Below, one piece after another: positions 1 to 56,640 of a DNA stretch of 56,640 bases. Where the stretch lies: NCBI GenBank assembly GCA_043803745.1, contig JAZDJS010000036.1, forward strand, positions 1 through 56,640, read 5' to 3'. This DNA is from an archaeon (GTDB taxonomy: Archaea > SpSt-1190 > DYHY01). The notes beneath the pieces were generated by a model. The model was not told where the DNA came from, did no database searches, and saw only the letters and a program-made list of their open reading frames with translations. Positions within the stretch are counted from its first letter, which is position 1, and every line of letters starts with the position of its first letter. The translations under genes and the position numbers were made by a program.

Positions 1-59
1 GTGCGTTTCCTTCGCTTATATCCCAAATTGGCTCAGGACTTCGTCGAGACAAGCTCTCT

Positions 60-1829
60 TCAGCCCCAGTGCATTCCCCATGAAGGGGTCTTCCTGCGCA
101 TTATCGCCGCAAGCCCGTCAAGAGCCTCGAGCTCGTCCGAGGAAAGGAACTTTTTGTTCTCAAGAAGCTTCTTGAACGTCTCTTCCGGAACTGCCGGGAA
201 AATAACGTCCTGCTCGAAGAGGCTCCGTCCGACCACCGCGCCCTCAATCGAGACGGCGCACCGCTTCCCCTTTTCAGCGGATTCGACGCTCTTGCCGTCG
301 ACCTGGATGTCGGAGAGCAGTCCGAGGGACGAGCCGTCCTCCTTCAAAAGCTTGACCCCCTTGCGCAAGATTCCCGCCGAAACCTCAACCCCGACGACAG
401 CCGGCTTGCTCTGCCGGAAAACATACCCCGGAAGGACCTGGAAGCGCGCGCCTCTGGGGACGCCCTCAATCTCCCGCTTCTTCTTTTCCTCAACCTTCTG
501 CTTGACGAATTCCTGGTAGCCCTCCACAATCTTGTAAATCACATCGTTCAGGATTATGGGCACTTTCCGTTCCTTTGCAAGAGCGGCGGCATCATCGTTA
601 ACGGTAACCAGAAAGCCCAGGACGATTCCGAAAAACTCGTCGGTTTTCCCGAGCTCCTCCGCCTCCACAACATCTTTCCGGGAAATGCCGCCAATCCCGT
701 ATCCGTTGATGCTTATCTTCGCCTCGGAAAGGAGGGCACCCATTGCCTCAAGCGAGCCAATCGAATCCGCCTTGATTATCACCCCGTTTTTTTCAGTCCG
801 TATCTGTATGTTCTCAAGCTGCTTCTGTATTTCCTCGCTCGCGCCTGCGCCCCCGAGAAGCATGCTTCCAGCCATAACGTTCTCGCAGCCGGACGCGAGT
901 ATCTTCACCGCGCCCGCGGCAACGATCTCCCGGACGCTCTCGAAGCTGTCCTTCGGGTCCCGTATTTCGTCAAGGGGCTTCGGCTTGAGGAGCGCACGGA
1001 CCTTTATCTCAACCGGGCCGTCAACCCCGCCGATTGAAATGACGTCCCCGACCTTGAGCGTCCCGTCGTAAATCACAACGTCGATTCCGGCGCACTGGCC
1101 GCGCTCCTGCTTTACCTCAAGGACGGTTCCCTTCGCAGGGCTGTCCGGAGTTATTTCAAGCCGGTTCGCAAGGAACTTTTGGGAAAGCCCCGCAAGAAGA
1201 GCCATCAGGTCAGGGATTCCCTCGCCGGTTTTCGAGCTCACCGGGACGATTGCAACCGTTTTCGTGAAATCGGAAACCCGGTCGTATCGTTCCGAGTCAA
1301 GCCCCTCCTTTCCGACGTCTGCAACGATTTCATAGATTTTCTGGTCAAGGGCGAAGAGCGAGTCCTTCGAACGCTTGGTCCGGGAGTTCTCGAGAAAGGA
1401 CCCCGCCTCCGACTGCCAGCCGTGGAGAAGGTCGACTTTCGTCGCGGCAATCACGAACGGGGTCTTGTTGAGCTTGAGTATCTTCAGGGATTCGAGCGTC
1501 TGCGGCTGGAAGCCCGCCCGTATGTCGATGACAAGAACCGCAATGTCCGCAAGCTCGCCCCCCCGCCGCCTCAGGTTGAGGAACGCTTTGTGGCCCGGCG
1601 TGTCAAGAACCACGAGGCCCGGAATCGTTATCTCGGTCTTCAGTATCTTCAGGATTTCGCCGCACTTGTCAACAATGTATTTCGACGGGATTTCCGATGC
1701 GCCAATCATCTGGGTTATCCCGCCGACTTCCCGCGTCAGTACCGATGTGTTCCTTATTGCGTCGAGAAGGGAGGTTTTGCCATGGTCGACATGGCCGAGG
1801 AAGGTGACGATCGGAGAGCGTATTGGCAT
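60..1829 (-). CDS. infB: Translation initiation factor aIF5B (IF-2)
   Basis: N-terminus RSPIVTFLGHVDHGKTSLLD, then GGITQMIGA, DTPGH, TKVD, VSSKTGEG; C-terminal VFRQSKPAVVGVEV typical of archaeal IF5B. Confidence 0.98.
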   Translation of the reverse strand: MPIRSPIVTFLGHVDHGKTSLLDAIRNTSVLTREVGGITQMIGASEIPSKYIVDKCGEILKILKTEITIPGLVVLDTPGHKAFLNLRRRGGELADIAVLVIDIRAGFQPQTLESLKILKLNKTPFVIAATKVDLLHGWQSEAGSFLENSRTKRSKDSLFALDQKIYEIVADVGKEGLDSERYDRVSDFTKTVAIVPVSSKTGEGIPDLMALLAGLSQKFLANRLEITPDSPAKGTVLEVKQERGQCAGIDVVIYDGTLKVGDVISIGGVDGPVEIKVRALLKPKPLDEIRDPKDSFESVREIVAAGAVKILASGCENVMAGSMLLGGAGASEEIQKQLENIQIRTEKNGVIIKADSIGSLEAMGALLSEAKISINGYGIGGISRKDVVEAEELGKTDEFFGIVLGFLVTVNDDAAALAKERKVPIILNDVIYKIVEGYQEFVKQKVEEKKKREIEGVPRGARFQVLPGYVFRQSKPAVVGVEVSAGILRKGVKLLKEDGSSLGLLSDIQVDGKSVESAEKGKRCAVSIEGAVVGRSLFEQDVIFPAVPEETFKKLLENKKFLSSDELEALDGLAAIMRRKTPSWGMHWG

Positions 1830-1883
1830 TTTCTAGTCATCCGTTATCGTCAGGGATAAAAAGCCGCTTTATAATTCTGCCCC

Positions 1884-2312
1884 GTGGCGGGGAAGAAGAA
1901 GCGGGTCCTGGTCGGGGGAACCTTCGAATACCTCCATTCCGGGCACATTGCCTTCCTGAAGGCGGCCTCAGCGCACGGGAAGCTTTTCGTTGTTGTTGCG
2001 CGGGACGGGAATTCCGCAAGAATCCGGGGAAGGAAACCAGTTGTCCCGGAGAAACTCCGGCTTGCCCAGATGAAATCCCTGAAGCTCGTGGAACGGGCTT
2101 TCCTGGGCGGAAAGAACGGCTTGCTTGACGGAATAAGGCGCGCGAAACCGGACCTGATTTTCCTCGGGCCCGACCAGCTCGGAACCGGCAAGCTCAGAAA
2201 GATTCTTCGTGGGGAAAACGGGCTTGACGGAATGGAAATCCTGAGGATGCGCGCCCGCGTCGGAAGGGAACAAAGTTCCCGCAAACTCTTAAGGCGCCTG
2301 TTGTCAGACTGA
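1884..2312 (+). CDS. Cytidylyltransferase-family nucleotidyltransferase, probable archaeal FAD synthetase (RibL-like)
   Basis: GGTFEYLHSGH (HxGH), VVVARD, KPDLIFLGPDQ, SS near the C-terminus; GTG start; TTTATAA box at about 1868-1874. Confidence 0.85.
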   Translation: MAGKKKRVLVGGTFEYLHSGHIAFLKAASAHGKLFVVVARDGNSARIRGRKPVVPEKLRLAQMKSLKLVERAFLGGKNGLLDGIRRAKPDLIFLGPDQLGTGKLRKILRGENGLDGMEILRMRARVGREQSSRKLLRRLLSD

Positions 2313-2389
2313 TACAACGGAAATCAACTTTCAAGTTTACTTTTTCCTAAACCAACCGCATATCTATTAGGAAAGCGCCCTCGATTCCA

Positions 2390-3889
2390 ATGGGAACCCC
2401 AAGGGGAAAAACCGGGAAATTCGCAAGGCAAGCGGGCCGGGTTATCCGGTCTTTCCCGACGCTTCCTTCAATCCCCCAGATGGCCCAATATCTTTTCTGG
2501 TATGCAACGGTCGAGCATAATCCGAAGGAAATCCTGATGGACTTCTCCCCTGTCCTTCCTCCGGCCGGGGGGGATTTCCCCCATGCAACTGTCGCGCTCC
2601 ACAACCACACAAGAGTGAATGACCGCACCGGACGGGGGGCGGCGGAAATTCCCCTTGAGGAGACGCTTGAGCTTTACGGGAGCGGAAGCGACGGGCTTGC
2701 ATCGCCGGAAGAAATGCTTCTCGCGGCATATGGGGCGGGAATGCAGGTTTACGTCAGCTCGGATCACCTCACAATGCAGAACGTTGTAACGGGAGAGCCC
2801 CTTTCGGACGGGAACCTCCCCTGGGGGGTTGGATTCGGGAACGCGGACCGGCGGAAGCTTGCGCAGCTCAAGGCTGATGGGAAAATCGGTAGGGCATTCT
2901 TCGCGCTTCCGGGAGCCGAGCTTGACGTTAACAATGTGCATCTCCTCGTTCTAGGGACCGCCTTCGATACTGAGCGGGATGGAAAGGGCTACCAAGTCCT
3001 CAATCCGCTTTTCGAACGTAAGCTCGGAAAGCGTGTTGACCCGGATTTGTCGGCAACCGAACAGCACGAACTCTTCTTCAGATACGCAAACAAGGTGGGT
3101 TACAGGAGGATTGTCCGCTTCCTTGACGGGCTCGAGGACGCAATAGTCGTTTCTGCGCACGAGGGAGTTCCGCTTTCCGGGGCAAACCGGCTGAACCGGG
3201 GCCTTGCGGTAAACCGGGAAATCCAGAACGGCGAGGTCCTTGCCCTTGACATGCTTCCGCATGCGCTCCAGGAGGAATACGGCCTCCTTGCTGCCGCCCC
3301 GGTCGGGGCATATCCGGCTGCAAGGGTTTCGTTCGATGCCGGGATGGAAACGGAGGTGAAACGCGCCGCCAAGAAGGGAGCTTTCCTCTGGGATAGCGAT
3401 GCCCACACCCCTGCAATGGTTGACGCATATCTGACGCACTTTCTCGGGATCGATCCCGGGAAATATGTCGAGCTTGAGGAAGCTGGCGGGGACGCGCTGC
3501 TTGAGCTTACGAAGGACTTGAAGGCAGCTCTCAGGGAAGGACGGATTGTCGGCGGGCTCAATCCGAAATATTGGGATCCGGACCGCACGAATCCGCAGAC
3601 CGGAGAGCCGGGATATTTCGACGAGCCGGCCCTCCGGGAACTTTCGGGCGGCTATTTCGGGCATCTTGGGAACACAATCAAGGAGTGGAGCGCAGTTGTC
3701 CCGGTCCTTGAACCGCTTGGGAAGCTTCTCAAGTCTGCTAGAAGAACATATCAGGAAAAAATACTTCCGGCTCACGGGGACCGGGCAAGAGCGGCTGTCG
3801 CGAAGCTTGCAAGAGTCCTGAGAATACCCGATTCAGCCTACGCTCCCCTGGAAGCGCCAAAAGAGATTTCGTCATATGCCGGCAGTTAG
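2390..3889 (+). CDS. PHP-domain (polymerase/histidinol phosphatase-like) metal-dependent phosphoesterase
   Basis: PHP motifs in the expected order: LHNHT, SDH, PGAEL, HLLVLG, VVSAH, SDAH. Confidence 0.75.
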   Translation: MGTPRGKTGKFARQAGRVIRSFPTLPSIPQMAQYLFWYATVEHNPKEILMDFSPVLPPAGGDFPHATVALHNHTRVNDRTGRGAAEIPLEETLELYGSGSDGLASPEEMLLAAYGAGMQVYVSSDHLTMQNVVTGEPLSDGNLPWGVGFGNADRRKLAQLKADGKIGRAFFALPGAELDVNNVHLLVLGTAFDTERDGKGYQVLNPLFERKLGKRVDPDLSATEQHELFFRYANKVGYRRIVRFLDGLEDAIVVSAHEGVPLSGANRLNRGLAVNREIQNGEVLALDMLPHALQEEYGLLAAAPVGAYPAARVSFDAGMETEVKRAAKKGAFLWDSDAHTPAMVDAYLTHFLGIDPGKYVELEEAGGDALLELTKDLKAALREGRIVGGLNPKYWDPDRTNPQTGEPGYFDEPALRELSGGYFGHLGNTIKEWSAVVPVLEPLGKLLKSARRTYQEKILPAHGDRARAAVAKLARVLRIPDSAYAPLEAPKEISSYAGS

Positions 3890-3925
3890 CTTAATAAGCG
3901 GCGTTCCGGAGGCTTCCCGCTGAAA

Positions 3926-4774
3926 ATGATCCTTGTCGAGGAAATACCGGGCGGGCATTCAACCAAAAGCCAGATTGTCGAAATCCTTTCGCGCGAGTGG
4001 CCCCTTTCCTGCCGGAAAATCTACAACCGGCTTTCGAAGGAGCGGGGGCGCAACATAACATACCAGGCGGTCCACAAGGCAACCCTCCAGATGACCGACG
4101 AGAACGTCCTTGTCAAGTCAGGACTGGCTTATTCCCTCAACCTCGACTGGGTAAACAAGATAGAGCGCTTTTCGCGGGACGTCTCAAGCGCGTATCTTGA
4201 GGGGCGCAAGGTGCCGAGCCTCGAGGGGGATTTGGTGCAGCACAATTTCGAGAGCGGATACGAGACAATACGCTTCCTGAGCGAAAATTTCCTGCGGGGC
4301 AAATTCATCCCGATGAATTCGGAGAAAATCCGCATTTACGTCAAGGTCCAGCACATGTGGAACCCCTTCGTCCTCGCTCCCGGGGATTTCGGCAAGCTTC
4401 GCGAGCTTTCGGGGAAAATCGAGGCTTTCGTTGCCTGCAAGGGGAGCACCCAGCTCGACCGGATAATTTCCCGGTTCTACAACGCGCTCGGAATAAAAAC
4501 GGCTCTTGGTGCCGAGGTTTCCGAAACCCCCGAGCTTGCGGTTGTCGGGGAAACCGTCATCCAAATATTCAATCCCCCGGAGATGCGGGCGCTCCTTTCA
4601 AAGACATACCAAACAACGAAAACGCTTTTCTCGCCGGAGCTCATACGGAATTTCAACGAGATTGCCCACGGGCGGATGAAAGTCACGGTCCTGATAAACC
4701 GGAACGCCCTTGCTGCCGAAGGAATAAAGGGAGAAATCTCTACGTTCTTCCTCCAACGAAAGGGGAAAAAATAA
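3926..4774 (+). CDS. Winged helix-turn-helix putative transcriptional regulator
   Basis: N-terminal STKSQIVEILSREWPLS..KIYNRL...ITYQAVHK pattern (wHTH); GGAGG upstream. Confidence 0.7.
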   Translation: MILVEEIPGGHSTKSQIVEILSREWPLSCRKIYNRLSKERGRNITYQAVHKATLQMTDENVLVKSGLAYSLNLDWVNKIERFSRDVSSAYLEGRKVPSLEGDLVQHNFESGYETIRFLSENFLRGKFIPMNSEKIRIYVKVQHMWNPFVLAPGDFGKLRELSGKIEAFVACKGSTQLDRIISRFYNALGIKTALGAEVSETPELAVVGETVIQIFNPPEMRALLSKTYQTTKTLFSPELIRNFNEIAHGRMKVTVLINRNALAAEGIKGEISTFFLQRKGKK

Positions 4775-4782
4775 GTCCCCGG

Positions 4783-5004
4783 CTATTGATTCTTCGGATG
4801 CTGGTGCGCGCGAAGTTCATCTCTCCTTTCCCTGAACTGTTCGGTCCAGCGCGTTTTCTCCGGCTTGCGCCCCAGCTTTACGAGGTTCGACTCGCATTTC
4901 CTGGAGCAGAAAAGGTAGATTGTCCCGTCGCTTTTGACGCAAATCTTGCCGGTTCCCTTTGCAACGGTTTTCCCGCAAAAAGAGCATTTCGTGAGAAGCA
5001 CCAT
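4783..5004 (-). CDS. rpl24e: 50S ribosomal protein L24e
   Basis: CSFCG...G.GKI.VK.DG..Y.FCSRKC...GRKP...WT signature. Confidence 0.97.
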   Translation of the reverse strand: MVLLTKCSFCGKTVAKGTGKICVKSDGTIYLFCSRKCESNLVKLGRKPEKTRWTEQFRERRDELRAHQHPKNQ

Positions 5005-5012
5005 ATTTTTTA

Positions 5013-5264
5013 TTAGCGTTCCTCCCTGGGTTTCTTTCTGTCATCCGTCTTCTTCCGCGGGCCTTCCGCACGCCGCGCCTGCATGACGGTCTCAAGCAAA
5101 TGGAGGGTGTCTCCGGCCTTGATCGGTCCCTTGACGTTCCTCACAAGGATTTTCCCGGCTTCCTTGCCGTCAAGCACCTCGCATCTCACCTGTATTATGT
5201 CCCCCCTGACTCCGGTCCTTCCGAGAACCTCAAGGACTTTTGCGGGGGCTGAAGTTTCTGCCAT
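5013..5264 (-). CDS. rps28e: 30S ribosomal protein S28e
   Basis: AKVLEVLGRTGVRG..IQVRC...RNVKGPI..GD.L.LLET. Confidence 0.97.
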   Translation of the reverse strand: MAETSAPAKVLEVLGRTGVRGDIIQVRCEVLDGKEAGKILVRNVKGPIKAGDTLHLLETVMQARRAEGPRKKTDDRKKPREER

Positions 5265-5275
5265 TTGTCAAGAAC

Positions 5276-5656
5276 TCACTTTTTGGAGAATTCCGAAATC
5301 TTCTTCGCAAGATCGTCAATGAGCGCCTTCGAGTCGCCCGGCTTGACAACCGCTACTGCCGATGTCGGAACCTCAATTCCCGAAGCGGCACCAAGGTCCG
5401 CCTTTCCAGGAACAATTACGAACGGGACGCCCTTCTCTTCGCAGAGAGGCGGGATGTGCGCGATTACCTCAGCGGGCTCGACATCCATCGCAATCACGAC
5501 GAGGAGGGCTTGCCCCCTTTCAATCATCTTGGTTACCTCGTTGGTCCCCTTCTTGAGTTTGCCGGTAACCCTAACTTTTTCAAGAACCTCGAGAGCCTTC
5601 TCGGATAGTTCCTTCGGCACTTCGTATTTCGCAAATAACTGTTTTCCAGATGCCAT
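5276..5656 (-). CDS. rpl7ae: 50S ribosomal protein L7Ae
   Basis: GKLKKGTNEVTK.IERG...LVVIA.DVEP.EV.AHIP.LCEEK...LGAASGIEV. Confidence 0.98.
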   Translation of the reverse strand: MASGKQLFAKYEVPKELSEKALEVLEKVRVTGKLKKGTNEVTKMIERGQALLVVIAMDVEPAEVIAHIPPLCEEKGVPFVIVPGKADLGAASGIEVPTSAVAVVKPGDSKALIDDLAKKISEFSKK

Positions 5657-5731
5657 CAGTCATCACTCCATCCTTCGGCCCTTACCGGGGTTTAAATAAC
5701 TAACTTTCAGCTTTCAGGCAGTCTCCGCAAC

Positions 5732-7489
5732 TCACTTGTGAGCCATCCAGAACTCGGCAGCGCCATCTTTCCAGCAATCAAGGCGGCAGAAGCCGAATCG
5801 CTCAAGCTGGACAACCTGGCCGGGCTTGATTGTGCTCCCTGCGCTTTCCAACAAACCCCCAATCCACGCGCCGTCAGGCATCAGGATTTTCGCCGGAATC
5901 GAATTCTTCAAGGGGACGAAATGTATTGTCGCGACAGGCGCTCCTTCGGAGGGAACGAGCTCCTCGCGTTCACCCGCCTGCTCGAAAATTCCGAGCCCCT
6001 TGAGCCGGACTGGTCCGCTTGCGAAAAGCGGAAGGTCGGCCCCCTCAAGCGAAACCTTTTCCCCCGAAGAAACCGAATATTTCCGCACACCCCTTGCCGG
6101 ATTGTCAGGATGGAGCGGAGCAGTCCCTTCCGCGTCTGCGCCGATTTCAAGGTCAATCGCATTGCCGCTGCCGACGAAGAAATACCTGTCCGAAGTCGGG
6201 TCGATAAGCTCCCGGTTCATCCCGTAAAGTATCTCCGCCTCAACCGCAACATCAACAAGGCTCATTCCGAAAGAAAGGAGGAACTTCCGGACTGCCGCGG
6301 GACGTATCCCCCGCCGCGCAAGGCTCTGCAGGCTCCAGGTCCGCGGGTCGTCCCAGCCGACGAACTCGCCGCTCCTTATTTTTTCCTTCGATTTCGATTT
6401 GCTTATCGTTCCGGCGCCCTCTTCAAGTCGGAACTTTCCGTAATGGAGGAAATGCGCATGCTTCCAGCCGAAATAGTCCCAGACAATCTCCTCAACCCGG
6501 TCCTCCTTGACAAGGTCCGCGCCGCGAAGGATGTGTGTTGAGCCGATCAAATGGTCGTCGATTGCCCACGAGAATTCGAGCAGGGGCCAGACGCGGTATT
6601 TCCTTCCGACGCGCGGATGCTCCTTCTCAGTTATCCTCATTATGACATGATCCCGGAGCGCCGGGTCCGGGTTGTCCATCCCGCTTTTTATCCGGACAAC
6701 CGCTTTGCCCGAGGAGAACGAACCGTCAAGCATCCCTTTCCAGCGCGCAAGATGCTCGGAAATTCGTTCGCTCCGGCAGGGGCATTCCTTGCCGACCGCC
6801 TTGAATTTCGTCCTGAACTCGTTCCCGTCGCAGGTGCAGACATATGCGTTCCCGTCGCGCAGGAGCGCCTCGGCATGCTCGTAAAAAAGCTCGAGCCTGT
6901 CCGATTTGTAGAACTCCTCGTGCCATTCGACCCCGAGCCAGCGCAGGCTTTCCGGAATGAGGGCGTATGCCTCCGGAAGGATGTCCTTTTGCGCAACCTG
7001 CCGGGTTCCCTCGGAAGTTTCGACGCTGCTCGATTCAGTCCCGACGGTGTCGTCGAAAAAGAGCACAAGCCGGCCTCCGTACTTCTTGACATATTCGTCG
7101 TTAAGGACCGTCATCCGCGCGTTCCCGATATGAAGCGGCCCGGAAGGGAATGGCGCCATTCGCATCCTTACGGCCGAAGTATCCCCCAGAAGGGACGGGA
7201 GTTCCCGCTCTCCTGAAGCGTCCTTTTTCCGCCTCTCTTCGAGGACGGCTGCCCGCTCCTCCGAAAATCCCGAGAAATTCTCCTCAAGCAGCTTTTTCTG
7301 CGCCTCAATAGAGAGGGAATTCACGTATGCTATCTTTTCGGAAATAATCTTCCCGAGCGAGGACAGCTCCTTCTTCGCATCCGGATTTTCCGCAATCAAT
7401 TTCCCGATTACCGCGCCTGAGCTCGCCCGCCCGCCGAAGGAGACTGCGTTGTGAAGCGCATGCTTGAGTATTATCTCTCCGGCATCCAT
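5732..7489 (-). CDS. gltX: Glutamyl-tRNA synthetase (archaeal type)
   Basis: RMAPFPSGPLHIGN (HIGH), THILRG, ISKS (KMSKS equivalent), GWDDPR, QLERFGF. Start set at ATG 7489, about 25 nt below a minus-strand TTTATAA at 7520-7514. Confidence 0.97.
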   Translation of the reverse strand: MDAGEIILKHALHNAVSFGGRASSGAVIGKLIAENPDAKKELSSLGKIISEKIAYVNSLSIEAQKKLLEENFSGFSEERAAVLEERRKKDASGERELPSLLGDTSAVRMRMAPFPSGPLHIGNARMTVLNDEYVKKYGGRLVLFFDDTVGTESSSVETSEGTRQVAQKDILPEAYALIPESLRWLGVEWHEEFYKSDRLELFYEHAEALLRDGNAYVCTCDGNEFRTKFKAVGKECPCRSERISEHLARWKGMLDGSFSSGKAVVRIKSGMDNPDPALRDHVIMRITEKEHPRVGRKYRVWPLLEFSWAIDDHLIGSTHILRGADLVKEDRVEEIVWDYFGWKHAHFLHYGKFRLEEGAGTISKSKSKEKIRSGEFVGWDDPRTWSLQSLARRGIRPAAVRKFLLSFGMSLVDVAVEAEILYGMNRELIDPTSDRYFFVGSGNAIDLEIGADAEGTAPLHPDNPARGVRKYSVSSGEKVSLEGADLPLFASGPVRLKGLGIFEQAGEREELVPSEGAPVATIHFVPLKNSIPAKILMPDGAWIGGLLESAGSTIKPGQVVQLERFGFCRLDCWKDGAAEFWMAHK

Positions 7490-7541
7490 ACGTCCGAAAA
7501 AAAACAGTTTCACTTATAAACTTTAGACCGGAGCCCGCCCT

Positions 7542-7563
7542 GCTGAGGTATAGCGAAGCGGTT
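7542..7563 (+). repeat. Duplicated 5' fragment of the adjacent tRNA-Ser
   Basis: GCTGAGGTA[TA]GCGAAGCGGTT equals tRNA nt 1-20 plus a 2-nt insertion. It is followed by a 12-bp hairpin at 7576-7602. Confidence 0.7.
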
Positions 7564-7630
7564 GGCTTAGAAACCCTTTTCTCTTTTGCGAAAAGAGAAA
7601 AGCCTTTCACGGGAAAAGAGAAACACGTTT

Positions 7631-7637
7631 TTATAAA
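7631..7637 (+). promoter_or_regulatory. TATA box of tRNA-Ser
   Basis: TTATAAA starting 28 nt upstream of the tRNA 5' end. Confidence 0.65.
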
Positions 7638-7658
7638 CCCAAATTCCAATCTACTCGG

Positions 7659-7743
7659 GCTGAGGTAGCGAAGCGGTTAACGCGCCAGTCTGGAAAGCTG
7701 GTTTCCCGCAAGGGATGCATGGGTTCGAATCCCATCCTCAGCG
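7659..7743 (+). tRNA. tRNA-Ser (anticodon GGA)
   Basis: Acceptor stem GCTGAGG/CCTCAGC, discriminator G, anticodon arm CCAGT-CT-GGA-AA-GCTGG, long variable arm TCCC-GCAA-GGGA, T arm ATGGG-TTCGAAT-CCCAT; CCA not encoded. Confidence 0.97.
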
Positions 7744-7824
7744 CTCGCCTATTCCATTACACGTCACAAAAGGCTCGCGCTTCGGACTGAGAAATTTAAT
7801 AAACCTGGTCGGCTTCCTGCGCGG

Positions 7825-8238
7825 GTGCCGGAACGGAAATCATTCGTCTTCTCCTTCGAGATTTTCCTTGCGCTGATACTATTCGGATTCTCCGTGATTG
7901 TCCTCTCCGCAAGCGCCGGAAGGGAAACCGGTTTCCGGGAGAGGATTTTCCTAATTTCACGGGCGGACCTCCTCGACGACACACTCTCCTCCCTTCAGGC
8001 AAGCGGGAGAATCTATTCCCTCGTCAGGCCGCTGGAAGAGGGCTATTATCAAGAGCTGGTTTCAAACCTAGAAAAATCAACCGGAGAGAAACTGTGCCTT
8101 TACCTTGACGGAACCCCTCTTTACCGGGAGAATTGCAAACCCCTCATTTGCTCGAGGCGCTTCTTCGCGCAAGCAGCCCTTTCCGGAATTGTCGATTTCC
8201 GCAAGGCGGAGCTCTGCATTTCGGGGGCCGGCTCCTGA
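7825..8238 (+). CDS. Hypothetical pilin-like protein (class III signal-peptide-like N-terminus)
   Basis: RKS-FVFSFE followed by a hydrophobic helix; C-terminal Cys residues; GTG start. Confidence 0.6.
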   Translation: MPERKSFVFSFEIFLALILFGFSVIVLSASAGRETGFRERIFLISRADLLDDTLSSLQASGRIYSLVRPLEEGYYQELVSNLEKSTGEKLCLYLDGTPLYRENCKPLICSRRFFAQAALSGIVDFRKAELCISGAGS

Positions 8239-8239
8239 G

Positions 8240-8758
8240 ATGAAATCCGCAGCGTCAATCCTCCTTGCCCTCACATTCTCGGCAATCCTCCTGACCGGAC
8301 TTTATTCAAGGGAGCTTTCCCGGCGCGCATTCACGGATGCGGCTCTTGAGGCGCGCGAGAACAAGGAAGCGTTCTATCTTGCGCGGAATGCGGAGGAAAG
8401 CTTCTGGCAGACCCTTTCGGAAACGGCGGCAGCGTGCCCGAAATGCACCGCGGAAGAGGTGGAAATTCTCACCCAGGGAAACTTCCTGCGCTGGAGGGCC
8501 TTCTGGGAAGGCCACGGAATCCATTTTTCCTGGGCGAGCCCGGCCGCCCTTTCCGGACTGCCGATAAGCGCCCTCCCGGGAGCAGTTGCCGTTTCAGTTG
8601 TCGATTCGGGAGCGGTGAGAATCTTCTCATTTTCCGTCTCGGGAGCCGGGATATTCGGGAACGTCGAGAACCGGACGTACGCGATAATAGGCGCGGGAGA
8701 GGAGCGCGCCTGCCAAGTTTCCGCCCCTGAACCCCGCTGCATTTGGAAAGTTTCTTAA
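8240..8758 (+). CDS. Hypothetical membrane-anchored or exported protein
   Basis: ATG one base after the previous stop; MKSAASILLALTFSAILLTG hydrophobic N-terminus. Confidence 0.65.
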   Translation: MKSAASILLALTFSAILLTGLYSRELSRRAFTDAALEARENKEAFYLARNAEESFWQTLSETAAACPKCTAEEVEILTQGNFLRWRAFWEGHGIHFSWASPAALSGLPISALPGAVAVSVVDSGAVRIFSFSVSGAGIFGNVENRTYAIIGAGEERACQVSAPEPRCIWKVS

Positions 8759-8782
8759 AAGAAGGTTGGCAATGCCACTTGA

Positions 8783-11700
8783 ATGGGGGACGTTTCAGCC
8801 GGCCTGAAGAAGTTTGTCGTCCTTCTCGCGCTTTTGGCCGTGCTTGTCATTTTCCCGGCGCGCGCTTCATTCCCCCTCGAGAACCAGTATGTCTGGTGCT
8901 TTGCGAAACGGACCCTTCCCCTCCGCCTCAGAAGCGACATCCAGTCAAGCGGAATTTCCCTTACAGACAAGTTCCCCCCGACCGAACTCCGGATTTCCTG
9001 CAGTCCTTCAAGGGGCGACTCCTACAGGGAATGTTTGAGGCTTTCTTCGCATTTGTTCGACCTTTCATCCAATTGGCGCTCTGCAGTGCTTTATTCCAAG
9101 TCAGGAAACCTCTGGGAGGGAATTTCCTCAATAAGCCTTGCGGAGGCTGCCGCGTTGAAGTACGGATATGCCATCTCGTCAGCTGAGGAGCTTGAGAGCC
9201 TGGTCTTCTCGGAAATGAACACATCAGGCCTCTGGAAGCTCTCCGGCAAGCTCGGGGAATCTACAAGCGGCGGATACACTGCCCTTTCGCTTTATTCGGG
9301 CCTTTCCGAGGACATCGCCTCCGGGAAATTCGTGCGGGAACGCTCAGACAACGAGCGATTCCTTTCCCAGATAAGGGGCTATTATTCCAAATTCATTTCA
9401 TTCGCACGGGAGAATCACCAAGGATATCTCTTCGCAAAGAACTGCTCGCAGTATTCGGCATGGTCGATTTTCGAATGCTCGACAAGCAGCTGGGCTCTAG
9501 TGAACCTTGCCTGCGCGGGGAATTTCTCCGCCTGCGTTTTCGCAACCGACTGCGAAGCAACAATATCAAACAACGTTTCCTCGATAGCCGCCAGTCTCCC
9601 GAGCTTCCCAGGATACTGGGAAAGGAATCCCGGAAGCAGCATAAAAGATTCCTCCGAAAAATACCTTGCTTATTCGGAGTTCGTCCTGCGCGTAAAGACC
9701 CTTGAGAACGGGCTCATTTCCGAAATAGATTCCCTCTCAAGGGAAGTTTCCAAGAAGGCCGGAGCTCTCCGCAGAGCGGAGGTCCAGAAAATACCGATCG
9801 GGCTCGTATTCTCGGAAATATCCGCGGGGAGGTCCGCGCAGGCATATTCAAGGATAGATTTCCTGAATTTCTCCCTTGCTGTTTCCCTGGCGGACTCTGA
9901 GGTTTCCTCAGCTGCGGAAGGGCTGGCCGGGCTTTCAAAAAAACCGGCATTCGAAAGGATAACCGGCCTCGAGGAAACAAGGAAGAAACTTGGGGAGCAA
10001 CTGGCGTCACTTGCACTCGTAGGGGAGCTCGCCGAAAGGATTGAGAGGAACTTTGATGCGAATCTGCCCCTGGAAACCTCCCTTTCAGTATCGGCTCTCC
10101 CGGCCGGGCAGAGGATTCTCCTGAAAAGCATTTTCTCCGGGACAATAAGCTCCGATACGGAAGCGCTGCGCGAGGTCGCATGCGCCCCGACAATTCGCGC
10201 CTTCCCCGAACATCCCCTCGGCCCGTTTCCGAGAAGGGGCGAGGGGCTTTCCGCCTCTATTTGCCGCGGAGAAGCTCCAAGGGAGGAAATCTTCCGGGCA
10301 CTTGATGAAAAATATTCCGAGCAAGTCAACCGGAAAAGGAACGAGATACTTGAGCTTGTCAGCGTTCTTCCCGAAAGCGACCTTGTTGCCGAATTCGGAA
10401 CCTACGAGTTCCTTCCGAGGAACGGATGGATTTCCGCCGAAACTTCCTGGGGCTTCCTTTCGTCTCTTGACGGGCTTTATTCAAGAATACTCGAAGACTC
10501 CAGCCAAGCTCCCAGGGTGGATTTCGAGGAAAGCCTCATTTTCCCGGTAATTGCGAACCGCAACTCAGTTTCAAGGCTGTACGGAACGATCTCAGGACCC
10601 TCGGTTTCCGGAACCGCTGAAACAACCGCCCTGAAGTTCCCCGGAAACGTCCCGGCCGAGGTTTCATGGGTCGAAGGAGGAGAAATAAAGTCCGTCTCGC
10701 CCGCTTCCGGCAGACTGTTCATCGACTATGAAAAAGGGACGCTCTCGACACTTTCCTTCCTGATCGAACGGAACCTCGGGAAGCTGGCGAGTGCAACCGA
10801 AACGTATTCCTCAGAGTCGGTCACTTCGGGGGCATATTCAATTTCAAAAAAGTACGCCCTTGCCTGTTCGAGTTCGGGATATCCGGAGGACTTTTTGGTT
10901 GGAACCGGCACAATCCTTCCGGAGGATGGACTGACGGTCTCGGGAGTGGAATATTCCTTCCTTGGAGGCGAGCTGTTCCTCAGGGGAAGCTGCGATGAAA
11001 GCCTCCTTGCGGCTAACATTTCCTACAATAACCCGATTTCAATGGAACTTTCCGAGAATCCCAAGGGATTCTCCGTTTCAGCGACAAATGCCCTCAAATT
11101 AAATCTTCCCAAGGTTTTCCTTTACGTTCCACTCCCCCCGAATTCGACGGAAATCTCGGTTGACGGCGCGCCCTCGTTCCAGCTTCCGGACGGCACGGTG
11201 AGAATGGAAACTTCTTTTTCCGCCGGGGAAACGAAGACATTTGAAATCGCCTTCCTTTCCGGACCGGGGGCCGGCCAGCTTCCGGACTGCCCCTTCTGCT
11301 GCAACATAGGCGGCCGGACCCTCAGCAGCGTGCAAATTGCGGAGGCGAATTACGCAATCCCCCTGCTTGTCGGGGAATACCAGAAGCTTTCGGAATCCGA
11401 GCGCGCCCAGGTTTCCGCCCTGGCGTGCCAGGATCTTTTCAGCCAAGCCCTCGACTCCGCCAGAAAATTAATTTCCGAAAGGGCGCGCACCGAAAAGCAG
11501 GCCTGCGCGAAAATCTCTGCTTCGTCCGTTTCGGACAGGAGAATCCTCTCCGTAATGAAGTCTTCCGCGGAGAAACTCGCGCTCCTCCGGAAGAAATATC
11601 CCTGGGCGCCCTTTGAAAATCCTCCCGAGCTTTCAGGGACGCTTGTCAAGGTTTCAGAAGCTGAGAAAGATTGCAACGAAACCCTCCTTGCCGAAGCCGA

Positions 11701-12295
11701 ATCCGAGATAAAAAACGCAAGGGCGGGGCTGGACTCTGCGCTTGCGTCCGCAGCAATTTGGGCTCATTCCGAATTCGGGAACGGCAGTTTCTCGGCGGGA
11801 ATAACGCTGCCGGCGGAAGTAATACAAACGGTTGAAGGGCGGATAGGGAACCGGACGCGTCTTGCGCTTTCCGGAGTCAACCTCCTCATCTTCGAGATTC
11901 CCTCGGAAGGCGAATATGAGAAATATGTCGAGCTTATCCTCTCCTCGAAGAGCCTTGTCTCGTTCCTGGAAACGGAGGGAAATGCGCGGGAGGCGATTGC
12001 GCTTGCGGAGAAATTCTCGCCCGAGGCAGCCTCGGAAGAGGGCAGATACCTCTCGCTTGCGAAGGATTCCCTCAGTAATGGGCGCGTCCTCGACGGGCTT
12101 TATGCCGGGCATTATTCGGCAATACTTTCAGAACGGGCGGGAAAAACGGCCTCAGGCAGCTCCAAGACGCTTGCGAAAATCCTCGCAGTAGCGCTCTCAG
12201 TTTCCCTTGCAGGCGCTGTAATTTTCCTGGGAAGCAGGAGAAAGGGGAAAAAAGGCAAAAAAGAGGATGACGGAATTTTCGGGGAAATCAGATGA
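8783..12295 (+). CDS. Large exported protein with C-terminal membrane anchor (1170 aa)
   Basis: Signal peptide KKFVVLLALLAVLVIFPARA; C-terminal TM helix followed by RRKGKKGKK. Confidence 0.8.
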   Translation: MGDVSAGLKKFVVLLALLAVLVIFPARASFPLENQYVWCFAKRTLPLRLRSDIQSSGISLTDKFPPTELRISCSPSRGDSYRECLRLSSHLFDLSSNWRSAVLYSKSGNLWEGISSISLAEAAALKYGYAISSAEELESLVFSEMNTSGLWKLSGKLGESTSGGYTALSLYSGLSEDIASGKFVRERSDNERFLSQIRGYYSKFISFARENHQGYLFAKNCSQYSAWSIFECSTSSWALVNLACAGNFSACVFATDCEATISNNVSSIAASLPSFPGYWERNPGSSIKDSSEKYLAYSEFVLRVKTLENGLISEIDSLSREVSKKAGALRRAEVQKIPIGLVFSEISAGRSAQAYSRIDFLNFSLAVSLADSEVSSAAEGLAGLSKKPAFERITGLEETRKKLGEQLASLALVGELAERIERNFDANLPLETSLSVSALPAGQRILLKSIFSGTISSDTEALREVACAPTIRAFPEHPLGPFPRRGEGLSASICRGEAPREEIFRALDEKYSEQVNRKRNEILELVSVLPESDLVAEFGTYEFLPRNGWISAETSWGFLSSLDGLYSRILEDSSQAPRVDFEESLIFPVIANRNSVSRLYGTISGPSVSGTAETTALKFPGNVPAEVSWVEGGEIKSVSPASGRLFIDYEKGTLSTLSFLIERNLGKLASATETYSSESVTSGAYSISKKYALACSSSGYPEDFLVGTGTILPEDGLTVSGVEYSFLGGELFLRGSCDESLLAANISYNNPISMELSENPKGFSVSATNALKLNLPKVFLYVPLPPNSTEISVDGAPSFQLPDGTVRMETSFSAGETKTFEIAFLSGPGAGQLPDCPFCCNIGGRTLSSVQIAEANYAIPLLVGEYQKLSESERAQVSALACQDLFSQALDSARKLISERARTEKQACAKISASSVSDRRILSVMKSSAEKLALLRKKYPWAPFENPPELSGTLVKVSEAEKDCNETLLAEAESEIKNARAGLDSALASAAIWAHSEFGNGSFSAGITLPAEVIQTVEGRIGNRTRLALSGVNLLIFEIPSEGEYEKYVELILSSKSLVSFLETEGNAREAIALAEKFSPEAASEEGRYLSLAKDSLSNGRVLDGLYAGHYSAILSERAGKTASGSSKTLAKILAVALSVSLAGAVIFLGSRRKGKKGKKEDDGIFGEIR

Positions 12296-12542
12296 GTCTC
12301 TCGAAAATTACCCGGAGCCCGCCCGAATCCTGGAAGATGACTGGACTGGACACTCTTGCGCCAGCGAAGTAATACACGCGAAGTATCCTTTCTCCCGCAC
12401 CTCCGGTCGTGGATACGGAAAAGAAGCCGCCCTTTGCCGAATGGTCCTCCAGGGTCTCCCCCGGGAAGGAAAGCCTCACGAACTTGTCCGGGTCTATTAT
12501 CTGGGGAACCTTGTCCTGCATCGTCTGCTCTTGGAACTGCAT
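12288..12542 (-). CDS. Small hypothetical protein
   Basis: 84-aa ORF with a minus-strand BRE/TATA-like CGAAATACTTATATA at about 12600-12586. Confidence 0.5.
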   Translation of the reverse strand: MQFQEQTMQDKVPQIIDPDKFVRLSFPGETLEDHSAKGGFFSVSTTGGAGERILRVYYFAGARVSSPVIFQDSGGLRVIFERLI

Positions 12543-12789
12543 CTTGTTTTCTCACTCTTCCTGTGCAGAACTGTTGCACATTTAGTATATAAGTATTTCG
12601 GCAGCACGTTTCATGACCGAAAAGCCCCGTCGCGCTTCCGGAAAAAGTCTCCCCTTCAGGAAGGGGCCATTCCTGCGGACTGCTCATCTCACAACAGGCG
12701 CGGCGTATGCGCGGCTCGGTTGCAAGAAAGCCTGCGAAAGAGGGGACGCGTTCAAGGGCTCTTGGAAAACGGGCGATTATTGGAAAGCC

Positions 12790-13596
12790 CTAGAGCCTCA
12801 GGAGGCCCCGCTGCCATTCGAGCACGATTATCCTCGCAGCCTCGGAAAGGTTCGGCTCTCCGCCCTTCAGCACCCTGCCCCGCCTTTTCGCGACAGCCTC
12901 GATTGATTCGCCCTCCCCGCAGGGAGCTATCTTGAAATGGGAGAAGAAAGCGCGCTTCCCCGCCTCGCTTGAGAAAATCTTCCTCATAAGGGATTCGCAG
13001 ATTCCCAGCGGGTCTTTCTCCTTCTCAATGTTGAGGTTCCCCATGAGGACGAGCTTTTCCCGCTCAACCCGCTCGGGGATGACGCCAGGTGTGTCGGAAA
13101 GGAGGATCCTTCCGAAGCGGATCCATTGGACGGCCTTCGTATGCCCCGCTTCTGGGGAAATCGAAAGGGATTTCCGGTGGGAAAGTGAGTTTATCAGGCT
13201 TGACTTGCCGGTGTTCGGGTAGCCTACGACCGAAACTTTCATGAGGTCGTCCTTGCCAAGCCTGCTTGCAATCGAATAAATCAGGCTGAAAATCTGCTTC
13301 TTGTATCTGCCCGGTTTCTTTGATGAGTATCTTGCAAAGGGAACGCCCTCGACCCGCGCGGGAACGGAGACAAGGTCGTCCTTTGTCAGGATTGCGACAA
13401 GCGGCTTCCTTTCGTCATCGCAGATCTTCTGCACAGTCCGGCTTACGAACGGATAGCGGGAATCAATTGTCTGGATGACGATGTCGGACTGGCGGACCAT
13501 CTTCTTCAGTATTTCGAAGGGGCCCTTTGCCTTTTTCGGAGTGGCGCTCCTAGGGCTTTCTCCCTTGCCCGCCCCCCGCATTTGTGTTGGTGCCAT
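12790..13596 (-). CDS. Circularly permuted ribosome-biogenesis GTPase, YlqF/RbgA family
   Basis: Motif order G4 (TKDD), G1 (GYPNTGKS), G2 (GHT), G3 (DTPG); C-terminal A.RRG...KGGEPN...AAR..L.EWQRG. Confidence 0.93.
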   Translation of the reverse strand: MAPTQMRGAGKGESPRSATPKKAKGPFEILKKMVRQSDIVIQTIDSRYPFVSRTVQKICDDERKPLVAILTKDDLVSVPARVEGVPFARYSSKKPGRYKKQIFSLIYSIASRLGKDDLMKVSVVGYPNTGKSSLINSLSHRKSLSISPEAGHTKAVQWIRFGRILLSDTPGVIPERVEREKLVLMGNLNIEKEKDPLGICESLMRKIFSSEAGKRAFFSHFKIAPCGEGESIEAVAKRRGRVLKGGEPNLSEAARIIVLEWQRGLLRL

Positions 13597-13607
13597 AAAA
13601 AGGCCTA

Positions 13608-13628
13608 TTTATATATAGGATTTAAATA
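13608..13628. promoter_or_regulatory. Divergent TATA boxes for the GTPase and TBP genes
   Basis: TTTATATATA and TTTAAATA in the 55-nt gap between divergent starts. Confidence 0.55.
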
Positions 13629-13651
13629 CCTTTCAGGGTTTTTAAGCAGCC

Positions 13652-14683
13652 ATGCTAACACCCGAAGACGTTAAGATAACGCCGCAGAACATAGTTGCAT
13701 CCTGCAAATTCTACGTTGACTTTCCCCTTGAGAAAATCTCGAAGGAGCTTGGCGCGGAATTCACGCCCGAGCAGTTCCCGGGTGCAATTTACCACATGCC
13801 CCAGGGGCACACTTTCCTCCTTTTCAAGAACGGCAAGGCGGTTCTTGCGGGATGCCGGTCGGTCGACCAGCTTGAGCGCGCCGCCCACGATTTGCGCAAG
13901 GATCTGAAGAAAGTCGGGGTCTGGATAAAGGAGTACAACATCGAGGTCCAGAACATGGTTTTCTCCCTCGAGATGGGCGTCGATGTCGACCTTGAGAAAT
14001 TCGTCCGGAAGGTGCTTGATGCCTATTATTCCCCGGAGCTTTTCCCAGGACTTACCTACAAAATCCACGACCCGAACGTGACTTTCCTGATTTTCTCAAG
14101 CGGCAAGTGCGTTCTTGCGGGGCTGAAGGATATCCGCGACCTCAGGAAGGCGATTGAGAAGCTTGTAACGACGGTAAACCGCAGCGGCGCTGCGCGGGAC
14201 AAGGATGAGGAAACCCTCAAGAGGGAAGCTGAAGCGGCAGCCGCGGCTGAAGCGTCCGGAGCCAACGCAGGCAGGCAGGAAATCCGGCTCGACCAGCCAA
14301 TACCCGAGGCAATGCAGTACAGGCCAATTGCAGGAAAGGTTTCCGATGCTGACGAACCGAAAGGCAAGCCCAAGGCAAAGGGTAAAAAGTCCAAGGGCAA
14401 GTCCGGAAGAGCAAGCTCAAGAGCAAGCCCAAGAGCTCAGCCGAAAGGCAAAAAGCCGAAACCCAAACCAAGCAAGCCCAAGGGCAAGCCCAAGGGCCGA
14501 GCATCAGCGAGGTCTGGAGCGAAGCGGAAGACAAAACTCAAGCCCACAGGCAAGGCTAACGCCAAGTCCAAAAGGGTCGAAAATGCACGGCGTCCCAAAA
14601 ATGTCTCCCAGAAAAAAGAAAAGATAAATAAGGGCAAGGGAGGATTTCTTTCATGGCTTCGGGGACCAAAATCTACAAAGTAA
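13652..14683 (+). CDS. tbp: TATA-box-binding protein with long Lys-rich C-terminal extension
   Basis: Two TBP repeats (QNIVAS...PEQFPGAIY...LLFKNGKAVLAG and QNMVFS...PELFPGLTY...LIFSSGKCVLAG), then about 160 extra residues. Confidence 0.92.
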   Translation: MLTPEDVKITPQNIVASCKFYVDFPLEKISKELGAEFTPEQFPGAIYHMPQGHTFLLFKNGKAVLAGCRSVDQLERAAHDLRKDLKKVGVWIKEYNIEVQNMVFSLEMGVDVDLEKFVRKVLDAYYSPELFPGLTYKIHDPNVTFLIFSSGKCVLAGLKDIRDLRKAIEKLVTTVNRSGAARDKDEETLKREAEAAAAAEASGANAGRQEIRLDQPIPEAMQYRPIAGKVSDADEPKGKPKAKGKKSKGKSGRASSRASPRAQPKGKKPKPKPSKPKGKPKGRASARSGAKRKTKLKPTGKANAKSKRVENARRPKNVSQKKEKINKGKGGFLSWLRGPKSTK

Positions 14684-14883
14684 TTCCAAAATCCCTTGAC
14701 ATTGACGAAGACGCACTTTTGGCTTCAATTGAGCTGAAGGAGCAGTCTTTCAAGGAAAGCGCGTCCAAGCCAGGTCTTCCGGAGCGGATAGCTCTTCCAG
14801 ACGACCCCTTTTCCGAGGACGAAGCCGGGGAGAAGAAACTCCTCTCGGCAACAAGGGCGAAGAGCGTTTTCACCGAATTCTAA
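14653..14883 (+). CDS. Small hypothetical protein
   Basis: ATG preceded by GGAGG; fills the gap up to the convergent stop at 14884. Confidence 0.5.
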   Translation: MASGTKIYKVIPKSLDIDEDALLASIELKEQSFKESASKPGLPERIALPDDPFSEDEAGEKKLLSATRAKSVFTEF

Positions 14884-15303
14884 TCAGACGGTCTCTTGGT
14901 AAATGGGAAGACTTTCATAGAGAATTGGTCCGAGTTTTTTCTCAAGCGCCTCCCGGGACGCGAGTGCAGCCCCGTCCGGAGTTATCTTTGTCGGAATTGC
15001 AAGCAGCCCACAAGGGATAATTGCACCCGTGTTCGGCACCATCCCGGGGTTGATCCCGACAAGGATGAATTCTCTGTATCTGTTGACAAGCTCTCCAAGC
15101 CAGCCATATGTTTTCCCGGAAAGTTCGAGGCGGAATTTTTCCTCGTCCGCACCTTGTCCCTTTGTAAGATTGAAATCATACGTGGCAGTCCCGAGATTTA
15201 CGGCGCCAATCATCGGAAGGTCCGTTCCAGCCAAGGCTTCTGAAACATCCGCATAGGAACCTTGGAAAACGTAAAGGTCCGCTTTCAGTTCTTTCCCGCC
15301 CAT
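14884..15303 (-). CDS. Hypothetical protein
   Basis: ATG at 15303 directly after the KaiC-like stop, suggesting co-transcription. Confidence 0.65.
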   Translation of the reverse strand: MGGKELKADLYVFQGSYADVSEALAGTDLPMIGAVNLGTATYDFNLTKGQGADEEKFRLELSGKTYGWLGELVNRYREFILVGINPGMVPNTGAIIPCGLLAIPTKITPDGAALASREALEKKLGPILYESLPIYQETV

Positions 15304-15305
15304 TA

Positions 15306-16034
15306 TTACTTCCACTCCGCCCCTTCGTTGAAAACGGGCTCATCCGGGTAAAGCTCTATCCCGTTTCCCGCAATCATGAGCGGGCAGATGTTCGTCCTGT
15401 GCTGTATCCCGCGCATCTTGACAACCTCGAAAGCCCGCTCACGAGTATTGCCCTTCCTTACGTTGTAGAGGAAAAGTATCCCGTCGACAAGATAGCTCAG
15501 CCCGAACTTTGCCTCGAAATTCCCCCTCGTGTCGAAACTCCCTTCGGATGTAAGGAGTGTTGTGCAGCCCCATTTCTTCAGAGCTTGGAGGAGGTTGAGT
15601 ATGCTCATCTTCCGCTTGTATTCGTCGGAAAAGAGCATTGCGAACGACGTTATCGAGTCGATTACGATTCTTTTCGCGCCGATTTCCTCAATCGAATCCT
15701 GGATGACCTTTCCCTCGTTAAGGAAATTCTCTATCTCGTGCGGGGGATAACGGAAGTAAATGAGTTTCTTTTCCGCCTCGAGCTTTTCGAAATCCATCCC
15801 GAAGACCTTCATGTGGCGGTAGACGTCCGCCTTGTCCTCCTCGAACGAAATGTAGATTCCCGGCTCGTTGTATTTCACAATCCCGTTGTGGAGGAACTGG
15901 AGCGCAAGGGTGCTTTTCCCGCAGCCGGCTTCTCCCGAGACAAGTATTGATGAGCGCCGTTCAAAGCCCCCGCCAAGCATTTCATCAAGGCCCGGCATTC
16001 CGCTCGGGACAAGCTCTATTTTTTCCTCAGGCAT
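15306..16034 (-). CDS. Single-domain KaiC/RAD55-like RecA-superfamily ATPase
   Basis: SGMPGLDEMLGGG, Walker A GEAGCGKS, SFEE, Walker B RIVIDS, VVKMRG. Confidence 0.92.
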   Translation of the reverse strand: MPEEKIELVPSGMPGLDEMLGGGFERRSSILVSGEAGCGKSTLALQFLHNGIVKYNEPGIYISFEEDKADVYRHMKVFGMDFEKLEAEKKLIYFRYPPHEIENFLNEGKVIQDSIEEIGAKRIVIDSITSFAMLFSDEYKRKMSILNLLQALKKWGCTTLLTSEGSFDTRGNFEAKFGLSYLVDGILFLYNVRKGNTRERAFEVVKMRGIQHRTNICPLMIAGNGIELYPDEPVFNEGAEWK

Positions 16035-16234
16035 TCCAGTCGGAGGCCAACGTCCTTTTTATTCCTTTCTTCCTCAAGCAACCCCCAATGCGGTAAAAGT
16101 CCGGCGGACGCTTTCGAGGGGATTGTTACGGGAACTCGCTAAAACCGCCAACGCCCCGGAAATTTCCGGTGATAAACCCGGGAAATAGGGAGCCAAAAAC
16201 AATATTAGCAAGTTAATTGTCGAAATAGCCAATA

Positions 16235-17305
16235 ATGGGGCTGAAGAAAAAAGGGCAATCCTCGGTTGAACTCTTGGTTGTTTTCGCAATCGGAATCTCA
16301 GCTCTCCTTGCGTTCTTCGCGCTTTCCCAGCAGAAAATCGCCGAAACCCGGACGCAGCTTGTCCTTTCCGAGGCGAAGGAAACAGTCGAGCTTCTTTCGC
16401 GGGCAGCTGACGAGGTATATTCCGAGGGGGTCAATTCGACGAGGAAGCTCTATGTCACGATCCCCGAAGGAGTCAACCTCTCACGGTCGTCAATATCCGG
16501 GAACGCCCTGATTCTCTCAATTCAGGTTCCTGGCGGAGTAACCGATGTTTCGGCAAGGACGGGAGAACCGGTTTTCGGGACCTGGCCCGACCTCCCCGGC
16601 GCATATCACCTGACGGTAACCTCCTACGAGGGCTCGGTCGGAATTGGAACGTCAGTGATACAGGTTTCCCCGACCGCAATTTACTCGGAAATGACAGCGT
16701 TCTCCTCGGAGGAGAAGAACGTCACCCTTACGAACTTCGGTCAGGATCCAATTCCGATAACCGGAACTCTTTACTGGACCGAGGATGCGGAGGAAGTAAC
16801 AGTTGAAAACCTCACGGCAATCTCCTTCACCCTTTCCTCCGGAGAAAGCCGGAACATCACCCTCGGGATAAACTCGTCTTTCTCAGCGCTTGGAAGCTAT
16901 TCGGGAACAATTGATTTCTCCGGAGGCGGGGAGGAGTATTCCCTCCCGATAACGGTCCACGTTTCCGGGGCTTACGGTTCAGAAGGGACAAGCAACGTCT
17001 CCTATATCGCGGTCGAGACTTTCAAGGAGTCCGGATGCGCGACCGAGAAGCTGATTTTCGAGGGACCCGAGAACACGACGCTTTCCGGTTTCGGCTGGCC
17101 CGCCGGAGTTTCCCTGGATTTCCAGATTTACAATTCAACCGGAAGCTCTCTTTATTCCTCCGCGCCAACAACAAACTCGACCGGGGGATTCTCAGTTGTC
17201 TGGTCCCCGGCAGGGCGTTCTGCCGGAGAATATTCGGCGAACGCTTCCGACCCAATAAGCGCGAATTCTGCAAGGGGGGTTTTCTTCACAGTTGAAAGCT
17301 GCTGA
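16235..17305 (+). CDS. Minor pilin-like protein with class III signal peptide and Ig-like domains
   Basis: KKKG-QSSVE plus hydrophobic helix; many N-x-S/T sequons. Confidence 0.85.
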   Translation: MGLKKKGQSSVELLVVFAIGISALLAFFALSQQKIAETRTQLVLSEAKETVELLSRAADEVYSEGVNSTRKLYVTIPEGVNLSRSSISGNALILSIQVPGGVTDVSARTGEPVFGTWPDLPGAYHLTVTSYEGSVGIGTSVIQVSPTAIYSEMTAFSSEEKNVTLTNFGQDPIPITGTLYWTEDAEEVTVENLTAISFTLSSGESRNITLGINSSFSALGSYSGTIDFSGGGEEYSLPITVHVSGAYGSEGTSNVSYIAVETFKESGCATEKLIFEGPENTTLSGFGWPAGVSLDFQIYNSTGSSLYSSAPTTNSTGGFSVVWSPAGRSAGEYSANASDPISANSARGVFFTVESC

Positions 17306-18007
17306 ACTTCTAGCCCTTCTTCTCATGGCGTCCTTGATTCTGGCGCCAGCTCTTTCGACTGAATGGTTCATCCGGGAAGGCCCCGACCTTTCCAACGCGG
17401 ATTTTGTCCAAAAGGGCAGGGAAATATCAGTTTCGGAAAATTCAATAGAGTTCCGCGGGAATTCCCGCGGGCTCCTGCTCCGCTCAGCCCCGGTCAACTC
17501 TTCGGAACGGAACGAGACACTTTCAATTGTCTTCTCCGGGGAGTCCCTTTCAGTCGGGATTTCCCAGTTCAGTCTTGAATCCGGAGAAACGTCAAGCGAG
17601 AATTTCATCCGGGTTTTGCCCGGGAGCTTGGCTGAAGTTTTTCTCGAGGGCCCCGAAGCTACACTCAATGAATCCGGAGCGGGATTTAGGACCCTCTCGG
17701 TAACGGGAATTTCCTTCCCGGAGGAAGGACCATATGTCATTTCCCTTTCCTGCACGGATTGCAACATAACATCAATTTCCGGAGCGGCTTCCTTCGGGGG
17801 AAAATTCCATTCCAGATTCCCGAGAAAGCCCCCCTTTTCCTGGCCGGGGGAATTTTCCTGATTCTCTCATTTTTCCTGGTTTTCGTTTTCTCAAGGAAGC
17901 TAAATGCGGATTCTGCCCGGAAAAAAGCGGCTGCCGATTCGGAAAGAAAAAGGACGAAGGAGGACCTCAATGAAATACAAAAAAGCGTTTTTGGCGGCAG
18001 GAATTAG
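17292..18007 (+). CDS. Exported membrane-anchored protein, apparently split by a -1 frameshift at about 17796-17804
   Basis: Signal-peptide ORF 17292..17861; the -1 frame from GGGGGAAAA onward encodes a TM helix and basic tail ending at 18007. Confidence 0.55.
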
Positions 18008-21000
18008 CTTGGTCCTCCTGGCGCTCTTCTATTTTCATCCGGCAAGCTCCCTAAGCAAGATAATTATCGGCTCAAACACCAGGACCGGTCCGGAGCTCCT
18101 TTTCCTCGAGGGCTGCCCGGTTGGCTCTACCTGCACGGAGAACACGACCCTTGGCAGGGAATTCGGGCGGGCGGTGCACGACATACAGGTGAAGGACCTT
18201 GACGGCGACGGAATTAACGAGACAAGCGTCATGGCAACAGTCTCGGCAACTGCCGGATATTACGAGGTCACAACCTTAAACTGCGACCCGACCGGCTGCT
18301 ACCTTGTCCCGGAAATGAGCTTCGACTTTCCCTATGGAAGCACCGCAGGAGGCTTGGGAGACAGGCTTGCCTACGGGAACGTTGACAATTCCGCCGACGG
18401 CTCCCAGGAGCTTGTCATCGGGCAGAACACTGCCTCGACTGCGGCCGGTCGCTGGGAGGTCCGCGTCCTTGAGTGCGGGACTAACAACACCGGCTGGTTT
18501 GGCCTAAACATTTCCGGGAACGGGACGAGCTACAACTTCCGCGGCGCGGCAATCCTTGACGAACGCCGCGCATTCGTTGTCGGGGATGCGGGGGCAGCAT
18601 ACCGCTGGGACGGGGGCGCCTGGAACCGGGAAGTCCTTTCGACAACAAACAACACATATGACGTTTCCTGCGCGGATTCCGGCGAGAACTATTGTTTCGC
18701 CGGAGGGCAGGCTGGATTCCTTGCATACTGGAACGGGACACCGAACGTCTGGACAAAGACAATCCCCCCTTCCGCAACGCAGGTGAATAGGCTTGCCCTT
18801 CTGAACTCGACCTTCGGCTTTGCCGCAATAAACACAGTAGCTGCAACAACTAACATCTGGAGATGGAACGGGACAACCTGGACAGCGATGACAACCCCCA
18901 ACTCGGCATATTATGCAATAGACCTTTTGAACTCCACCTTCGGCTGGGCTGGCGGAACTTCGGGAATAATCGCGAACTGGAACGGGACTGACTGGGTTTC
19001 CACGGCAAGCCCGACAGCTGCGACAATAAACTCGATACACATCTGGAACGCGACACACGCCTTCGGCTCGACATCGACCGGGCAGCTTATCAAATGGGAC
19101 GGCTCAAGCTGGGCAGTTGACACTACCCCGGTTGCAACCTCAATCTCAAGGGTCCGGTATTTCAACGAAAGCTTCGCTCTCGCAGTCCCGGGAACCGCCC
19201 TCCTTGACGCATTCGTTTGGCAGGGCTCCGGCGCGACCGGGACCTGGACGGCGAACTTCACGAACCTCCCGAGGACTGCTGTCTGGACCGACCTTGCGGT
19301 CTACCGGAACCCAACAAGCGGCCAGACAACCGCGCTAGCCGTCGGGACCCTTGGAATCGCTGCCAAATACTCAAACGAAACAAGGAAATGCCACGAAACC
19401 CAGATGCACACCGACTATTACGGGATTGTCAACAGCATTGCGGTTGCTGACATTAACGATGACGGGGCAAATGAGCTTGTCGTTGCTGGCGGGACATATT
19501 CGGCAACGGCGAACCAAAACGAGCTCCAGCTCTGGAACTGCACGACAGGGACCTGCGTCCAGTCCTACAGCGGCAACCACGATTTCAGGCGCACTATTGG
19601 CGGATTCTACATTGGCGACGTTGACGGAGACGGCGCAACCGAAATCCTTGCCGGACAGACAAGCTCGTCTACAACGGCAACCGGAACCTGCGGAATCTAC
19701 GAGCTTTGCGCAATGAGGTGCTCCGGAATGGTCTGCACGAACTGCGGCGCAAACTGCAGGATTGACACGGCCCTCCCGACATATGGGATAAGCTACGGAG
19801 TCGGGATTGAGGCTAACCAACCAACCCAGGGGAGGATTATAGTCAACCTTGACAGGTCTACCGGGGCGGGTAACGACCTCCTTATTTACAAGATGGGCGT
19901 TGCGAACGGCGGGAGCGCGAACACCCTGACAGTTTCTGCGGGCGGCCTTAACATCGGGACAGGTTCCGCAGCCGGCCAGACGGTTGCACACGAGCCTGAC
20001 GTGATTCCCTATCTCTCCGGCTCCCGCGCCCAGATCCTCGCCCCTTGGGCATACCTGACAAACTGGACATTCGGGCTCCACGAATGCCCTGACGGAACGG
20101 CTGCCTGCAACTACACCTCTTGGTTCAACGCAACCGTTGCGACTTATGTAACGAAATACAGGGATTCGGTTGTTCTCACCCCTTATTTCACCTCAAGCCC
20201 GTCAGATGGTGGGAGCGACCATTCGGCTCCGACAACGGAAGCGGAATATGTCACCTTCTCAGGAACTGCAACAACGAGGACCGGGAACAACTGGAACCTC
20301 GTTGTCTGCAACTATCCGGACGTCCGGAGCGGCAATTGCCAGAGCCAGAACGGCCAGCTTTGCAAGAGCTCCGCGACACCCTCCGCAAGCCAGGCAACCT
20401 GCCAGTTCAACACATCAAGTCGTTCCGCAGGCAATTACTCCTGGTTCGCATATGCCTGCGACGCGACAACCGGCCAATGCTTCAACTATTCCCAGAGCAC
20501 CGGAACGAACGCAAGGCCCTTCTTTGTGAACGCGCGCCCGGTTGCTTCAGCGGTTTCAATCAGCCCGTCCAATCCTTCGACATCAACGAACTTATTGTGC
20601 TACGGAACAGTTACTGACGAGACATATACGGGAACAAAAGCATTCGTAAGCTGGATTAAGAACGGCGCGAACCAGACCTCCCTATTCAGGCAGGTTTCGG
20701 TAACGAACGGCTCGAACTCGCTCCTGTTCACAGTTCTTTCAGGCAACCTGACAATAGGCGACAGCTGGTATTGCTCGGTCGTCCCCTATGACGGATTCGC
20801 GGAGGGCGACCCGACGAACGCTTCAGCAGTCGAGGTCACTGACCAGGCGGGCCCGTCCGCAAGCGCAGTTTCCTCGAACGTTTCTAGCCTCGATTACGGC
20901 GCGGCAATCCTTCTTTCGGCATATTGGACAGATGATGCTGGGCTTTCCCAGGCGAAGCTCGAAACCAACGAAACCGGTTCTCTCCAGAACAAGACGGTCT

Positions 21001-23027
21001 ATGGTTCGCCCTTCTCATTCTCGACAAACCCCGAATGGGCGAATTTCACATGGGAGAACTCTAGCATTTACCCGGACAATACAATCCAGTGGAGGATATG
21101 GGCTGAGGACTCAAGCAGCAACTGGGGCGCAACCTCCCTTCAGACTTTCAACGTCAGGGATTCGAGCGAACCCGTTTTCGGGAGTTATTTCGAGAACGAT
21201 TCCGCGCCCCCGGTCGGCGGAACTGTCGGGCTTTTCGCATACTGGACTGACAACTTCAACCTTTCGGAGGCGAAGCTCGAGACGAATGAAACCGGCACCT
21301 ATCAGAACAAGACAACCTACGGCTCGCCCCTCATCTTCTTCGGGGCGGGCAACTGGTCCAACTTCACCTGGAGGAACACAAGCGTCGTTTCCGGGACGAA
21401 GATAAACTGGCGGATCTGGGCAAAAGACGCAAGCGGCAACTGGAACGTGACGCCCTACGAGAGTTTCCTGGTTTTCTCCGGGGTCGACAGTACGCCCCCG
21501 AAATACTATTCGGTCCAGGACAACACAACCTCAGGGCAGGCGGAATTCGGAGATGCGATAAAACTTGCAAGCTTCTGGCAGGACAACATCGGCCTCGAGG
21601 GCGCAAAGCTCGAAACCAACGAGACAGGCTCTTGGGGGAACGCCTCCCTGCTCACCCTTTCGGGGCAAAACGACTGGTCCAACTTCACCTGGGCCAGCGG
21701 GGCGGTTTCGGTCAACCAGGTTGTCGGCTGGAGGCTCTGGGCCAACGACACGAGCGGCAACTGGAACGTCACCGGCTACAGCGCGTTCAGGATTGTTGAC
21801 ACAACCCAACCTGCCCCGAGCGACCAGGGGCAGAACAATTCGAACCCCAACATCGGGGAAACGCTTCTTCTATACTCCTACTGGCAGGACACTTACCAGC
21901 TTTCCGGAGCGAAACTCGAGACTAACGAAACCGGCTCTTTCGTCAACTATTCAGCCATTTCCCTTTCGGGAACTTCTTCTTGGTCGAACTTCTCCTGGTC
22001 CAACGCGTCCCTCCTCTCGGGAGCCGAAATATACTGGAGAATCTGGGCCAACGACACAAGCGGCAACTGGAACGTCACCGGACTTGTAAAATTCACTGTA
22101 ATTGACACGAACAGCCCAGCAATCAGGGACGCCGGCTCCAATTCCTCGCGGGCATATCCCGGCGACACCCTCCTCATCTATGCCCAGGGCTATGATGCCG
22201 AGCTTTCCCACGCGCTCCTTTCAACGAACGAAACCGGCAACTGGGCGAACTATTCGGAGGAATACTCAAGCCCGGCTTACCTAGGCACCTCGAACTCCTG
22301 GACCTGGTCGAATTTCACCTGGCAGAACGAGTCGGCATCCGGGACAATCCACTGGTCGATCTGGTATAACGATTCCTCCGGGAACTGGAACAAGACTTCC
22401 GACCAAAGCTTTACGATATACGAGCCGTCCGTTTCGGCAAGCCCGGCAACGGTTTCCTCCTGCGGCTATGCATACTACCGGACGAGAATCTACAATTCCT
22501 CGGACGAGCTTGTCTCAGCCAATTTGGTTATGCGGCTCCTGAATCCGGCCGGCTCAATTGTCTCGACATCAAACATCCCCTCCTCAAGCCTGCCCGGGGG
22601 AATTTACTGCGGAGCGTTCCTCCTCCCCTATGGGCCGGCAAGAGGGACTTGGACAGCCAAGGCAACCTCAAGCGGCGTTTCCTCGAACAGGACCTTCCTT
22701 GTTGGAGCTGGCGGCCTTGACATATGGCAAATCCTTATTGACCTTTCCCTCCCGACCTATTACCAGAGCGAAAACCTGACTGCTAACTTTACGATATACA
22801 ACCTTTTCGGCGAGGGCGTCTCCGCGCTAGCAAGCGCGGAAAACATGAGCGCCTTCATAAGCTCGACCCAGCTGGGAATTGGGAACGTTACTGAGGTCGG
22901 CAGCGGGAAATACAACCTCACCTACGACCTTTCAACCTTCCCGACCGGAAGCAGCTATCTTGAGATAAGCGCGAATTCCTCGGGCGGCCAGACCGTGACC
23001 CAGAGAAAAGGCTTCTTGGTGATTTAA
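17970..23027 (+). CDS. Large secreted adhesin/surface glycoprotein (FG-GAP-like and W-x-G-x-x-W propeller repeats, tandem Ig-like domains), 1685 aa
   Basis: ATG 17970 after GGAGGA; signal peptide; DLDGDG, DINDDG and DVDGDG motifs; repeated WDGGAW, WNGTTW, WNGTDW, WDGSSW; five L(E/S)TNETG...W.NF.W...W.(I/L)W..D.S.NW repeats. Confidence 0.88.
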   Translation: MKYKKAFLAAGISLVLLALFYFHPASSLSKIIIGSNTRTGPELLFLEGCPVGSTCTENTTLGREFGRAVHDIQVKDLDGDGINETSVMATVSATAGYYEVTTLNCDPTGCYLVPEMSFDFPYGSTAGGLGDRLAYGNVDNSADGSQELVIGQNTASTAAGRWEVRVLECGTNNTGWFGLNISGNGTSYNFRGAAILDERRAFVVGDAGAAYRWDGGAWNREVLSTTNNTYDVSCADSGENYCFAGGQAGFLAYWNGTPNVWTKTIPPSATQVNRLALLNSTFGFAAINTVAATTNIWRWNGTTWTAMTTPNSAYYAIDLLNSTFGWAGGTSGIIANWNGTDWVSTASPTAATINSIHIWNATHAFGSTSTGQLIKWDGSSWAVDTTPVATSISRVRYFNESFALAVPGTALLDAFVWQGSGATGTWTANFTNLPRTAVWTDLAVYRNPTSGQTTALAVGTLGIAAKYSNETRKCHETQMHTDYYGIVNSIAVADINDDGANELVVAGGTYSATANQNELQLWNCTTGTCVQSYSGNHDFRRTIGGFYIGDVDGDGATEILAGQTSSSTTATGTCGIYELCAMRCSGMVCTNCGANCRIDTALPTYGISYGVGIEANQPTQGRIIVNLDRSTGAGNDLLIYKMGVANGGSANTLTVSAGGLNIGTGSAAGQTVAHEPDVIPYLSGSRAQILAPWAYLTNWTFGLHECPDGTAACNYTSWFNATVATYVTKYRDSVVLTPYFTSSPSDGGSDHSAPTTEAEYVTFSGTATTRTGNNWNLVVCNYPDVRSGNCQSQNGQLCKSSATPSASQATCQFNTSSRSAGNYSWFAYACDATTGQCFNYSQSTGTNARPFFVNARPVASAVSISPSNPSTSTNLLCYGTVTDETYTGTKAFVSWIKNGANQTSLFRQVSVTNGSNSLLFTVLSGNLTIGDSWYCSVVPYDGFAEGDPTNASAVEVTDQAGPSASAVSSNVSSLDYGAAILLSAYWTDDAGLSQAKLETNETGSLQNKTVYGSPFSFSTNPEWANFTWENSSIYPDNTIQWRIWAEDSSSNWGATSLQTFNVRDSSEPVFGSYFENDSAPPVGGTVGLFAYWTDNFNLSEAKLETNETGTYQNKTTYGSPLIFFGAGNWSNFTWRNTSVVSGTKINWRIWAKDASGNWNVTPYESFLVFSGVDSTPPKYYSVQDNTTSGQAEFGDAIKLASFWQDNIGLEGAKLETNETGSWGNASLLTLSGQNDWSNFTWASGAVSVNQVVGWRLWANDTSGNWNVTGYSAFRIVDTTQPAPSDQGQNNSNPNIGETLLLYSYWQDTYQLSGAKLETNETGSFVNYSAISLSGTSSWSNFSWSNASLLSGAEIYWRIWANDTSGNWNVTGLVKFTVIDTNSPAIRDAGSNSSRAYPGDTLLIYAQGYDAELSHALLSTNETGNWANYSEEYSSPAYLGTSNSWTWSNFTWQNESASGTIHWSIWYNDSSGNWNKTSDQSFTIYEPSVSASPATVSSCGYAYYRTRIYNSSDELVSANLVMRLLNPAGSIVSTSNIPSSSLPGGIYCGAFLLPYGPARGTWTAKATSSGVSSNRTFLVGAGGLDIWQILIDLSLPTYYQSENLTANFTIYNLFGEGVSALASAENMSAFISSTQLGIGNVTEVGSGKYNLTYDLSTFPTGSSYLEISANSSGGQTVTQRKGFLVI

Positions 23028-23437
23028 TGGGGAAAAACGCCCAGTCAAGCTTCGAACTCCTGTTCTCCTGGGGCCTGGTCCTCCTCCTCTTCACCGCAAT
23101 GATGGGCGTTTACCTTGACAAGGCAGGATATCTTGCGAGGGAATCCGACGCTCTCGAATCCCGCGCAATTGCCGAGGAGTTCGCCTCCGCCGCAAACTCA
23201 GTCCATCTTTCCGGTCCCGGGGCGCTGGCAAGCTTCTGGCTCAAGCACTCCCTGAAATCGGGGGAGAACTACACCCTCCGCGTTGTCGGGAACAGGGTTG
23301 AGGCGAACTGGTCAGGGGGCATTTCAGATGCGGCGCTCCTCTTCTCGAACATCAATTCAACGGGGAACATCTCAATCGTGGCCGGTAGGGAAACGAATCT
23401 CAGCGACGTCGGAGGGGTCGTGCATGTCTTCCAGTAG
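23027..23437 (+). CDS. Minor pilin (class III signal peptide)
   Basis: MGKNA-QSSFE plus hydrophobic helix; TAATG coupling with the upstream gene. Confidence 0.85.
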   Translation: MGKNAQSSFELLFSWGLVLLLFTAMMGVYLDKAGYLARESDALESRAIAEEFASAANSVHLSGPGALASFWLKHSLKSGENYTLRVVGNRVEANWSGGISDAALLFSNINSTGNISIVAGRETNLSDVGGVVHVFQ

Positions 23438-23954
23438 GCGAATGAGCCAGATATTCTCCCTCGACCTTGTTTTCGCAATGCTCGTATTCTCCTCGCTTAT
23501 CGGGGCTTTTTTCCTCCTGAATTCAAAAGTCCCTTTCCGGATTTCAAGTTCGCTCCTCGATGATTCCCTGCGGGCGGATTCCGAAAGCGCCCTGTACGCG
23601 CTCCTTGCAACTGCGGGAGCGCCCTCGAACTGGTCCGTTGAAACCAACGTTTCCAAGCTAACCTCTCTCGGGCTTGCCTCGACGGAGTTCGTGCTTGACG
23701 AGGCGAAGGTTGCGGCGGTTTTCGGGCTGAACTCGACGAACTATTCCGCAATCAAGAATCTGCTTGCCCTTTCCAAGCCCGATTATGAAGCGGAATTCTC
23801 CCTCAAGTTCCCGAACGGGACAAGCTCGCCGGTTTTCGGGATGAAGCGCAAATACCAGAACCAGTCCTCCTCGGTTTCCTCGGGATTCGCCTCCTACCGC
23901 GGGGAGACGGTTCTCGCGTCCCTGATTGTCTGGGTGGATGATTCGAATGACTAG
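23424..23954 (+). CDS. Minor pilin-like protein
   Basis: RRMS-QIFSLD plus hydrophobic helix; G.PSNW motif; GGAGG upstream of ATG 23424. Confidence 0.8.
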   Translation: MSSSRRMSQIFSLDLVFAMLVFSSLIGAFFLLNSKVPFRISSSLLDDSLRADSESALYALLATAGAPSNWSVETNVSKLTSLGLASTEFVLDEAKVAAVFGLNSTNYSAIKNLLALSKPDYEAEFSLKFPNGTSSPVFGMKRKYQNQSSSVSSGFASYRGETVLASLIVWVDDSND

Positions 23955-24354
23955 CGGCCGGTGCGGGGTCTTCTTCACAATCGACTCGATTCTCGCGCTC
24001 CTGATTTCAAGCGCGCTAATTTTTGCGACGATGTCAGCCCTTTCGAAACTTCCCTCCGGAGAACGGCGCCCAATCCAAATTTCCGAAAGCCTCCTTGCAA
24101 CCTTCGAAAAGAACGGGGTTTTCGAGCAGGCAGTCTCGAACTCCTCGGAACTTTACTCGGAAATGGAACTCGCGCCCCCCGCCCTCTGCTGGGAGCTGAA
24201 GCTTCTGCGCGAGGACGGACAGATTCTCGCATCCGCGAAGAAGGCCGGATGCTCCTGTACCGAGGGAAGCACTTTTGCACGGCGCGCGGCGGTTTTCCGG
24301 AATTCTAGCTCGACCGTCTACTCAACCGCGGAAGGGAGGTTCTGCTACCGGTGA
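23947..24354 (+). CDS. Minor pilin-like protein
   Basis: RCG-VFFTID plus hydrophobic helix; overlaps both neighbours as in an operon. Confidence 0.8.
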   Translation: MTSGRCGVFFTIDSILALLISSALIFATMSALSKLPSGERRPIQISESLLATFEKNGVFEQAVSNSSELYSEMELAPPALCWELKLLREDGQILASAKKAGCSCTEGSTFARRAAVFRNSSSTVYSTAEGRFCYR

Positions 24355-25184
24355 GGCGCGGAATCCTTTTCTCAATAGTCTTCTTCCTCCTTTTCCTCCT
24401 CCTCCTTTCTGCGGCAATCCTCTATTCCGACTATTTCAGGGCTTCCGCGCAGAACCGGGCGGCCGGAAGGAGGGTTTTCAAGGAGGGCTATTACGCCGAC
24501 AACGCGGCATCGAACGTCGCCGCGTTCCTCAACCTTTCGATTTCCGGAAACAGGAGCGCCGGGGAAACGACAATTTCCTTTTCCGACAGCATGCACCCGA
24601 TTGATTCGGACCTTGCCAAATACAAGGATTTCCTCGAGGGCAAAATCCTCCCGCTCGCGAATCTCGACGGAACGCTTGAGATTTCCGACTTCATTTCCAA
24701 CCCGCGGGTTTTCTCCGGCGCGGCGAACTATTCCTGGAACTCCCTTTCCAAGAATTCCTCGAACCTTTCCCTTTCAAGCGCGCCCCTTTCCGAGAAAATA
24801 GAAATAACCTTCACCGGCGAGAACGACACGGACGATTCCGGATGGAACTGGCTTTCCTGCTCCAGTTCCTGCGGCGCCGGCGAGTTCTTCCTTGAGCTTG
24901 ACATTGCAAACTCAACCGGGACCCAGATTGTCCCGGACGGCTGCTCATACGGCTGCCTCTCCGCCTCCGCAACAAACACACTTGTCATGAACGGCACAGG
25001 CGAACCCTTCATCCTGGCGGTCGGCGGCAGCTATTCCTTCGTTTCAGCAAAGCCGGGAGCGCTCCTTGAAATAGTCCGGAACGTTACCCTCGGCACGCCG
25101 GAGGAACTCGCATTCGAGGCGCCAATCAGCTTGCAGGTCTCGGGCAGATCCAATTTTTCAACCCTAATACTCACAAGAATATAA
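24351..25184 (+). CDS. Minor pilin-like protein
   Basis: MRRG-ILFSI plus hydrophobic helix; GTGA overlap; N-glycosylation sequons. Confidence 0.8.
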   Translation: MRRGILFSIVFFLLFLLLLSAAILYSDYFRASAQNRAAGRRVFKEGYYADNAASNVAAFLNLSISGNRSAGETTISFSDSMHPIDSDLAKYKDFLEGKILPLANLDGTLEISDFISNPRVFSGAANYSWNSLSKNSSNLSLSSAPLSEKIEITFTGENDTDDSGWNWLSCSSSCGAGEFFLELDIANSTGTQIVPDGCSYGCLSASATNTLVMNGTGEPFILAVGGSYSFVSAKPGALLEIVRNVTLGTPEELAFEAPISLQVSGRSNFSTLILTRI

Positions 25185-25216
25185 AAACGGACCGATTCGG
25201 ATTAACTGGAGGGAAA

Positions 25217-27136
25217 ATGGCACCACCAGCACAGCAATCACCGGACAAGCACCACACTGATTTCCTTGCGAGCGTCAGGAGCGAGGTCCATTCGCCTTTT
25301 CTCGAGGAGGAGCGCGTACAGAGGGAGGAGGTCGAAGCGAGGAGCATTGAACGCCTCAAGAAAGTCCCGGAAAAATCCCCCGTAATAGAAACGAAAATCG
25401 ACGAGTTCTGCCGGAACCTTTCATTCATCAAGGATTTCACGGACGATCTTGACCGGGTTGCCGGAAAGATGTCGGTCGACCCGGCGAAGCTCGAGCGGAT
25501 TGCGAAAGTGCTCCAGGAGAAGAACGTCGTCGAGCTGATTTACCCGACCGGGGTTTTCTCGAAAATAAGGGTGCGGCTCGTGACCGACCTTGAGAGGAAG
25601 GACAAGCGGGAAATGATCGGGCGCGCAATCGAGAGCTATTCGATTGTTGCCTCCGGAGTCCCGGCAACGGTGACAATCCTCGCGGTATCCGGGGAAATCC
25701 GCCCAGTCTACTGGGTCGAGACTCCGCAAATAGGACCATACACCGAAAATTTCCTGGAATTCCTAAGGGACGAGCTCGCAAGGGAAAGCCCCGTCCAGGT
25801 CGAGGAAATAACCGACCCGAAGAAGCTCGAGGGGCTCAAGGAGAAATTCTACGCAAGCTCGTATGTCAGGGTTTCCATAGAGTTCCCGGAGCTGTCTGAG
25901 GAATTCAGGAAGATACTTGCGGGAACGCTCCTCCACAGGATGTACGGGCTCGGCGACCTTGAGATACTTCTTGCCGACGACTACCTCGAGGAAATCGGGA
26001 TAAACGGGGCGAGCGCACCCGTAGGAATTTACCACCGGAAATTCGGTTGGCTCAAGACGACAATAGTCCCCAAGTCGGAGGTCGAGGTTTACAACTACGC
26101 TTCCCAGATAGGGAGGAAAAGCGGGAGGGACATAACCAGCCTCAATCCGATAATGGATGCTGCGCTGACAACGGGGGACCGCGTTTCGGCGACCCTATTT
26201 CCCATTTCAACATCGGGGAACACGATAACAATCAGGCGTTTCGCGAGGAACCCCTGGACAATCTCGAACTTCCTTTCCGGAAAAACCCTTTCCGTCGAGA
26301 TGGCCGCCTTCCTCTGGCAGGCAATCCAGTATGAGATGAACCTCCTTGTCGCCGGAGGGACCGCGACCGGAAAGACAAGCGCGCTCAACACCCTTTGCGC
26401 GATGGTTCCGCCGACGAACCGGGTGATAACAATCGAGGACACCAGGGAACTCACAATGCCGAAATACCTCGCCTGGAACTGGATTCCCCTCACAACGAGG
26501 GGCGCGAACCCGGAGGGGCGCGGCGAGATTTCGATGCTCGACCTGATGGTCGCATCCCTGCGCATGAGGCCGGACAGGATCTTCCTCGGGGAAGTCCGCC
26601 GCCAGAGGGAAGCGGAGGTAATGTTCGAGGCAATGCACACGGGTCACGCAGTCTACGCGACGCTCCACGCCGACAATTCGAATCAGGTTATACGCCGTCT
26701 TACGGAGCCGCCCTTTTCGATTCCGCCGGCCGAGCTCGAAGCGCTCCATTTGATAGCGGTCCAGTACCGCGACCGGAGGACCGGAATCAGAAGGACCTAC
26801 GAGATTTCCGAGGTGATTCCCGCCTCCTCCGGGGAAGCTCTCTCGGTGAACGTCCTCTACAGGTGGCGCGCCCGCGGGGACGTTTTCGAGCAGAAGGCCG
26901 AGAGCACCCGGCTTTTCTCGGACCTGTCCCTCCACACGGGAATGTCGATGTCCGAGCTCAAGGAGGATTTGAAAAAGCGGGAGCAGATACTTTCCTGGAT
27001 GGTTTCAAAGGGGATAAGTTCGGTGGATTCCGTCGGAGCGGTAATGGGCCTTTACTACAAGAGCCCGGAGGAGCTCCTCGGGATAATTTCCGGCGGCGGG
27101 GGAATCGAAGAGGTTGATTCGGAAATTGGCGTCTGA
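25217..27136 (+). CDS. Type IV pilus / type II secretion assembly ATPase (TadA/CpaF/FlaI family)
   Basis: Walker A GGTATGKT, TIEDTREL (Asp box), LRMRPDRIFLGEVR (Walker B), HTGH...TLHA (His box). Confidence 0.96.
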   Translation: MAPPAQQSPDKHHTDFLASVRSEVHSPFLEEERVQREEVEARSIERLKKVPEKSPVIETKIDEFCRNLSFIKDFTDDLDRVAGKMSVDPAKLERIAKVLQEKNVVELIYPTGVFSKIRVRLVTDLERKDKREMIGRAIESYSIVASGVPATVTILAVSGEIRPVYWVETPQIGPYTENFLEFLRDELARESPVQVEEITDPKKLEGLKEKFYASSYVRVSIEFPELSEEFRKILAGTLLHRMYGLGDLEILLADDYLEEIGINGASAPVGIYHRKFGWLKTTIVPKSEVEVYNYASQIGRKSGRDITSLNPIMDAALTTGDRVSATLFPISTSGNTITIRRFARNPWTISNFLSGKTLSVEMAAFLWQAIQYEMNLLVAGGTATGKTSALNTLCAMVPPTNRVITIEDTRELTMPKYLAWNWIPLTTRGANPEGRGEISMLDLMVASLRMRPDRIFLGEVRRQREAEVMFEAMHTGHAVYATLHADNSNQVIRRLTEPPFSIPPAELEALHLIAVQYRDRRTGIRRTYEISEVIPASSGEALSVNVLYRWRARGDVFEQKAESTRLFSDLSLHTGMSMSELKEDLKKREQILSWMVSKGISSVDSVGAVMGLYYKSPEELLGIISGGGGIEEVDSEIGV

Positions 27137-27158
27137 AGAAGGGGCGGGCGCCTGAGAA

Positions 27159-28058
27159 ATGGCGAGCTCCGAAAGCCCGGTCTTCTTCATCCTCAAGCCG
27201 AAAACCTGCGCGAGGATAATGAGGTCCGTGATTGGGATTTCCTACTCCCTCTCGGAAATCTTGCCGAGCGTCAAATATGACCTTGAGGAGAACGGGCTCG
27301 AGCCCGGCGAATACATGAGCGCCGCAATAGTAAACACGCTGATATTCTCCGCCCTCATTTTCTCGGCCGTTTCATTTTTCGGATACTACAAAGGCCTTTT
27401 CGAAAGCGCGCTCGATTTCGTGAAAATAACCGGCGTGCCGACACTCGTTGTCTTCTTCTCCCTTCTCGGCTTCTTCCTCTACTATCCCAAAATGCTCCTT
27501 CTCAAATCGGCTGAAATGCTCGACAAGGACCTAGTTTTCGCGCTGAAGGACCTCCTTCTCCAGATCGATTCCGGGGTTTCCCTTTTCGACGGGCTGGTCA
27601 ACATAAGCCGCGCGGACTATGGCTCGGTATCCGACGAGTTCAGGACAGTTGTCCAGGACATCAATACGGGAATGCCCGAGGACAAGGCGCTTGAGAAGCT
27701 CGCGATAAAAACAGAATCCGAGTTCCTTAAGAAATCCCTTTGGCAGATAGTCACCGCCCTTCGTTCGGGCAGCGGGGCGCAGAAAGCGCTCGAAAGCGTG
27801 CTGCTCGTCCTCGAGAAGAACCAGCGGGACCAGATCAAGGCGTACACGCAGGAGCTGAACCTCTGGTCAATGATGTACATGGTTTTCGCGGTCGCGGTCC
27901 CCGGGCTTGGCACGACAATACTGATAATAATGTCGACCTTCGCCGGAGTCGAGATAAACGAGACGATCTTCCTCGTCATGATCGGCTCCTGCGTTTTCGT
28001 CGAGCTCGTCATAATAGGTTTCATCAAGGTGAGGAGGCCAACCGTCCACATGCTCTGA
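27159..28058 (+). CDS. Type IV pilus membrane platform protein (TadC/T2SS-F family)
   Basis: Several TM helices; SGVSLFDGL..IS..DYG.VS.EF...V.DI..G...AL motif; follows the ATPase. Confidence 0.9.
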   Translation: MASSESPVFFILKPKTCARIMRSVIGISYSLSEILPSVKYDLEENGLEPGEYMSAAIVNTLIFSALIFSAVSFFGYYKGLFESALDFVKITGVPTLVVFFSLLGFFLYYPKMLLLKSAEMLDKDLVFALKDLLLQIDSGVSLFDGLVNISRADYGSVSDEFRTVVQDINTGMPEDKALEKLAIKTESEFLKKSLWQIVTALRSGSGAQKALESVLLVLEKNQRDQIKAYTQELNLWSMMYMVFAVAVPGLGTTILIIMSTFAGVEINETIFLVMIGSCVFVELVIIGFIKVRRPTVHML

Positions 28059-28064
28059 GGAAAG

Positions 28065-29054
28065 ATGGCGGAATCCCTTTTCTTCTACCTTGTCGGCGGA
28101 ATCATTCCGAAGAAACAGCGCGAGAGTTTCAGGAAACTCCTCTTATATTCCGGAATCAGCGAGGATCCCCAGCATTGGTGGGGTCGCTCGATTTCCCTCT
28201 CGGCGGTTTCAGCGGCGGCGATTTTTGCAATTGTGACCTATCTCCTCCGGCTCCCGCAAATCTATGTCTACCTTTCCGCCCCGGTCGGTTTCGCGGTTTC
28301 CGCGCTCCTTTTTTACGTTGTCATCTATGCCCGGGTTGAGGAGAGGCGCAAGCGCGTCGAACGGATTCTTCCGGACCTTCTCCAGATGGTTTCCGCAAAC
28401 ATCCGGTCAGGACTCACGCCGGTCGTTGCGCTTCGGACGTCGGCCCGCCCGGAATTCGGAATACTCGAGGAGGAGATAAAGTACGCAACAACCAAATCCC
28501 TCGGGACCGAAAACCTGACTGATGCCCTGAAGGAAATCTCCCGGAGGATTGACTCGGAAGTCCTCGAGCGGGTCGTCGCCCTTTTTTCGGCAAGCATGAA
28601 GAGCGGGGGGAAGCTTGCGCGCCTCCTTGAATCAACTGCCGAGGACATCCGGAAGGGTCAGGAGCTCAAAGCCGAGCTTGTCACAAGCACGAAGATGTAC
28701 GTCATGTTCGTCCTTTTCGTCGTTACCGTGGGCACGCCGGTCCTACTCGCAATCTCCCTCCAGTTCATTGACATGGTTTCAGCTCTCCAGGCAAGCACGA
28801 ACGCCTCTTCGGCGGGCGCGGCAGCCCTCGGAGGCCTTGGGGTTTCAATCAACCTCAGCAGAAGCTTCCTCCTCCAGATTTCCTATTTCATCCTTGTAGC
28901 GAACGGGCTCCTTTCCGCGGTTCTTGTCGGAGTCATCCAGGAGGGAAGGCCGATGAGCGGGCTGAAATACGCGCCCTTCGTTATCGCAGGCTCTCTAGGG
29001 ACCTTTTTCGTTGTCCAGAACTACGTCCTGAAAAGCATCCTTTCGGTTGCCTAA
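28065..29054 (+). CDS. Second type IV pilus membrane platform protein (TadB/TadC family)
   Basis: LPDLLQMVSANIRSGLTP..AL..SARPEFG.L.EE, SGG.LA.LLE, GVIQEG; TM helices. Confidence 0.9.
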   Translation: MAESLFFYLVGGIIPKKQRESFRKLLLYSGISEDPQHWWGRSISLSAVSAAAIFAIVTYLLRLPQIYVYLSAPVGFAVSALLFYVVIYARVEERRKRVERILPDLLQMVSANIRSGLTPVVALRTSARPEFGILEEEIKYATTKSLGTENLTDALKEISRRIDSEVLERVVALFSASMKSGGKLARLLESTAEDIRKGQELKAELVTSTKMYVMFVLFVVTVGTPVLLAISLQFIDMVSALQASTNASSAGAAALGGLGVSINLSRSFLLQISYFILVANGLLSAVLVGVIQEGRPMSGLKYAPFVIAGSLGTFFVVQNYVLKSILSVA

Positions 29055-29158
29055 CGGCTTGCTTGAGTTCTGCCTTTTCCAAGGAATCCGGCTTTTCCTG
29101 ACTTTTGGATTAAAAAAGGGCAGAATAGGATAAATAGGGGTTTGTAGTAATTCTCCCC

Positions 29159-29647
29159 ATGGCGAAGCAAAAGGGACAGGGGCGAACAGCCCAAGCGTCC
29201 ACGGAGTATTTGATAATACTGGCAGTCGTCGTAATCGTCGCACTGGCAGTAGTCGGAGTGTTGGGGGGTTTCCCGACGGTATCCAAGGGAATCTCGGAAA
29301 AGGATTCGGCGACATACTGGCAGTCCGCGGATATCGGAATTGTCCGGTATTTCTCGAACTCGACCGGGACCTACGGGATTGTCAGGAACAACAAGAATTT
29401 TGCAATCTCAATAACCTCGGCAACGGCTCTATACAACGGCTTTGACGGTTCGTCAATCTCGCTTTCCCCAGGCGAAAGCACAACCGGATTCAAGATGATT
29501 TCGAACTCAACTGGCGCGATGTGCGCAACAGCCGGAACTGGTTCCTTCACAGTTGCAGTATCTGACCTTGGATTCGGCTACAGCGACCCGACCTACGGAA
29601 CAATCTACAACTTCACCGGGCTAAAGCCGCTGATTGGTTCCTGCTAG
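29159..29647 (+). CDS. Major pilin paralog 1 (class III signal peptide)
   Basis: RTA-QASTEYLIILAVVVIVALAVVGVLGGFP; ends GLKPLIGSC. Confidence 0.9.
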   Translation: MAKQKGQGRTAQASTEYLIILAVVVIVALAVVGVLGGFPTVSKGISEKDSATYWQSADIGIVRYFSNSTGTYGIVRNNKNFAISITSATALYNGFDGSSISLSPGESTTGFKMISNSTGAMCATAGTGSFTVAVSDLGFGYSDPTYGTIYNFTGLKPLIGSC

Positions 29648-29667
29648 GGAAATCTAGGTAGCTAGGC

Positions 29668-29697
29668 GGGGGAGAAATCCCCCAATTTTTATTTTAT
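29668..29697 (+). terminator. Hairpin plus T-rich tract after pilin 1
   Basis: GGGGGA-GAAA-TCCCCC followed by AATTTTTATTTTAT. Confidence 0.6.
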
Positions 29698-29714
29698 CCG
29701 GTCCAGCCGGAGGA

Positions 29715-30251
29715 CTAGTTATCGAAAACCTGCTGGCAGGCGTAGTTTATTGCAGCTCCGACAGTCAGGTAAAAAGTCGGTTCTTCGGCAGCCGCCGGGT
29801 GTTTGAAAGCGTAGAGAACAGCGGCGCCAACATCCAAAGACGGCCCGACCCAGGCAACAGTTCCCCGTCCCTGAACTGAAAGTTCCCCTTCGGATTTTCC
29901 GGATTCGTACGAAGAATAGCCTTCAAATCCCTCGAAAACGGTTCCCTTTTTCCCGCGGAGCTTGGAAGTTTCCGGAAGCTCAAGCTCAATCTTCTCAAGC
30001 TCGAAAAGGCCTTCAGAATCCCTCGCGAACGCAAGCTCGACTGAAACCGCCCAGGGAAGGTCCTTTAGGCGAACAGTCAACTCATCAGTTTCCCGGTCGT
30101 ATTCTATTTTCTCCGAAAAACGCCTGCCGGAAACTTCCTCAACCCCCTTTATCCCATCGGGGTGCCTTTTCTCAAAATTGGCAAAATATTCCCGCGCATC
30201 AGCAACAACCTCGGCAAGCTTTTCAGGGCCGATATATTCGGAAGCGGTCAT
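29715..30251 (-). CDS. Hypothetical cytoplasmic protein (ORFan-like)
   Basis: 178-aa acidic ORF; minus-strand TTATAAA about 25 nt upstream. Confidence 0.75.
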   Translation of the reverse strand: MTASEYIGPEKLAEVVADAREYFANFEKRHPDGIKGVEEVSGRRFSEKIEYDRETDELTVRLKDLPWAVSVELAFARDSEGLFELEKIELELPETSKLRGKKGTVFEGFEGYSSYESGKSEGELSVQGRGTVAWVGPSLDVGAAVLYAFKHPAAAEEPTFYLTVGAAINYACQQVFDN

Positions 30252-30287
30252 CTAGGAATCATCCAAGACCACTTTATAATGATTTCA

Positions 30288-30345
30288 ATTTCACTCAATC
30301 CAGTAAAAAGGATATATACTAAATAAGGGCTGTTTTTCCCCATGG
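30288..30345 (+). repeat. Duplicated pilin promoter block, copy 1
   Basis: 57 of 58 nt identical to 31774-31831; contains AAAAAGGATATATA (BRE/TATA-like). Confidence 0.9.
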
Positions 30346-30827
30346 AAAAACGCGCGCAGTCGTCAACGGAATATTTGGTTATCCTTGCGGTTGTGGTAAT
30401 AATCGCCCTCGCAGTGGTCGGGGTCCTTGGAGGATTCCCAACACTGACAAAAGGGGTATCGACGAAGGATTCGCTAGCATACTGGCAGTCGGGAGAGGTT
30501 GGGGTTGAAAAACCATATCTCTCAACCTCGACAAACTCCACGCTCGTCCTCCGGAACAACCAGAATTTCGGGATAACGATAACGGGGGTCTTTTTCAACA
30601 ACGCGCCTGCGCAAAACGGGACGAACTCGAACCTGCCCGCAACGCTTTCGCCCGGTCAGACTGTAACCGTCCTGATGACTGCGAACTCGACGAACCCCTG
30701 CATCGGAACGACTGCAGGTTCTGCGACGTTCTCCCCAATCGTGAAACTAACCTACTACGACACCTCGGCAAATGCGAACACATACCAGTTCACCGGAGCA
30801 AAGCCCCTCGTAGGAACGTGCCAGTAA
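30342..30827 (+). CDS. Major pilin paralog 2
   Basis: KRA-QSSTEYLVILAVVVIIALAVVGVLGGFP; ends GAKPLVGTCQ. Confidence 0.92.
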   Translation: MEKRAQSSTEYLVILAVVVIIALAVVGVLGGFPTLTKGVSTKDSLAYWQSGEVGVEKPYLSTSTNSTLVLRNNQNFGITITGVFFNNAPAQNGTNSNLPATLSPGQTVTVLMTANSTNPCIGTTAGSATFSPIVKLTYYDTSANANTYQFTGAKPLVGTCQ

Positions 30828-31080
30828 TAGGCTCGGGACTTCGCTGAGGCTCAGCCTTTGGTTGGTATCCAGCTTCTTAGCTGGACCTCGCTACCGTTCG
30901 GCCTGTCAGTAAATAGACCAACCAAAGATTTCGCCTGAGGGCTCAACCCTTAGTCAGCACGTGCCAGTAAGTCAACTGCCGACTACTGACCTCGTCCGGC
31001 TTCGGTCTTACTCGGCCGTTGGTTGGAACGATTCGCAGACCACCTTAGGCGGTCCGGCCGGTCCTCGGCTTGCCGGTATG
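30828..31080 (+). repeat. Array of recoded pilin 3'-end copies and hairpins (array A, 3 copies)
   Basis: Copies at 30849-30912 (34-nt insert), 30941-30970 (AQPLVSTCQ*) and 31010-31079 (40-nt insert, degenerate). Confidence 0.85.
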
Positions 31081-31124
31081 TCGCTACCATCAACCTCACT
31101 GCCTTCCCGCCTTTTTCTGAGCGC

Positions 31125-31700
31125 CTATCCTGGATATTCAAGCCCCGCATTCCTTTCGGCAATGTCAAGCCGCTCAAGGGCAAAGTGAGCGCCCAGGTTT
31201 GCAATCGGGTCTCCCGGAGCGAAGGAGAGCCTCACGAAATAAAGGTCTTTCTGGTTCCCTTCCCAGGCCCTGAGCCTGAGTGGAAGGCTGCCTTCGCCTT
31301 GGACCAGTTCAGTTTCCCCAAAGCCAATTGATTCCCGATATCCCCAGGCCGAGAAAGCGTCAACCAGAAGCGCCTCGACCTCCTCGACAGGCCCGTAATA
31401 GGCAAGGCTTATTTCGCGCAGCCTAAGCTCTTCGCCGATTTTCCCGAAAATTGCCGCAACATGTTCTTCTCTCTCCGGAATATCCTCAATCCGGTCGCTT
31501 TCCCTTGCGGTTGAAACATAGATGCAACCCGCGTATTCCTTATGGGGAGCGTCTCCCAATACAAACCCTTGCAGACAAGTCCCTTCCTTATATTTCGTCC
31601 TGACGTCCTTAGCCGAATCGTCAAGCAACAGGGTCGCCATTCCTTTCGCCCTTGCCAAAAACTTCCGGGAATCGGTTTTCCTGCTAGTAACAACTGTCAT
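31125..31700 (-). CDS. Hypothetical cytoplasmic protein (ORFan-like)
   Basis: Long ORF; ATG 31700 lies about 26-32 nt below a minus-strand TTTAAAA at 31732-31726 (the track uses GTG 31718). Confidence 0.7.
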   Translation of the reverse strand: MTVVTSRKTDSRKFLARAKGMATLLLDDSAKDVRTKYKEGTCLQGFVLGDAPHKEYAGCIYVSTARESDRIEDIPEREEHVAAIFGKIGEELRLREISLAYYGPVEEVEALLVDAFSAWGYRESIGFGETELVQGEGSLPLRLRAWEGNQKDLYFVRLSFAPGDPIANLGAHFALERLDIAERNAGLEYPG

Positions 31701-31773
31701 TGTCTTCTGGAGGACCACTTTGGAGTTTTAAACATATCTTCAATTTAACTGAAAATTTCCGTTTCGTCTCTAG

Positions 31774-31831
31774 ATTTCACTCAATCCAGTAAAAAGGATA
31801 TATACTAAATAACGGCTGTTTTTCCCCATGG
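31774..31831 (+). repeat. Duplicated pilin promoter block, copy 2
   Basis: 57 of 58 nt identical to 30288-30345. Confidence 0.9.
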
Positions 31832-32331
31832 CAAAGAGCAAAGGACAACAGTCCAGAGGACAATCGTCAACGGAATATTTGGTTATCCTTGCGGTTGTGG
31901 TAATAATCGCCCTCGCAGTGGTCGGGGTCCTTGGAGGATTCCCAACACTGACCAAAGGGGTATCGACGAAGGATTCGCTAGCATACTGGCAGTCCGGGGA
32001 TATTGGCATTGAGCGCCCATATCTCTCAACCTCGACAAACTCCACGCTCGTCCTCCGGAACAACCAGAATTTCGGGATAACGATAACAGGCGTATTTTTC
32101 AACAACGCGCCTGCGCAAAACGGGACGAACTCGAACCTGCCCGCAACGCTTTCGCCCGGTCAGACGGTTGCAGTCCTAGTAACTGCGAACGCAACAAACC
32201 CGTGCAACGGGGGAAGTTCCGGCTCATCAACGTTCTCCCCGAGCGTGAAAATAACCTACTATGACACTTCATCCTCAGGGAACACATACCAGTTCACCGG
32301 AGCAAAGCCCCTCGTAGGAACGTGTCAATAA
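31828..32331 (+). CDS. Major pilin paralog 3
   Basis: SRG-QSSTEYLVILAVV...; long blocks nearly identical in nucleotide sequence to paralog 2; ends GAKPLVGTCQ. Confidence 0.92.
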   Translation: MAKSKGQQSRGQSSTEYLVILAVVVIIALAVVGVLGGFPTLTKGVSTKDSLAYWQSGDIGIERPYLSTSTNSTLVLRNNQNFGITITGVFFNNAPAQNGTNSNLPATLSPGQTVAVLVTANATNPCNGGSSGSSTFSPSVKITYYDTSSSGNTYQFTGAKPLVGTCQ

Positions 32332-32666
32332 TAGGCTCGGGACTTCGCTGAAGCTCAGCCTTTAGTTGGAACCTGCCAATAATCTGTTTGCCGACTACTG
32401 ACCTCGCTGAGGCTCAGCCTTTGGTTGATATCCAGCTTCTCAGCTGGACTTCGCTACCGTTCAGCCTGCTAGTAATTAGGCCAACCAAAGATTTCTCCAG
32501 TGCCCGCGGTTAACCCGATTTCGGGTGCGGGCACGGACCCTCTGAGGAGGGGCCGAAGCTCAGCCTTTGGTTGGTACCTGTCAGTAAATAGACCAACCAA
32601 AGATTTCGCCTGAGGGCTCAACCCTTAGTCTGAATTGTCCGCAGACAACCTTCGGCCTGCCAATAA
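32332..32666 (+). repeat. Array of recoded pilin 3'-end copies and hairpins (array B, 4 copies)
   Basis: Copies at 32353-32382 (AQPLVGTCQ*), 32412-32475 (34-nt insert), 32558-32587 (AQPLVGTCQ*) and 32616-32666 (21-nt insert). Confidence 0.88.
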
Positions 32667-32694
32667 GTCAGCAGCCAGCTAAAGACCTGGCTGG

Positions 32695-32734
32695 GGGGCG
32701 CGTGCGAGAACGCGCCCCGAGTTTTTCCTTTTTT
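32695..32734 (+). terminator. GC-rich hairpin plus T tract closing array B
   Basis: GGGGCGCGT-GCGAGA-ACGCGCCCC followed by GAGTTTTTCCTTTTTT. Confidence 0.65.
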
Positions 32735-33296
32735 AATTGACCGCCCTGAAAAGCTTCTCGATTCTCTTGCATTCTTCCAGGTCAAGCGCCTCGAGAACCC
32801 CGTAAACAATCGGCTTCAAGTCACCCCTGCCGTCGTCCCCAGCAACTCCTGCAAACTCAAGTTCAAGGAACGCCGGACTGAACGGGAATTTGTCAATTTC
32901 TGCAATTGCAATTCCTTTGGAATATCTCCTTCTCTCAACATATTTGACATCACGCTCGAACCCCGTCCCGATTAGCGCGGCTTCAATATTGGCAAGCGAG
33001 TCCCCAAGTCTGACCTGTGCGTGTATCATGCGCCCGTCCGGAAAGGAATACTGGACGCGGTCGCCCCGTTTTCCTCCGGTGCGGATAATGAGATCAGTCG
33101 TTTTTCCGACAAGGTGTCCGGGGCGGACTGAAACGGCACCTTGGGATTGCGCGGGCGCAGTGTAATCAAAAGGCCGGTCGAAAACGAGGTCAAGTTCAGC
33201 TGGCTTTACGCCCTCTCCAGAATATACCGCCGCGCCCGTCCCGAACGCAAGCTCCGAAAACCCCAGCCCGAAATAGGCATCTGAAATCCCCTTCAT
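32733..33296 (-). CDS. Hypothetical cytoplasmic protein
   Basis: 187-aa ORF with minus-strand TTATAAA upstream. The C-terminal half (IEAAL...GF.....VERRRY...IDKFP....FLELE) is faintly reminiscent of CYTH-like proteins, unverified. Confidence 0.7.
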   Translation of the reverse strand: MKGISDAYFGLGFSELAFGTGAAVYSGEGVKPAELDLVFDRPFDYTAPAQSQGAVSVRPGHLVGKTTDLIIRTGGKRGDRVQYSFPDGRMIHAQVRLGDSLANIEAALIGTGFERDVKYVERRRYSKGIAIAEIDKFPFSPAFLELEFAGVAGDDGRGDLKPIVYGVLEALDLEECKRIEKLFRAVN

Positions 33297-33356
33297 TCAG
33301 CGCTCAGTTGTTCCCATTTTATAATAGCTCCCTTTTTTAAACCAAAAGCCGAGAAA

Positions 33357-33890
33357 ATGCCCGCCGTGACAGGACGAACTAAGAAACGGAATTACATTCT
33401 TTCTGCTGCTGAGAGGAATTTCAGGCCGGAGGAATATTACAAGAAGCTCCCTCTCAAGGAACTTGAAAGGGAGCTTGCGGCCGACTGGGTCCTGGCAAGC
33501 CTCCTTCCGGAAACTGTCCTTGTTCCTGCGACGGTCTTTTCGCAACTGACTGCGGAGCCGTTTTTCTCCCCGGACCTCCCGAACTATTCGAACATTGCGC
33601 ATTTCCACGTCTCTTTCGCAGTCGGGCAGGCTTGCGAGTTCCTTTCAGAACCGGGCGCCCGCCGTCTGTTCGCAGGAGCCTCTGCCGCGGTTTCAGGGGC
33701 AACCGAGGGACAGGATATTGCAACCGCATTCCCTGAAAAGCTCAACGACTCCCTGTTCGACGCGGCTGCCGATGTTTTCGGCTTCTATTTCGGGCTGAAA
33801 TACCAGGGAAAGGTTAACAGCCATTTCCGCAGCCTTGCCGGGAAATATTCCCGGGTATACCACGCGCCAGTCCTCGGAATGTGGAAATAA
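33357..33890 (+). CDS. Hypothetical protein
   Basis: 177-aa ORF divergent from the previous gene; TTTTAAA box upstream. Confidence 0.65.
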   Translation: MPAVTGRTKKRNYILSAAERNFRPEEYYKKLPLKELERELAADWVLASLLPETVLVPATVFSQLTAEPFFSPDLPNYSNIAHFHVSFAVGQACEFLSEPGARRLFAGASAAVSGATEGQDIATAFPEKLNDSLFDAAADVFGFYFGLKYQGKVNSHFRSLAGKYSRVYHAPVLGMWK

Positions 33891-33939
33891 TCCAAGATTC
33901 CGCGATTAAGTTAAATATTACAAAGCCGGAAACAGGGCT

Positions 33940-34410
33940 ATGACGAAGAAGCGCTCCCAAGCCTCAGTCGAATATCTCGTGATTCTTGCGGCAGTTGTGA
34001 TAATTTCCCTTGCAGTTGTAGGCGTCCTGACTGGTTTTCCCGCGCTTACCAGGGGGATTTCAACGAAGGAATCCCTTGCATACTGGCAGTCGGCAGACAT
34101 CGGGATTGAGAAGCCCTACATGAGCGTTTCAGCAACAGATGGAACAAGCACGGTCGTCCTCCGGAACAACCACAATTTCAACATCGTAGTCACCGACATA
34201 ACCTTCGGCGGGTCGGCTGTCGAGTACTCCGGCCTCCCGGCAACCCTGACGCCCGGCCAGACGAAAACCGTCGCCTTCGTTGCGCGGAACCCCTGTACAA
34301 CCCTGGGGAACACATATTCGATAAACGTCGCGGTGGTTTACCAGGATGCCTCGACAGGGAGCGCATACACCTTCTCCGGAACAAGGCCCCTTATCGGAAC
34401 CTGCCAATGA
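33940..34410 (+). CDS. Major pilin paralog 4
   Basis: KKRS-QASVEYLVILAAVVIISLAVVGVLTGFP; ends GTRPLIGTCQ. Confidence 0.9.
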   Translation: MTKKRSQASVEYLVILAAVVIISLAVVGVLTGFPALTRGISTKESLAYWQSADIGIEKPYMSVSATDGTSTVVLRNNHNFNIVVTDITFGGSAVEYSGLPATLTPGQTKTVAFVARNPCTTLGNTYSINVAVVYQDASTGSAYTFSGTRPLIGTCQ

Positions 34411-34475
34411 GAGGACGGGGGGCGGAAAAAGCAGTGGGTTTAAAAATATCGCAAGCGGGAGTTCCGCCTGCCGAT

Positions 34476-35588
34476 ATGGCCAAGACAATTGCGTTTTTCT
34501 CCGGAAAGGGCGGCGTTGGAAAGACCTTCCTTGCAACCTCCCTTGGCGCAGCCCTCGTTTCCGAATTCCGCAAGAGGGTCCTCCTTGTCGAGGGCAACCT
34601 TTCGAGCCCGGGGCTCGGGGTCTTCCTTAACATTGTAAAGCCTGCCGCGACAATCCAGGACGTTCTTTCGGGCGCGGTAACTCCGGAAAGGGCGGTTTTC
34701 CACCACGATAACGGGCTTGATGTCCTGCCCGGCGCGCTCTCAATTGGCAGGGAGGCCATTGATTTCTCAAGGCTTGGCGCGCTTTCCCCGGTTTTCCAGA
34801 ACTATGATTTCGTCATAATCGACGGAGCGGGGACGATAACCGATGGCGAGCTTAGTTTCGCAAGGATTTCGGATGAGGTTGTCGTTGTCGCAACCCCGGA
34901 CCTCCCGTCAGTCACCGGCGCAATGAAGCTTATCGGGACGCTGCAAGCCCAGGGGATTTTCGTCAGGGGGCTCGCAATTAACCGGATGCATCCCTCGGAC
35001 AAGAGGCACGAGCTCAAGGATTCTGAAATCGAAAGCTCGACAGGGCAGAGGGTTCTCCTGAAGCTTCCAGAGGATACTGCGGTTCCGCAAAGCACTGCCG
35101 CAAGAACGCCCGCAACGCTTTTCGCCCCGTTTTCCCCGGCAACGCTTGAAGTCAAGAATTTCGCAGCCGATTTTTCCGGGGTTCCGAGGCCTGAGAAACC
35201 ATCCCTTATGCAGAAGCTTTTCGGCGGAGGAAAGAGCGAGGTGAAACAAGCTTCCCCGATTTTGTCCCCGCATCTCGAGGGGATACGGAGCTCGGTTGTC
35301 TCTTCAGGAGTTCCTCCAGGGTCCCTAACGGGTTCCCCCCAGGTCCGCCCGGAAATTCAGAACCAACCTGTAAGCAAGCAAAGCCAGCCAATTCCGGCGC
35401 AGCCACAGGCGCAGCCACAGGCGCAGCCACAACAACCCGATGCTTCAGCCGGCTCTCCGGCAAGCCCCCCGGCAAGCCCCCCGGCAAGCCCGCAAAAATT
35501 AAAAGACGACTACATGCGGCAGTGGATGGAAGGGAAAATAACCCTTGACCAGATGATGGAAAAGATCAAGGAACTGGAGAAGAAATAG
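34476..35588 (+). CDS. MinD/ParA-family ATPase with Pro/Gln-rich linker and C-terminal SHOCT-like helix pair
   Basis: Deviant Walker A SGKGGVGKT, YDFVIIDG, VVATPDLPSVT, LAINR; ATG 34476 below TTTAAAAA. Confidence 0.9.
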   Translation: MAKTIAFFSGKGGVGKTFLATSLGAALVSEFRKRVLLVEGNLSSPGLGVFLNIVKPAATIQDVLSGAVTPERAVFHHDNGLDVLPGALSIGREAIDFSRLGALSPVFQNYDFVIIDGAGTITDGELSFARISDEVVVVATPDLPSVTGAMKLIGTLQAQGIFVRGLAINRMHPSDKRHELKDSEIESSTGQRVLLKLPEDTAVPQSTAARTPATLFAPFSPATLEVKNFAADFSGVPRPEKPSLMQKLFGGGKSEVKQASPILSPHLEGIRSSVVSSGVPPGSLTGSPQVRPEIQNQPVSKQSQPIPAQPQAQPQAQPQQPDASAGSPASPPASPPASPQKLKDDYMRQWMEGKITLDQMMEKIKELEKK

Positions 35589-35652
35589 TTCCGGATTCAT
35601 TCTAGTTAGCGAAGGAAAGAACAAAACAAACAATAAGGAGACGAAAAAGAAA

Positions 35653-36459
35653 ATGAGCGTAGGACTATACTGCAAATTCAGCGGAGGGGTTGTTGTTGTC
35701 AGCGACGGGTTCGAGTACAACCCGAAGACCTGGGAGAAGAGGACCGATTCGACAAAGTTCTTCATCTTCAAGAAGCCGTTCGGACAGGGCGTCCTGATAT
35801 GCACGGGGAACCCGGAGCTTTCCAAACGCGCGCTTGCGGAGGCGGACTCCGTCGAGGAGATGACCCTCCTTGATTTCGCAAAGGGCTGCGCGGATTTCCT
35901 CAGGAAGGAAGCCGACCGGGTCACTAGCCACCCGAGGGAAACCGAGAAAATGCTCGAGCAGACCCCGATGCTCATTGCCGGCTATGACAGGACAACGGAA
36001 TCGTTCCCGTCCCACCAGATTTCCCGCGGCTACCACACCGAGCTCAAGGGAGCTGATTTCTTCTCAATCGGGATTGGCGCCAACTATGCCTTTTCCGGGA
36101 AGCTGAAGAAGCAGCCGGAATCCCTTGAGGAAGCAATACAGAGCGCGCTCCTCGCATATGCGAACTCCCTGAAAATCCGGGGAGTTGAAGGCTATCCGAG
36201 GATGCAGATTGTCGGAACTGACGAGGTGACAACGCTTGACGCGCCGACATGCACGTTCCTGGGGAACCTTGCGGTGCTGGACCTCCTCACAGGAAGCAAC
36301 TTCCTGAAGACGGAAGTAGAGATAATGCCCGCATCCGAGAAGCAGGTTTCTCCGGCAGTCGTTGAGAAGCTCAAGGAAATCGGGATGAGCCCGTCAATAC
36401 TCTTCAAGACCCAGATGACGGTAAGCACCTGGCAGGAGATTCTGGGACCGAAGGCCTGA
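35653..36459 (+). CDS. Divergent proteasome-beta-like (Ntn-hydrolase fold) protein
   Basis: M-SVGLYCKFSGGVVVVSD start, MLIAGYD, FFSIGIGANYA and SLEEAIQSAL parallel the beta-subunit motifs. Confidence 0.6.
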   Translation: MSVGLYCKFSGGVVVVSDGFEYNPKTWEKRTDSTKFFIFKKPFGQGVLICTGNPELSKRALAEADSVEEMTLLDFAKGCADFLRKEADRVTSHPRETEKMLEQTPMLIAGYDRTTESFPSHQISRGYHTELKGADFFSIGIGANYAFSGKLKKQPESLEEAIQSALLAYANSLKIRGVEGYPRMQIVGTDEVTTLDAPTCTFLGNLAVLDLLTGSNFLKTEVEIMPASEKQVSPAVVEKLKEIGMSPSILFKTQMTVSTWQEILGPKA

Positions 36460-36523
36460 ACCGACTTTCCAAAGCCACGGCGTCCGAAGGAATTATAAGC
36501 AGGTCAAAAATCAAGCGGCCACT

Positions 36524-37273
36524 ATGGAAGGGATAACTTCCCCGGAGCTTGCGAAATATTTCGGGGATGAATACAGATTCCTGCTTTTCAAGGCTTCCGC
36601 GGATTTCCCCGAGTTCGGAAGGCAAGGCGGGCTTGCGCACCCCCTTTCGGGGGAGCAGTTCGAGGCGACTTTTTATCCAATCGCATCCGCCCTTTCCCCC
36701 CTTAGCCTAGTTCCGGCAAAGACCTTTTCAGATTTGTGGGCTCTCTCGGAATTCGCTCCGTTCCTGAACGGTTCAGCCCAGGCAGCATTTGCAAAGGTTG
36801 CTTCGGAAGCGTTCCTCTCGGGGATTTCCGGATTCTCCCAGGAAGACGTTTCGGAAATCCAGGCGAGGGTCCTTGCGGCGGAATCAATGTATTCTTCAAT
36901 AGAGGATGCCCGCGCCCTTTTTGCCGGAAAATATTGCGAGGAGGGCGCTGGAGGCGCCGACGCCCTGGCCGCATTTTCAGATGCATATGACGCCCTGATT
37001 TTCGAGATTCCCAATTACATTCTTCCTGCTTCCGCCCCGAAGCCGCTTCCGGCGGCCGAGGACTTCAATTTGACAGTCAGGGGGCTTGTTGATTTCTCCG
37101 GGGAAAGCTTTCACTTCCCTTTCACCGGGGAGAAGATAGTCGAGACAATAAGGGATTTGGAAGAGGCAAAAACAAGCGTCTACGAACAGCTAATTGTCCT
37201 TGGCGGGGATGTCTGCTCGGCAGCTTTTCAGGCTGCGAAAATCTACTACCAGGTCAAGGGCGCGGGTTGCTAG
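36524..37273 (+). CDS. Hypothetical helical protein (possible distant paralog of the 40232-42572 trio)
   Basis: 249-aa ORF with TTATAA upstream. Confidence 0.75.
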   Translation: MEGITSPELAKYFGDEYRFLLFKASADFPEFGRQGGLAHPLSGEQFEATFYPIASALSPLSLVPAKTFSDLWALSEFAPFLNGSAQAAFAKVASEAFLSGISGFSQEDVSEIQARVLAAESMYSSIEDARALFAGKYCEEGAGGADALAAFSDAYDALIFEIPNYILPASAPKPLPAAEDFNLTVRGLVDFSGESFHFPFTGEKIVETIRDLEEAKTSVYEQLIVLGGDVCSAAFQAAKIYYQVKGAGC

Positions 37274-37581
37274 TCCAAATCAGAATTCCGAGTAACCTGG
37301 TGCTGCCTGGAAATCCCGAGCAGGAACAGGAGCGCAAAGACAAGATATGCCGCCTCCGGTTCATATGTCAGGATAGCCTCGGTGCCCGGAAGCTTCCAGG
37401 CTTCCAGAAGGGTGAATGCCTGCGCAATTGCGAAAACAACTGCAGCCGCAATCAGGAACCGCCAGGAAACCTCAGTGTTCTCGTTCTTCACCCTGATTAG
37501 CATCAAGACCGCTATTACCGCCGAAGCAAGCCCGAGCGCAAGGCTTGCCCCCTGTAGAACCGCTTCAACTGAAATCGCCAT
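37270..37581 (-). CDS. Small integral membrane protein (about 3 TM helices)
   Basis: ATG 37581; 103 aa, almost entirely hydrophobic helices. Confidence 0.75.
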   Translation of the reverse strand: MAISVEAVLQGASLALGLASAVIAVLMLIRVKNENTEVSWRFLIAAAVVFAIAQAFTLLEAWKLPGTEAILTYEPEAAYLVFALLFLLGISRQHQVTRNSDLD

Positions 37582-37636
37582 GTTCCCCCTGCGGTACCAA
37601 TTCTTTTTATATTTCACTCTATTTCGTAACACCAAC

Positions 37637-40201
37637 GTGGAAGAAACTGGCAATAATCCTGAAGAAGCTCTCAAAGACGCTTTTATTGTCCTTTCCAAGG
37701 CAAGGCAATCCGCAATGGAGGAGCTTTCCCTTGCCCAGCGGGTCCGGGAAGCCCTTGAGCAGAAGGTTTCCGAGGCAAAGGCGCGCGCCGAAAGCGCAAC
37801 CCGCGCAAAGGAATATCTTGAGCGCTCCTTTTCCGATTTGGAGGCGAAAATCGGGGAGCGGAAGGACGACTTTTCCCGCCTCTCGACGCTTTCGGAATCA
37901 CTTGCAAGCAACCTGCAGAAGGTGGTTGCCTACCTGGAACGCCTGCATTCCGAGGTCGACGGCGCCCGGAACGACTATTCCCGGAAGAGGGGAGAGGTCG
38001 AGGATCTGAAAAAGGAGGTTGAGGGGCTTTCCGCGCGCATCGCCGTTGTGCAGGATGCAATCGGGACTTCCTCGGGGGAATTCGGCGAGAAAGTCGCATT
38101 CTTCCAGGCTGAAAGTGCGAAAATCTCTGAAGCGCTCCGGAACTTCCAGGCGAAAATGGAGTCGGCAAGGCTGGCTTCCTCGGAAATAGAAAAGGCAGCT
38201 CAGACGGTTGAATCAATCGCAAGCCAGAGGAAAGCAGAAATCTCCGAAATCGTCAATTCATTCAATTCCGAATCCAGGTCGATGAGGGAGCTTGCGGAAA
38301 AGGTCTTCTCCCAGGTCGACCAGGCGAAGCATTCCCTTTCGGAGAACTCCGTTGAAACCGCAAAAATCAAGGATTTCGTTGACAGGACTGCCCCGGAAAT
38401 CCAGGACAGGCTTTCCAAGGTGGAGCTCCTGCGGGAGCAGATTGAAGCGAAGAGAAGCGCGCTCAGCGAAATGGTTTCATCAGGGGACCTCGCCCTTTCA
38501 AAGGCGGATTCAAAAATCGCGGAAATCTCCCGCCAGAAGGACTCCCTTTTCTCCGAGTTCGACAAGCTGCGCCTCGTCGTTGAGGAGCGGCTTTCCGAGG
38601 CTGCCAAGCACAAGGCGAAGGTGGACACGCTCTCCTCTGCAATCTCCCGGATACCCGAGTTCGAGAAGACATATGCGGGGATTGAGGGGAAGATTTCCGA
38701 AGCCGAGGAGAAGCTCGTCGAGTTCAAGCGGACCGAATCAGCGCTTTCGGTAAAGTTCTCGGAGGCCAGCGGGCTTCTTTCCTCCCTCGAGGGGCGGCTT
38801 GCCTCATCGGATGACAAGGTTTCAAAAATGAAGAACGCAGCCCTCCAGGTCGAGTCCGAGGTTTCCCTTGCAAGGCAATCCCTCGAGGGCGCGACAACTT
38901 CGCTATTCTCCCTCAAAAGCTCAATTGACAGCTTTTCCGAAAGATTCTCCTCCTTGAAGAAAGCCCAGGAGGGGATTGACTCCGAATTCTCCCGCCTTGC
39001 GCTCGACCTCTCGGAAAAGCGCGCGGCATACCAGAAAATGGCAAGCGAGCTTTCCCGCTCCTTTGACGAGGATTCGAAACGGAAAGTCGACCTTGTCCAG
39101 GAGTATGAGCGGAAGCTTTCGGCAATAACCGATGCAATTGAACGGGCTGTCCGGAAGGGGAGCGAGCTCCAGGGGGATTCCGAAGCGCTTGTTTCCGAGC
39201 TCACGTCCCAGGCTGAGAAAATGCGGCTTGCCTCCCGGGAGTCCGAAAAGGCGCGGAGCGATCTCGTTTCTTTCGGCGCGGAAGTCACCCAGAAAACGGC
39301 CGAAATTTCCCGGAAAGTGGACGCCCTTTCAGCAAGGGAGCCGGAAATAAAGCTCAAGATATCGACGTTCGCCAACCTCGACGAAGCGGTTTCCGAAAGG
39401 GTTGCTGCCGCGAAGAAAAGGGATTCCGAAATACAGGAGCTTGAGCGGAAGGTCCATTCGGTCTCCGAAAGAACAGAGGCGACCCTGAAGAAGGTTTCCG
39501 AAAACCTCAGTTCATCCGATTCCGCAAAAAGCGCCCTTGCCGAAGAAACAGAATCCGCACGGGATGCCGTAAAGGAAGCGAAGGAAAAGCGCGAGGAGCT
39601 TGAGGCGCTTTCCGGAAAGGTTTCCGAGGTTCTTGAGAAGGAGGACGAGATTTCCCGGATTGACGAGAAGATTTCCGGAAAGCTCGCGGAAATAGAGGAC
39701 AAGCTTGCAAAAATCTCCGCAGTTGAGACAATACTCGAGAGAAAAGTTTCGGAGGTCGATGCCCTGAAGAAGATATTCGATGAGAAGCTGAACTTTTCGC
39801 CGTCGGGAATGAGGGGCGCGCCAGTGCAGTCAGTACAGAGGGACTCCCCGAGGGACCCCCCGAGGGACTCCCAGAGGGACCCCCAGAGGAGCCCCACACA
39901 CGCCGAAGCCCTTTCAGACAGGTCAGGAGAGCTTCTTGCCCAGGTCCAGGATCTTGAGGGGCTGAAGAAGGAACGGAAGGAGCTTTCTGAACTCCTCCTC
40001 CTGCTTTCCGCCCAGCGGGAAGAGGGGCTTGTTTCGGACGGCCATTTCGAGGAAATCTCAACCCAAACACGGGCAAGGCTCCGGGAAATAGAGCGGAAGA
40101 TAACCGAAACCCTTGAGCTTGAAGGGCATCTTGAGCGGCATGAGGAGGAGATAGGAAAAATAAAGTCCCTCCTGAAGAAGCAGAAGGCTTACTATCGGTA
40201 G
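37637..40201 (+). CDS. Long coiled-coil protein (about 854 aa)
   Basis: Continuous E/K/S/A/L heptad-rich sequence with no Walker motifs; GTG start 37637 below TTTATAT (about 37606-37612), shared with the divergent gene. Confidence 0.85.
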   Translation: MEETGNNPEEALKDAFIVLSKARQSAMEELSLAQRVREALEQKVSEAKARAESATRAKEYLERSFSDLEAKIGERKDDFSRLSTLSESLASNLQKVVAYLERLHSEVDGARNDYSRKRGEVEDLKKEVEGLSARIAVVQDAIGTSSGEFGEKVAFFQAESAKISEALRNFQAKMESARLASSEIEKAAQTVESIASQRKAEISEIVNSFNSESRSMRELAEKVFSQVDQAKHSLSENSVETAKIKDFVDRTAPEIQDRLSKVELLREQIEAKRSALSEMVSSGDLALSKADSKIAEISRQKDSLFSEFDKLRLVVEERLSEAAKHKAKVDTLSSAISRIPEFEKTYAGIEGKISEAEEKLVEFKRTESALSVKFSEASGLLSSLEGRLASSDDKVSKMKNAALQVESEVSLARQSLEGATTSLFSLKSSIDSFSERFSSLKKAQEGIDSEFSRLALDLSEKRAAYQKMASELSRSFDEDSKRKVDLVQEYERKLSAITDAIERAVRKGSELQGDSEALVSELTSQAEKMRLASRESEKARSDLVSFGAEVTQKTAEISRKVDALSAREPEIKLKISTFANLDEAVSERVAAAKKRDSEIQELERKVHSVSERTEATLKKVSENLSSSDSAKSALAEETESARDAVKEAKEKREELEALSGKVSEVLEKEDEISRIDEKISGKLAEIEDKLAKISAVETILERKVSEVDALKKIFDEKLNFSPSGMRGAPVQSVQRDSPRDPPRDSQRDPQRSPTHAEALSDRSGELLAQVQDLEGLKKERKELSELLLLLSAQREEGLVSDGHFEEISTQTRARLREIERKITETLELEGHLERHEEEIGKIKSLLKKQKAYYR

Positions 40202-40231
40202 ATTTTTAAGCGGAATATTAACTATTCTCAA

Positions 40232-40996
40232 GTGGATTCCCGAAAATACACCGAACTTGAAGAGCTATTCGAAGAATTGCGGGACGCGGACATCCTGCAA
40301 ACGGTCTACAACGTGAGAGCTTCCAGCAACGATCAGGGCGGCCTGCCGCAAGCAATTGCTGCATTCAAGGAAGAGCTTGCGGAACTTCCCGCGCCAAATC
40401 CCTTTGGAATTCTTGCGTATGCGGTTTCCGGGATTTCACCGGAAATTCCAGCCTGTCAGTTTTTCCAGGAAATCGTTGTCTTGGACTATCTTGCGGGAGA
40501 ATTGGACGCGATAAAGTCGGGAGAGACAGGCCAGACCGGCTTCACTGAAGAGGAGCTCGAAGGGCTTTATGCGCTTTTCATTGAGAATGGAGTGGCCCTA
40601 GAGCGCTTAAGGGAGCTTGGCTCAGATCCGTCAACCCCTTCTGGCGCTTACACTTCCTGCTTTTCCAATCGTCTCGATTCCTTGCATTCGGAAATCTTGG
40701 GCGCATATGCATTTCCCGAGCAGCAGGATATTTACCTTGCAGCGGCAGGGAAAAGCGCCGAGCAAATTTTCGGATATGTCCAAGAGATCGAAGGTCGCGT
40801 GGACGCGAGCGCACCCAAGTTGAACATCCTTCGGGAATTGGCCGAAAAAACAGTTTCCGATCTGGCTGGAAAAACCGGACTTGCCTGGCGGGCTCTCCAA
40901 AAGGCTGCCGGGAAAATAGGAACCGCGGAAATCCTTTCCGCATATGACGCGCTTGCGCAGCTCGGATATTTCGAAAAGGAGGCTGCCGCGATTTAG
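40232..40996 (+). CDS. Hypothetical helical protein, paralog A
   Basis: MDSRKYTELEELF..., LDYLAGE, GFTEEELEGLY, LSAYDALA. Confidence 0.8.
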   Translation: MDSRKYTELEELFEELRDADILQTVYNVRASSNDQGGLPQAIAAFKEELAELPAPNPFGILAYAVSGISPEIPACQFFQEIVVLDYLAGELDAIKSGETGQTGFTEEELEGLYALFIENGVALERLRELGSDPSTPSGAYTSCFSNRLDSLHSEILGAYAFPEQQDIYLAAAGKSAEQIFGYVQEIEGRVDASAPKLNILRELAEKTVSDLAGKTGLAWRALQKAAGKIGTAEILSAYDALAQLGYFEKEAAAI

Positions 40997-41000
40997 AAAA

Positions 41001-41765
41001 ATGGATTCCAAGAGATACCAAGAACTGGAAAACTTTTTCGGGAGAGCCAGGGACGACTATCTCTTCCTGATGCAGGGGGTTTTCGAGGAGTTCCCAGAAG
41101 AGAAAATCCAGGCGATTTCCGAAACGCGCCTCCGCCTTGAAATCGCTCCGGAAATAAGCGTCCCGACTGCCCTTGCGGCGGGAGTTCTCGGTTCCGTAGG
41201 GACAATTGACGCTGCAGAGGCTTTCAAGCAAGCCCTTCTTTTCGATTTCCTTGCAGGGGAGACTGAGGCTGCAAGAGAGGGCAAGAGCTCATTGAGTTCC
41301 GGGATAACTGAAGAGGAGTTCGACGGGCTTTACGCAATCTATCCCGAGAACTATTCCCTGATGAACCCGAACACCGTTGCAAAGCCGAACCCCGAAAGCC
41401 CGATTGGCGCGTGCCTTGTCTGCTTCTTCCAAACCCTTGACACTATCAGGCAGGCGGTTTTTAACTCAACGCTCTACCCTGCCGAAGTTTCCCAAACATA
41501 CAATTACCTTGCCGAGAGGACACGCCCGCTGGCCCTTGAGCTTGCGGGGGAGGTTGTTTCAGCCGCAAGGAAGGAGAACGCCGGCGCGCTCTACGGATTC
41601 AGGGAAACTGCCGAGAAATTCATCGGGAACCTCATTGATGGCGCGGAACCCGCCCTCCGCGCGCTTGGCAAAGCTGCCGCAGTTTCCGGAGAAGCATCCC
41701 TTCTTGACGCCTATGATGCGTTTGCTCCCCAATATCTTGCGCCAGCCAAAGGGGAGGTTCTCTAG
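41001..41765 (+). CDS. Hypothetical helical protein, paralog B
   Basis: MDSKRYQELENFF..., FDFLAGE, GITEEEFDGLY, LDAYDAFA; ATG 41001. Confidence 0.8.
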   Translation: MDSKRYQELENFFGRARDDYLFLMQGVFEEFPEEKIQAISETRLRLEIAPEISVPTALAAGVLGSVGTIDAAEAFKQALLFDFLAGETEAAREGKSSLSSGITEEEFDGLYAIYPENYSLMNPNTVAKPNPESPIGACLVCFFQTLDTIRQAVFNSTLYPAEVSQTYNYLAERTRPLALELAGEVVSAARKENAGALYGFRETAEKFIGNLIDGAEPALRALGKAAAVSGEASLLDAYDAFAPQYLAPAKGEVL

Positions 41766-41771
41766 CCGGAA

Positions 41772-42572
41772 ATGGGCACCCCTTCTGAAACGGATTACAA
41801 AGAACTCCTCGGGAAATTCGAACAGCTGAGGACCTGCACCCTTTCCGAGGATAGAGATTATTTCGCGCATCTTTCTCTCCCGGAAACAATGAACGCGATC
41901 AATTTCATAGAAGCTCAGCTTGGGAAGCCGAACGCCTCCCTGAAAATTGCCCCATTCGAACGAGTCTTTTCCATCAGCAACGTCCGAATCTCCCCAAGGA
42001 CAAGATTCGAGGAACTGTATCTCTGGGACCGTCTCTGCTGCGATGCCGAAGCAAGGCTTCATGCCGGCAGCCCTCCGACAACCGCCCTTTCCGCCGAGGA
42101 ATATTCGGCGCTCGTCCCTCTACTTGTCAAGGATGCCCAGATTCCGCTTGTCGCGCGGCAGGTTTTGAAGAGTGCCCCGGAAACCGAAGGTGCCCTCAAC
42201 GCATATGCGATTTCCTTCCACGACCTTTGCAATTTCTTCGTTCTTTCAACAGTGCTGGGAGAATGCAGCGAAAGCGATGCGGTGAGGGAAGCATACGGGA
42301 AATCCGCCATGGCAGCGGTCGGAGCAGTTGGAAAAGCCGCAGCCTTTCTTGAGGATGAGGGCTGCGAACGCGGTCATGCCTATCTTGCCTGCTTCGGCAG
42401 GCGGGCGGAAAGTTTCTGCAGCGAACTGCCCGCAAATGTCAGGGCAGCCATCCCCATCTTCAGCGGGCTCGTCTCCACGACAAATCTCGCAGACCTAAAG
42501 GCGGCATATGCGGGATATTCCCGCGAGCTTATGCAGAATTTCCTGAAGGGTCCTGCACAGGGAAACAGATAA
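41772..42572 (+). CDS. Hypothetical helical protein, paralog C
   Basis: DYKELLGKFEQLR, LWDRLCCD, LSAEEYSAL, LKAAYAGY. Confidence 0.78.
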   Translation: MGTPSETDYKELLGKFEQLRTCTLSEDRDYFAHLSLPETMNAINFIEAQLGKPNASLKIAPFERVFSISNVRISPRTRFEELYLWDRLCCDAEARLHAGSPPTTALSAEEYSALVPLLVKDAQIPLVARQVLKSAPETEGALNAYAISFHDLCNFFVLSTVLGECSESDAVREAYGKSAMAAVGAVGKAAAFLEDEGCERGHAYLACFGRRAESFCSELPANVRAAIPIFSGLVSTTNLADLKAAYAGYSRELMQNFLKGPAQGNR

Positions 42573-42597
42573 ATCCCCGGAACGCGCCTCCCTCGCC

Positions 42598-44952
42598 GTG
42601 GCTGAGCAAAACCCCCCGGCGCCATTTTTCATAATCCCCCCGGTCAGGATCTGCGACTTCCCGGACGTGCGCCTGCTTGCGCCATTCGTTGCCGCCGACT
42701 TCTTCTCCCGGATTTTCGGCGGGCAGGCCGTTTGCGCGACAATCTCGGACTGTCCCGAGGCAACTGCCGCGTTCAATTCAATCAGGGAGGCGCGCTTCCC
42801 CGTCCGCGAGAAATTCTCAAAAGAGGCCCTTCCGGACGATTTGCCCCTGATTGATTCAATGGAAAAATTTTCCAAGTATTTCCTTGGTAAGCTTGAGGAC
42901 GCGCTCACCCAGCTTTCGGCTTCCTCCTGCTCGCGCGTCAGTTCCGAAAGCCCCCTCGGGAAATCGGTTGCCGAGTATTTCCTCAGGGAAACTCGCCTGG
43001 CCGGGATTTCCGCCGAGGGGAAACCTTTCCAGCCATTCTGTCCGGAGTGCGAGGTCTTCCTCCCGTCCTTCGGAAAAATCTCCCGGAAGTTTTTCGCCCT
43101 TTTCCAGACCGGAGAATTCCATCTGGCAGTCGGTTTGGAAAAGCCGGAGGAGCTCTTTTCAGCATCCGCAATTTCAGTTGACCCGGAAAGCTTCCTTGAA
43201 ATTTCAGGCAAAATTCTCTCCGCGAAAGGGGACTTTCCAGGAAGCTTTTCGAGGAGTCCCGCCGCAGATTTCGTCGGGGCATCAGCCAAAAACCCCCTCA
43301 CCGAAGAGTTCGTCCCGATCCTTCCGGGGGAAAAACTGGGGATAGTCTCCCCGGGAACCCGGGAAAGCGACCTAAAGTTCCTGAAAAACTTCCCGGAGGA
43401 AACCGCGAGCAAGTGGGACCTTTCCCGGAAAAAGCTTGAGGAAATCCAGGTAAAATTCCCGGTGCGCGCAGGTCTCTTCACCGAAGCTTGCGGTTCCTTT
43501 TTCGGCTTTCCGGTCGAGGACGGGCGGCGGGCAATCCTTGCGGAGATTTCCAAACGGGGCGCGCTATTGGAGGTTCCTAAGGCCTCCGGAAAATGCTTTT
43601 GTGGGTGCGCGCTAGTCCCGAGGGAAACTACCGGGGACTTTTTCCTCCCGAGCAATTCAAGAATTCAGGAGAAACCCCAGGCATACCTTGGAAGGGAAAA
43701 TGCGCATTTCACGTTCCAGGCAATAGCCTCTGAAAGACTCTCCACCCAAATCCTTCCGCTCTTCTCCGGATTCCCCGAGGCGAAAAACCCGGAAGCATAC
43801 AGCTATCTTTTGGGGAACGAGAAAAACTTCAATCTTGTCTGGAAAGGGTCCGGCTATTCCCGCGAGGAGCTTCTTTCAGCCGGAAAAATTGTTTCGGACC
43901 GCTTCAGCCATGCAACGCTTGTCTGCCGGAGCTTCCGGGAAGCCCAGGAATTCTTCCTTGCCTCGCTAGCCTTCGAGCCGCTCGGAAGGATTCCCGACAT
44001 TTTTCAAATAAGCTCCCGGGCGGGATCGGGGCCCGCACCGGGGCCCGCACTCGCCTTTTCGGCAGCCCTGAGAAGCGGCCTTGCCGAGGAAATCCGGCTT
44101 GCGATACTCACCGGCAACCTTAATCCGGATGAGAAAGCCCTTCTCAGGCTGAAGAGGACAATCTCGAAATTCAAGCTTGAAGCGCTCCGGATCTCAAGCC
44201 TTCCGGAAGCTGCTACTGAGCGCAGACGCGGAGTCCTCTCCGCGGCATATTCCCGGAGGAAAGTCGATTTTCTTTCGGCAGCCGGGAGGCGCAGCATTCC
44301 CGAGGCAGTTTCCCAGGCGTTCCTCTTCCTTTCGGATTTCCGGGAGTTCGCGCGGTCCAACGGACAGAAATCCGAAGGGCTGGAAGTTTTCCGGAGTTTT
44401 GCGAAGGAAATCCTTGCGCCCCTGCTTCCAAAAACCTCCGAGGAAATACTCTCGAACCTCCGGGATATTGTCATAACTTCTCCCGAGCCCGATTCAATCG
44501 GGCCAAGCGAGGAAAAGCCGGAACAACTCGAGAAAATCCTCCTTTCCCGTGAAATCGTCGAAACGCTCCTTTCCGACTCAAGGAAGCTCGTTGAGCTTGC
44601 GGGAAAACCGAAGGAAATGAAGATTTACCTTGCCGAGGAGTGGAAATACCGGCTTTTCAGGAACATTTTCGAGTTCGGGGTGAAGCCCGGTCCAAACGAT
44701 CCGATTTTCCAAAGACTAGGAGTCAGCTTGCGGCCCGAAGAGCTTGAAAAATTCCTGCTTACCTTGAGGAAAACTCGATTTGACCGGGAGTTCCTTTCCC
44801 TTGACGAGGAGGCGCGCGCGATTTCAGGCGCAATTTCCCTCATTTCAGCGGAAACCGGGGTGAAAACAGTCCAGGTTCTTGTCAACCGGGAAATCCCATT
44901 CGAGAAAATGCTCCGAGCACGCCCGGGCAAGCCGGCAATCTTTTTTGACTGA
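42598..44952 (+). CDS. Degenerate leucyl-tRNA synthetase-like protein (no recognisable HIGH or KMSKS)
   Basis: Collinear remnants of archaeal LeuRS: FCPEC, KPEELF....VDPE, G.SAKNPLT.E.VPILP, CFCG, PEAYSYLLG, LAPLLPKTSEEI, KIYLAEEWK, ARPGKPAIFF. Confidence 0.75.
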   Translation: MAEQNPPAPFFIIPPVRICDFPDVRLLAPFVAADFFSRIFGGQAVCATISDCPEATAAFNSIREARFPVREKFSKEALPDDLPLIDSMEKFSKYFLGKLEDALTQLSASSCSRVSSESPLGKSVAEYFLRETRLAGISAEGKPFQPFCPECEVFLPSFGKISRKFFALFQTGEFHLAVGLEKPEELFSASAISVDPESFLEISGKILSAKGDFPGSFSRSPAADFVGASAKNPLTEEFVPILPGEKLGIVSPGTRESDLKFLKNFPEETASKWDLSRKKLEEIQVKFPVRAGLFTEACGSFFGFPVEDGRRAILAEISKRGALLEVPKASGKCFCGCALVPRETTGDFFLPSNSRIQEKPQAYLGRENAHFTFQAIASERLSTQILPLFSGFPEAKNPEAYSYLLGNEKNFNLVWKGSGYSREELLSAGKIVSDRFSHATLVCRSFREAQEFFLASLAFEPLGRIPDIFQISSRAGSGPAPGPALAFSAALRSGLAEEIRLAILTGNLNPDEKALLRLKRTISKFKLEALRISSLPEAATERRRGVLSAAYSRRKVDFLSAAGRRSIPEAVSQAFLFLSDFREFARSNGQKSEGLEVFRSFAKEILAPLLPKTSEEILSNLRDIVITSPEPDSIGPSEEKPEQLEKILLSREIVETLLSDSRKLVELAGKPKEMKIYLAEEWKYRLFRNIFEFGVKPGPNDPIFQRLGVSLRPEELEKFLLTLRKTRFDREFLSLDEEARAISGAISLISAETGVKTVQVLVNREIPFEKMLRARPGKPAIFFD

Positions 44953-45121
44953 ATGGAAGGCACAAACGTGCCGGCAGTCTGGAGCCAAAAGAGGGTAGGA
45001 AAACGGAAGGCAAGCCCGCAATTTTCTTCAAATGAACCCTTTGCAAAAGGCTTCACCCAAAGCGCCCCGTCTTCGCTTGAAAACTCGACAGGGCAAGCCC
45101 GCAATTTTCTTCAAGTTCTGA
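44926..45121 (+). repeat. Three copies of the GKPAIFF-coding gene end at an 83-nt period
   Basis: Copies start at 44926 (gene), 45009 and 45092; the latter two share an identical 23-mer GGCAAGCCCGCAATTTTCTTCAA. Confidence 0.88.
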
Positions 45122-45242
45122 GTTCCGAATCCACTGAAACTAATGACAAACTTTAAAAGGAGCCTCGGGGAAAAAAATCCACGGGGTATGTGGTGGTTTG
45201 GGGTTAGAACTCTCAACCAGAGATAGAAAGACTCAAAGGAAA

Positions 45243-48200
45243 GTGCGTCGAAAATCTCAGTTCAGCACTCTTTTAGTCGAAATCCTCCAGATTTTGGCTT
45301 TTACGAGCCTCGTCACCTTTCCCCTCTTTCAGCTCGCCATTTTCCCCGACCCGGCAGGCAATTTGAGCTCAGGGCTTGCTTTTTTCGACGAAAACGCCAC
45401 TGCGAACGTTTCAGGCAATTCTTCCCTTCCGAACGCCCCGGAACTTCCCGTCCTTGTGCAATATAGCTATTCGGTCCTTTTCAGGTCGCTTTTGCAACTG
45501 GAAAACGTCATTTTCCCCGGAGAAAGGTTCAATTTCACAGTTGAGATTTCTTCCCCTGAGAACGGGTCGACCTTCTTCGAGAACGGGACGGTTGTTTCAG
45601 CGAACTTTTCCGGGGAGAATCTCACAATAGACGAACTGGAATTCTCGGCAAACCTTTCCGGGGAGGATGCCGGGCTGAACATCACCGGGAGCGCAAGCGC
45701 GCCGGAACCCGGGGAATTCGAGATTCTTGCAAACATCAGCATTCTCTCGCCAGCCGGAACCGGGAATTTCTATACAATTTCCTCCAAAGTTGTCATATCC
45801 GCAGTCAGGGAACTCTTCTTTTCCCTGAGCGCGCCGGAACGGGCATATGTCGGCGAGAACTTCTCGGTTTCAGCTGCCCTTTTGAACGGAACGGATTCCC
45901 AAAGCTCATACTTGAATTTCTCAACCGAGCCAGGCCTCACAATCCTCGATGGTCAGGATGCCAACTGTTCCGGCGGAGACTGCAACCTTACCGCGACAAT
46001 TGTCGCGAACGAAACCGGGAACAGGACGATTTTTGTGACAGCATTCCTCCCGGACAAGAACCTCACCCTTGACAAGAACCGGACCGTCCTGATACTTGAC
46101 AGGCCGCTTGAGTTCAGCGCAATCCCCCCTGAAATATCCGAGACCGCCTCTCCCGGAACCTCATATTCTGCCGAAATCTCCCTCCTCTCGAACAGGGAAC
46201 TGGCGGTCCTGGCAGAATTCGAGGGTTCCTCAGCCAACGCAACAATTAACGAGACAGAATTCAACCTATCCGCAGGAATTCCCCACCCAGTCCTCCTTGC
46301 AATTGACATCCCGGCTGAAGGGAACTATTCTAGCTCCCTTGTCTTCCTCCACCAGTTCGGCAACCTGACAATACCCGTCCTGGTAGTTGCCGCGCTTCCC
46401 GAGAATTATTCGGTGCCGGTTCCGCTGGTAATTTCAGCCGCAATAAACACGACCGAAGTTGAGCTTGGGCGCGAGCGGGTGCGGCTTCAAGCAATCCTTG
46501 AAAATCCCGAGGCTGCGGCATATGTGACCTTTTCGGTTATCAGGCCTGACGGGCACGAGCAGGTCCTCCTGACGAAGCGGGAGGGCGCAGCCTTCCTAAA
46601 CGATTACATGCCGACCAAGCTGGGCGCCCACGCATTCTCGAACATTACCGTCTGGGACGTTTCCTCGAACCTCCTCTCATATTACGAACCCGAGAACTTG
46701 ACCTTCCTCTCGGTCGCCCCCCGGTTCGCCGAAGGCTCATATTCAGTTGCGGAAATTTCCGAACGCAAGGAGCAGGACGTCTTTTCCGGTGACCACAGGA
46801 AGGTAATCAAGACCCTCGCAGTACAGAACCTCCTTGAAACCGAGCTTTACGGATTCTCCCTTGAAGGGACTTTCGAGCTGCCGGAGGATGCCGAGAACGT
46901 CCAGGTCAAGAATTCGGATTACGAAACTGTCCGGACAGAAACCGAGCCCCTTTCGCCCGGGGAGACACGGACATACTATCTTGAATACGAATACAATTTC
47001 AGGGACAGGTATCTCAAGGAGAACGGGATATGGATTCTCCCGGACAGGAAATCCTATGACGCGACCGGCGGAATCTTCTCCTCGAAAATCTACATCAGGA
47101 ATTTCAGGGAGAAGGACTTCTATTCCGAGATAATCCCCTCCTTCGACGAGCGGCTCGAGCTTGTCGGGGCATACAGGATTGATTACGAGCCAGCCCTTTT
47201 CGAGACTGAGGTTGAAATTTTCAACGAAACCTGCCTTGAGGAGGCGGAAACAGAAAGCACCTGCATAATCGGGACGAGGATTGAGAACATCTCTGCAATG
47301 CAGCCAGTCCAGGTCCCCCTCGACATCCTCGGAAACTACAACCCGGAAGAAAATCCCCTTTTCGCAAGAATTCCCGAGAGGGACAAGCCTCCAAGTGTCT
47401 TTGAAGGCGGCCTTGAAAGACGGGCCGCTTCGGTTTCCCAGGAACTTACTAGGGATTCGACAACGACAATCAAGCTGGTCTTCCGCACAAGTGAATTCGG
47501 CTCAGGGGAATTCTATGTCGGAGTTACCGGGCTTGAGAAGCTTGACGAAGGGTCCGGATTTTCATCCCAGAAAATCGGAGAGCCGGAAACCCTTGCGTTC
47601 GGCCTTGACCCTGCCTGGACAAGCGGCCCCTGGCGGATGGAGGACGGCTTTGCAAGGGGGACTACCGGGGACATTTCTCACGCAGCAGTCAGTGGAAACG
47701 TCGTTAACACATTCAGCACTGTCGATATGGCGCCTTTGGAGGGCACTTCCGGGTTCGACGACGGCTTCGAGGCCGAATTCGACATTGCGGACTATGGAAC
47801 CTGGGGGGATACTAACAGCCATGCGGCAGTCTACCTGAAGAAGGATTCGGGGAACGGCACTGCGAACACAGCCCCGTATGCAATTGTCGGGATTGCCTAT
47901 TACGACGACCAGTATGACGACGACCTTGACCAGGTAACTGTCGGCTTCGACAGGGACGGGGACGGGGTTCTTGAGGACTGGGACTTCCAGATATACAACC
48001 TTATGGATGACGGGACAACAGACACATCCCAGATACGATATTATTCAAGCGGCTCCTGGGGTTCCTGGCAGAACCTTCCTTCCGCAATAACTTCCTCGGC
48101 TGAATACTCGACCTCCTGGGAAGTCGAGTTCCGCTTCCCCCTCTACAACCTGACCCAGACATTCGACCCGGACTGGCTTAACACAAGCAGGATTTGGATA

Positions 48201-51200
48201 AGCTTCTTTGACGCCGACGGCACAAGCACTGACAGGACCGTCAACATTTCCGGGACGGGGACTGATGCATCCACCTGGATACAATTCACATACAACTCCT
48301 CAAACCTCCCGCCGATAATAAACCTGGAATATGCCTGGCAGGTCCCGGACAACACAACTGCGATAACATTCGAAACCTATGGCGCGGGCTCCGCAACCTG
48401 CGCAGCAACCGACGGAGCGGGGGGCTTCACCCCGAACTCCGACTGGACCGATGCTTTCGAGGACGAGTTCAGCTTCGGGACAAACCCGATAAGGACGGGG
48501 GACCCCTGGGGCGTTAGCAGCTATCCGAACGGCGCGATATACCTGAAGAAGAATTCGGGAGCAATCGGCGCCTCGACAGAAACAGTCCCTTTCCTATATG
48601 TCTGCTATGCGATGTATGACGATGACGAGGACGCCGACCTTGACGACATCCGGTTTGTCTTTGACCTTAACGGGAACGACATAATTGACGAGAACGATAC
48701 CTATTTCAGGCAGACAATGGACGACGGGAACAACGACAACGCCCTGATAAAGGCAACCTACTGGATAAACGGCTGGAACGCCTCGGCAAACCTCGGCTAC
48801 TCAATGGGAACGATAGGCAGCGCAACGGGGGGCACTGCCGAAAGATGGGCTCCTTCGGCAGCAACCGGATACTGGAACCTTGAAGGAGGAATTTCCTTCT
48901 ACGACATTTATGGGGCTGCCTTTTCAGGCAAGGACCCGGACCAGCAGATAAACAAGACCCGGATTTCCTTCTCAACCTGGGACCGGGGGGGTTCCTCCGC
49001 AACCGACATCGGGAACTATGCCCTGACTGGGAACTTCACCGGCAAGTGGAACAACGGAACATATCTTGGGACCTGGATAGGCGACAGCCTGAACGTCGTA
49101 TATGTCTCCTCAATTGACACGACCGCCCCGGCAATAACAATCGCATCCCCCCAGAACCAGTCCTACTTCTCCGAATGGATATATGCGAACCTCTCCTCTG
49201 ACGAGACCCTCGATTTCTGCTACTCCTCCCTGAACGGCGCAGCGAACACGACAATGGCGAACAGCACGGCGAACAGGACGACCTTCTACTACAACCTTTC
49301 GGCAATTGTCAACGGGCTGAACAACATCTCCTTCCACTGCGTCGACCGGGTCGGGAACGGGAACGTCTCGGCAGTCTATTTCACGGTTGACCGGGACAAG
49401 CCGGTGATATACCGCAGTTCCCCGGAGAACGTCACATATACATATAGCGACATCCAGTTCAACCTCTCAATAAGCGAGCCCTCCGACTGGTGCGGGGTTT
49501 CCCTGAACGGCGCCAATAACGTCTCGATAACCAGGTTCAACTCAACCCAGTTCAACAGCACGATTTCCCTCTATGACGGGTTCTTCGGGGCGAGCTTCTC
49601 TTGCAACGACACCCAGAGCAACTGGAACGCCTCGACCGCCAATGTCTATTTCTCGATTGACACGACGGAACCCGACGTCAACCTCTGCTCGGCTAACAAG
49701 ACATTCCTGAAACAAGGGGAAGCCGCCCGCCTCTCCTGCAACGCGACCGACTACGGCAACATAACCTCGCCAATCAACTACACATACCACAAGACGACAA
49801 CAGAATGCACCTCCGAGCGCCTCGTCTCATACTCGGGCCAGAGCAACGGGCCCGCCTGCGGATATGACGGCTCGACCTGGAGCGACGACGACTATTACAG
49901 GGTGCTCTCCGGAACTGCAATATCAGCCTTCTACAACTTCACTGTCCCCAATTCCTCGATATCCGGGATAAGCCTCCTCTCGAACGTCTGGATGTCCTCG
50001 TCAAGGCAGCTGGACATATACATCTACAACTCGACCCTCGGGGACTATCAGAACATCAATTCGGTGCCGCTTGGCTCAACAGCAACCTCCGACTATGGGA
50101 ACTGCGACGGGCAGTGGGGGAGCCAGGCTGCCTGCGTTTCATCAACCCTTTGCTCAGGTCCTACCGGCTGCAGCCAGATAATCCTTTCCGGGAACCGAAT
50201 CGAGGTCGGATATTCCATCAGCTACATCTCCGGGCTTTCGTTCTACAACGACAAGCAGGCAATTGTGATGAACCTCACCGGGATAAACGCCTCGACAACC
50301 TTCTGGAATTCAACCCTCGTATGCTCGGAGACTGCAAACTACACCTGGCTCTCGACATCCGCAATGGATTCCTCGGGCAACTACAACCTCACGACCGGGT
50401 TCTTTCCGATAACAGTCAAATGCGACGTCCAGGCGCCCTCGGTCAACAACACAGCTGTCAGAAACTCCACAAACGCCTCCCAATCAGTTTTCTTCATCGG
50501 CGACGTTGTCAGGCTCAACTTCAACGCAAGCGACTATGAGAATGGGCTTTCGTACAGGGTCATCTCAATCTACGACCCCGATTCCATCCTCCTTGTGAGC
50601 AACGCAAGCATGACTGCCGCCTCCAGTCAGCCCTTCCAGTGGTTCTATGATTTCAATACAGATTCCAGGAAGAACGGGACATATACCGCCTACATGTGGG
50701 CTAACGACACTTCAGCGAACTTCAACTCTACAAGCAACACATTCACCGTCAACAACGAGACTTTCTACAACATGTTCATCTCGACGAACGCGACAGACAT
50801 CAGCAAGACCCGCTCATTCGCCCTTGCCTGCAACGCATCCTGCAACGGGACTGTCTGCAACTCGACCGGAGCCTATCTCCAATGGAACAACTCCGGCTCC
50901 TGGGCAACTGTCCCCTCCTCGGCAACAGCCCTGACCGCGAACGCCACAATCTATTCCTGCGGGAACATCGGAAACACAAGCACCTGCCAGCGGACCTGGG
51001 AAGTTACCGGGAACACTGCCGGAACTTATTATCTCCGCTGCCTCTACAACTCGACAAGCGCAATAACGAACAACACCGCGACCCAGGCGGAAACAGTCCA
51101 TGTCGGAACCCTCGCAATAAACATCTCAGCGCCCTACCAAGAGCCCCACATCATAAACAAGACAGACACATTCCTCCTCAACATCTCGGCAATCTGCTAC

Positions 51201-54200
51201 AATTGGTACTGCGGCATCCCGACAATCTCAACCTATCTTAACGATTCCACCACCCTCCCGACAACCCTCATAGGCGCAGGAACGACTGTCAAGCGCGAAT
51301 CGGGCGAGGCAAACCCGTTCACTTGTTCCAGCGCCCTTGACCCGCTGGGCTCCGGCACAAGAACCTGCAACCAGACAATGACGGTAAACATGACCGCCGT
51401 CGCAACGAGGCTGATTGGCGCGAACGTCTCCTCTTCGGACGGGCAGGTTTCAAGCAACGTCACTGCAAGCAACAGGACAGTTGGCGGAAAGGTCGGAACC
51501 CTCACCCTTGCCTGGATCGACCCCCTTTCGGCTGACATTGACAAGATAAGTTCCGACACGGTTGGCACAAGAGTAACCTGCAACAGCTACAAATGCTTCA
51601 CAGCAACGGTTTCCGTCAGGAACGCAACCGGAGACTCGGCAATACCGACAATAGCCACAACCCAGCCGCTAAACATAACCTCGGGTACCCAGCCCCAGGA
51701 CTGCGGCTCAATGAACCCCGGAAACACCTGCGACAAATCCTGGACACTTTTCGGCGCAAGAAGCGGGGCTGAAACGGTCAATTTCCGCGCGGATTCCTCA
51801 GACCCCGACATTTCTTCAGGATATTCTACCAGCTCTTCAACAACAGTCCATGTCGGAACCCTCGCAATAAACATCTCAGCCCCCTACCTGGACCCTTACA
51901 TCGTCAACAAGACAGACACATTCCTCCTCAACGTCTCGGCAATCTGCTACAGCTGGTATTGCGGAATCCCGACAATCTCAACCTATTTGAACGACTCAAC
52001 AACGCTCCCGACAACCCTGATAGGAGCCGCAACAACAGTCAAGAGGGAATCCGGCGAGGCAAACCCGTTCACCTGCTCGAGCGCCCTGGACCCGGGAGGA
52101 AGCGGAACCCGCTACTGCAACCAGACAATGACGGTCAACATGACCGCTGTCGCAACCCGGCTCATTGGGGCAAACATTTCTTCAGCTGACCCGGATGTTC
52201 TTTCAAACGTCACCGTAAGCAACAGGACAGTTGGCGGAAAGGTCGGGACACTTTCATTCACTTCAGTTCCGACGACAGACTTTCTTAACAAGACAGACAC
52301 CCGCACCGCGAGCTACCAAATTCTCTGCAGCAATTACAAATGCTTCACAGTTTCAGCCTATTTGGAGAACTCGACAACCGGGGGGCTTGTCCCAACAGGG
52401 GAAACGACTGAGAAGCTCAATATTTCCTCGGGCACCCAGCCCCAGTCCTGCGGCTCAATGAACCCCGGAAACACCTGCGACAAATCCTGGACAATTTTCG
52501 GCGCGCACAACGGGACGGAAAACATCAATGGGAACGCAACCTCCTCAGACAGCAATGTGGCCCCGTTGGATTCAAGCCAAACCAACTATAGGGTTTTCGT
52601 CGGGACGCTCGGGATTTCCTGGCAGGACGACATTATCGCGAACATTTCCAAGACCCGGATGGACTGGGTCAACTCAACACTCACCTGCTCGGGCTTCAAA
52701 TGCTTCACAGTTGACCTTTACCTCAGGAACACCACAAGCAACACCAACATCCCCGCTGGCTCGACAACCGAGCCCCTCAACATTTCCTCAGGAAGCCAGC
52801 CGGAAAGCTGCCTTACAATGGTCCCAGGGGATTCCTGCACCAAATCCTGGCTCCTCTTCGGCGCAATGAAGGGTGCTGAGGATGTGAAAGTCGTCTCAGT
52901 CCCGAAGGATTCCGAGGTTGTCCAGGTGAACACGACAATCAATTCAACCTATGTCCGCACCGGATGGCTCGAGCTCCTAATGGGCGCCCCCCCGACAACA
53001 CCCAATCCGTTCATGCTTACCGTAAACAGGACACCCTGGACATTCAACATGACGGTTGTCTGCCACGACTGGTTTTGCGGCAAGCCGGTGATATCCGCCC
53101 TAGTTAACGACACCTCAGCAAATCCGGCCACAATTGTCGCAAGTGACGTTTCGACAACCGTCAAGCGGGAGGTCGGGGATGCGAACCCCCTGACATGCGC
53201 AAGCAACCTTGACCCGAACGTGGTCGGGGGAACCGCCAACTGCAGTTTGAACTTCACCGCGAACTACACATATTTCGGCTATGCCCACATCGGCGGAAAC
53301 GTTACCGGGCAAGACTCTGATGTTCTGACGAACGTCACCTATACCAACCGCACCCTGAAAGGCGTCCTCGCCGGCCTCCGCCTTAACCTGACCCATGTGC
53401 CGAACCCGATTTCCAAGACAACAAACTACACTCAGATGTGCTCGGTCAACTGCACAGATGCTTCCTGCGACGAGACATTCATCTTCCCCCAGTATTACAA
53501 CGGAACGAACTGGATCAACCTTCCCCGGACCCTTGAAGACCCGCTCCAGGCGAACGAAAGCCTCTATTACTGCGGAACCGTCCTTGCCAACCAGGTATGC
53601 CTCAAGGAATGGTCTGTCCGCGGGAACACTTTCGGCGACTATAACATCCGTTGCTATGCGAACTCGTCAACGGCAGTGCCGACCGAGGAAACCTCGACAT
53701 CCGAATGGCACAACGTTACCGTCGGGACGCTTTCCGTCAAGGTTATTTCCCCGACAAGCTTCCAGGACATTGTAATCAACCAGACTGTGAGGAACTTTTC
53801 GATTGTCGCCAACGTGACCTGCAACAACTATCTCTGCTTCAACGTTTCCTCCTATGCCCGGCTCAACTCCTCCGGCTCGACAATGGTTTTCGCCCCGACA
53901 TCCGGGGTGAGCCAGCTATTCTATGTCGACATCCAGCCGAACTACTCAGCCCAGAACATGACGGTCGGCCAGAGCAAGAACGTCACCTGGTGGGGGAACG
54001 CGACGTTTATCGGGACGACGCTCCTCGAGGTCGGAAGCAACCAGACCGACAATTTAACGATGAACTATTCCGCCCAGACAACCTTCTCCTTCATCAACCT
54101 GCAGACGGAAACATCAGCAAATTCCGTCAACTCAACCCAGACCGGCTCCGTCCTCGGCGGCTGGGGTGAGACTTACCGCTATAACATCACTCTCAAGGAT

Positions 54201-56640
54201 TCGGAATATGACAACGCAACCTGCAACCTTTGGATAAACAAGAGCTCTTCAGCAGCCCTGATAAACGGCGGAAGCACCGTTGTCCAGACCAATGAGACCT
54301 GCTCGCTCACCTATTCAAGCTTCAACTATTCCGACATTTCCGGGAGCCACTATTACTTCTTCACGATAAACGACACGTTCCATCAGTTCAACACTTCAGC
54401 CTATTCCGGGCCGCAGATTGAGAAGGACAACATAACCGCCGCAATAACGGCTGGCTCTTTCAGCACCGTCAACAGGAGCTCAAGCCAGACAACGACCCTT
54501 TCAATACAGCTGAACGACTCCGACCTTAACACGCCGGTGCCTTTGGGAACGAACTGCACAATCTGGGCAACGACCGACCAGGCAACAACCTGGGCTTTCG
54601 CGAACAACAGCACGGCAGATGCAAGCGGAATCTGCACAATACAGTTCAATCCCGACTGCGCATATTCAATCATCGCGACCGGGGACCACCAGTGGAAGGG
54701 CGGCACCACAGGCAACACGGCATATTCGCATTTCAACGTAACAGCCTCGACAGTCTATATCCGGGGGGATATGGACCCGCTGCCCTATATCCCGAATTCA
54801 AGCCAGCTCTATTACCAGGGAGAAACCTTCACTGCAAGGGGCAAGCTTTACGACGAATGCGGAGTTCAGCAGACGGTTGTCGCGACAAACGTCAAGTTCT
54901 ATGCGGTGAATGGGAGCAACGAATATGATGTCTGCGGAGCAACCGCCTATGTCAATCCGAACTACCAATGCGTTATGGCAACCGCAACCCTCCCAGTCGC
55001 GACATACAAGCTCAAGCAGAACGTAACCGATTCCGGCTATCTTAACCGCGCAAGCAACACAACCTCTTTTGTCTCCTTCCGCGTGCAGGCGGCATACGCT
55101 AACGTCTCAATTTCAACCAACCTGACCAGTCAGTCCTACACGGTAAACGGGATAAACCAGTCAACCGGGAACTATTCGACAGTCCAAGTCAACCTCACGA
55201 ACACCGGGCTTGGGGCAACATATGACCCGAACTCAACCTGGCAGCTTCCCCCCGGATGGTCGGCGAACCCCGCAACCCTGTTCTATTCGAACATTTCCGA
55301 AGGGGGCAATGCCCAGAACATTTCCACACTGACCGTCCCGGCGGGAACCGCCCCTGCCAACTACATAGTCAACATAACCGCTGGCTGGAAGAACCCGAAC
55401 ATTTCCCTGTCCGGAACGAACAACTCCTCGATAACAATAGTTGTCTCGCCGCACCCCACCCTTGACCTCCTTGACAAGACAATTGCGTACACCCTTGATC
55501 ATGCAAGCACTGCCGCAATAGGGACCTTCCGGGTCAACTCGACTGGGAACACAAACATTTCAGGAATAAATTTCACAAGGAATGCGGGAACCCTTCCGGG
55601 AGCCTGGCTTTCCTTCAACTACACAAACATCTCGATAATCCAGGCTGCCCAGATGAACATAACCCAGATTTCGGCAACTGTCCCTAACGGCACGGCTGCC
55701 GGGAACTACTTTGCCAACTACACGATAAACGCGACAGGCTCCTCCTGCTTCCTCTCCCTCTGCTGGAACTATCTCAACGTTACCGTCACAGTGCCTGACA
55801 ACAGGAACTGGACAAGGGTTCCGGACACTTTCGGGAACGTCACAGTCTACACAAACACCGCAGGGACAATAGGCAACATAACCTCAACAAGCCGGGCGAA
55901 CACTGAGATAAACCTGACCACCGGAGTCACCGGGAACGGCTCGGCGCTCATCTCCCTCTCGAACTCCTCAGTCTACCTGAGCATCCAGGAAATCGAGAAC
56001 CTGACCGTTACCTATTCAATCCCATACACCCAGCCATTCGGCGAATATTACGCGAACGTTACCCTTACAAATTCATCGGCAAGCCCCGTCCAGCAGAACG
56101 CGACGCTAATCCTCCACGTTGTCGACAACATCCTCCCGAACGTTTCCAGCCTGACCTTCTCCCTAACCCCGCTTGATGAGCAGTTCGAGTCAACCAATCT
56201 GACTGCCAACGGGACGGACAACAACGCAGTCCACTCAGTCTGGTTCGAGCTTACCTTGCCAAACACAACCCACGAGAACCTCAGCGCAACAGCCCTGACC
56301 GCCCTGCCCTACTCGAACTACTACAGGTATTCCGGATATGTCCCAAGGCTCAACGGCACAATCTCCGTGCGCGCCTGGATAAACGACACGAGCGGAAACC
56401 TGAACTCAAGCATCCTCGGCTCCTTCGAGGCAATTGGATATAGCAACTTCTCCATAATCTCAAACCTGACAAATAACAAGTACACTGTAAACGGAATAAC
56501 CCAGCAGACATCAAACTACACTACAGTCAACCTCACCCTGAACAACACCGGATTCGGCGCAGGCAGGAACTCAAACATCACCTTCTCCCTCCCCGGGAGC
56601 TGGACCGCGAACCCGAGCCCGCTCTACTACGGAAACATCT
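45243..56640 (+). CDS. Giant secreted surface glycoprotein, truncated by the window end (at least about 3799 aa)
   Basis: The frame opens after TGA at 45144. It translates cleanly where I read it (start, middle, end), and the ORF track has no stop-terminated ORF in this frame. It begins MRRKSQFSTLLVEILQILAFTSLVTFPLF (alternative TTG start at 45198). Dense N-x-S/T sequons, Cys pairs and internal repeats. Confidence 0.9.
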   Translation, partial: MRRKSQFSTLLVEILQILAFTSLVTFPLFQLAIFPDPAGNLSSGLAFFDENATANVSGNSSLPNAPELPVLVQYSYSVLFRSLLQLENVIFPGERFNFTVEISSPENGSTFFENGTVVSANFSGENLTIDELEFSANLSGEDAGLNITGSASAPEPGEFEILANISILSPAGTGNFYTISSKVVISAVRELFFSLSAPERAYVGENFSVSAALLNGTDSQSSYLNFSTEPGLTILDGQDANCSGGDCNLTATIVANETGNRTIFVTAFLPDKNLTLDKNRTVLILDRPLEFSAIPPEISETASPGTSYSAEISLLSNRELAVLAEFEGSSANATINETEFNLSAGIPHPVLLAIDIPAEGNYSSSLVFLHQFGNLTIPVLVVAALPENYSVPVPLVISAAINTTEVELGRERVRLQAILENPEAAAYVTFSVIRPDGHEQVLLTKREGAAFLNDYMPTKLGAHAFSNITVWDVSSNLLSYYEPENLTFLSVAPRFAEGSYSVAEISERKEQDVFSGDHRKVIKTLAVQNLLETELYGFSLEGTFELPEDAENVQVKNSDYETVRTETEPLSPGETRTYYLEYEYNFRDRYLKENGIWILPDRKSYDATGGIFSSKIYIRNFREKDFYSEIIPSFDERLELVGAYRIDYEPALFETEVEIFNETCLEEAETESTCIIGTRIENISAMQPVQVPLDILGNYNPEENPLFARIPERDKPPSVFEGGLERRAASVSQELTRDSTTTIKLVFRTSEFGSGEFYVGVTGLEKLDEGSGFSSQKIGEPETLAFGLDPAWTSGPWRMEDGFARGTTGDISHAAVSGNVVNTFSTVDMAPLEGTSGFDDGFEAEFDIADYGTWGDTNSHAAVYLKKDSGNGTANTAPYAIVGIAYYDDQYDDDLDQVTVGFDRDGDGVLEDWDFQIYNLMDDGTTDTSQIRYYSSGSWGSWQNLPSAITSSAEYSTSWEVEFRFPLYNLTQTFDPDWLNTSRIWISFFDADGTSTDRTVNISGTGTDASTWIQFTYNSSNLPPIINLEYAWQVPDNTTAITFETYGAGSATCAATDGAGGFTPNSDWTDAFEDEFSFGTNPIRTGDPWGVSSYPNGAIYLKKNSGAIGASTETVPFLYVCYAMYDDDEDADLDDIRFVFDLNGNDIIDENDTYFRQTMDDGNNDNALIKATYWINGWNASANLGYSMGTIGSATGGTAERWAPSAATGYWNLEGGISFYDIYGAAFSGKDPDQQINKTRISFSTWDRGGSSATDIGNYALTGNFTGKWNNGTYLGTWIGDSLNVVYVSSIDTTAPAITIASPQNQSYFSEWIYANLSSDETLDFCYSSLNGAANTTMANSTANRTTFYYNLSAIVNGLNNISFHCVDRVGNGNVSAVYFTVDRDKPVIYRSSPENVTYTYSDIQFNLSISEPSDWCGVSLNGANNVSITRFNSTQFNSTISLYDGFFGASFSCNDTQSNWNASTANVYFSIDTTEPDVNLCSANKTFLKQGEAARLSCNATDYGNITSPINYTYHKTTTECTSERLVSYSGQSNGPACGYDGSTWSDDDYYRVLSGTAISAFYNFTVPNSSISGISLLSNVWMSSSRQLDIYIYNSTLGDYQNINSVPLGSTATSDYGNCDGQWGSQAACVSSTLCSGPTGCSQIILSGNRIEVGYSISYISGLSFYNDKQAIVMNLTGINASTTFWNSTLVCSETANYTWLSTSAMDSSGNYNLTTGFFPITVKCDVQAPSVNNTAVRNSTNASQSVFFIGDVVRLNFNASDYENGLSYRVISIYDPDSILLVSNASMTAASSQPFQWFYDFNTDSRKNGTYTAYMWANDTSANFNSTSNTFTVNNETFYNMFISTNATDISKTRSFALACNASCNGTVCNSTGAYLQWNNSGSWATVPSSATALTANATIYSCGNIGNTSTCQRTWEVTGNTAGTYYLRCLYNSTSAITNNTATQAETVHVGTLAINISAPYQEPHIINKTDTFLLNISAICYNWYCGIPTISTYLNDSTTLPTTLIGAGTTVKRESGEANPFTCSSALDPLGSGTRTCNQTMTVNMTAVATRLIGANVSSSDGQVSSNVTASNRTVGGKVGTLTLAWIDPLSADIDKISSDTVGTRVTCNSYKCFTATVSVRNATGDSAIPTIATTQPLNITSGTQPQDCGSMNPGNTCDKSWTLFGARSGAETVNFRADSSDPDISSGYSTSSSTTVHVGTLAINISAPYLDPYIVNKTDTFLLNVSAICYSWYCGIPTISTYLNDSTTLPTTLIGAATTVKRESGEANPFTCSSALDPGGSGTRYCNQTMTVNMTAVATRLIGANISSADPDVLSNVTVSNRTVGGKVGTLSFTSVPTTDFLNKTDTRTASYQILCSNYKCFTVSAYLENSTTGGLVPTGETTEKLNISSGTQPQSCGSMNPGNTCDKSWTIFGAHNGTENINGNATSSDSNVAPLDSSQTNYRVFVGTLGISWQDDIIANISKTRMDWVNSTLTCSGFKCFTVDLYLRNTTSNTNIPAGSTTEPLNISSGSQPESCLTMVPGDSCTKSWLLFGAMKGAEDVKVVSVPKDSEVVQVNTTINSTYVRTGWLELLMGAPPTTPNPFMLTVNRTPWTFNMTVVCHDWFCGKPVISALVNDTSANPATIVASDVSTTVKREVGDANPLTCASNLDPNVVGGTANCSLNFTANYTYFGYAHIGGNVTGQDSDVLTNVTYTNRTLKGVLAGLRLNLTHVPNPISKTTNYTQMCSVNCTDASCDETFIFPQYYNGTNWINLPRTLEDPLQANESLYYCGTVLANQVCLKEWSVRGNTFGDYNIRCYANSSTAVPTEETSTSEWHNVTVGTLSVKVISPTSFQDIVINQTVRNFSIVANVTCNNYLCFNVSSYARLNSSGSTMVFAPTSGVSQLFYVDIQPNYSAQNMTVGQSKNVTWWGNATFIGTTLLEVGSNQTDNLTMNYSAQTTFSFINLQTETSANSVNSTQTGSVLGGWGETYRYNITLKDSEYDNATCNLWINKSSSAALINGGSTVVQTNETCSLTYSSFNYSDISGSHYYFFTINDTFHQFNTSAYSGPQIEKDNITAAITAGSFSTVNRSSSQTTTLSIQLNDSDLNTPVPLGTNCTIWATTDQATTWAFANNSTADASGICTIQFNPDCAYSIIATGDHQWKGGTTGNTAYSHFNVTASTVYIRGDMDPLPYIPNSSQLYYQGETFTARGKLYDECGVQQTVVATNVKFYAVNGSNEYDVCGATAYVNPNYQCVMATATLPVATYKLKQNVTDSGYLNRASNTTSFVSFRVQAAYANVSISTNLTSQSYTVNGINQSTGNYSTVQVNLTNTGLGATYDPNSTWQLPPGWSANPATLFYSNISEGGNAQNISTLTVPAGTAPANYIVNITAGWKNPNISLSGTNNSSITIVVSPHPTLDLLDKTIAYTLDHASTAAIGTFRVNSTGNTNISGINFTRNAGTLPGAWLSFNYTNISIIQAAQMNITQISATVPNGTAAGNYFANYTINATGSSCFLSLCWNYLNVTVTVPDNRNWTRVPDTFGNVTVYTNTAGTIGNITSTSRANTEINLTTGVTGNGSALISLSNSSVYLSIQEIENLTVTYSIPYTQPFGEYYANVTLTNSSASPVQQNATLILHVVDNILPNVSSLTFSLTPLDEQFESTNLTANGTDNNAVHSVWFELTLPNTTHENLSATALTALPYSNYYRYSGYVPRLNGTISVRAWINDTSGNLNSSILGSFEAIGYSNFSIISNLTNNKYTVNGITQQTSNYTTVNLTLNNTGFGAGRNSNITFSLPGSWTANPSPLYYGNI
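51093..52590 (+). repeat. 750-bp (250-aa) internal tandem duplication in the giant ORF
   Basis: ACAGTCCATGTCGGAACCCTCGCAATAAACATCTCAGC at 51093 and 51843; TTGGCGGAAAGGTCGG at 51481 and 52231. Confidence 0.9.

Follow-up and report, generated by a model that had tools for sequence, protein, structure and literature searches.

The window, by which we mean the whole 56,640-nt stretch of archaeal DNA analysed here, contains four pilin-like genes, a 784-aa ORF derived from a leucyl-tRNA synthetase (LeuRS) and a tRNA-Ser gene (Table 1). Both pilin genes 2 and 3 and the LeuRS-derived gene carry, downstream of their functional ends, copies of their last 8-13 codons plus the stop codon.

Table 1. Genes, gene-end copies and accompanying features in the window
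Feature	Positions	Strand	Remarks
Stranded copy of first ~21 nt of tRNA-Ser	7543-7566	+	Upstream of the tRNA
tRNA-Ser insert	7570-7658	+	T/A-armed hairpin, TTTCACGGGAAAAG (module H), second TATA-like box
tRNA-Ser (GGA)	7659-7744	+	
Pilin-like paralogue 1	29159-29647	+	Ends ..FTGLKPLIGSC-stop
Pilin-like gene 2	30342-30827	+	Class III signal peptide family, by paralogy; functional end FTGAKPLVGTCQ-stop at 30789-30827
Copy of gene 2 end, DFAEAQPLVG..	30837-30878	+	In frame with gene
Inverted partial copy of gene 2 end	30917-30939	+	Pairs with 30844-30866
Second copy of gene 2 end, ..AQPLVSTCQ-stop	30932-30970	+	Out of frame
Pilin-like gene 3	31828-32331	+	Functional end 32293-32331
Copy of gene 3 end, FAEAQPLVGTCQ-stop	32344-32382	+	In frame
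Interrupted copy of gene 3 end, DLAEAQPLVD..	32400-32441	+	
Copy of gene 3 end, GAEAQPLVGTCQ-stop	32549-32587	+	Followed by inverted partial copy 32592-32614
Pilin-like paralogue 4	33940-34410	+	Weak Class_IIIsignal match, below Pfam cut-off
784-aa ORF, LeuRS-derived	42598-44952	+	Functional end GKPAIFFD-stop at 44926-44952
Copy of 784-aa ORF end, GKPAIFFK-stop	45009-45035	+	
Copy of 784-aa ORF end, GKPAIFFKF-stop	45092-45121	+	

The first copy behind pilin gene 2 is broken after GGT by an insert of about 36 nt bearing its own small hairpin, and part of it forms, together with the inverted partial copy, the stems of a long hairpin (z −2.65 against shuffled sequences). Behind gene 3, the nearest copy is 72% identical to the gene end at the nucleotide level, and its last 10 codons (32353-32382) differ from the gene by six synonymous and one non-synonymous codon changes. 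The interrupted copy that follows is 90% identical to the module 30837-30935 of gene 2, and positions 32577-32630 match 30902-30955 letter for letter. No clear copy of the end of paralogue 1 was found downstream of it, and paralogue 4, whose end overlaps the next gene, is without an end copy. Residues 570-783 of the 784-aa ORF give a match, with a score far under the family cut-off, to the C-terminal domain of archaeal leucine-tRNA ligases; the nearer copy of its end differs by four synonymous and one or two non-synonymous codon changes, and the farther one shares 23 identical nucleotides with the nearer. Hairpin or motif spacers were described for these genes in the initial annotation. Hairpins are found behind the pilin genes, where folding is stronger than in shuffled sequences (z −2.2 to −4.9, the latter for the copy at 32549-32587 with its inverted partial copy), but the two LeuRS-like spacers have no such folding excess (z −1.0 and +1.0).

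The proposed mirror-image version at the 5' end of a tRNA was also seen, although it lies outside the interval (30795-45121) in which the pattern had been described. The stranded copy of the tRNA-Ser start still sits behind the old TATA-like box, which is kept in the sister genome, and 55 nt of the insert separating it from the tRNA recur, with 91% identity, at a non-orthologous site of that genome. When orthologous tRNA-Ser loci of two sister genomes are compared, the same 5' end has been hit by different inserts: in one case the element S described below, in the other the terminator-like hairpin module H.

We scanned all ORFs for copies of their last eight residues plus stop within 500 nt downstream, with a threshold of at least 7/9 matches. 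Twelve of the 1247 ORFs of this genome (G000) carried such a copy, against one match in five shuffled pairings (6235 comparisons) and none in a reverse-complement control; a frame-blind scan with 30 nt (at least 21/30) gave 13 genes against none in five shuffles. In the sister genome G001, 6 of 1156 ORFs were positive, again with none in five shuffles. The copies thus occur far above chance, and chance is excluded as their source. They follow unrelated genes (aIF2-beta, SepF, thermosome, deoxyhypusine synthase, RNase J, a T2SSE ATPase, an ArsR/S-layer-like protein and pilins), and the architecture noticed in the window recurs genome-wide and in relatives; duplication of the aIF2-beta end is common to G000, G001 and G003 and was also seen at 2 of 21 distant metagenome loci. 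Two control samples of other archaea gave 1/398 and 0/362, and a genome of the same order that lacks S gave one clear case in 373. The excess over other archaea is modest (Fisher p 0.023 for G000 alone, 0.06 for G000 plus G001).

Of 88 mismatches between gene ends and copies, 52 lie at third positions of codons (p 1e-6 against an expectation of 1/3, p 0.005 against 0.45), so that the synonymous recoding proposed in the initial annotation applies to a subset of the copies. Neither of the two outcomes by which that annotation could have been refuted was obtained, since more examples turned up in the genome and its relatives and the larger sample showed this third-position excess. In SepF, 35 nt are identical, while the last 19 nt differ at eight positions, seven of them synonymous and one in the stop codon. 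Some pairs switch between the serine codons TCA and AGC or the arginine codons AGA and CGC, and copies share lineage-specific residues with their own gene (V/Q in aIF2-beta, A/S in the ATPase); these two features would also be compatible with selection acting on the copies. No donor allele for the recoded ends was found, the FAEAQ ending being present in 0 of 49 pilin relatives.

The order postulated in the initial annotation, with the functional end new and the downstream copy older, has weak support. When the gene end of the sister genome was used as an outgroup, the downstream copy was nearer to it at three of nine loci (SepF, aIF2-beta and pilin) and the functional end at six. A strictly graded series of scars is not supported: the decay gradient along the copies is weak (Spearman −0.39, p 0.07; 22 copies at 10 loci) and has two clear exceptions. 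Older copies do decay, with loss of residues and stops (KTQRAVRDIV-stop, RTTVRAVA-stop-stop, LVAPMAGLWRA-stop), and a gene with exact copies in one genome can have diverged ones in the sister genome.

The recent events are insertions or tandem units between exact direct repeats of 18-68 nt. In G000, of which only about 9% lies outside called ORFs, a 43-nt exact repeat surrounds an 87-nt non-duplicated insert at locus C11, a 66-nt exact repeat surrounds a 1.08-kb insert at C33, and a repeat of 27-33 nt surrounds about 1 kb at C50; in G001, exact repeats of 42-43 nt (aIF2-beta) and 31 nt (C9) likewise flank inserts. At C11, C33 and the two G001 loci, the intervening sequence is not repeated after the second copy; at the thermosome gene, C50 and G001 C7b, C13 and C10, the sequence that follows the first copy recurs behind the second. 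Two two-gene cassettes of about 1 kb, each encoding a nucleotidyltransferase and an ORF without a family match, sit between exact copies of a gene end. Elsewhere, the spacers measure 12-150 nt and hold no ORF, and nowhere did we find a full-size element separating a gene end from its copy. Many G001 events are plain exact tandem repeats, among them clean arrays across the stop codon with three copies each of 61-, 67- or 78-nt units, and many tandem repeats, with periods of 44-150 nt, lie between the genes of G000.

A conserved multi-copy element of about 53 nt, consisting largely of one hairpin and here termed S, accompanies part of these repeats. Direct repeats scoring at least 14 flank 28 of 58 copies of S, compared with 7 of 464 random control positions; the other 30 copies have no detectable flanking repeat. 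The repeats vary between copies in sequence and in length (14-66 nt), and S always abuts the right-hand one, which starts at its sharply bounded 3' end. Several correspond to the 3' end of a tRNA, one to the end of guaA; in an Altiarchaeota MAG, S separates the GMP-synthase end from a 66-nt copy of it. S was present in 7 of 61 genomes with 2-12 copies each: in all four members of the family, in none of 13 other genomes belonging to the same order or class, and in three distant families (3-12 copies). Among archaeal MAGs, 22 stretches that belong to five named DPANN groups also carry it. No recurrent protein adjoined S in 22 loci, S was not found in viral contigs, and Rfam gave no match to it, the only hits at E <= 1 being tRNAs (three loci, two with S). 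The spacers of the window itself contain no S. The site-specific element that had been envisaged is not supported: S occupies many different targets.

Searches of G000 (90% complete) gave no match for tyrosine recombinases (PF00589), TnpB (PF07282) or Cas1 (PF01867); reverse transcriptases (RT; PF00078) were absent from G000 and G003, with one sub-threshold match (15.5 bits) in G001. Differences between copies are also not confined to adenines: where the two aIF2-beta sequences differ, one copy has T, C, G and A and the other has G, C and T. Together with the decay of older copies, these results speak against templated diversification or recording, and we find no support for a dedicated system of replacement or recording.

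We give about an even chance to the reading that the scars result from insertions which duplicate a long and variable part of their target in a compact genome, with allelic exchange afterwards. The scars would then record small insertions and tandem duplications that have struck gene termini again and again, directly duplicating roughly 8-68 nt of the target each time. Because a compact genome would keep only those events that leave one complete terminus on the gene, the other copy would be stranded as a non-coding relic, downstream of a protein gene or a tRNA 3' end and upstream of a tRNA 5' end, where the insert would supply a new TATA-like box. The inserted material would include S, H, the two nucleotidyltransferase cassettes and unit-length tandem repeats. 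In the synonymously recoded subset, the two copies would have different ancestries, one having been swapped for the version of a diverged relative through homologous recombination, in which the duplicated terminus would act as homology arm; such an exchange would account for the SepF pattern. More tentatively, S, and perhaps H, may be a previously undescribed non-autonomous mobile element of DPANN archaea that inserts at the ends of transcription units. Its sharp 3' end, variable 5' side and variable duplication (14-66 nt) would fit an RNA-mediated or break-repair route using an enzyme supplied in trans by the host, a virus or a plasmid. The neighbouring gene or tRNA would stay whole because of the long target duplication, and stranded ends serving as homology arms between related lineages would help S to spread and create the recoded pairs.

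The same data can be read as decayed site-specific integrative elements, whose integrase would target a gene or tRNA 3' end and bring along its own copy of that end, nearly everything later being deleted except two att copies and a short arm (S). The tRNA 3' ends and the guaA end among the repeats around S, the fixed position of S against the right-hand repeat, the exact gene-end copies around the two cassettes and the three downstream copies nearer to the sister's gene end would all suit this history, for which phage 21/e14 in icd and the archaeal arrays of tRNA fragments provide analogues. The mobile ORFs of fungal mitochondria are another (PMC3630166). We nevertheless consider it unlikely, given the missing tyrosine recombinase in G000, the lack of a recurrent protein beside S in the 22 loci, of S in the viral contigs searched and of any full-size element between an end and its copy, the many targets of one family with repeats of 14-66 nt, and the six of nine loci at which the functional end is nearer to that of the sister genome.

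Replication slippage or template switching alone, in which stalls at terminator hairpins would duplicate units of 40-150 nt in tandem or inverted orientation, with stop-spanning duplications being harmless and then drifting, strikes us as rather improbable. It would explain the G001 arrays, the many intergenic tandem repeats of G000, the copies that include post-stop sequence (thermosome, C50), the inverted partial copies that make hairpin stems in the pilin spacers and the exact copy in an unrelated control genome. Against it stand inserts that are not repeated after the second copy (C11, C33, G001 aIF2-beta and C9) and an element with a defined 3' boundary and a patchy spread over several lineages, and the third-position excess is larger than that expected for a drifting dead copy (p 0.005 against 0.45). 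Functional copies, acting as translated back-up ends, as regulators of the neighbouring gene or as substrates of diversification or recording, would be in keeping with the synonymous excess, the shared lineage-specific residues, the recurrent duplication of the aIF2-beta end and the ATGA overlap at which the next gene starts within the deoxyhypusine synthase copy. We regard this as very improbable, since only 3 of 14 best copies are in frame with their gene, which is the chance level, the same gene has exact copies in one genome and diverged ones in its sister, and the decay of older copies, the enzyme searches and the spread of differences beyond the adenines of one copy all speak against it.

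In DPANN genomes, such gene-end copies can pass for diversification systems, for split genes or for errors of assembly. Here they are frequent (about one gene in 100) and recur at the same conserved genes across genera, and at least one small conserved element is associated with them. If S is mobile with duplications of tens of bases, it adds a gene-sparing mode of insertion in very compact genomes, and the stranded ends would serve as dated markers both of insertions and of exchanges of alleles among uncultured lineages; if slippage and drift are responsible instead, the copies amount to a useful caveat for annotation, nothing beyond that.

Integrative elements directed at the 3' end of a tRNA or protein gene rebuild that end, as archaeal integrase elements do and as phage 21/e14 does in icd, and archaeal integrative elements leave arrays of tRNA fragments. 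The direct repeats described here similarly include the 3' end of the target gene, with tRNA 3' ends and guaA among the targets; unlike in those systems, neither an integrase (PF00589, G000) nor a full element was found, and instead of one attachment site per family, a conserved end (S) is found at many sites with repeats of variable length. Diversity-generating retroelements (DGRs) and CRISPR adaptation resemble our loci in that a gene-end or unit repeat lies beside a hairpin and the array looks ordered. DGRs differ by their RT, of which only the sub-threshold G001 match was seen, and by adenine-specific changes, and CRISPR adaptation by Cas1, absent from G000; here, moreover, spacing is irregular and copies decay. 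Like MITEs, S is short, non-coding, multi-copy, palindromic and patchily distributed, but the duplications around it are variable and 14-66 nt long, compared with 2-10 bp for MITEs (PMC11602168), only its 3' side is sharply bounded, and no partner transposase was found among the neighbouring proteins in 22 loci or, as TnpB, in G000. In fungal mitochondria (PMC3630166), mobile endonuclease ORFs of about 1 kb (LAGLIDADG or GIY-YIG), for which a horizontal origin is inferred, lie between the two ends and duplicate 50-280 nt at the C-termini of atp6, atp9, cox2 and nad3. Our loci differ from these in lacking a homing endonuclease ORF, in their spacers of 12-150 nt (the two cassettes apart), in duplications of 8-68 nt and in a native-looking downstream copy at only three of nine loci. 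They share with them two ends that are similar as protein and diverged as DNA, and may also share an inserted end that keeps the gene working, with the native end displaced downstream (PMC3630166).

The window is a complete contig of the genome designated here G000 (1.23 Mb in 51 contigs, 90% complete). The initial annotation had noticed that several of its genes are accompanied by a duplicate of their own end, an observation that we could confirm and extend through a genome-wide excess over shuffled pairings and through further cases in relatives. From 1254 non-overlapping ORFs of at least 80 amino acids, 1247 were usable in a scan that compared the last eight residues and the stop codon with the following 500 nt, translated in three frames. 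At a threshold of at least seven matches in nine positions, 12 of these 1247 ORFs possessed a copy, while five shuffled pairings together yielded one and the reverse complement none. A frame-blind scan with the last 30 nt recovered 13 genes with at least 21 identical positions (none in five shuffles), and a looser BLOSUM scan contributed about five weaker candidates. The affected genes are unrelated and comprise those for aIF2-beta, SepF, the thermosome, deoxyhypusine synthase, RNase J, a T2SSE-type ATPase, an ArsR/S-layer-like protein and three proteins without a family; in addition, the 3' end of a tRNA gene on contig 42 recurs in degenerate form past a terminator-like palindrome. At the deoxyhypusine synthase gene (C18:8326-9414; L019), the stranded copy, separated from the working gene end, bears the ATGA overlap with which the following gene begins; hence, this duplication kept one gene's stop together with its neighbour's start.

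The sister species G001, which belongs to the same genus, was scanned as a whole (1,136,343 nt) by the same procedure and had 6 of 1156 ORFs at or above the threshold of 7/9, compared with none in five shuffles. Several of these are orthologues of affected G000 genes (the ATPase, aIF2-beta, the thermosome and two others), while the events themselves differ. Most of the G001 copies match the gene end exactly in DNA sequence, and three cases are clean tandem arrays spanning the stop codon with units of 61, 67, and 78 nt. Copies are also present behind the aIF2-beta, SepF and pilin genes of G003, a representative of another genus of the family. Close relatives of aIF2-beta were sought in metagenomes, with matches of at most 50% identity; among these distant loci (22 examined, one without downstream sequence; one fragment left out), exact copies were found at 2 of 21. 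Control samples of 400 kb each gave 1/398 and 0/362 in two unrelated archaea (G019 and G028), and one clear case plus one low-complexity match in 373 in G004, a member of the same order as G000 (Fisher p 0.023 for G000, 0.06 for G000 and G001 combined). In view of these control counts, the excess over other archaea is modest. Within each genome, the excess over chance is strong. For the thermosome orthologues of G001 to G003 (L046-L048), the protein search indicated one or two in-frame TGA codons inside the matches, which probably sit in the N-terminal extension of a long ORF call.

Features of the window and their positions
Feature	Position (nt)	Remarks
tRNA-Ser gene	7659-7744	"Mirror" case
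Copy of first ~21 nt of tRNA-Ser	7543-7566	Behind old TATA-like box
Pilin-like paralogues, ~160 aa, four in tandem	29159-29647; 30342-30827; 31828-32331; 33940-34410	50-54% identity to the first
Pilin end copies	30837-30878; 30932-30970; 32344-32382; 32400-32441; 32549-32587	Two or three per gene, at most 300 nt downstream
Inverted partial pilin copies	30917-30939; 32592-32614	
939-aa ORF	37382-40201	
12-nt tandem repeat (GAGGGAC[TC]CCCC and variants)	39838-39897	Inside the 939-aa ORF
LeuRS-like ORF, 784 aa	42598-44952	Ends in GKPAIFFD and stop; last 214 residues match the archaeal leucine-tRNA ligase C-terminal domain, far below family cut-off
Copies of the LeuRS-like end	45009-45035; 45092-45121	
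ORF of >3814 aa	45198-56639 (+)	Directly after the LeuRS-like scars; runs off contig end
Internal repeat, ~750 nt	51092-52448	Within the >3814-aa ORF

Because one of the four tandem paralogues weakly matches the class III signal peptide (score under the Pfam cut-off) and their relatives carry the names of Micrarchaeota proteins, these genes probably encode archaeal pilin-like proteins and come from a DPANN archaeon. The second and third of them terminate in FTGAKPLVGTCQ and the stop codon. An insert of about 36 nt interrupts two of the end copies, and the inverted partial copies pair with direct ones to form hairpins that are more stable than shuffles (z -2.2 to -4.9); folding of the LeuRS-like spacers was no better than that of shuffles. 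A donor for the pilin copies was not found among 49 relatives, none of which ends in FAEAQ.. and all of which retain the G of F-x-G.

Loci whose copies are still identical reveal the anatomy of recent events: an insert lies between direct repeats of the target. It measures 87 nt between 43-nt repeats at C11, 72 nt between 42-43-nt repeats at aIF2-beta of G001, and about 110 nt between 31-nt repeats at C9 of G001; C33 (66-nt repeat) and C50 (27-33-nt repeat) contain cassettes of 1.08 kb and about 1 kb, respectively. The sequence following the first copy is absent after the second at C11, the two G001 loci and C33, and these are therefore insertions and not simple tandem duplications. Simple tandem units occur elsewhere, in the thermosome gene, the terminators of C50 and the G001 arrays. 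The second ORF of both cassettes encodes a nucleotidyltransferase (NTP_transf_2); since the first has no match in Pfam or NCBIfam, which leaves its HEPN label unconfirmed, a HEPN/MNT pair is a guess. All-against-all blastn of 658 intergenic stretches produced only 150 cross-hits and no large, high-copy spacer family, and enrichment behind genes was seen for neither of the short motifs ATCTGGAG and GTTCACGG. Protein P0001 had no match in the PDB.

S, the component that most deserves further study, is a conserved element of about 53 nt that at several loci immediately precedes the stranded copy. It consists of a conserved G-rich stretch and, behind it, one long interrupted hairpin. It matches no Rfam family, and RNAalifold returned a single long hairpin in which only 2 of the 12 pairs covary, so that a role as an RNA is at most possible. 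With a covariance model, S was detected in 7 of the 61 genomes searched, namely in all four of the family (2, 10, 2, and 3 copies) and in three distant families (12, 3, and 5 copies); the 13 further genomes from the same order or class had none. An exact-pattern scan found it in 22 archaeal MAG stretches, deposited as Micrarchaeota (12), unnamed archaeon (4), Nanoarchaeia (2), Altiarchaeota (2), Aenigmatarchaeota (1) and Iainarchaeum (1); two bacterial hits look like chance, the viral contigs scanned were free of S, and no partner protein recurs beside it in the 22 loci. Direct repeats of 14-66 nt (score at least 14) flank 28 of 58 S copies, as opposed to 7 of 464 random positions in the same sequences, and the 3' end of S is the start of the right-hand repeat. 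These repeats include tRNA 3' ends and, in an Altiarchaeota MAG, 66 nt of the end of the GMP synthase gene. At C1:14778-15513 (-) of G000 (L143), the ORF reads through into S and stops inside it, gaining about 10 residues, and a native-looking end (..RFRFALR and stop) is stranded behind S. An S insert at C4:51071-52130 of G001 removes a C-terminal tail rich in P-Q-G repeats that the G000 orthologue (C30:~6420-6800) retains; S can thus truncate dispensable tails.

H, the second module, combines a T/A-armed hairpin with a short conserved tail behind it and occurs about 11 times in G000 by our count. It forms the insert at the tRNA-Ser gene of the window, where the hairpin and then a second TATA-like box come after the stranded 5' copy; a non-orthologous site in G001 shares 91% identity with 55 nt of H. 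The orthologous tRNA-Ser locus of G001, whose old promoter region is conserved with that of G000, contains instead S in opposite orientation and a TATA-like box of its own, inserted after the first 8-9 nt of a stranded tRNA start. That sister species carry different inserts at one and the same terminus speaks for repeated insertion and against a single inherited scar. Between genes of G000, exact tandem repeats with periods of 44-111 nt are found at C50:1-230, C14:7069-7240, C21:52591-52770, C21:74725-74870 and C19:1-120, several with H or tRNA-like 5' fragments.

Mismatches between gene ends and copies fall on codon positions 1, 2, and 3 in the numbers 18, 18, and 52 (frame-blind set), a bias with p 1e-6 against equal shares and p 0.005 against 45%, the estimated third-position share for a dead copy drifting beside a constrained gene. 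The bias stems from a subset, namely aIF2-beta, SepF, the ArsR-like gene, the pilins and the LeuRS-like gene; serine TCA/AGC and arginine AGA/CGC switches are among the changes in the recoded pairs. The remaining pairs resemble plain decay. Duplication in place followed by drift would not easily explain the recoded ones, whose divergence approximates that of G000/G001 orthologues and whose copies have lineage-specific residues in common with their own gene. SepF is the most telling case: 35 nt of gene and copy are identical, while the next 19 nt contain eight differences, seven of them synonymous third-position changes and one within the stop codon (TAG/TGA), and here the copy is similar to the gene end of G001. 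Such pairs may have arisen when homologous recombination swapped one end for that of a diverged allele; the SepF pattern would result from an unequal exchange in which one allele is occupied and the other empty. Since no donor was found, we only infer this step.

Several other explanations were rejected. Back-up ends reached by read-through are disfavoured, as the best copies are in frame in only 3 of 14 cases. A diversity-generating retroelement (DGR) is rejected because the differences are not adenine-specific and a search of G000, G001 and G003 for a reverse transcriptase gave a single, sub-threshold match; CRISPR-like recording is rejected because no Cas1 was found in G000. Neither TnpB of the IS200-605 type (PF07282) nor a tyrosine recombinase (PF00589) was matched in this 90% complete genome, while 14 of 14 control genomes were positive for PF00589; if true, this absence would extend to the Xer-type recombinase. 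Among 10 loci with at least two downstream copies, the first copy is the most similar in seven and tied in one, with the ArsR-like gene and RNase J as exceptions (pooled Spearman -0.39, p 0.07). When compared with G001 gene ends at nine loci, the downstream copy was nearer in three and the functional end in six; the proposed rule that the functional end is new and the downstream end older is therefore not general. What endures of the unifying hypothesis is one process acting on gene termini; a dedicated, site-specific, order-keeping or diversifying system is wrong or unproven. Most likely, insertion with long target duplication and tandem duplication operate in a compact genome, and survivorship would filter both kinds of event before allelic exchange sets in.

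In the openly accessible literature, we found no description of this pattern in DPANN archaea, which does not prove its absence. A replacement gene end brought by an insert is known from phage 21 and e14 in icd and from elements that integrate into tRNA genes. It is likewise established in fungal mitochondria, for mobile ORFs (PMC3630166). Compared with all of these, the archaeal inserts are very small and lack an enzyme gene, their targets are many, and polarity is mixed. MITEs are said to make target duplications of 2-10 bp (PMC11602168), whereas those of the archaeal inserts are long and variable.

What the first reader, a model, noticed from the sequence alone, without database searches (positions are those of the whole stretch)
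30828..32666. Seven synonymously recoded copies of the pilin C-terminus stacked downstream of pilins 2 and 3
Pilin 3 ends CCC CTC GTA GGA ACG TGT CAA TAA (PLVGTCQ*). Downstream, 32359-32382 reads CCT TTA GTT GGA ACC TGC CAA TAA (6 differences, all synonymous). 32564-32587 reads CCT TTG GTT GGT ACC TGT CAG TAA (7 differences, all synonymous). Further copies start at 30849, 30941, 31010, 32412 and 32616, some with decay. All include the stop-codon position and all start at the same point, around the Lys-Pro codons. Purely synonymous divergence implies these pieces were once coding ends of different alleles, not decayed local duplications. Inference: repeated events replaced the gene's 3' end and pushed the old one downstream, leaving a chronological record. 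Array B lies before the terminator at 32695, so it is probably co-transcribed as a structured 3' UTR.
Basis: partly seen in the sequence, partly recalled or inferred. Interest (0 to 1): 0.9.

Follow-up and report, generated by a model that had tools for sequence, protein, structure and literature searches.

The report
Stacked fossil ends of archaeal genes
Behind two pilin genes of a small archaeon lie silent, differently spelled copies of the genes' last codons, and the same thing is found behind about one gene in a hundred in this genome and its close relatives, which points to frequent duplication and swapping of gene ends.

Summary
Downstream of pilin 2 (30342-30827) and pilin 3 (31828-32331) lie seven copies of the last codons plus stop. 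Three are uninterrupted (AQPLV[G/S]TCQ*). Four are split by a hairpin plus a 20-nt junction motif, or decayed. Differences from the coding ends are almost all synonymous (P about 1e-5 under random placement).

It is not pilin-specific. 11 of 1215 ORFs in this 1.23-Mb genome carry such tail copies just downstream (about 0 expected), one more of them in this window (44926-45121). Two relatives of the same family show them too; two more distant archaea essentially do not.

Copies range from exact tandem duplicates to third-position-saturated ones. At two loci the silent copy here matches the expressed end of the same-genus relative, while the expressed end here resembles that of another genus.

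Best reading (0.5): these are gene-end/hairpin modules that are duplicated locally and exchanged or replaced by recombination between diverged alleles. Silent units are therefore former expressed ends. A strict chronological record and a pilin-specific process are not supported.

No integrase, Y1 transposase or reverse transcriptase was found. The closest known cases are e14/icd-icdC and the fungal mitochondrial C-terminal duplications.

The parts
30342..30827 (+). Pilin 2 gene (161 aa); expressed end PLVGTCQ* at 30804-30827, followed by TAG
   Evidence: ORF list. Class III signal peptide match is below Pfam's cut-off. It lies in a locus with T2SSE and T2SSF genes.
30837..30856 (+). Junction motif GACTTCGCTGAGGCTCAGCC, 10 nt after the stop of pilin 2
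30849..30912 (+). Copy A1: AQPLVG codons, then hairpin 30868-30885, then a second junction motif 30884-30903, then C TGT CAG TAA
30918..30927 (+). Antisense copy CCAACCAAAG that pairs with the CTTTGGTTGG of A1 and encloses the stop codon position
   Evidence: (I10)
30927..30948 (+). Junction motif variant GATTTCGCCTGAGGGCTCAACC
30941..30970 (+). Copy A2: GCT CAA CCC TTA GTC AGC ACG TGC CAG TAA (AQPLVSTCQ*), followed by flank TGCCGACTACTGAC at 30977-30990
31010..31085 (+). Copy A3, decayed: CCG TTG GTT GGA ACG, then an insert, then TTGCCGGTAT
   Evidence: (D9)
31828..32331 (+). Pilin 3 gene (167 aa); expressed end at 32308-32331, followed by TAG
32341..32360 (+). Junction motif GACTTCGCTGAAGCTCAGCC
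32353..32382 (+). Copy B1: AQPLVGTCQ*, in frame with pilin 3 behind TAA TAG; flank TGCCGACTACTGAC at 32389-32402
32400..32419 (+). Junction motif GACCTCGCTGAGGCTCAGCC
32412..32476 (+). Copy B2 (91% identical to A1 over 92 nt): PLVD codons, hairpin 32431-32448, junction motif 32447-32466, then C TGC TAG TAA
   Evidence: (D5)
32493..32553 (+). Two-hairpin element TTCTCCAGTGC...GAGGAGGGGC; related copies on contigs C49, C43, C19 and C15
32558..32587 (+). Copy B3: AQPLVGTCQ*; its PLVG codons pair with 32593-32602
32602..32623 (+). Junction motif variant; 32577-32630 is 100% identical to 30902-30955
   Evidence: (D6)
32616..32666 (+). Copy B4: AQPLV codons, hairpin 32635-32648, then C TGC CAA TAA
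32695..32735 (+). G+C-rich hairpin followed by a T-run; terminator-like end of array B
44926..45121 (+). Second example in the window. The gene 42598-44952 ends GKPAIFFD*. Silent copies follow at 45009-45035 (GKPAIFFK*) and 45092-45121 (GKPAIFFKF*). Against the coding end they show 4 synonymous changes plus D to K.

Best explanation
The copies are fossil gene ends.

In this archaeal family many genes end inside a short stem-loop module. The last 5-10 codons form the 5' arm and loop, the stop codon lies in or beside the loop, and an antisense stretch just downstream forms the 3' arm. The module is often followed by a conserved junction motif of about 20 nt (GAYYTCG...CTCRGCC).

Such modules are duplicated in tandem by local recombination or slippage. 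This is shown by exact young copies.

Units are then exchanged, deleted or overwritten by recombination and gene conversion. The partners are units within an array, paralogous arrays, and diverged alleles or orthologues; the last of these is inferred. Crossovers fall in the gene body and in the conserved junction or flank, or at CC microhomologies.

The unit that is silent in one lineage is therefore the expressed end in another. Each intact silent unit was shaped while it was translated somewhere, which is why units differ almost only at synonymous sites.

Once silent, a unit decays or is split by further hairpin-plus-junction insertions. The units are not translated now. As RNA they would add a strongly folded 3' tail to the pilin messages.

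Shown: the copies; their synonymous pattern; their genome-wide and family-wide occurrence; exact young duplicates; the relic in one species matching the expressed end in another, at two loci; and block sharing between arrays.

Inferred: that diverged alleles were brought together by recombination, the direction of each event, and any role of the hairpins.
For: 1. Synonymous pattern. Pilin copies. In 16 coding/relic pairs the differences by codon position are 14/12/70, with pS 0.625 and pN 0.076. A scan by nucleotides alone found 12 pairs at 20 or more of 27 identical bases against 0.4 expected. The pairs that look like real copies are third-position biased, and the pairs that look like chance matches are even (my reading of the rows).
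2. Generality. 15 relics lie behind 11 of 1215 ORFs, against 0.0 per shuffle. Tails match only their own downstream region, apart from paralogues and contig ends. In relatives: G001 4 of 285 ORFs and G003 1 of 157, against G004 1 of 305 and G019 0 of 327.
3. Young exact duplicates. G001 contig C7 carries a 61-nt tail-plus-hairpin unit three times. G000 contig C11 carries a 41-nt repeat.
4. A relic here is the expressed end elsewhere. The pilin relics B1, B3 and A2 are 4, 3 and 4-5 nt from the G001 and L022 coding ends and share their flank. G000's own coding ends are 2-4 nt from G003's and 6-8 nt from G001's and L022's. The last ~90 nt of pilin 3 are 80% identical to G003 against 58-70% to G001 and L022. 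The middle of the gene is the reverse: 75-85% against 55-66%. At C48 49827-50213 the relic ends GAA AGG GTT TGA exactly like G001's coding end, and the expressed end CTT GAG AGA GTC TAG is like G003's.
5. Mosaics. In that C48 pair, 35 nt are identical and then 7 consecutive codons all differ at the third position.
6. Unit-level reshuffling between arrays A and B.
7. Hairpins with compensatory arms, for example CCAAAATAGC/GCTATTTTGG against CGAAGATTGC/GCAATCTTCG on C49.
8. Old relics decay: G003 has PLVGARR* and PMAGLWRA*.
Against: - No donor lineage is identified, and only three relatives plus one metagenome contig could be compared. All are draft or metagenome-derived assemblies.
- The G000-like-G003 pattern can also be read as ancestral retention, with G001 and L022 having promoted a silent unit. 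The direction of events stays open.
- Recombination between sequences 20-30% apart is inefficient.
- Non-coding flanks (TGCCGACTACTGAC, the junction motif) are better conserved than third codon positions. Simple fossil decay does not predict this, and it hints at function or at a dedicated mechanism.
- Interrupted relics in L022 and G000 differ at third positions only. That requires independent interruptions.
- The ORF set was a crude greedy one, and start codons are unreliable.
- No read-level support could be obtained.
Confidence: 0.5

Rival explanations
1. The arrays are purely local tandem duplications of terminator or 3'-hairpin modules, kept as REP-like RNA-stabilising or terminating hairpin arrays. 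The silent units are frozen by selection on structure while the expressed end drifts at synonymous sites. No exchange between lineages is needed.
For: - Exact tandem copies exist.
- The arrays are strongly folded (z = -5.06 and -3.65).
- Hairpin arms co-vary.
- Flanks and junction motifs are conserved across genera.
- A relic shared by G000 and G001 changed at 1 of 18 nt, while the coding ends changed at 4 of 27.
- tRNA ends are duplicated too, together with terminator-like palindromes.
Against: - Silent copies differ from each other at third positions (B1/B3/A2), in loops as well as stems. Structure alone does not protect loop codons or stop codons (TAA, TAG and TGA all kept).
- Mosaic pairs show an abrupt switch from 0% to 100% third-position difference.
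- The expressed pilin end is nearly identical to that of another genus.
Confidence: 0.2
2. The units are miniature mobile cassettes. A dedicated enzyme, such as an integron-like or other site- or structure-specific recombinase or nuclease, inserts hairpin-plus-junction modules at gene 3' ends. It either duplicates the target or brings a tail copy from the previous host.
For: - The junction motif is a family-specific multi-copy element: G000 22 against 3 control, G001 8 against 1, G003 10 against 1.
- A second short motif, ATCTGGAG(C), recurs in three other arrays.
- A ~50-90-nt terminator-like palindrome sits between tail copies at C11 and C34 and beside tRNAs at C42 and C15.
- Two ~1-kb nucleotidyltransferase cassettes are flanked by identical 27- and 66-nt tail repeats.
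- Junction motifs split older relics at the same point.
Against: - No PF00589 integrase, PF01797 Y1 transposase or PF00078 reverse transcriptase was found in G000, which is 90% complete.
- There are no GTTRRRY cores in either array.
- Tail copies are gene-specific and occur only behind their own gene.
- The junction motif accompanies only about 4 of the 11 loci that I inspected by eye.
- The repeats vary from 18 to 66 nt, unlike a fixed target duplication.
Confidence: 0.15
3. The silent units are still used. Frequent DNA deletion or gene conversion, or RNA processing at the hairpins, brings them into the reading frame, so selection keeps them as spare ends.
For: - Intact units persist although some arrays predate the split of genera.
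- At C48 49827-50213, G001's expressed end has relic-type codons but keeps the spacer, as gene conversion from relic to gene would produce.
- B1 is in frame with pilin 3.
Against: - The units lie in all three frames (offsets 51, 256 and 143 nt) behind one or two stop codons.
- All units encode the same peptide, so switching changes nothing in the protein.
- Four of the seven pilin units and several G003 units are broken.
Confidence: 0.08
4. The arrays are an assembly artefact: strain variants of the gene end were concatenated in a metagenome-assembled genome.
For: G000 is a draft of 51 contigs. No reads could be laid.
Against: - The same architecture is present in three independent genome assemblies and one metagenome contig, with homologous spacers.
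- Units are separated by unique, structured spacers.
Confidence: 0.02

Closest known systems
Prophage e14 in the E. coli icd gene, with the icdC C-terminal pseudogene (passages of PMC13626634 read; Hill et al. 1989 is cited there and was not read)
   Same: The expressed gene carries a replacement 3' end. The displaced native end stays downstream as a silent fragment. The two differ mainly by synonymous changes, and recombination between them makes a working chimera.
   Different: There a 15-kb element with its own recombination system lies between the two ends, and there is a single pair. Here the spacers are 24-140 nt with no gene, there are up to four or five stacked units, about 1% of genes are affected, and no integrase was found.
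Carboxy-terminal duplications made by mobile endonuclease ORFs in fungal mitochondrial genes: Glomus atp6, atp9, cox2 and nad3, and Allomyces atp6 (passages of PMC3630166 read)
   Same: An inserted C-terminus has low nucleotide identity but high protein identity to the native one. The native C-terminus remains downstream and is closest to the relatives' coding sequence. The authors interpret this as transfer from a diverged lineage.
   Different: There an endonuclease ORF of roughly 0.4-1 kb lies between the copies and drives the event. Here no ORF lies between the copies. The exception is two ~1-kb nucleotidyltransferase cassettes on other contigs. The units are much shorter (18-66 nt) and form arrays.
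Silent pilin cassettes (pilS) feeding pilE by gene conversion in Neisseria (recalled, not looked up)
   Same: Promoterless partial pilin copies lie near an expressed pilin gene, with conserved short repeats at the 3' end and with gene conversion.
   Different: pilS copies carry variable coding regions and change the protein. Here the copies cover only the last 9 codons and encode the same peptide, and non-pilin genes and tRNA genes show the same thing.
Integron attC arrays, including archaeal integrons (PMC9668308, search listing only)
   Same: Arrays of imperfect hairpins with variable arms and conserved short junctions sit at the 3' ends of ORFs. Toxin-antitoxin-like cassettes are among the cargo.
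   Different: No integron integrase was found and there are no GTTRRRY cores. The units copy the end of the adjacent resident gene.
REP/BIME-type intergenic palindromes of bacteria (recalled)
   Same: Multi-copy short palindromic units are clustered behind genes and could stabilise mRNA 3' ends.
   Different: REPs do not reproduce the coding end of the upstream gene. No Y1 (RAYT-type) transposase was found.

Membership tests
Integrative element with attachment site in a gene's 3' end (e14/icd type) | Duplicated gene 3' end, expressed copy and silent copy, differing mostly synonymously | tested here: met
Integrative element with attachment site in a gene's 3' end (e14/icd type) | Element DNA with an integrase between the two ends | tested here: not met
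   Spacers of 24-140 nt carry no gene. PF00589 gave 0 matches in G000 at 90% completeness, with controls positive in 14 of 14 genomes.
Endonuclease-ORF-mediated C-terminal duplication (fungal mitochondria) | Native silent end closer to the relatives' coding end than the expressed end is | tested here: met
   Pilins and C48 49827-50213. The trend is weaker at the C21 and C49 loci.
Endonuclease-ORF-mediated C-terminal duplication (fungal mitochondria) | Homing endonuclease ORF between the copies | tested here: not met
   The only open frames in the arrays are 45-70 codons of repeat sequence. The two 1-kb inserts elsewhere encode NTP_transf_2 proteins, not endonucleases. No HMM search for LAGLIDADG or GIY-YIG families was run.
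Integron cassette array | IntI-type tyrosine recombinase | tested here: not met
Integron cassette array | attC core sites RYYYAAC ... GTTRRRY at unit borders (consensus recalled) | tested here: not met
   0 GTTRRRY in either array and 1 RYYYAAC in each.
Diversity-generating retroelement (VR at the gene end, TR nearby) | Reverse transcriptase and adenine-specific differences | tested here: not met
   PF00078 gave 0 matches. The differences involve all bases and are synonymous.
REP/BIME with RAYT | Y1 transposase of the RAYT type in the genome | tested here: not met
   PF01797 gave 0 matches.
Silent-cassette antigenic variation (pilE/pilS type) | Silent copies encode variant protein segments | tested here: not met
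   The intact copies encode the same PLVGTCQ*.
Archaeal type IV pilin (class III signal peptide) | N-terminal class III signal peptide; pilus assembly genes nearby | tested here: inconclusive
   PF04021 scored E = 0.03 and 9e-4, below the curated cut-off. T2SSE and T2SSF genes lie at 25217-29054.
Known RNA family | Match to an Rfam model | tested here: not met
   0 matches at E up to 1 in 29000-34600.

The most novel reading that the evidence does not exclude
This archaeal family has a dedicated, still unidentified mechanism that builds and exchanges 'end cassettes'. These are hairpin modules bounded by the GAYYTCG...CTCRGCC junction that copy the last codons, or the last bases of a tRNA, of the adjacent gene. 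The resulting recoded spare ends are kept usable and are promoted by gene conversion or deletion when the expressed end is hit by an insertion. That would be a genome-wide repair or turnover system for gene 3' ends, with no described counterpart in prokaryotes.
Probability: 0.2. Interest if true: 0.85.

Novelty: new variant of a known kind. Interest (0 to 1): 0.75.

Why it matters
If the reading holds, gene 3' ends in these small archaea are a hot spot of duplication and of exchange between lineages. The silent units are then dated snapshots of former alleles, a rare kind of molecular fossil in a prokaryote.

It also gives a simple, general screen: translate the 600 nt behind each stop codon and compare with the gene's own tail. 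In this genome the screen had a near-zero false-positive rate. It can be run on any genome to map where this happens.

It raises testable questions:
- What are the conserved junction motif and the stop-enclosing hairpins for?
- Are silent ends ever re-used?
- How much recombination occurs between diverged archaeal lineages?

Practically, annotators should expect short in-frame 'ghost' ends and repeat-rich 3' regions behind pilin and other genes in these lineages.

Tried and rejected
- Rfam scan of 29000-34600: nothing at E up to 1.
- tRNA scan: only one tRNA in the window, far from the arrays. An integrative element targeting a tRNA is therefore not the cause here.
- Stop-codon read-through or frameshift use of the copies: rejected, because the copies lie in three different frames and B1 follows two stops.
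- Bulge-helix-bulge intron reading of the 'interruptions': considered and dropped. The inserts are a hairpin plus a junction motif, and they lie behind the stop codon.
- RNA wobble as the source of the differences: rejected, because many changes are transversions.
- DGR, integron, RAYT/REP and integrase models: see the membership tests.
- Movement of modules between loci: rejected. Tails match only their own downstream region, except for pilin paralogues, two pairs that probably reflect contig ends or paralogues, and a few 7-of-8 matches.
- Duplication of gene starts: 2 of 1221 ORFs, against 9-11 for tails. My start codons are unreliable, so this is weak evidence.
- The look-up of sequencing runs: none was listed, so read laying was not used and read support is untested.
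- Literature: four full-text searches ran. They found the two analogues cited and no description of short recoded gene-end arrays in archaea. This is not an exhaustive search. Supplementary files were not opened; those of PMC3630166 hold its alignments and identity tables.
- The G004 hit at +469 nt was not examined and may be a neighbouring paralogue.
- The partner proteins of the two nucleotidyltransferases had no Pfam match. Calling them HEPN-like would rest on recall only.
Full report
**The locus.** The window is contig C36 of a 1.23-Mb draft genome with 54% G+C, 51 contigs and 90% completeness. Positions 25217-29054 encode a T2SSE ATPase and two T2SSF-type membrane proteins. Four small genes follow at 29159-29647, 30342-30827, 31828-32331 and 33940-34410. 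Their N-termini resemble class III signal peptides, although the PF04021 matches are below its cut-off. All four end in (K/R)PL(I/V)G(T/S)C(Q)*. I call them pilins 1-4 on this basis. Pilins 2 and 3 are 95% identical over 300 nt, promoters included.

**The observation.**
- Three copies are uninterrupted: A2 at 30941-30970, B1 at 32353-32382 and B3 at 32558-32587.
- Four are split or decayed: A1 at 30849-30912, B2 at 32412-32476, B4 at 32616-32666 and A3 at 31010-31085.
- In A1 and B2 the 'interruption' is an 18-nt hairpin followed by a complete copy of the 20-nt junction motif that also precedes each intact copy. After it the tail resumes at the Cys codon.
- Each junction motif ends in GCC. It is followed either by the Pro codon or by the Cys codon of a tail, both at CC microhomologies.
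- A whole-genome six-frame scan found the peptide-plus-stop motif 8 times: 4 pilin ends, these 3 copies and 1 unrelated site.
- Random placement of 6 or 7 substitutions keeps the peptide and the stop with P = 3.5e-5 or 5e-6. The two silent copies B1 and B3 differ from each other by 4 changes, all synonymous.

**Anatomy.** Units are 51-110 nt long. Each consists of a junction motif, the tail codons, the stop and a short flank.
- The flank comes in two kinds. One (ATAGACCAACCAAAGAT) is antisense to the PLVG codons and closes an 11-bp stem around the stop. The other is TGCCGACTACTGAC.
- Arrays A and B share blocks: 92 nt at 91% and 54 nt at 100%. Array A looks like array B without unit B1.
- Both arrays fold much better than shuffles, with z = -3.65 and -5.06.
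- Array B ends at the strongest terminator-like hairpin of the region.

**It is not about pilins.** I compared the last 6-10 residues plus stop of each of 1215 ORFs of at least 80 aa with the three-frame translation of the 600 nt behind it. The ORFs came from a crude greedy set.
- This gave 15 copies behind 11 genes. Shuffled gene/downstream pairs gave 0.0-0.1 per shuffle.
- A scan by nucleotides alone, blind to frame, gave 12 pairs at 20 or more of 27 identical bases against 0.4 expected, and 20 against 2.5 at 19 or more. By my reading of the rows, the pairs that look like real copies have third-position-biased differences and the pairs that look like chance matches are even.
- In 16 pairs the differences fall 14/12/70 on codon positions 1/2/3, with pS 0.625 and pN 0.076. 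That set was chosen by protein similarity.
- Serine TCN/AGY and arginine AGR/CGN switches occur. At C49 66742-67089 three copies of PKIAS* end in TAA, TAG and TGA.
- One further case lies in this window at 44926-45121.
- Tails match only their own downstream region. Gene starts are rarely duplicated: 2 of 1221, with the caveat that my start codons are unreliable.
- Larger versions exist. Two ~1-kb inserts, each with an NTP_transf_2 gene and a small partner, are flanked by identical 66-nt and 27-nt copies of the host gene's end.
- tRNA 3' ends are duplicated with terminator-like palindromes too.

**Relatives.** The pilin search hit 6 of 41 related genomes.
- In G001 (same genus) and in metagenome contig L022 the pilin's expressed end and flank are of the B1/A2 type. 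One interrupted relic and the terminator follow.
- In G003 (another genus of the family) the expressed end is of this genome's expressed type, including the TAA TAG. A truncated relic and a decayed one (PLVGARR*) follow. G003's pilin-1-type genes carry a recoded PLIGSC* relic with TCC changed to AGC.
- Orthologues of other relic-bearing genes carry their own relics in G001 and G003. Each relic matches its own lineage's peptide. None was seen in G002.
- In partial genome samples, 4 of 285 ORFs in G001 and 1 of 157 in G003 carry relics. The figures are 1 of 305 in G004 (same order; a hit at +469 nt that I did not examine) and 0 of 327 in G019.
- The junction motif is enriched in G000 (22 against 3 for the reversed control), G001 (8 against 1) and G003 (10 against 1). 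In the other 38 genomes, G002 (1 against 1) among them, it occurred 0-18 times against 0-7 for the control; the highest were G008 (18 against 5), G006 (12 against 7) and G029 (8 against 2).

**Ages.** Some copies are exact. G001 carries a 61-nt tail-plus-hairpin unit three times, and G000 contig C11 has a 41-nt repeat around an 88-nt terminator-like element that recurs at C42 and C34. Local duplication is therefore one source of units. Other copies are saturated at third positions, and one is a mosaic: 35 nt are identical and then 7 of 7 codons differ. Neutral decay of a silent copy cannot give that pattern.

**Who is native?**
- The pilin relics B1, B3 and A2 are 4, 3 and 4-5 nt from the expressed ends of G001 and L022. 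This genome's expressed ends are 2-4 nt from G003's and 6-8 nt from G001's and L022's.
- The last ~90 nt of pilin 3 are 80% identical to G003 and 58-70% to G001 and L022. The middle of the gene is 75-85% identical to G001 and L022 and 55-66% to G003.
- The same pattern holds at C48 49827-50213. The relic ends exactly like G001's expressed end, including the TGA, and the expressed end is like G003's, including the TAG. G001 keeps the spacer but has no relic.
- At two loci, then, the unit that is silent here is expressed in a congener.
- Either this genome received or kept a G003-like end in front of the native one, or G001 and L022 promoted a silent unit by deletion or gene conversion. I cannot decide between these.

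**Mechanism.** I found no tyrosine recombinase, Y1 transposase or reverse transcriptase in G000. There are no attC cores and no adenine-specific differences.

The best-supported reading is recombination without a dedicated enzyme:
- tandem duplication of end/hairpin modules;
- unequal exchange and gene conversion among units and between paralogous arrays;
- replacement of the expressed unit by diverged alleles, with the conserved junction and flank serving as islands of homology.

They do not form a strict chronological stack, however, and the process is genome-wide. I give this 0.5.

The rivals are:
- structure-frozen local duplicates (0.2);
- enzyme-driven mini-cassettes (0.15);
- spare ends still in use (0.08);
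- an assembly artefact (0.02).

**Comparison with known cases.** The closest cases are e14/icd-icdC and the C-terminal duplications next to mobile endonuclease ORFs in fungal mitochondria. The latter show the same contrast between a native silent end and a diverged expressed end. The present case differs in four ways: no element lies between the copies, the units are very short, they form arrays, and about 1% of genes are affected in an archaeal family. I therefore file it as a new variant of a known kind.

Noticed in passing
window 44926-45121: A second gene in the window (42598-44952, no Pfam match) has two silent recoded copies of its last 8 codons. They sit 56 and 139 nt behind its stop. 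The two silent copies are identical to each other over 23 nt.
   Followed up: partly
G000 contigs C1, C8, C12, C15, C20, C38, C43, C48, C49, C51 and others: A 20-22-nt motif, GAYYTCG N3-12 CTCRGCC, occurs 22 times in G000 against 3 for the reversed control. It is often clustered between variable hairpins, as at C49 54700-54990. It is enriched only in three genomes of this family among the 41 searched.
   Followed up: partly
G000 C33 8398-9547 and C50 10742-11768: Two ~1-kb inserts, each with a nucleotidyltransferase (NTP_transf_2) gene and a small upstream partner, are flanked by identical 66-nt and 27-nt copies of the host gene's end. The C50 host gene looks like an arginyl-tRNA synthetase (recalled from its sequence, not tested). 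The ArgRS locus carries further short VERM* copies, and G001's orthologue has its own.
   Followed up: partly
G000 C15 39250-39750 and C45 100-260: Partial copies of tRNA ends lie next to intact tRNA genes, separated by terminator-like A/T-run palindromes of the family also found between protein-tail copies at C11 and C34.
   Followed up: no
window 32493-32553; G000 C49 54915-54970, C43 4800-4860, C19 38215-38250, C15 62940-62990: A two-hairpin element, TTCTCCRGTGC-(variable loop)-GCACGGACCCTCTGAGGAGGGGC, recurs at five or more loci with stems kept and loops of different length. It has no Rfam match in the window.
   Followed up: no
G000 whole genome: No tyrosine recombinase (PF00589) was detected at all, not even a Xer-type one, in a genome estimated 90% complete. 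The control search found the family in 14 of 14 reference genomes.
   Followed up: no
window 29715-30251, 31125-31718, 32733-33296 (minus strand): Three minus-strand ORFs of 178-197 aa without any Pfam match alternate with the pilin genes. Their relation to each other was not tested.
   Followed up: no
window 30288-30656 vs 31774-32160: Pilins 2 and 3 share near-identical promoters and 5' halves (97% over 62 nt, 95% over 300 nt) but drop to 70-73% in the C-terminal third. This is the pattern of gene conversion plus a variable surface region.
   Followed up: partly
L002 (G001 C6) 630-733: A run of N interrupts the second pilin gene of G001, so its array could not be compared.
   Followed up: no

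What the first reader, a model, noticed from the sequence alone, without database searches (positions are those of the whole stretch)
44926..45121. Second locus with recoded gene-end copies: GKPAIFF x3 at an exact 83-nt period
The gene ends GGC AAG CCG GCA ATC TTT TTT GAC TGA (44926-44952). Copies read GGC AAG CCC GCA ATT TTC TTC AAA TGA (45009-45035, stop in the same position) and GGC AAG CCC GCA ATT TTC TTC AAG TTC TGA (45092-45121). All four differences in the seven shared codons are synonymous third positions. The two 60-nt spacers are unrelated but equal in length, and each has a small hairpin just after the stop (44959-44972 and 45033-45055). As in the pilins, the left boundary is at or next to a Lys-Pro codon pair.
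Basis: seen in the sequence. Interest (0 to 1): 0.8.

Follow-up and report, generated by a model that had tools for sequence, protein, structure and literature searches.

The report
Stacked spare ends behind archaeal gene
Behind a gene of a tiny uncultured archaeon lie two untranslated, differently spelled copies of its last codons and stop, probably old gene ends pushed downstream each time a short piece of DNA replaced the end.

Summary
A 23-nt unit stands at 44926, 45009 and 45092, with a period of exactly 83 nt. Copy 1 is the end of a 784-aa leucyl-tRNA-synthetase paralogue. Copies 2 and 3 are identical to each other and differ from copy 1 at four synonymous third positions. The two 60-nt spacers are unrelated.

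It is one case of a genome-wide pattern. In this 1.23-Mb genome 11 of 1381 ORFs are trailed by copies of their own last seven codons (14 copies; 0 in two controls). Most copies are respelled, and most are followed at once by a stop. The same occurs in a congener and in a second genus. It was not convincingly seen in 500 kb of an order-level relative.

Best reading, confidence 0.55: these are stacked former gene ends. Short modules (gene end, stop, about 60 nt of flank) replaced the end repeatedly at one fixed junction, with the newest next to the gene. The geometry matches yeast WHO elements or phage 21 at icd, but the inserts are tiny and no recombinase was detected.

The mechanism and the donors are unresolved, and no reads were available to test the assembly. 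This scan had already noted the pattern at tRNA genes of this genome and at gene ends in other genomes. I found no description of it in print.

The parts
42598..44952 (+). 784-aa ORF (P0001), a divergent paralogue of leucyl-tRNA synthetase. Its last 8 codons and stop form copy 1.
   Evidence: ORF list and translation. Residues 573-784 align to residues 721-932 of the genome's true LeuRS (29% identity, E = 2e-11) and end in the same motif. The true LeuRS has the Pfam class-I synthetase, anticodon-binding and editing domains; P0001 has no Pfam hit.
44926..44952 (+). Copy 1, the working gene end: the 23-nt unit plus the rest of the last codon and TGA. It uses the rare Phe codon twice, which makes a run of six T.
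   Evidence: Codon counts: the rare Phe codon occurs 15 times in the gene body and 3478 times in the genome sample, the common one 50 and 11520 times.
44953..45008 (+). Spacer 1, with a 5-bp hairpin at 44959-44972. It has no relative elsewhere.
45009..45035 (+). Copy 2: the same seven codons respelled, then Lys and TGA in the same position as in the gene. Untranslated.
   Evidence: There is no in-frame start, and an upstream stop lies 28 codons before.
45036..45091 (+). Spacer 2, unrelated to spacer 1. It is 75% identical over 61 nt, in the opposite orientation, to a non-coding stretch at contig C48:16089-16149.
45092..45121 (+). Copy 3: identical to copy 2 over 23 nt, then two more codons and TGA. 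Read here as the oldest end, next to the original flank.
   Evidence: In the arrays examined, the three copies that lack an immediate stop are all the most distal of their array.
45122..45197 (+). Flank between the array and the next gene, with an A/T-rich box at about 45150-45161. It is probably the original 3' flank and the promoter region of the giant ORF.
   Evidence: Read. Promoter function is inferred, not tested.
45198..56639 (+). Giant ORF of at least 3814 aa that runs off the contig. It is a neighbour, not part of the array.
30800..31040 (+). Same phenomenon in this window: respelled end copies behind pilin-like gene 30342-30827.
32301..32640 (+). Same phenomenon in this window: respelled end copies behind pilin-like gene 31828-32331. 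One copy is followed by a 10-bp inverted repeat of its own codons.

Best explanation
The two downstream units are former 3' ends of the LeuRS-paralogue gene. On two occasions a short module (the last seven or eight codons, a stop, and about 60 nt of flank) was joined to the gene body at one fixed junction, just 5' of the unit at 44926. It replaced the working end and pushed the previous end downstream.

Copy 3 is therefore the oldest end and lies against the original flank. Copy 2 is the next. Copy 1 is the newest and is the one now translated.

The copies are relics. They keep the protein spelling because each was a working gene end, here or in a related lineage, until it was displaced.

The same process acts on at least ten other protein genes and on tRNA genes of this archaeal family. 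Inferred, not shown: the modules move between related lineages by recombination, with the gene body as the left arm and the conserved gene end as the short right arm. This is the geometry of yeast WHO elements and of phage 21/e14 at icd, but without any gene inside the insert.
For: Shown:
- The three copies share one sharp left boundary and have unrelated flanks on both sides.
- Clock argument. Copies 2 and 3 are non-coding yet identical over 23 of 23 nt. Copy 1 differs from them at four synonymous sites and in the last codon. Copy 1 therefore cannot have drifted away in place from copy 2 and must have come from elsewhere.
- Copies 2 and 3 use the gene's and the genome's preferred Phe codon; copy 1 uses the rare one.
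- Genome-wide, 14 copies lie behind 11 of 1381 ORFs, against 0 and 0 in the reverse-strand and permuted-peptide controls.
- In 19 copies behind 11 genes, nucleotide differences fall 15, 10 and 74 on codon positions 1, 2 and 3. There are 65 synonymous against 17 non-synonymous codon changes, and 16 of 19 copies are followed at once by a stop (the copies were picked by peptide likeness).
- An unbiased nucleotide scan shows an excess over controls: 31 against 6-10 hits at 15 of 21 identical, and 11 against 1-3 at 16 of 21. Of these, 6 and 3 keep the peptide. Neutral decay predicts 0.6% and 2%.
- Copy-to-gene distance equals the distance to the orthologue of a congeneric species: 10 against 10 of 42 nt, 6 against 6 of 21, 8 against 6 of 30.
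- Where an orthologous locus exists, the extra units are an insertion between the gene and its conserved flank. At C18:2715 the congener has none and this genome has four units in about 340 nt; at C11:3813 the insert is 130 nt.
- The three copies without an immediate stop are each the most distal of their array.
- The aIF2-beta gene carries such a copy in three independent assemblies from two genera. The distal copy fits the species tree better than the working end does: 3, 4 and 7 differences against 6, 6 and 5. The G000-G001 figures are computed; those involving G003 I counted by eye from the sequences printed.
- In several arrays each copy is followed by its own matching inverted repeat, so gene end and hairpin travel as one module (locus C49:67089).

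Basis in print: the WHO model, in which the 3' end is replaced, old ends are pushed to the right and the newest lies next to the gene (passages read in PMC7282813).
Against: - No donor was found. The 23-nt unit of copies 2 and 3 has no match in metagenome or viral contigs, and only one match in species genomes, inside an unrelated bacterial gene. The protein has no homologue with a C-terminus in any collection.
- No enzyme was found. This genome, 90% complete, has no hit to tyrosine or serine recombinase, Cas1, reverse transcriptase, TnpB or Y1 transposase.
- The order of events at this locus is inferred from other loci.
- The equal unit length of 83 and 83 nt with unrelated spacers is explained only by assuming deep divergence of homologous modules.
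- The identity of copies 2 and 3 could also come from gene conversion.
- A 23-nt right arm is very short for homologous recombination.
- Many of the diverged copies in the genome do not keep the peptide.
- No read-level support for the assembly could be obtained.
Confidence: 0.55

Rival explanations
1. Local tandem duplication of an 83-nt segment (gene end plus flank) by replication slippage, followed by drift. Gene conversion keeps some copies alike.
For: The congener has perfect tandem arrays of this kind, 61 nt x 2.3 and 67 nt x 2.6, with identical spacers. Unit lengths are similar within arrays: 52, 55, 55; 58, 60; 83, 83.
Against: Here the spacers are unrelated while copies 2 and 3 are identical, the opposite of what drift after duplication gives. 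Differences from the working end are almost all synonymous, where neutral decay predicts 0.6-2% peptide-keeping copies. Several young cases have the layout A-B-A-C, not A-B-A-B.
Confidence: 0.12
2. Independent one-off scars of homology-facilitated illegitimate recombination after uptake of DNA from relatives. There is no mobile unit and no fixed site.
For: This explains foreign-looking working ends and untranslated old ends without any recombinase. Earlier follow-ups of this scan reached this reading for two Patescibacteria genes (not tested here).
Against: Two events at this locus, and three or four at C18:2715 and C49:67089, share the same left boundary and nearly the same unit length. The same genes are hit in different genomes. 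The copies are always short, 7 to about 18 codons; long gene fragments were not seen.
Confidence: 0.12
3. The repeats are working cis-elements, such as protein-binding sites or terminator modules between the gene and the giant ORF's promoter. They are kept by selection on the DNA or RNA itself.
For: Copies 2 and 3 are exactly conserved while the spacers are not. The aIF2-beta copy persists in two genera with only third-position changes. Copy 1 carries a run of six T, the usual archaeal termination signal (established knowledge; the run is seen).
Against: Conservation follows the codon pattern of the upstream gene, not a nucleic-acid motif, and the sequence differs at every locus. The folds are no better than shuffles. 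There is no Rfam match and no terminator-like site on this strand.
Confidence: 0.1
4. A CRISPR-like or 'neo-CRISPR' array: an integrase of the Cas1 or casposase type inserted 60-nt fragments and duplicated a 23-nt pseudo-repeat.
For: Equal spacer length with unrelated spacer sequence. An identical 23-nt repeat flanks spacer 2. The congener has a Cas1 gene.
Against: No Cas1 was found in this genome. The first repeat is a gene end and is respelled. Duplication lengths elsewhere vary from 8 to 43 nt and inserts from about 30 to 112 nt. No CRISPR family was found in Rfam. The one virome scan run, with the 23-nt repeat, found nothing; the spacers themselves were not scanned.
Confidence: 0.06
5. Assembly artefact: strain variants of the gene end were chained together.
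For: The genome is a metagenome bin. Two apparent gene-end copies in the congener straddle runs of N and are scaffolding artefacts.
Against: The locus lies more than 11 kb from either contig end and holds no N. Strain variants would share their flanks, and these do not. The same layout occurs at the same gene in three independent assemblies.
Confidence: 0.03

Closest known systems
WHO homing elements at yeast FBA1 (Coughlan et al. 2020, PMC7282813; passages read)
   Same: The 3' end of a conserved gene is replaced again and again. Older ends are pushed downstream as fragments, the newest lies next to the gene, and the downstream fragment serves as the second homology arm.
   Different: WHO units carry an endonuclease gene, and their gene fragments are about 400 bp. 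Here the units are 51-140 nt, hold no gene, and no nuclease is known. The setting is archaea, not yeast meiosis.
Prophages e14 and 21 at the icd gene, and integrative elements at tRNA gene ends (recalled from memory; not read here)
   Same: The element enters the 3' end of a gene and brings a replacement end that differs mainly at synonymous sites. The old end stays at the far junction.
   Different: Those inserts are kilobases long and encode an integrase. Here the inserts are about 60 nt, form arrays, and no integrase was found in the genome.
Insertion with long target duplication (Furuta et al. 2010, PMC2853133; passages read)
   Same: DNA is inserted with a duplication of tens of bases of the target and with no mobility gene. 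One published case overlaps the last 15 bp of a gene.
   Different: The published inserts are restriction-modification genes and the duplicates are near-identical. Here the inserts are non-coding, about 60 nt long, often respelled and stacked.
C-terminal displacement in rhs genes (Jackson et al. 2009, PMC2935791; search listing and start of abstract only)
   Same: New gene tips displace old ones, which pile up downstream.
   Different: The rhs tips are long and encode different toxins. Here the tips encode the same few residues.
CRISPR arrays
   Same: Short repeats are separated by unrelated spacers of equal length.
   Different: See the membership test: no cas genes, the first repeat is coding, and the repeats are respelled.

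Membership tests
CRISPR array | Near-identical direct repeats of about 23-47 nt | tested here: inconclusive
   Two of the three copies are identical. The first is 78% identical and is coding.
CRISPR array | Unrelated spacers of uniform length | tested here: met
   The spacers are 60 and 60 nt, with 18 of 60 identical in register. They are longer than is usual for CRISPR (recalled).
CRISPR array | Cas1 or other cas genes in the genome | tested here: not met
   No PF01867 hit in this genome, which is 90% complete.
CRISPR array | Match to a known CRISPR repeat family | tested here: not met
   No Rfam match at E <= 1 in 44600-45400.
Integrase-mediated integrative element (attL/attR) | Direct repeats that overlap the 3' end of the target gene | tested here: met
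Integrase-mediated integrative element (attL/attR) | An integrase encoded in or beside the insert | tested here: not met
   The inserts are 60 nt. No PF00589 or PF00239 hit in the genome.
WHO-type homing element | Replaced 3' end plus stacked displaced ends, newest next to the gene | tested here: inconclusive
   The layout fits. The order is supported only by other loci: the copies without a stop are the most distal, and the distal aIF2-beta copy looks native.
WHO-type homing element | An endonuclease gene inside each unit | tested here: not met
   The units are 83 nt and hold no ORF.
Insertion with long target duplication | Target duplication longer than 30 bp, no mobility gene, insert absent from a related genome | tested here: inconclusive
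   The duplication here is 23 nt and there is no related locus to compare. Other loci of the class meet the criterion: 40-43 nt duplicated, and the insert is absent from the congener.
Diversity-generating retroelement (template and variable repeat) | Differences confined to adenines of the template, and a reverse transcriptase nearby | tested here: not met
   The differences are G/C, C/T and T/C at third positions. No PF00078 hit.
Simple tandem repeat | Units alike along their whole length | tested here: not met
   The spacers are unrelated, and Tandem Repeats Finder does not list the array.

The most novel reading that the evidence does not exclude
The units are members of a self-spreading, gene-free 'gene-end cassette' system of Micrarchaeota-like archaea. 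A cassette consists of a respelled end, a short flank and a copy of the target's last codons. It moves between lineages using the conserved codons as its homology arm. Its respelling protects the essential gene from a sequence-directed nuclease or guide, encoded elsewhere, by a virus or by the host cell of these symbionts. This would be a natural 'cleave and rescue' drive, and each array would be a dated record of invasions.
Probability: 0.15. Interest if true: 0.85.

Novelty: new variant of a known kind. Interest (0 to 1): 0.6.

Why it matters
If the reading is right, conserved genes of these very small archaeal genomes have their ends swapped repeatedly by short gene-free pieces of DNA. The cast-off ends then form a small fossil record behind each gene.

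That would be a cheap marker of DNA exchange between uncultured lineages. It would also explain odd repeats that annotation pipelines may mistake for CRISPR arrays or tandem repeats. And it poses a mechanistic problem: site-precise insertion with no recombinase detected in the genome.

This locus adds two things to the earlier tRNA observations in the same genome. Protein genes are hit too. And the codon pattern shows that the copies were once working ends.

Tried and rejected
- Orthologous loci for this gene. Among 41 genomes only one (G003) has an orthologue (31% identity), and its C-terminus is cut off by the contig end; the other matches are the true LeuRS. The metagenome protein scan found none, and the 5.8-billion-protein search found only the query itself.
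- Donor allele. The exact 23-nt unit gave 0 matches in metagenome contigs and 0 in viral contigs. It gave one match in species genomes, which lies inside an unrelated bacterial gene on the other strand and is a chance hit. DNA search of 17 genomes of the class found no match outside this genome.
- Reads. One public run holds only a 151-nt contig at 44483-44633, so nothing can be said about the repeats.
- Downstream copies of the LeuRS motif in the 19 fetched loci of other genomes: none.
- The true LeuRS end of this genome is spelled differently from copies 2 and 3, so it is not their source.
- The motif TCTGGAG recurs in several spacers, but it is not enriched downstream of genes: 0.097 against 0.102 per kb.
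- Spacer 2's match to C48. The differences are spread evenly over codon positions (6, 5, 4) and the region is non-coding, so it is not a captured gene piece from a relative.
- Translation of the copies. There is no usable frame for copy 2. Copy 3 lies in a 29-codon ATG frame that I take as chance.
- A search for large elements bounded by gene-end copies was uninformative, being dominated by paralogues and repeats. No att-like repeat was found around the congener's integrase.
- Hairpins, Rfam and terminator scans gave nothing significant at this locus. PDB sequence search with P0001 found nothing.
- aIF2-beta in five more genomes: no copy in G002, G005 or G009. G004 and G007 were not evaluated because my frame extension failed.
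The same distances were then computed from coordinates.
- Literature searches found no description of this pattern in archaea. Supplementary files were not consulted.
Full report
**What is there.** The window is a whole 56,640-nt contig (C36) of a 1.23-Mb, 51-contig genome that is 90% complete. Earlier notes of this scan place the genome near Micrarchaeum.

At 44926, 45009 and 45092 stands a 23-nt unit with start-to-start spacing of exactly 83 and 83 nt. Copies 2 and 3 are identical; copy 1 is 78% identical to them.

Copy 1 is the end of ORF 42598-44952, 784 aa. Over the seven shared codons (GKPAIFF) the four differences are all synonymous third positions. Copy 2 keeps a stop in the same place, and copy 3 has it one codon later.

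The two 60-nt spacers are unrelated: 18 of 60 identical in register (shuffle P = 0.21), and a global score of -12 against a shuffle mean of -12.4. Tandem Repeats Finder does not report the array.

The small hairpins exist, but the units fold no better than shuffled sequence. There is no Rfam match and no terminator-like site on this strand.

**The gene.** The ORF has no Pfam hit, no PDB hit and no homologue among 5.8 billion proteins except itself.

Its last 212 residues align with the C-terminal 212 of the genome's true leucyl-tRNA synthetase (29% identity, E = 2e-11). That protein has 932 aa and the Pfam class-I synthetase, anticodon-binding and LeuRS editing domains. Both proteins end in the same conserved motif.

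The repeated unit therefore covers the conserved C-terminal motif of a LeuRS paralogue. The true LeuRS has no extra copies, and its end is spelled differently.

**It is one case of a genome-wide pattern.** I took the last seven residues of each of 1381 greedily chosen ORFs and searched the 400 nt downstream in three frames, allowing one mismatch. This gave 14 copies behind 11 genes. It gave none on the reverse strand and none with permuted peptides.

Besides this gene, the trailed genes include the following:
- two pilin-like genes of this window;
- aIF2-beta;
- a thermosome subunit;
- a secretion-type ATPase;
- an RNase J-like nuclease;
- an HTH/S-layer-like protein;
- in further arrays seen along the way, thioredoxin reductase and an AlaX-like protein.

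A looser scan showed arrays with near-constant steps: 83, 83 here; 60, 70, 122, 63; 52, 55, 55; 58, 60.

**The copies carry the mark of coding selection.**
- In 19 copies behind 11 genes, differences from the working end fall 15, 10 and 74 on codon positions 1, 2 and 3.
- There are 65 synonymous against 17 non-synonymous codon changes.
- 16 of 19 copies are followed at once by a stop.

Those copies were picked by peptide likeness, so I also ran a scan by nucleotide identity alone.
- Hits at 15 of 21 and 16 of 21 identical exceed the three controls: 31 against 10, 9, 6, and 11 against 1, 2, 3.
- Of these, 6 and 3 keep the peptide with at most one change. No control hit does.
- Random substitution predicts 0.6% and 2%.
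- Many diverged copies do not keep the peptide, so the class also contains decayed members.

**Relatives.**
- The same scan on a congeneric genome (G001, fetched whole, 1362 ORFs) gave 10 copies behind 8 genes. Two of these straddle runs of N and are scaffolding artefacts, which leaves 8 copies behind 6 genes. Most are exact, including perfect tandems of 61 and 67 nt.
- A 480-kb sample of a second genus of the family (G003, 482 ORFs) gave 4 copies behind 3 genes.
- A 500-kb sample of an order-level relative (G004, 516 ORFs) gave one doubtful hit without a stop.
- Three genes are hit in more than one genome, with different spacing.
- aIF2-beta carries a copy in G000 (+57), G001 (+115) and G003 (+53). 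I saw none in G002, G005 or G009, and two further genomes could not be evaluated.

**Direction and origin.**
- Where orthologous loci exist, the extra units are an insertion between the gene and its conserved flank. At C18:2715 the congener has no unit, and this genome has four respelled units within about 340 nt before the shared flank resumes. At C11:3813 a 130-nt insertion holds a 43-nt exact duplicate.
- Copy-to-gene distances equal the distance to the congener's orthologue. The copies are thus as far from the working end as another species is, yet they keep the protein.
- For aIF2-beta the distal copies fit the species tree (3, 4, 7 differences) better than the working ends do (6, 6, 5). 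The G000-G001 figures come; those involving G003 I counted by eye from the sequences printed.
- The three copies without an immediate stop are each the most distal of their array.
- At this locus, copies 2 and 3 are identical although non-coding, while copy 1 differs at four synonymous sites. Copy 1 therefore did not drift away from them in place. It also uses the rare Phe codon twice, where they use the common one.

Together these points favour addition of new modules next to the gene, with older ends pushed downstream.

**Modules.** In several arrays each copy is followed by an inverted repeat of its own codons, and the repeat changes in step with the respelling (C49:67089; pilin). Gene end and hairpin therefore travel together.

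Some spacers belong to small repeat families:
- a T-rich hairpin element of about 87 nt that also lies behind tRNA genes;
- a two-hairpin element of about 55 nt.

The two spacers of this locus belong to neither family. Their only match is 75% over 61 nt to a non-coding stretch on another contig.

**Mechanism.** The genome has no hit to tyrosine or serine recombinases, Cas1, reverse transcriptase, TnpB or Y1 transposase. The congener has one integrase and one Cas1.

[quoted passage not shown] It also recalls insertion with long target duplication (PMC2853133, passages).

I therefore commit, at 0.55, to serial replacement of the gene end by short modules at a fixed junction. These modules probably spread between related lineages by recombination through the conserved codons.

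Replacement, direction and former coding use are supported by the data above. The transfer route and any enzyme are inferred.

**What could not be done.** No orthologue with a C-terminus, no donor allele and no reads were available for this locus. The order of events here, and the assembly itself, therefore rest on analogy with other loci and on recurrence in three independent assemblies.

**Relation to earlier notes.** This scan had already reported duplicated tRNA gene ends in this genome, and respelled gene-end copies in other genomes, including a Micrarchaeota case. I used those notes as leads.

The WHO paper came from one of them, and I read its passages myself.

My literature searches found no description of the pattern in archaea.

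Noticed in passing
window 45198-56639: Giant ORF of at least 3814 aa that runs off the contig end and starts about 75 nt after copy 3. An A/T-rich box lies about 35 nt before it.
   Followed up: no
window 42598-44952: LeuRS paralogue whose catalytic part is unrecognisable: no Pfam or PDB hit and no homologue in 5.8 billion proteins. Only the last 212 residues align to the true LeuRS.
   Followed up: partly
window 29159-34410: Four pilin-like paralogues. Two are trailed by several respelled copies of their last 9-13 codons plus stop, and one of these copies is followed by a 10-bp inverted repeat of its own codons.
   Followed up: partly
G000 contigs C11:3718-3804, C34:5671-5698, C42:16411-16461, C15:39487-39527: A T-rich hairpin element of about 87 nt is shared by two gene-end spacers and lies directly behind tRNA genes. 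It looks like a two-way terminator module.
   Followed up: partly
G000 C1:14782-15558 and C21:86075-86150: A two-hairpin element of about 55 nt sits in the end of an AlaX-like gene, whose stop is lost so that the ORF runs 9 codons into the element. It also sits after aIF2-beta copy 2, where 8-nt direct repeats flank it.
   Followed up: no
G000 whole genome: No hit to the tyrosine recombinase family, so not even a Xer-type enzyme was found in a genome that is 90% complete.
   Followed up: no
G001 contigs C1, C6, C7: Contig C1 repeats part of C6. Two apparent gene-end copies (C6:87911, C7:52838) straddle runs of N and are scaffolding artefacts that mimic the pattern.
   Followed up: yes
G000 C21:15588 and C21:86031: The same 11-nt word occurs 5 nt after the stop of both the true LeuRS gene and the aIF2-beta gene. 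Its meaning is unknown.
   Followed up: no
window 35396-35491: Two perfect 12-nt x 3 tandem repeats inside the 393-aa ORF 34407-35588. They encode short Pro/Gln/Ala-rich repeats.
   Followed up: no
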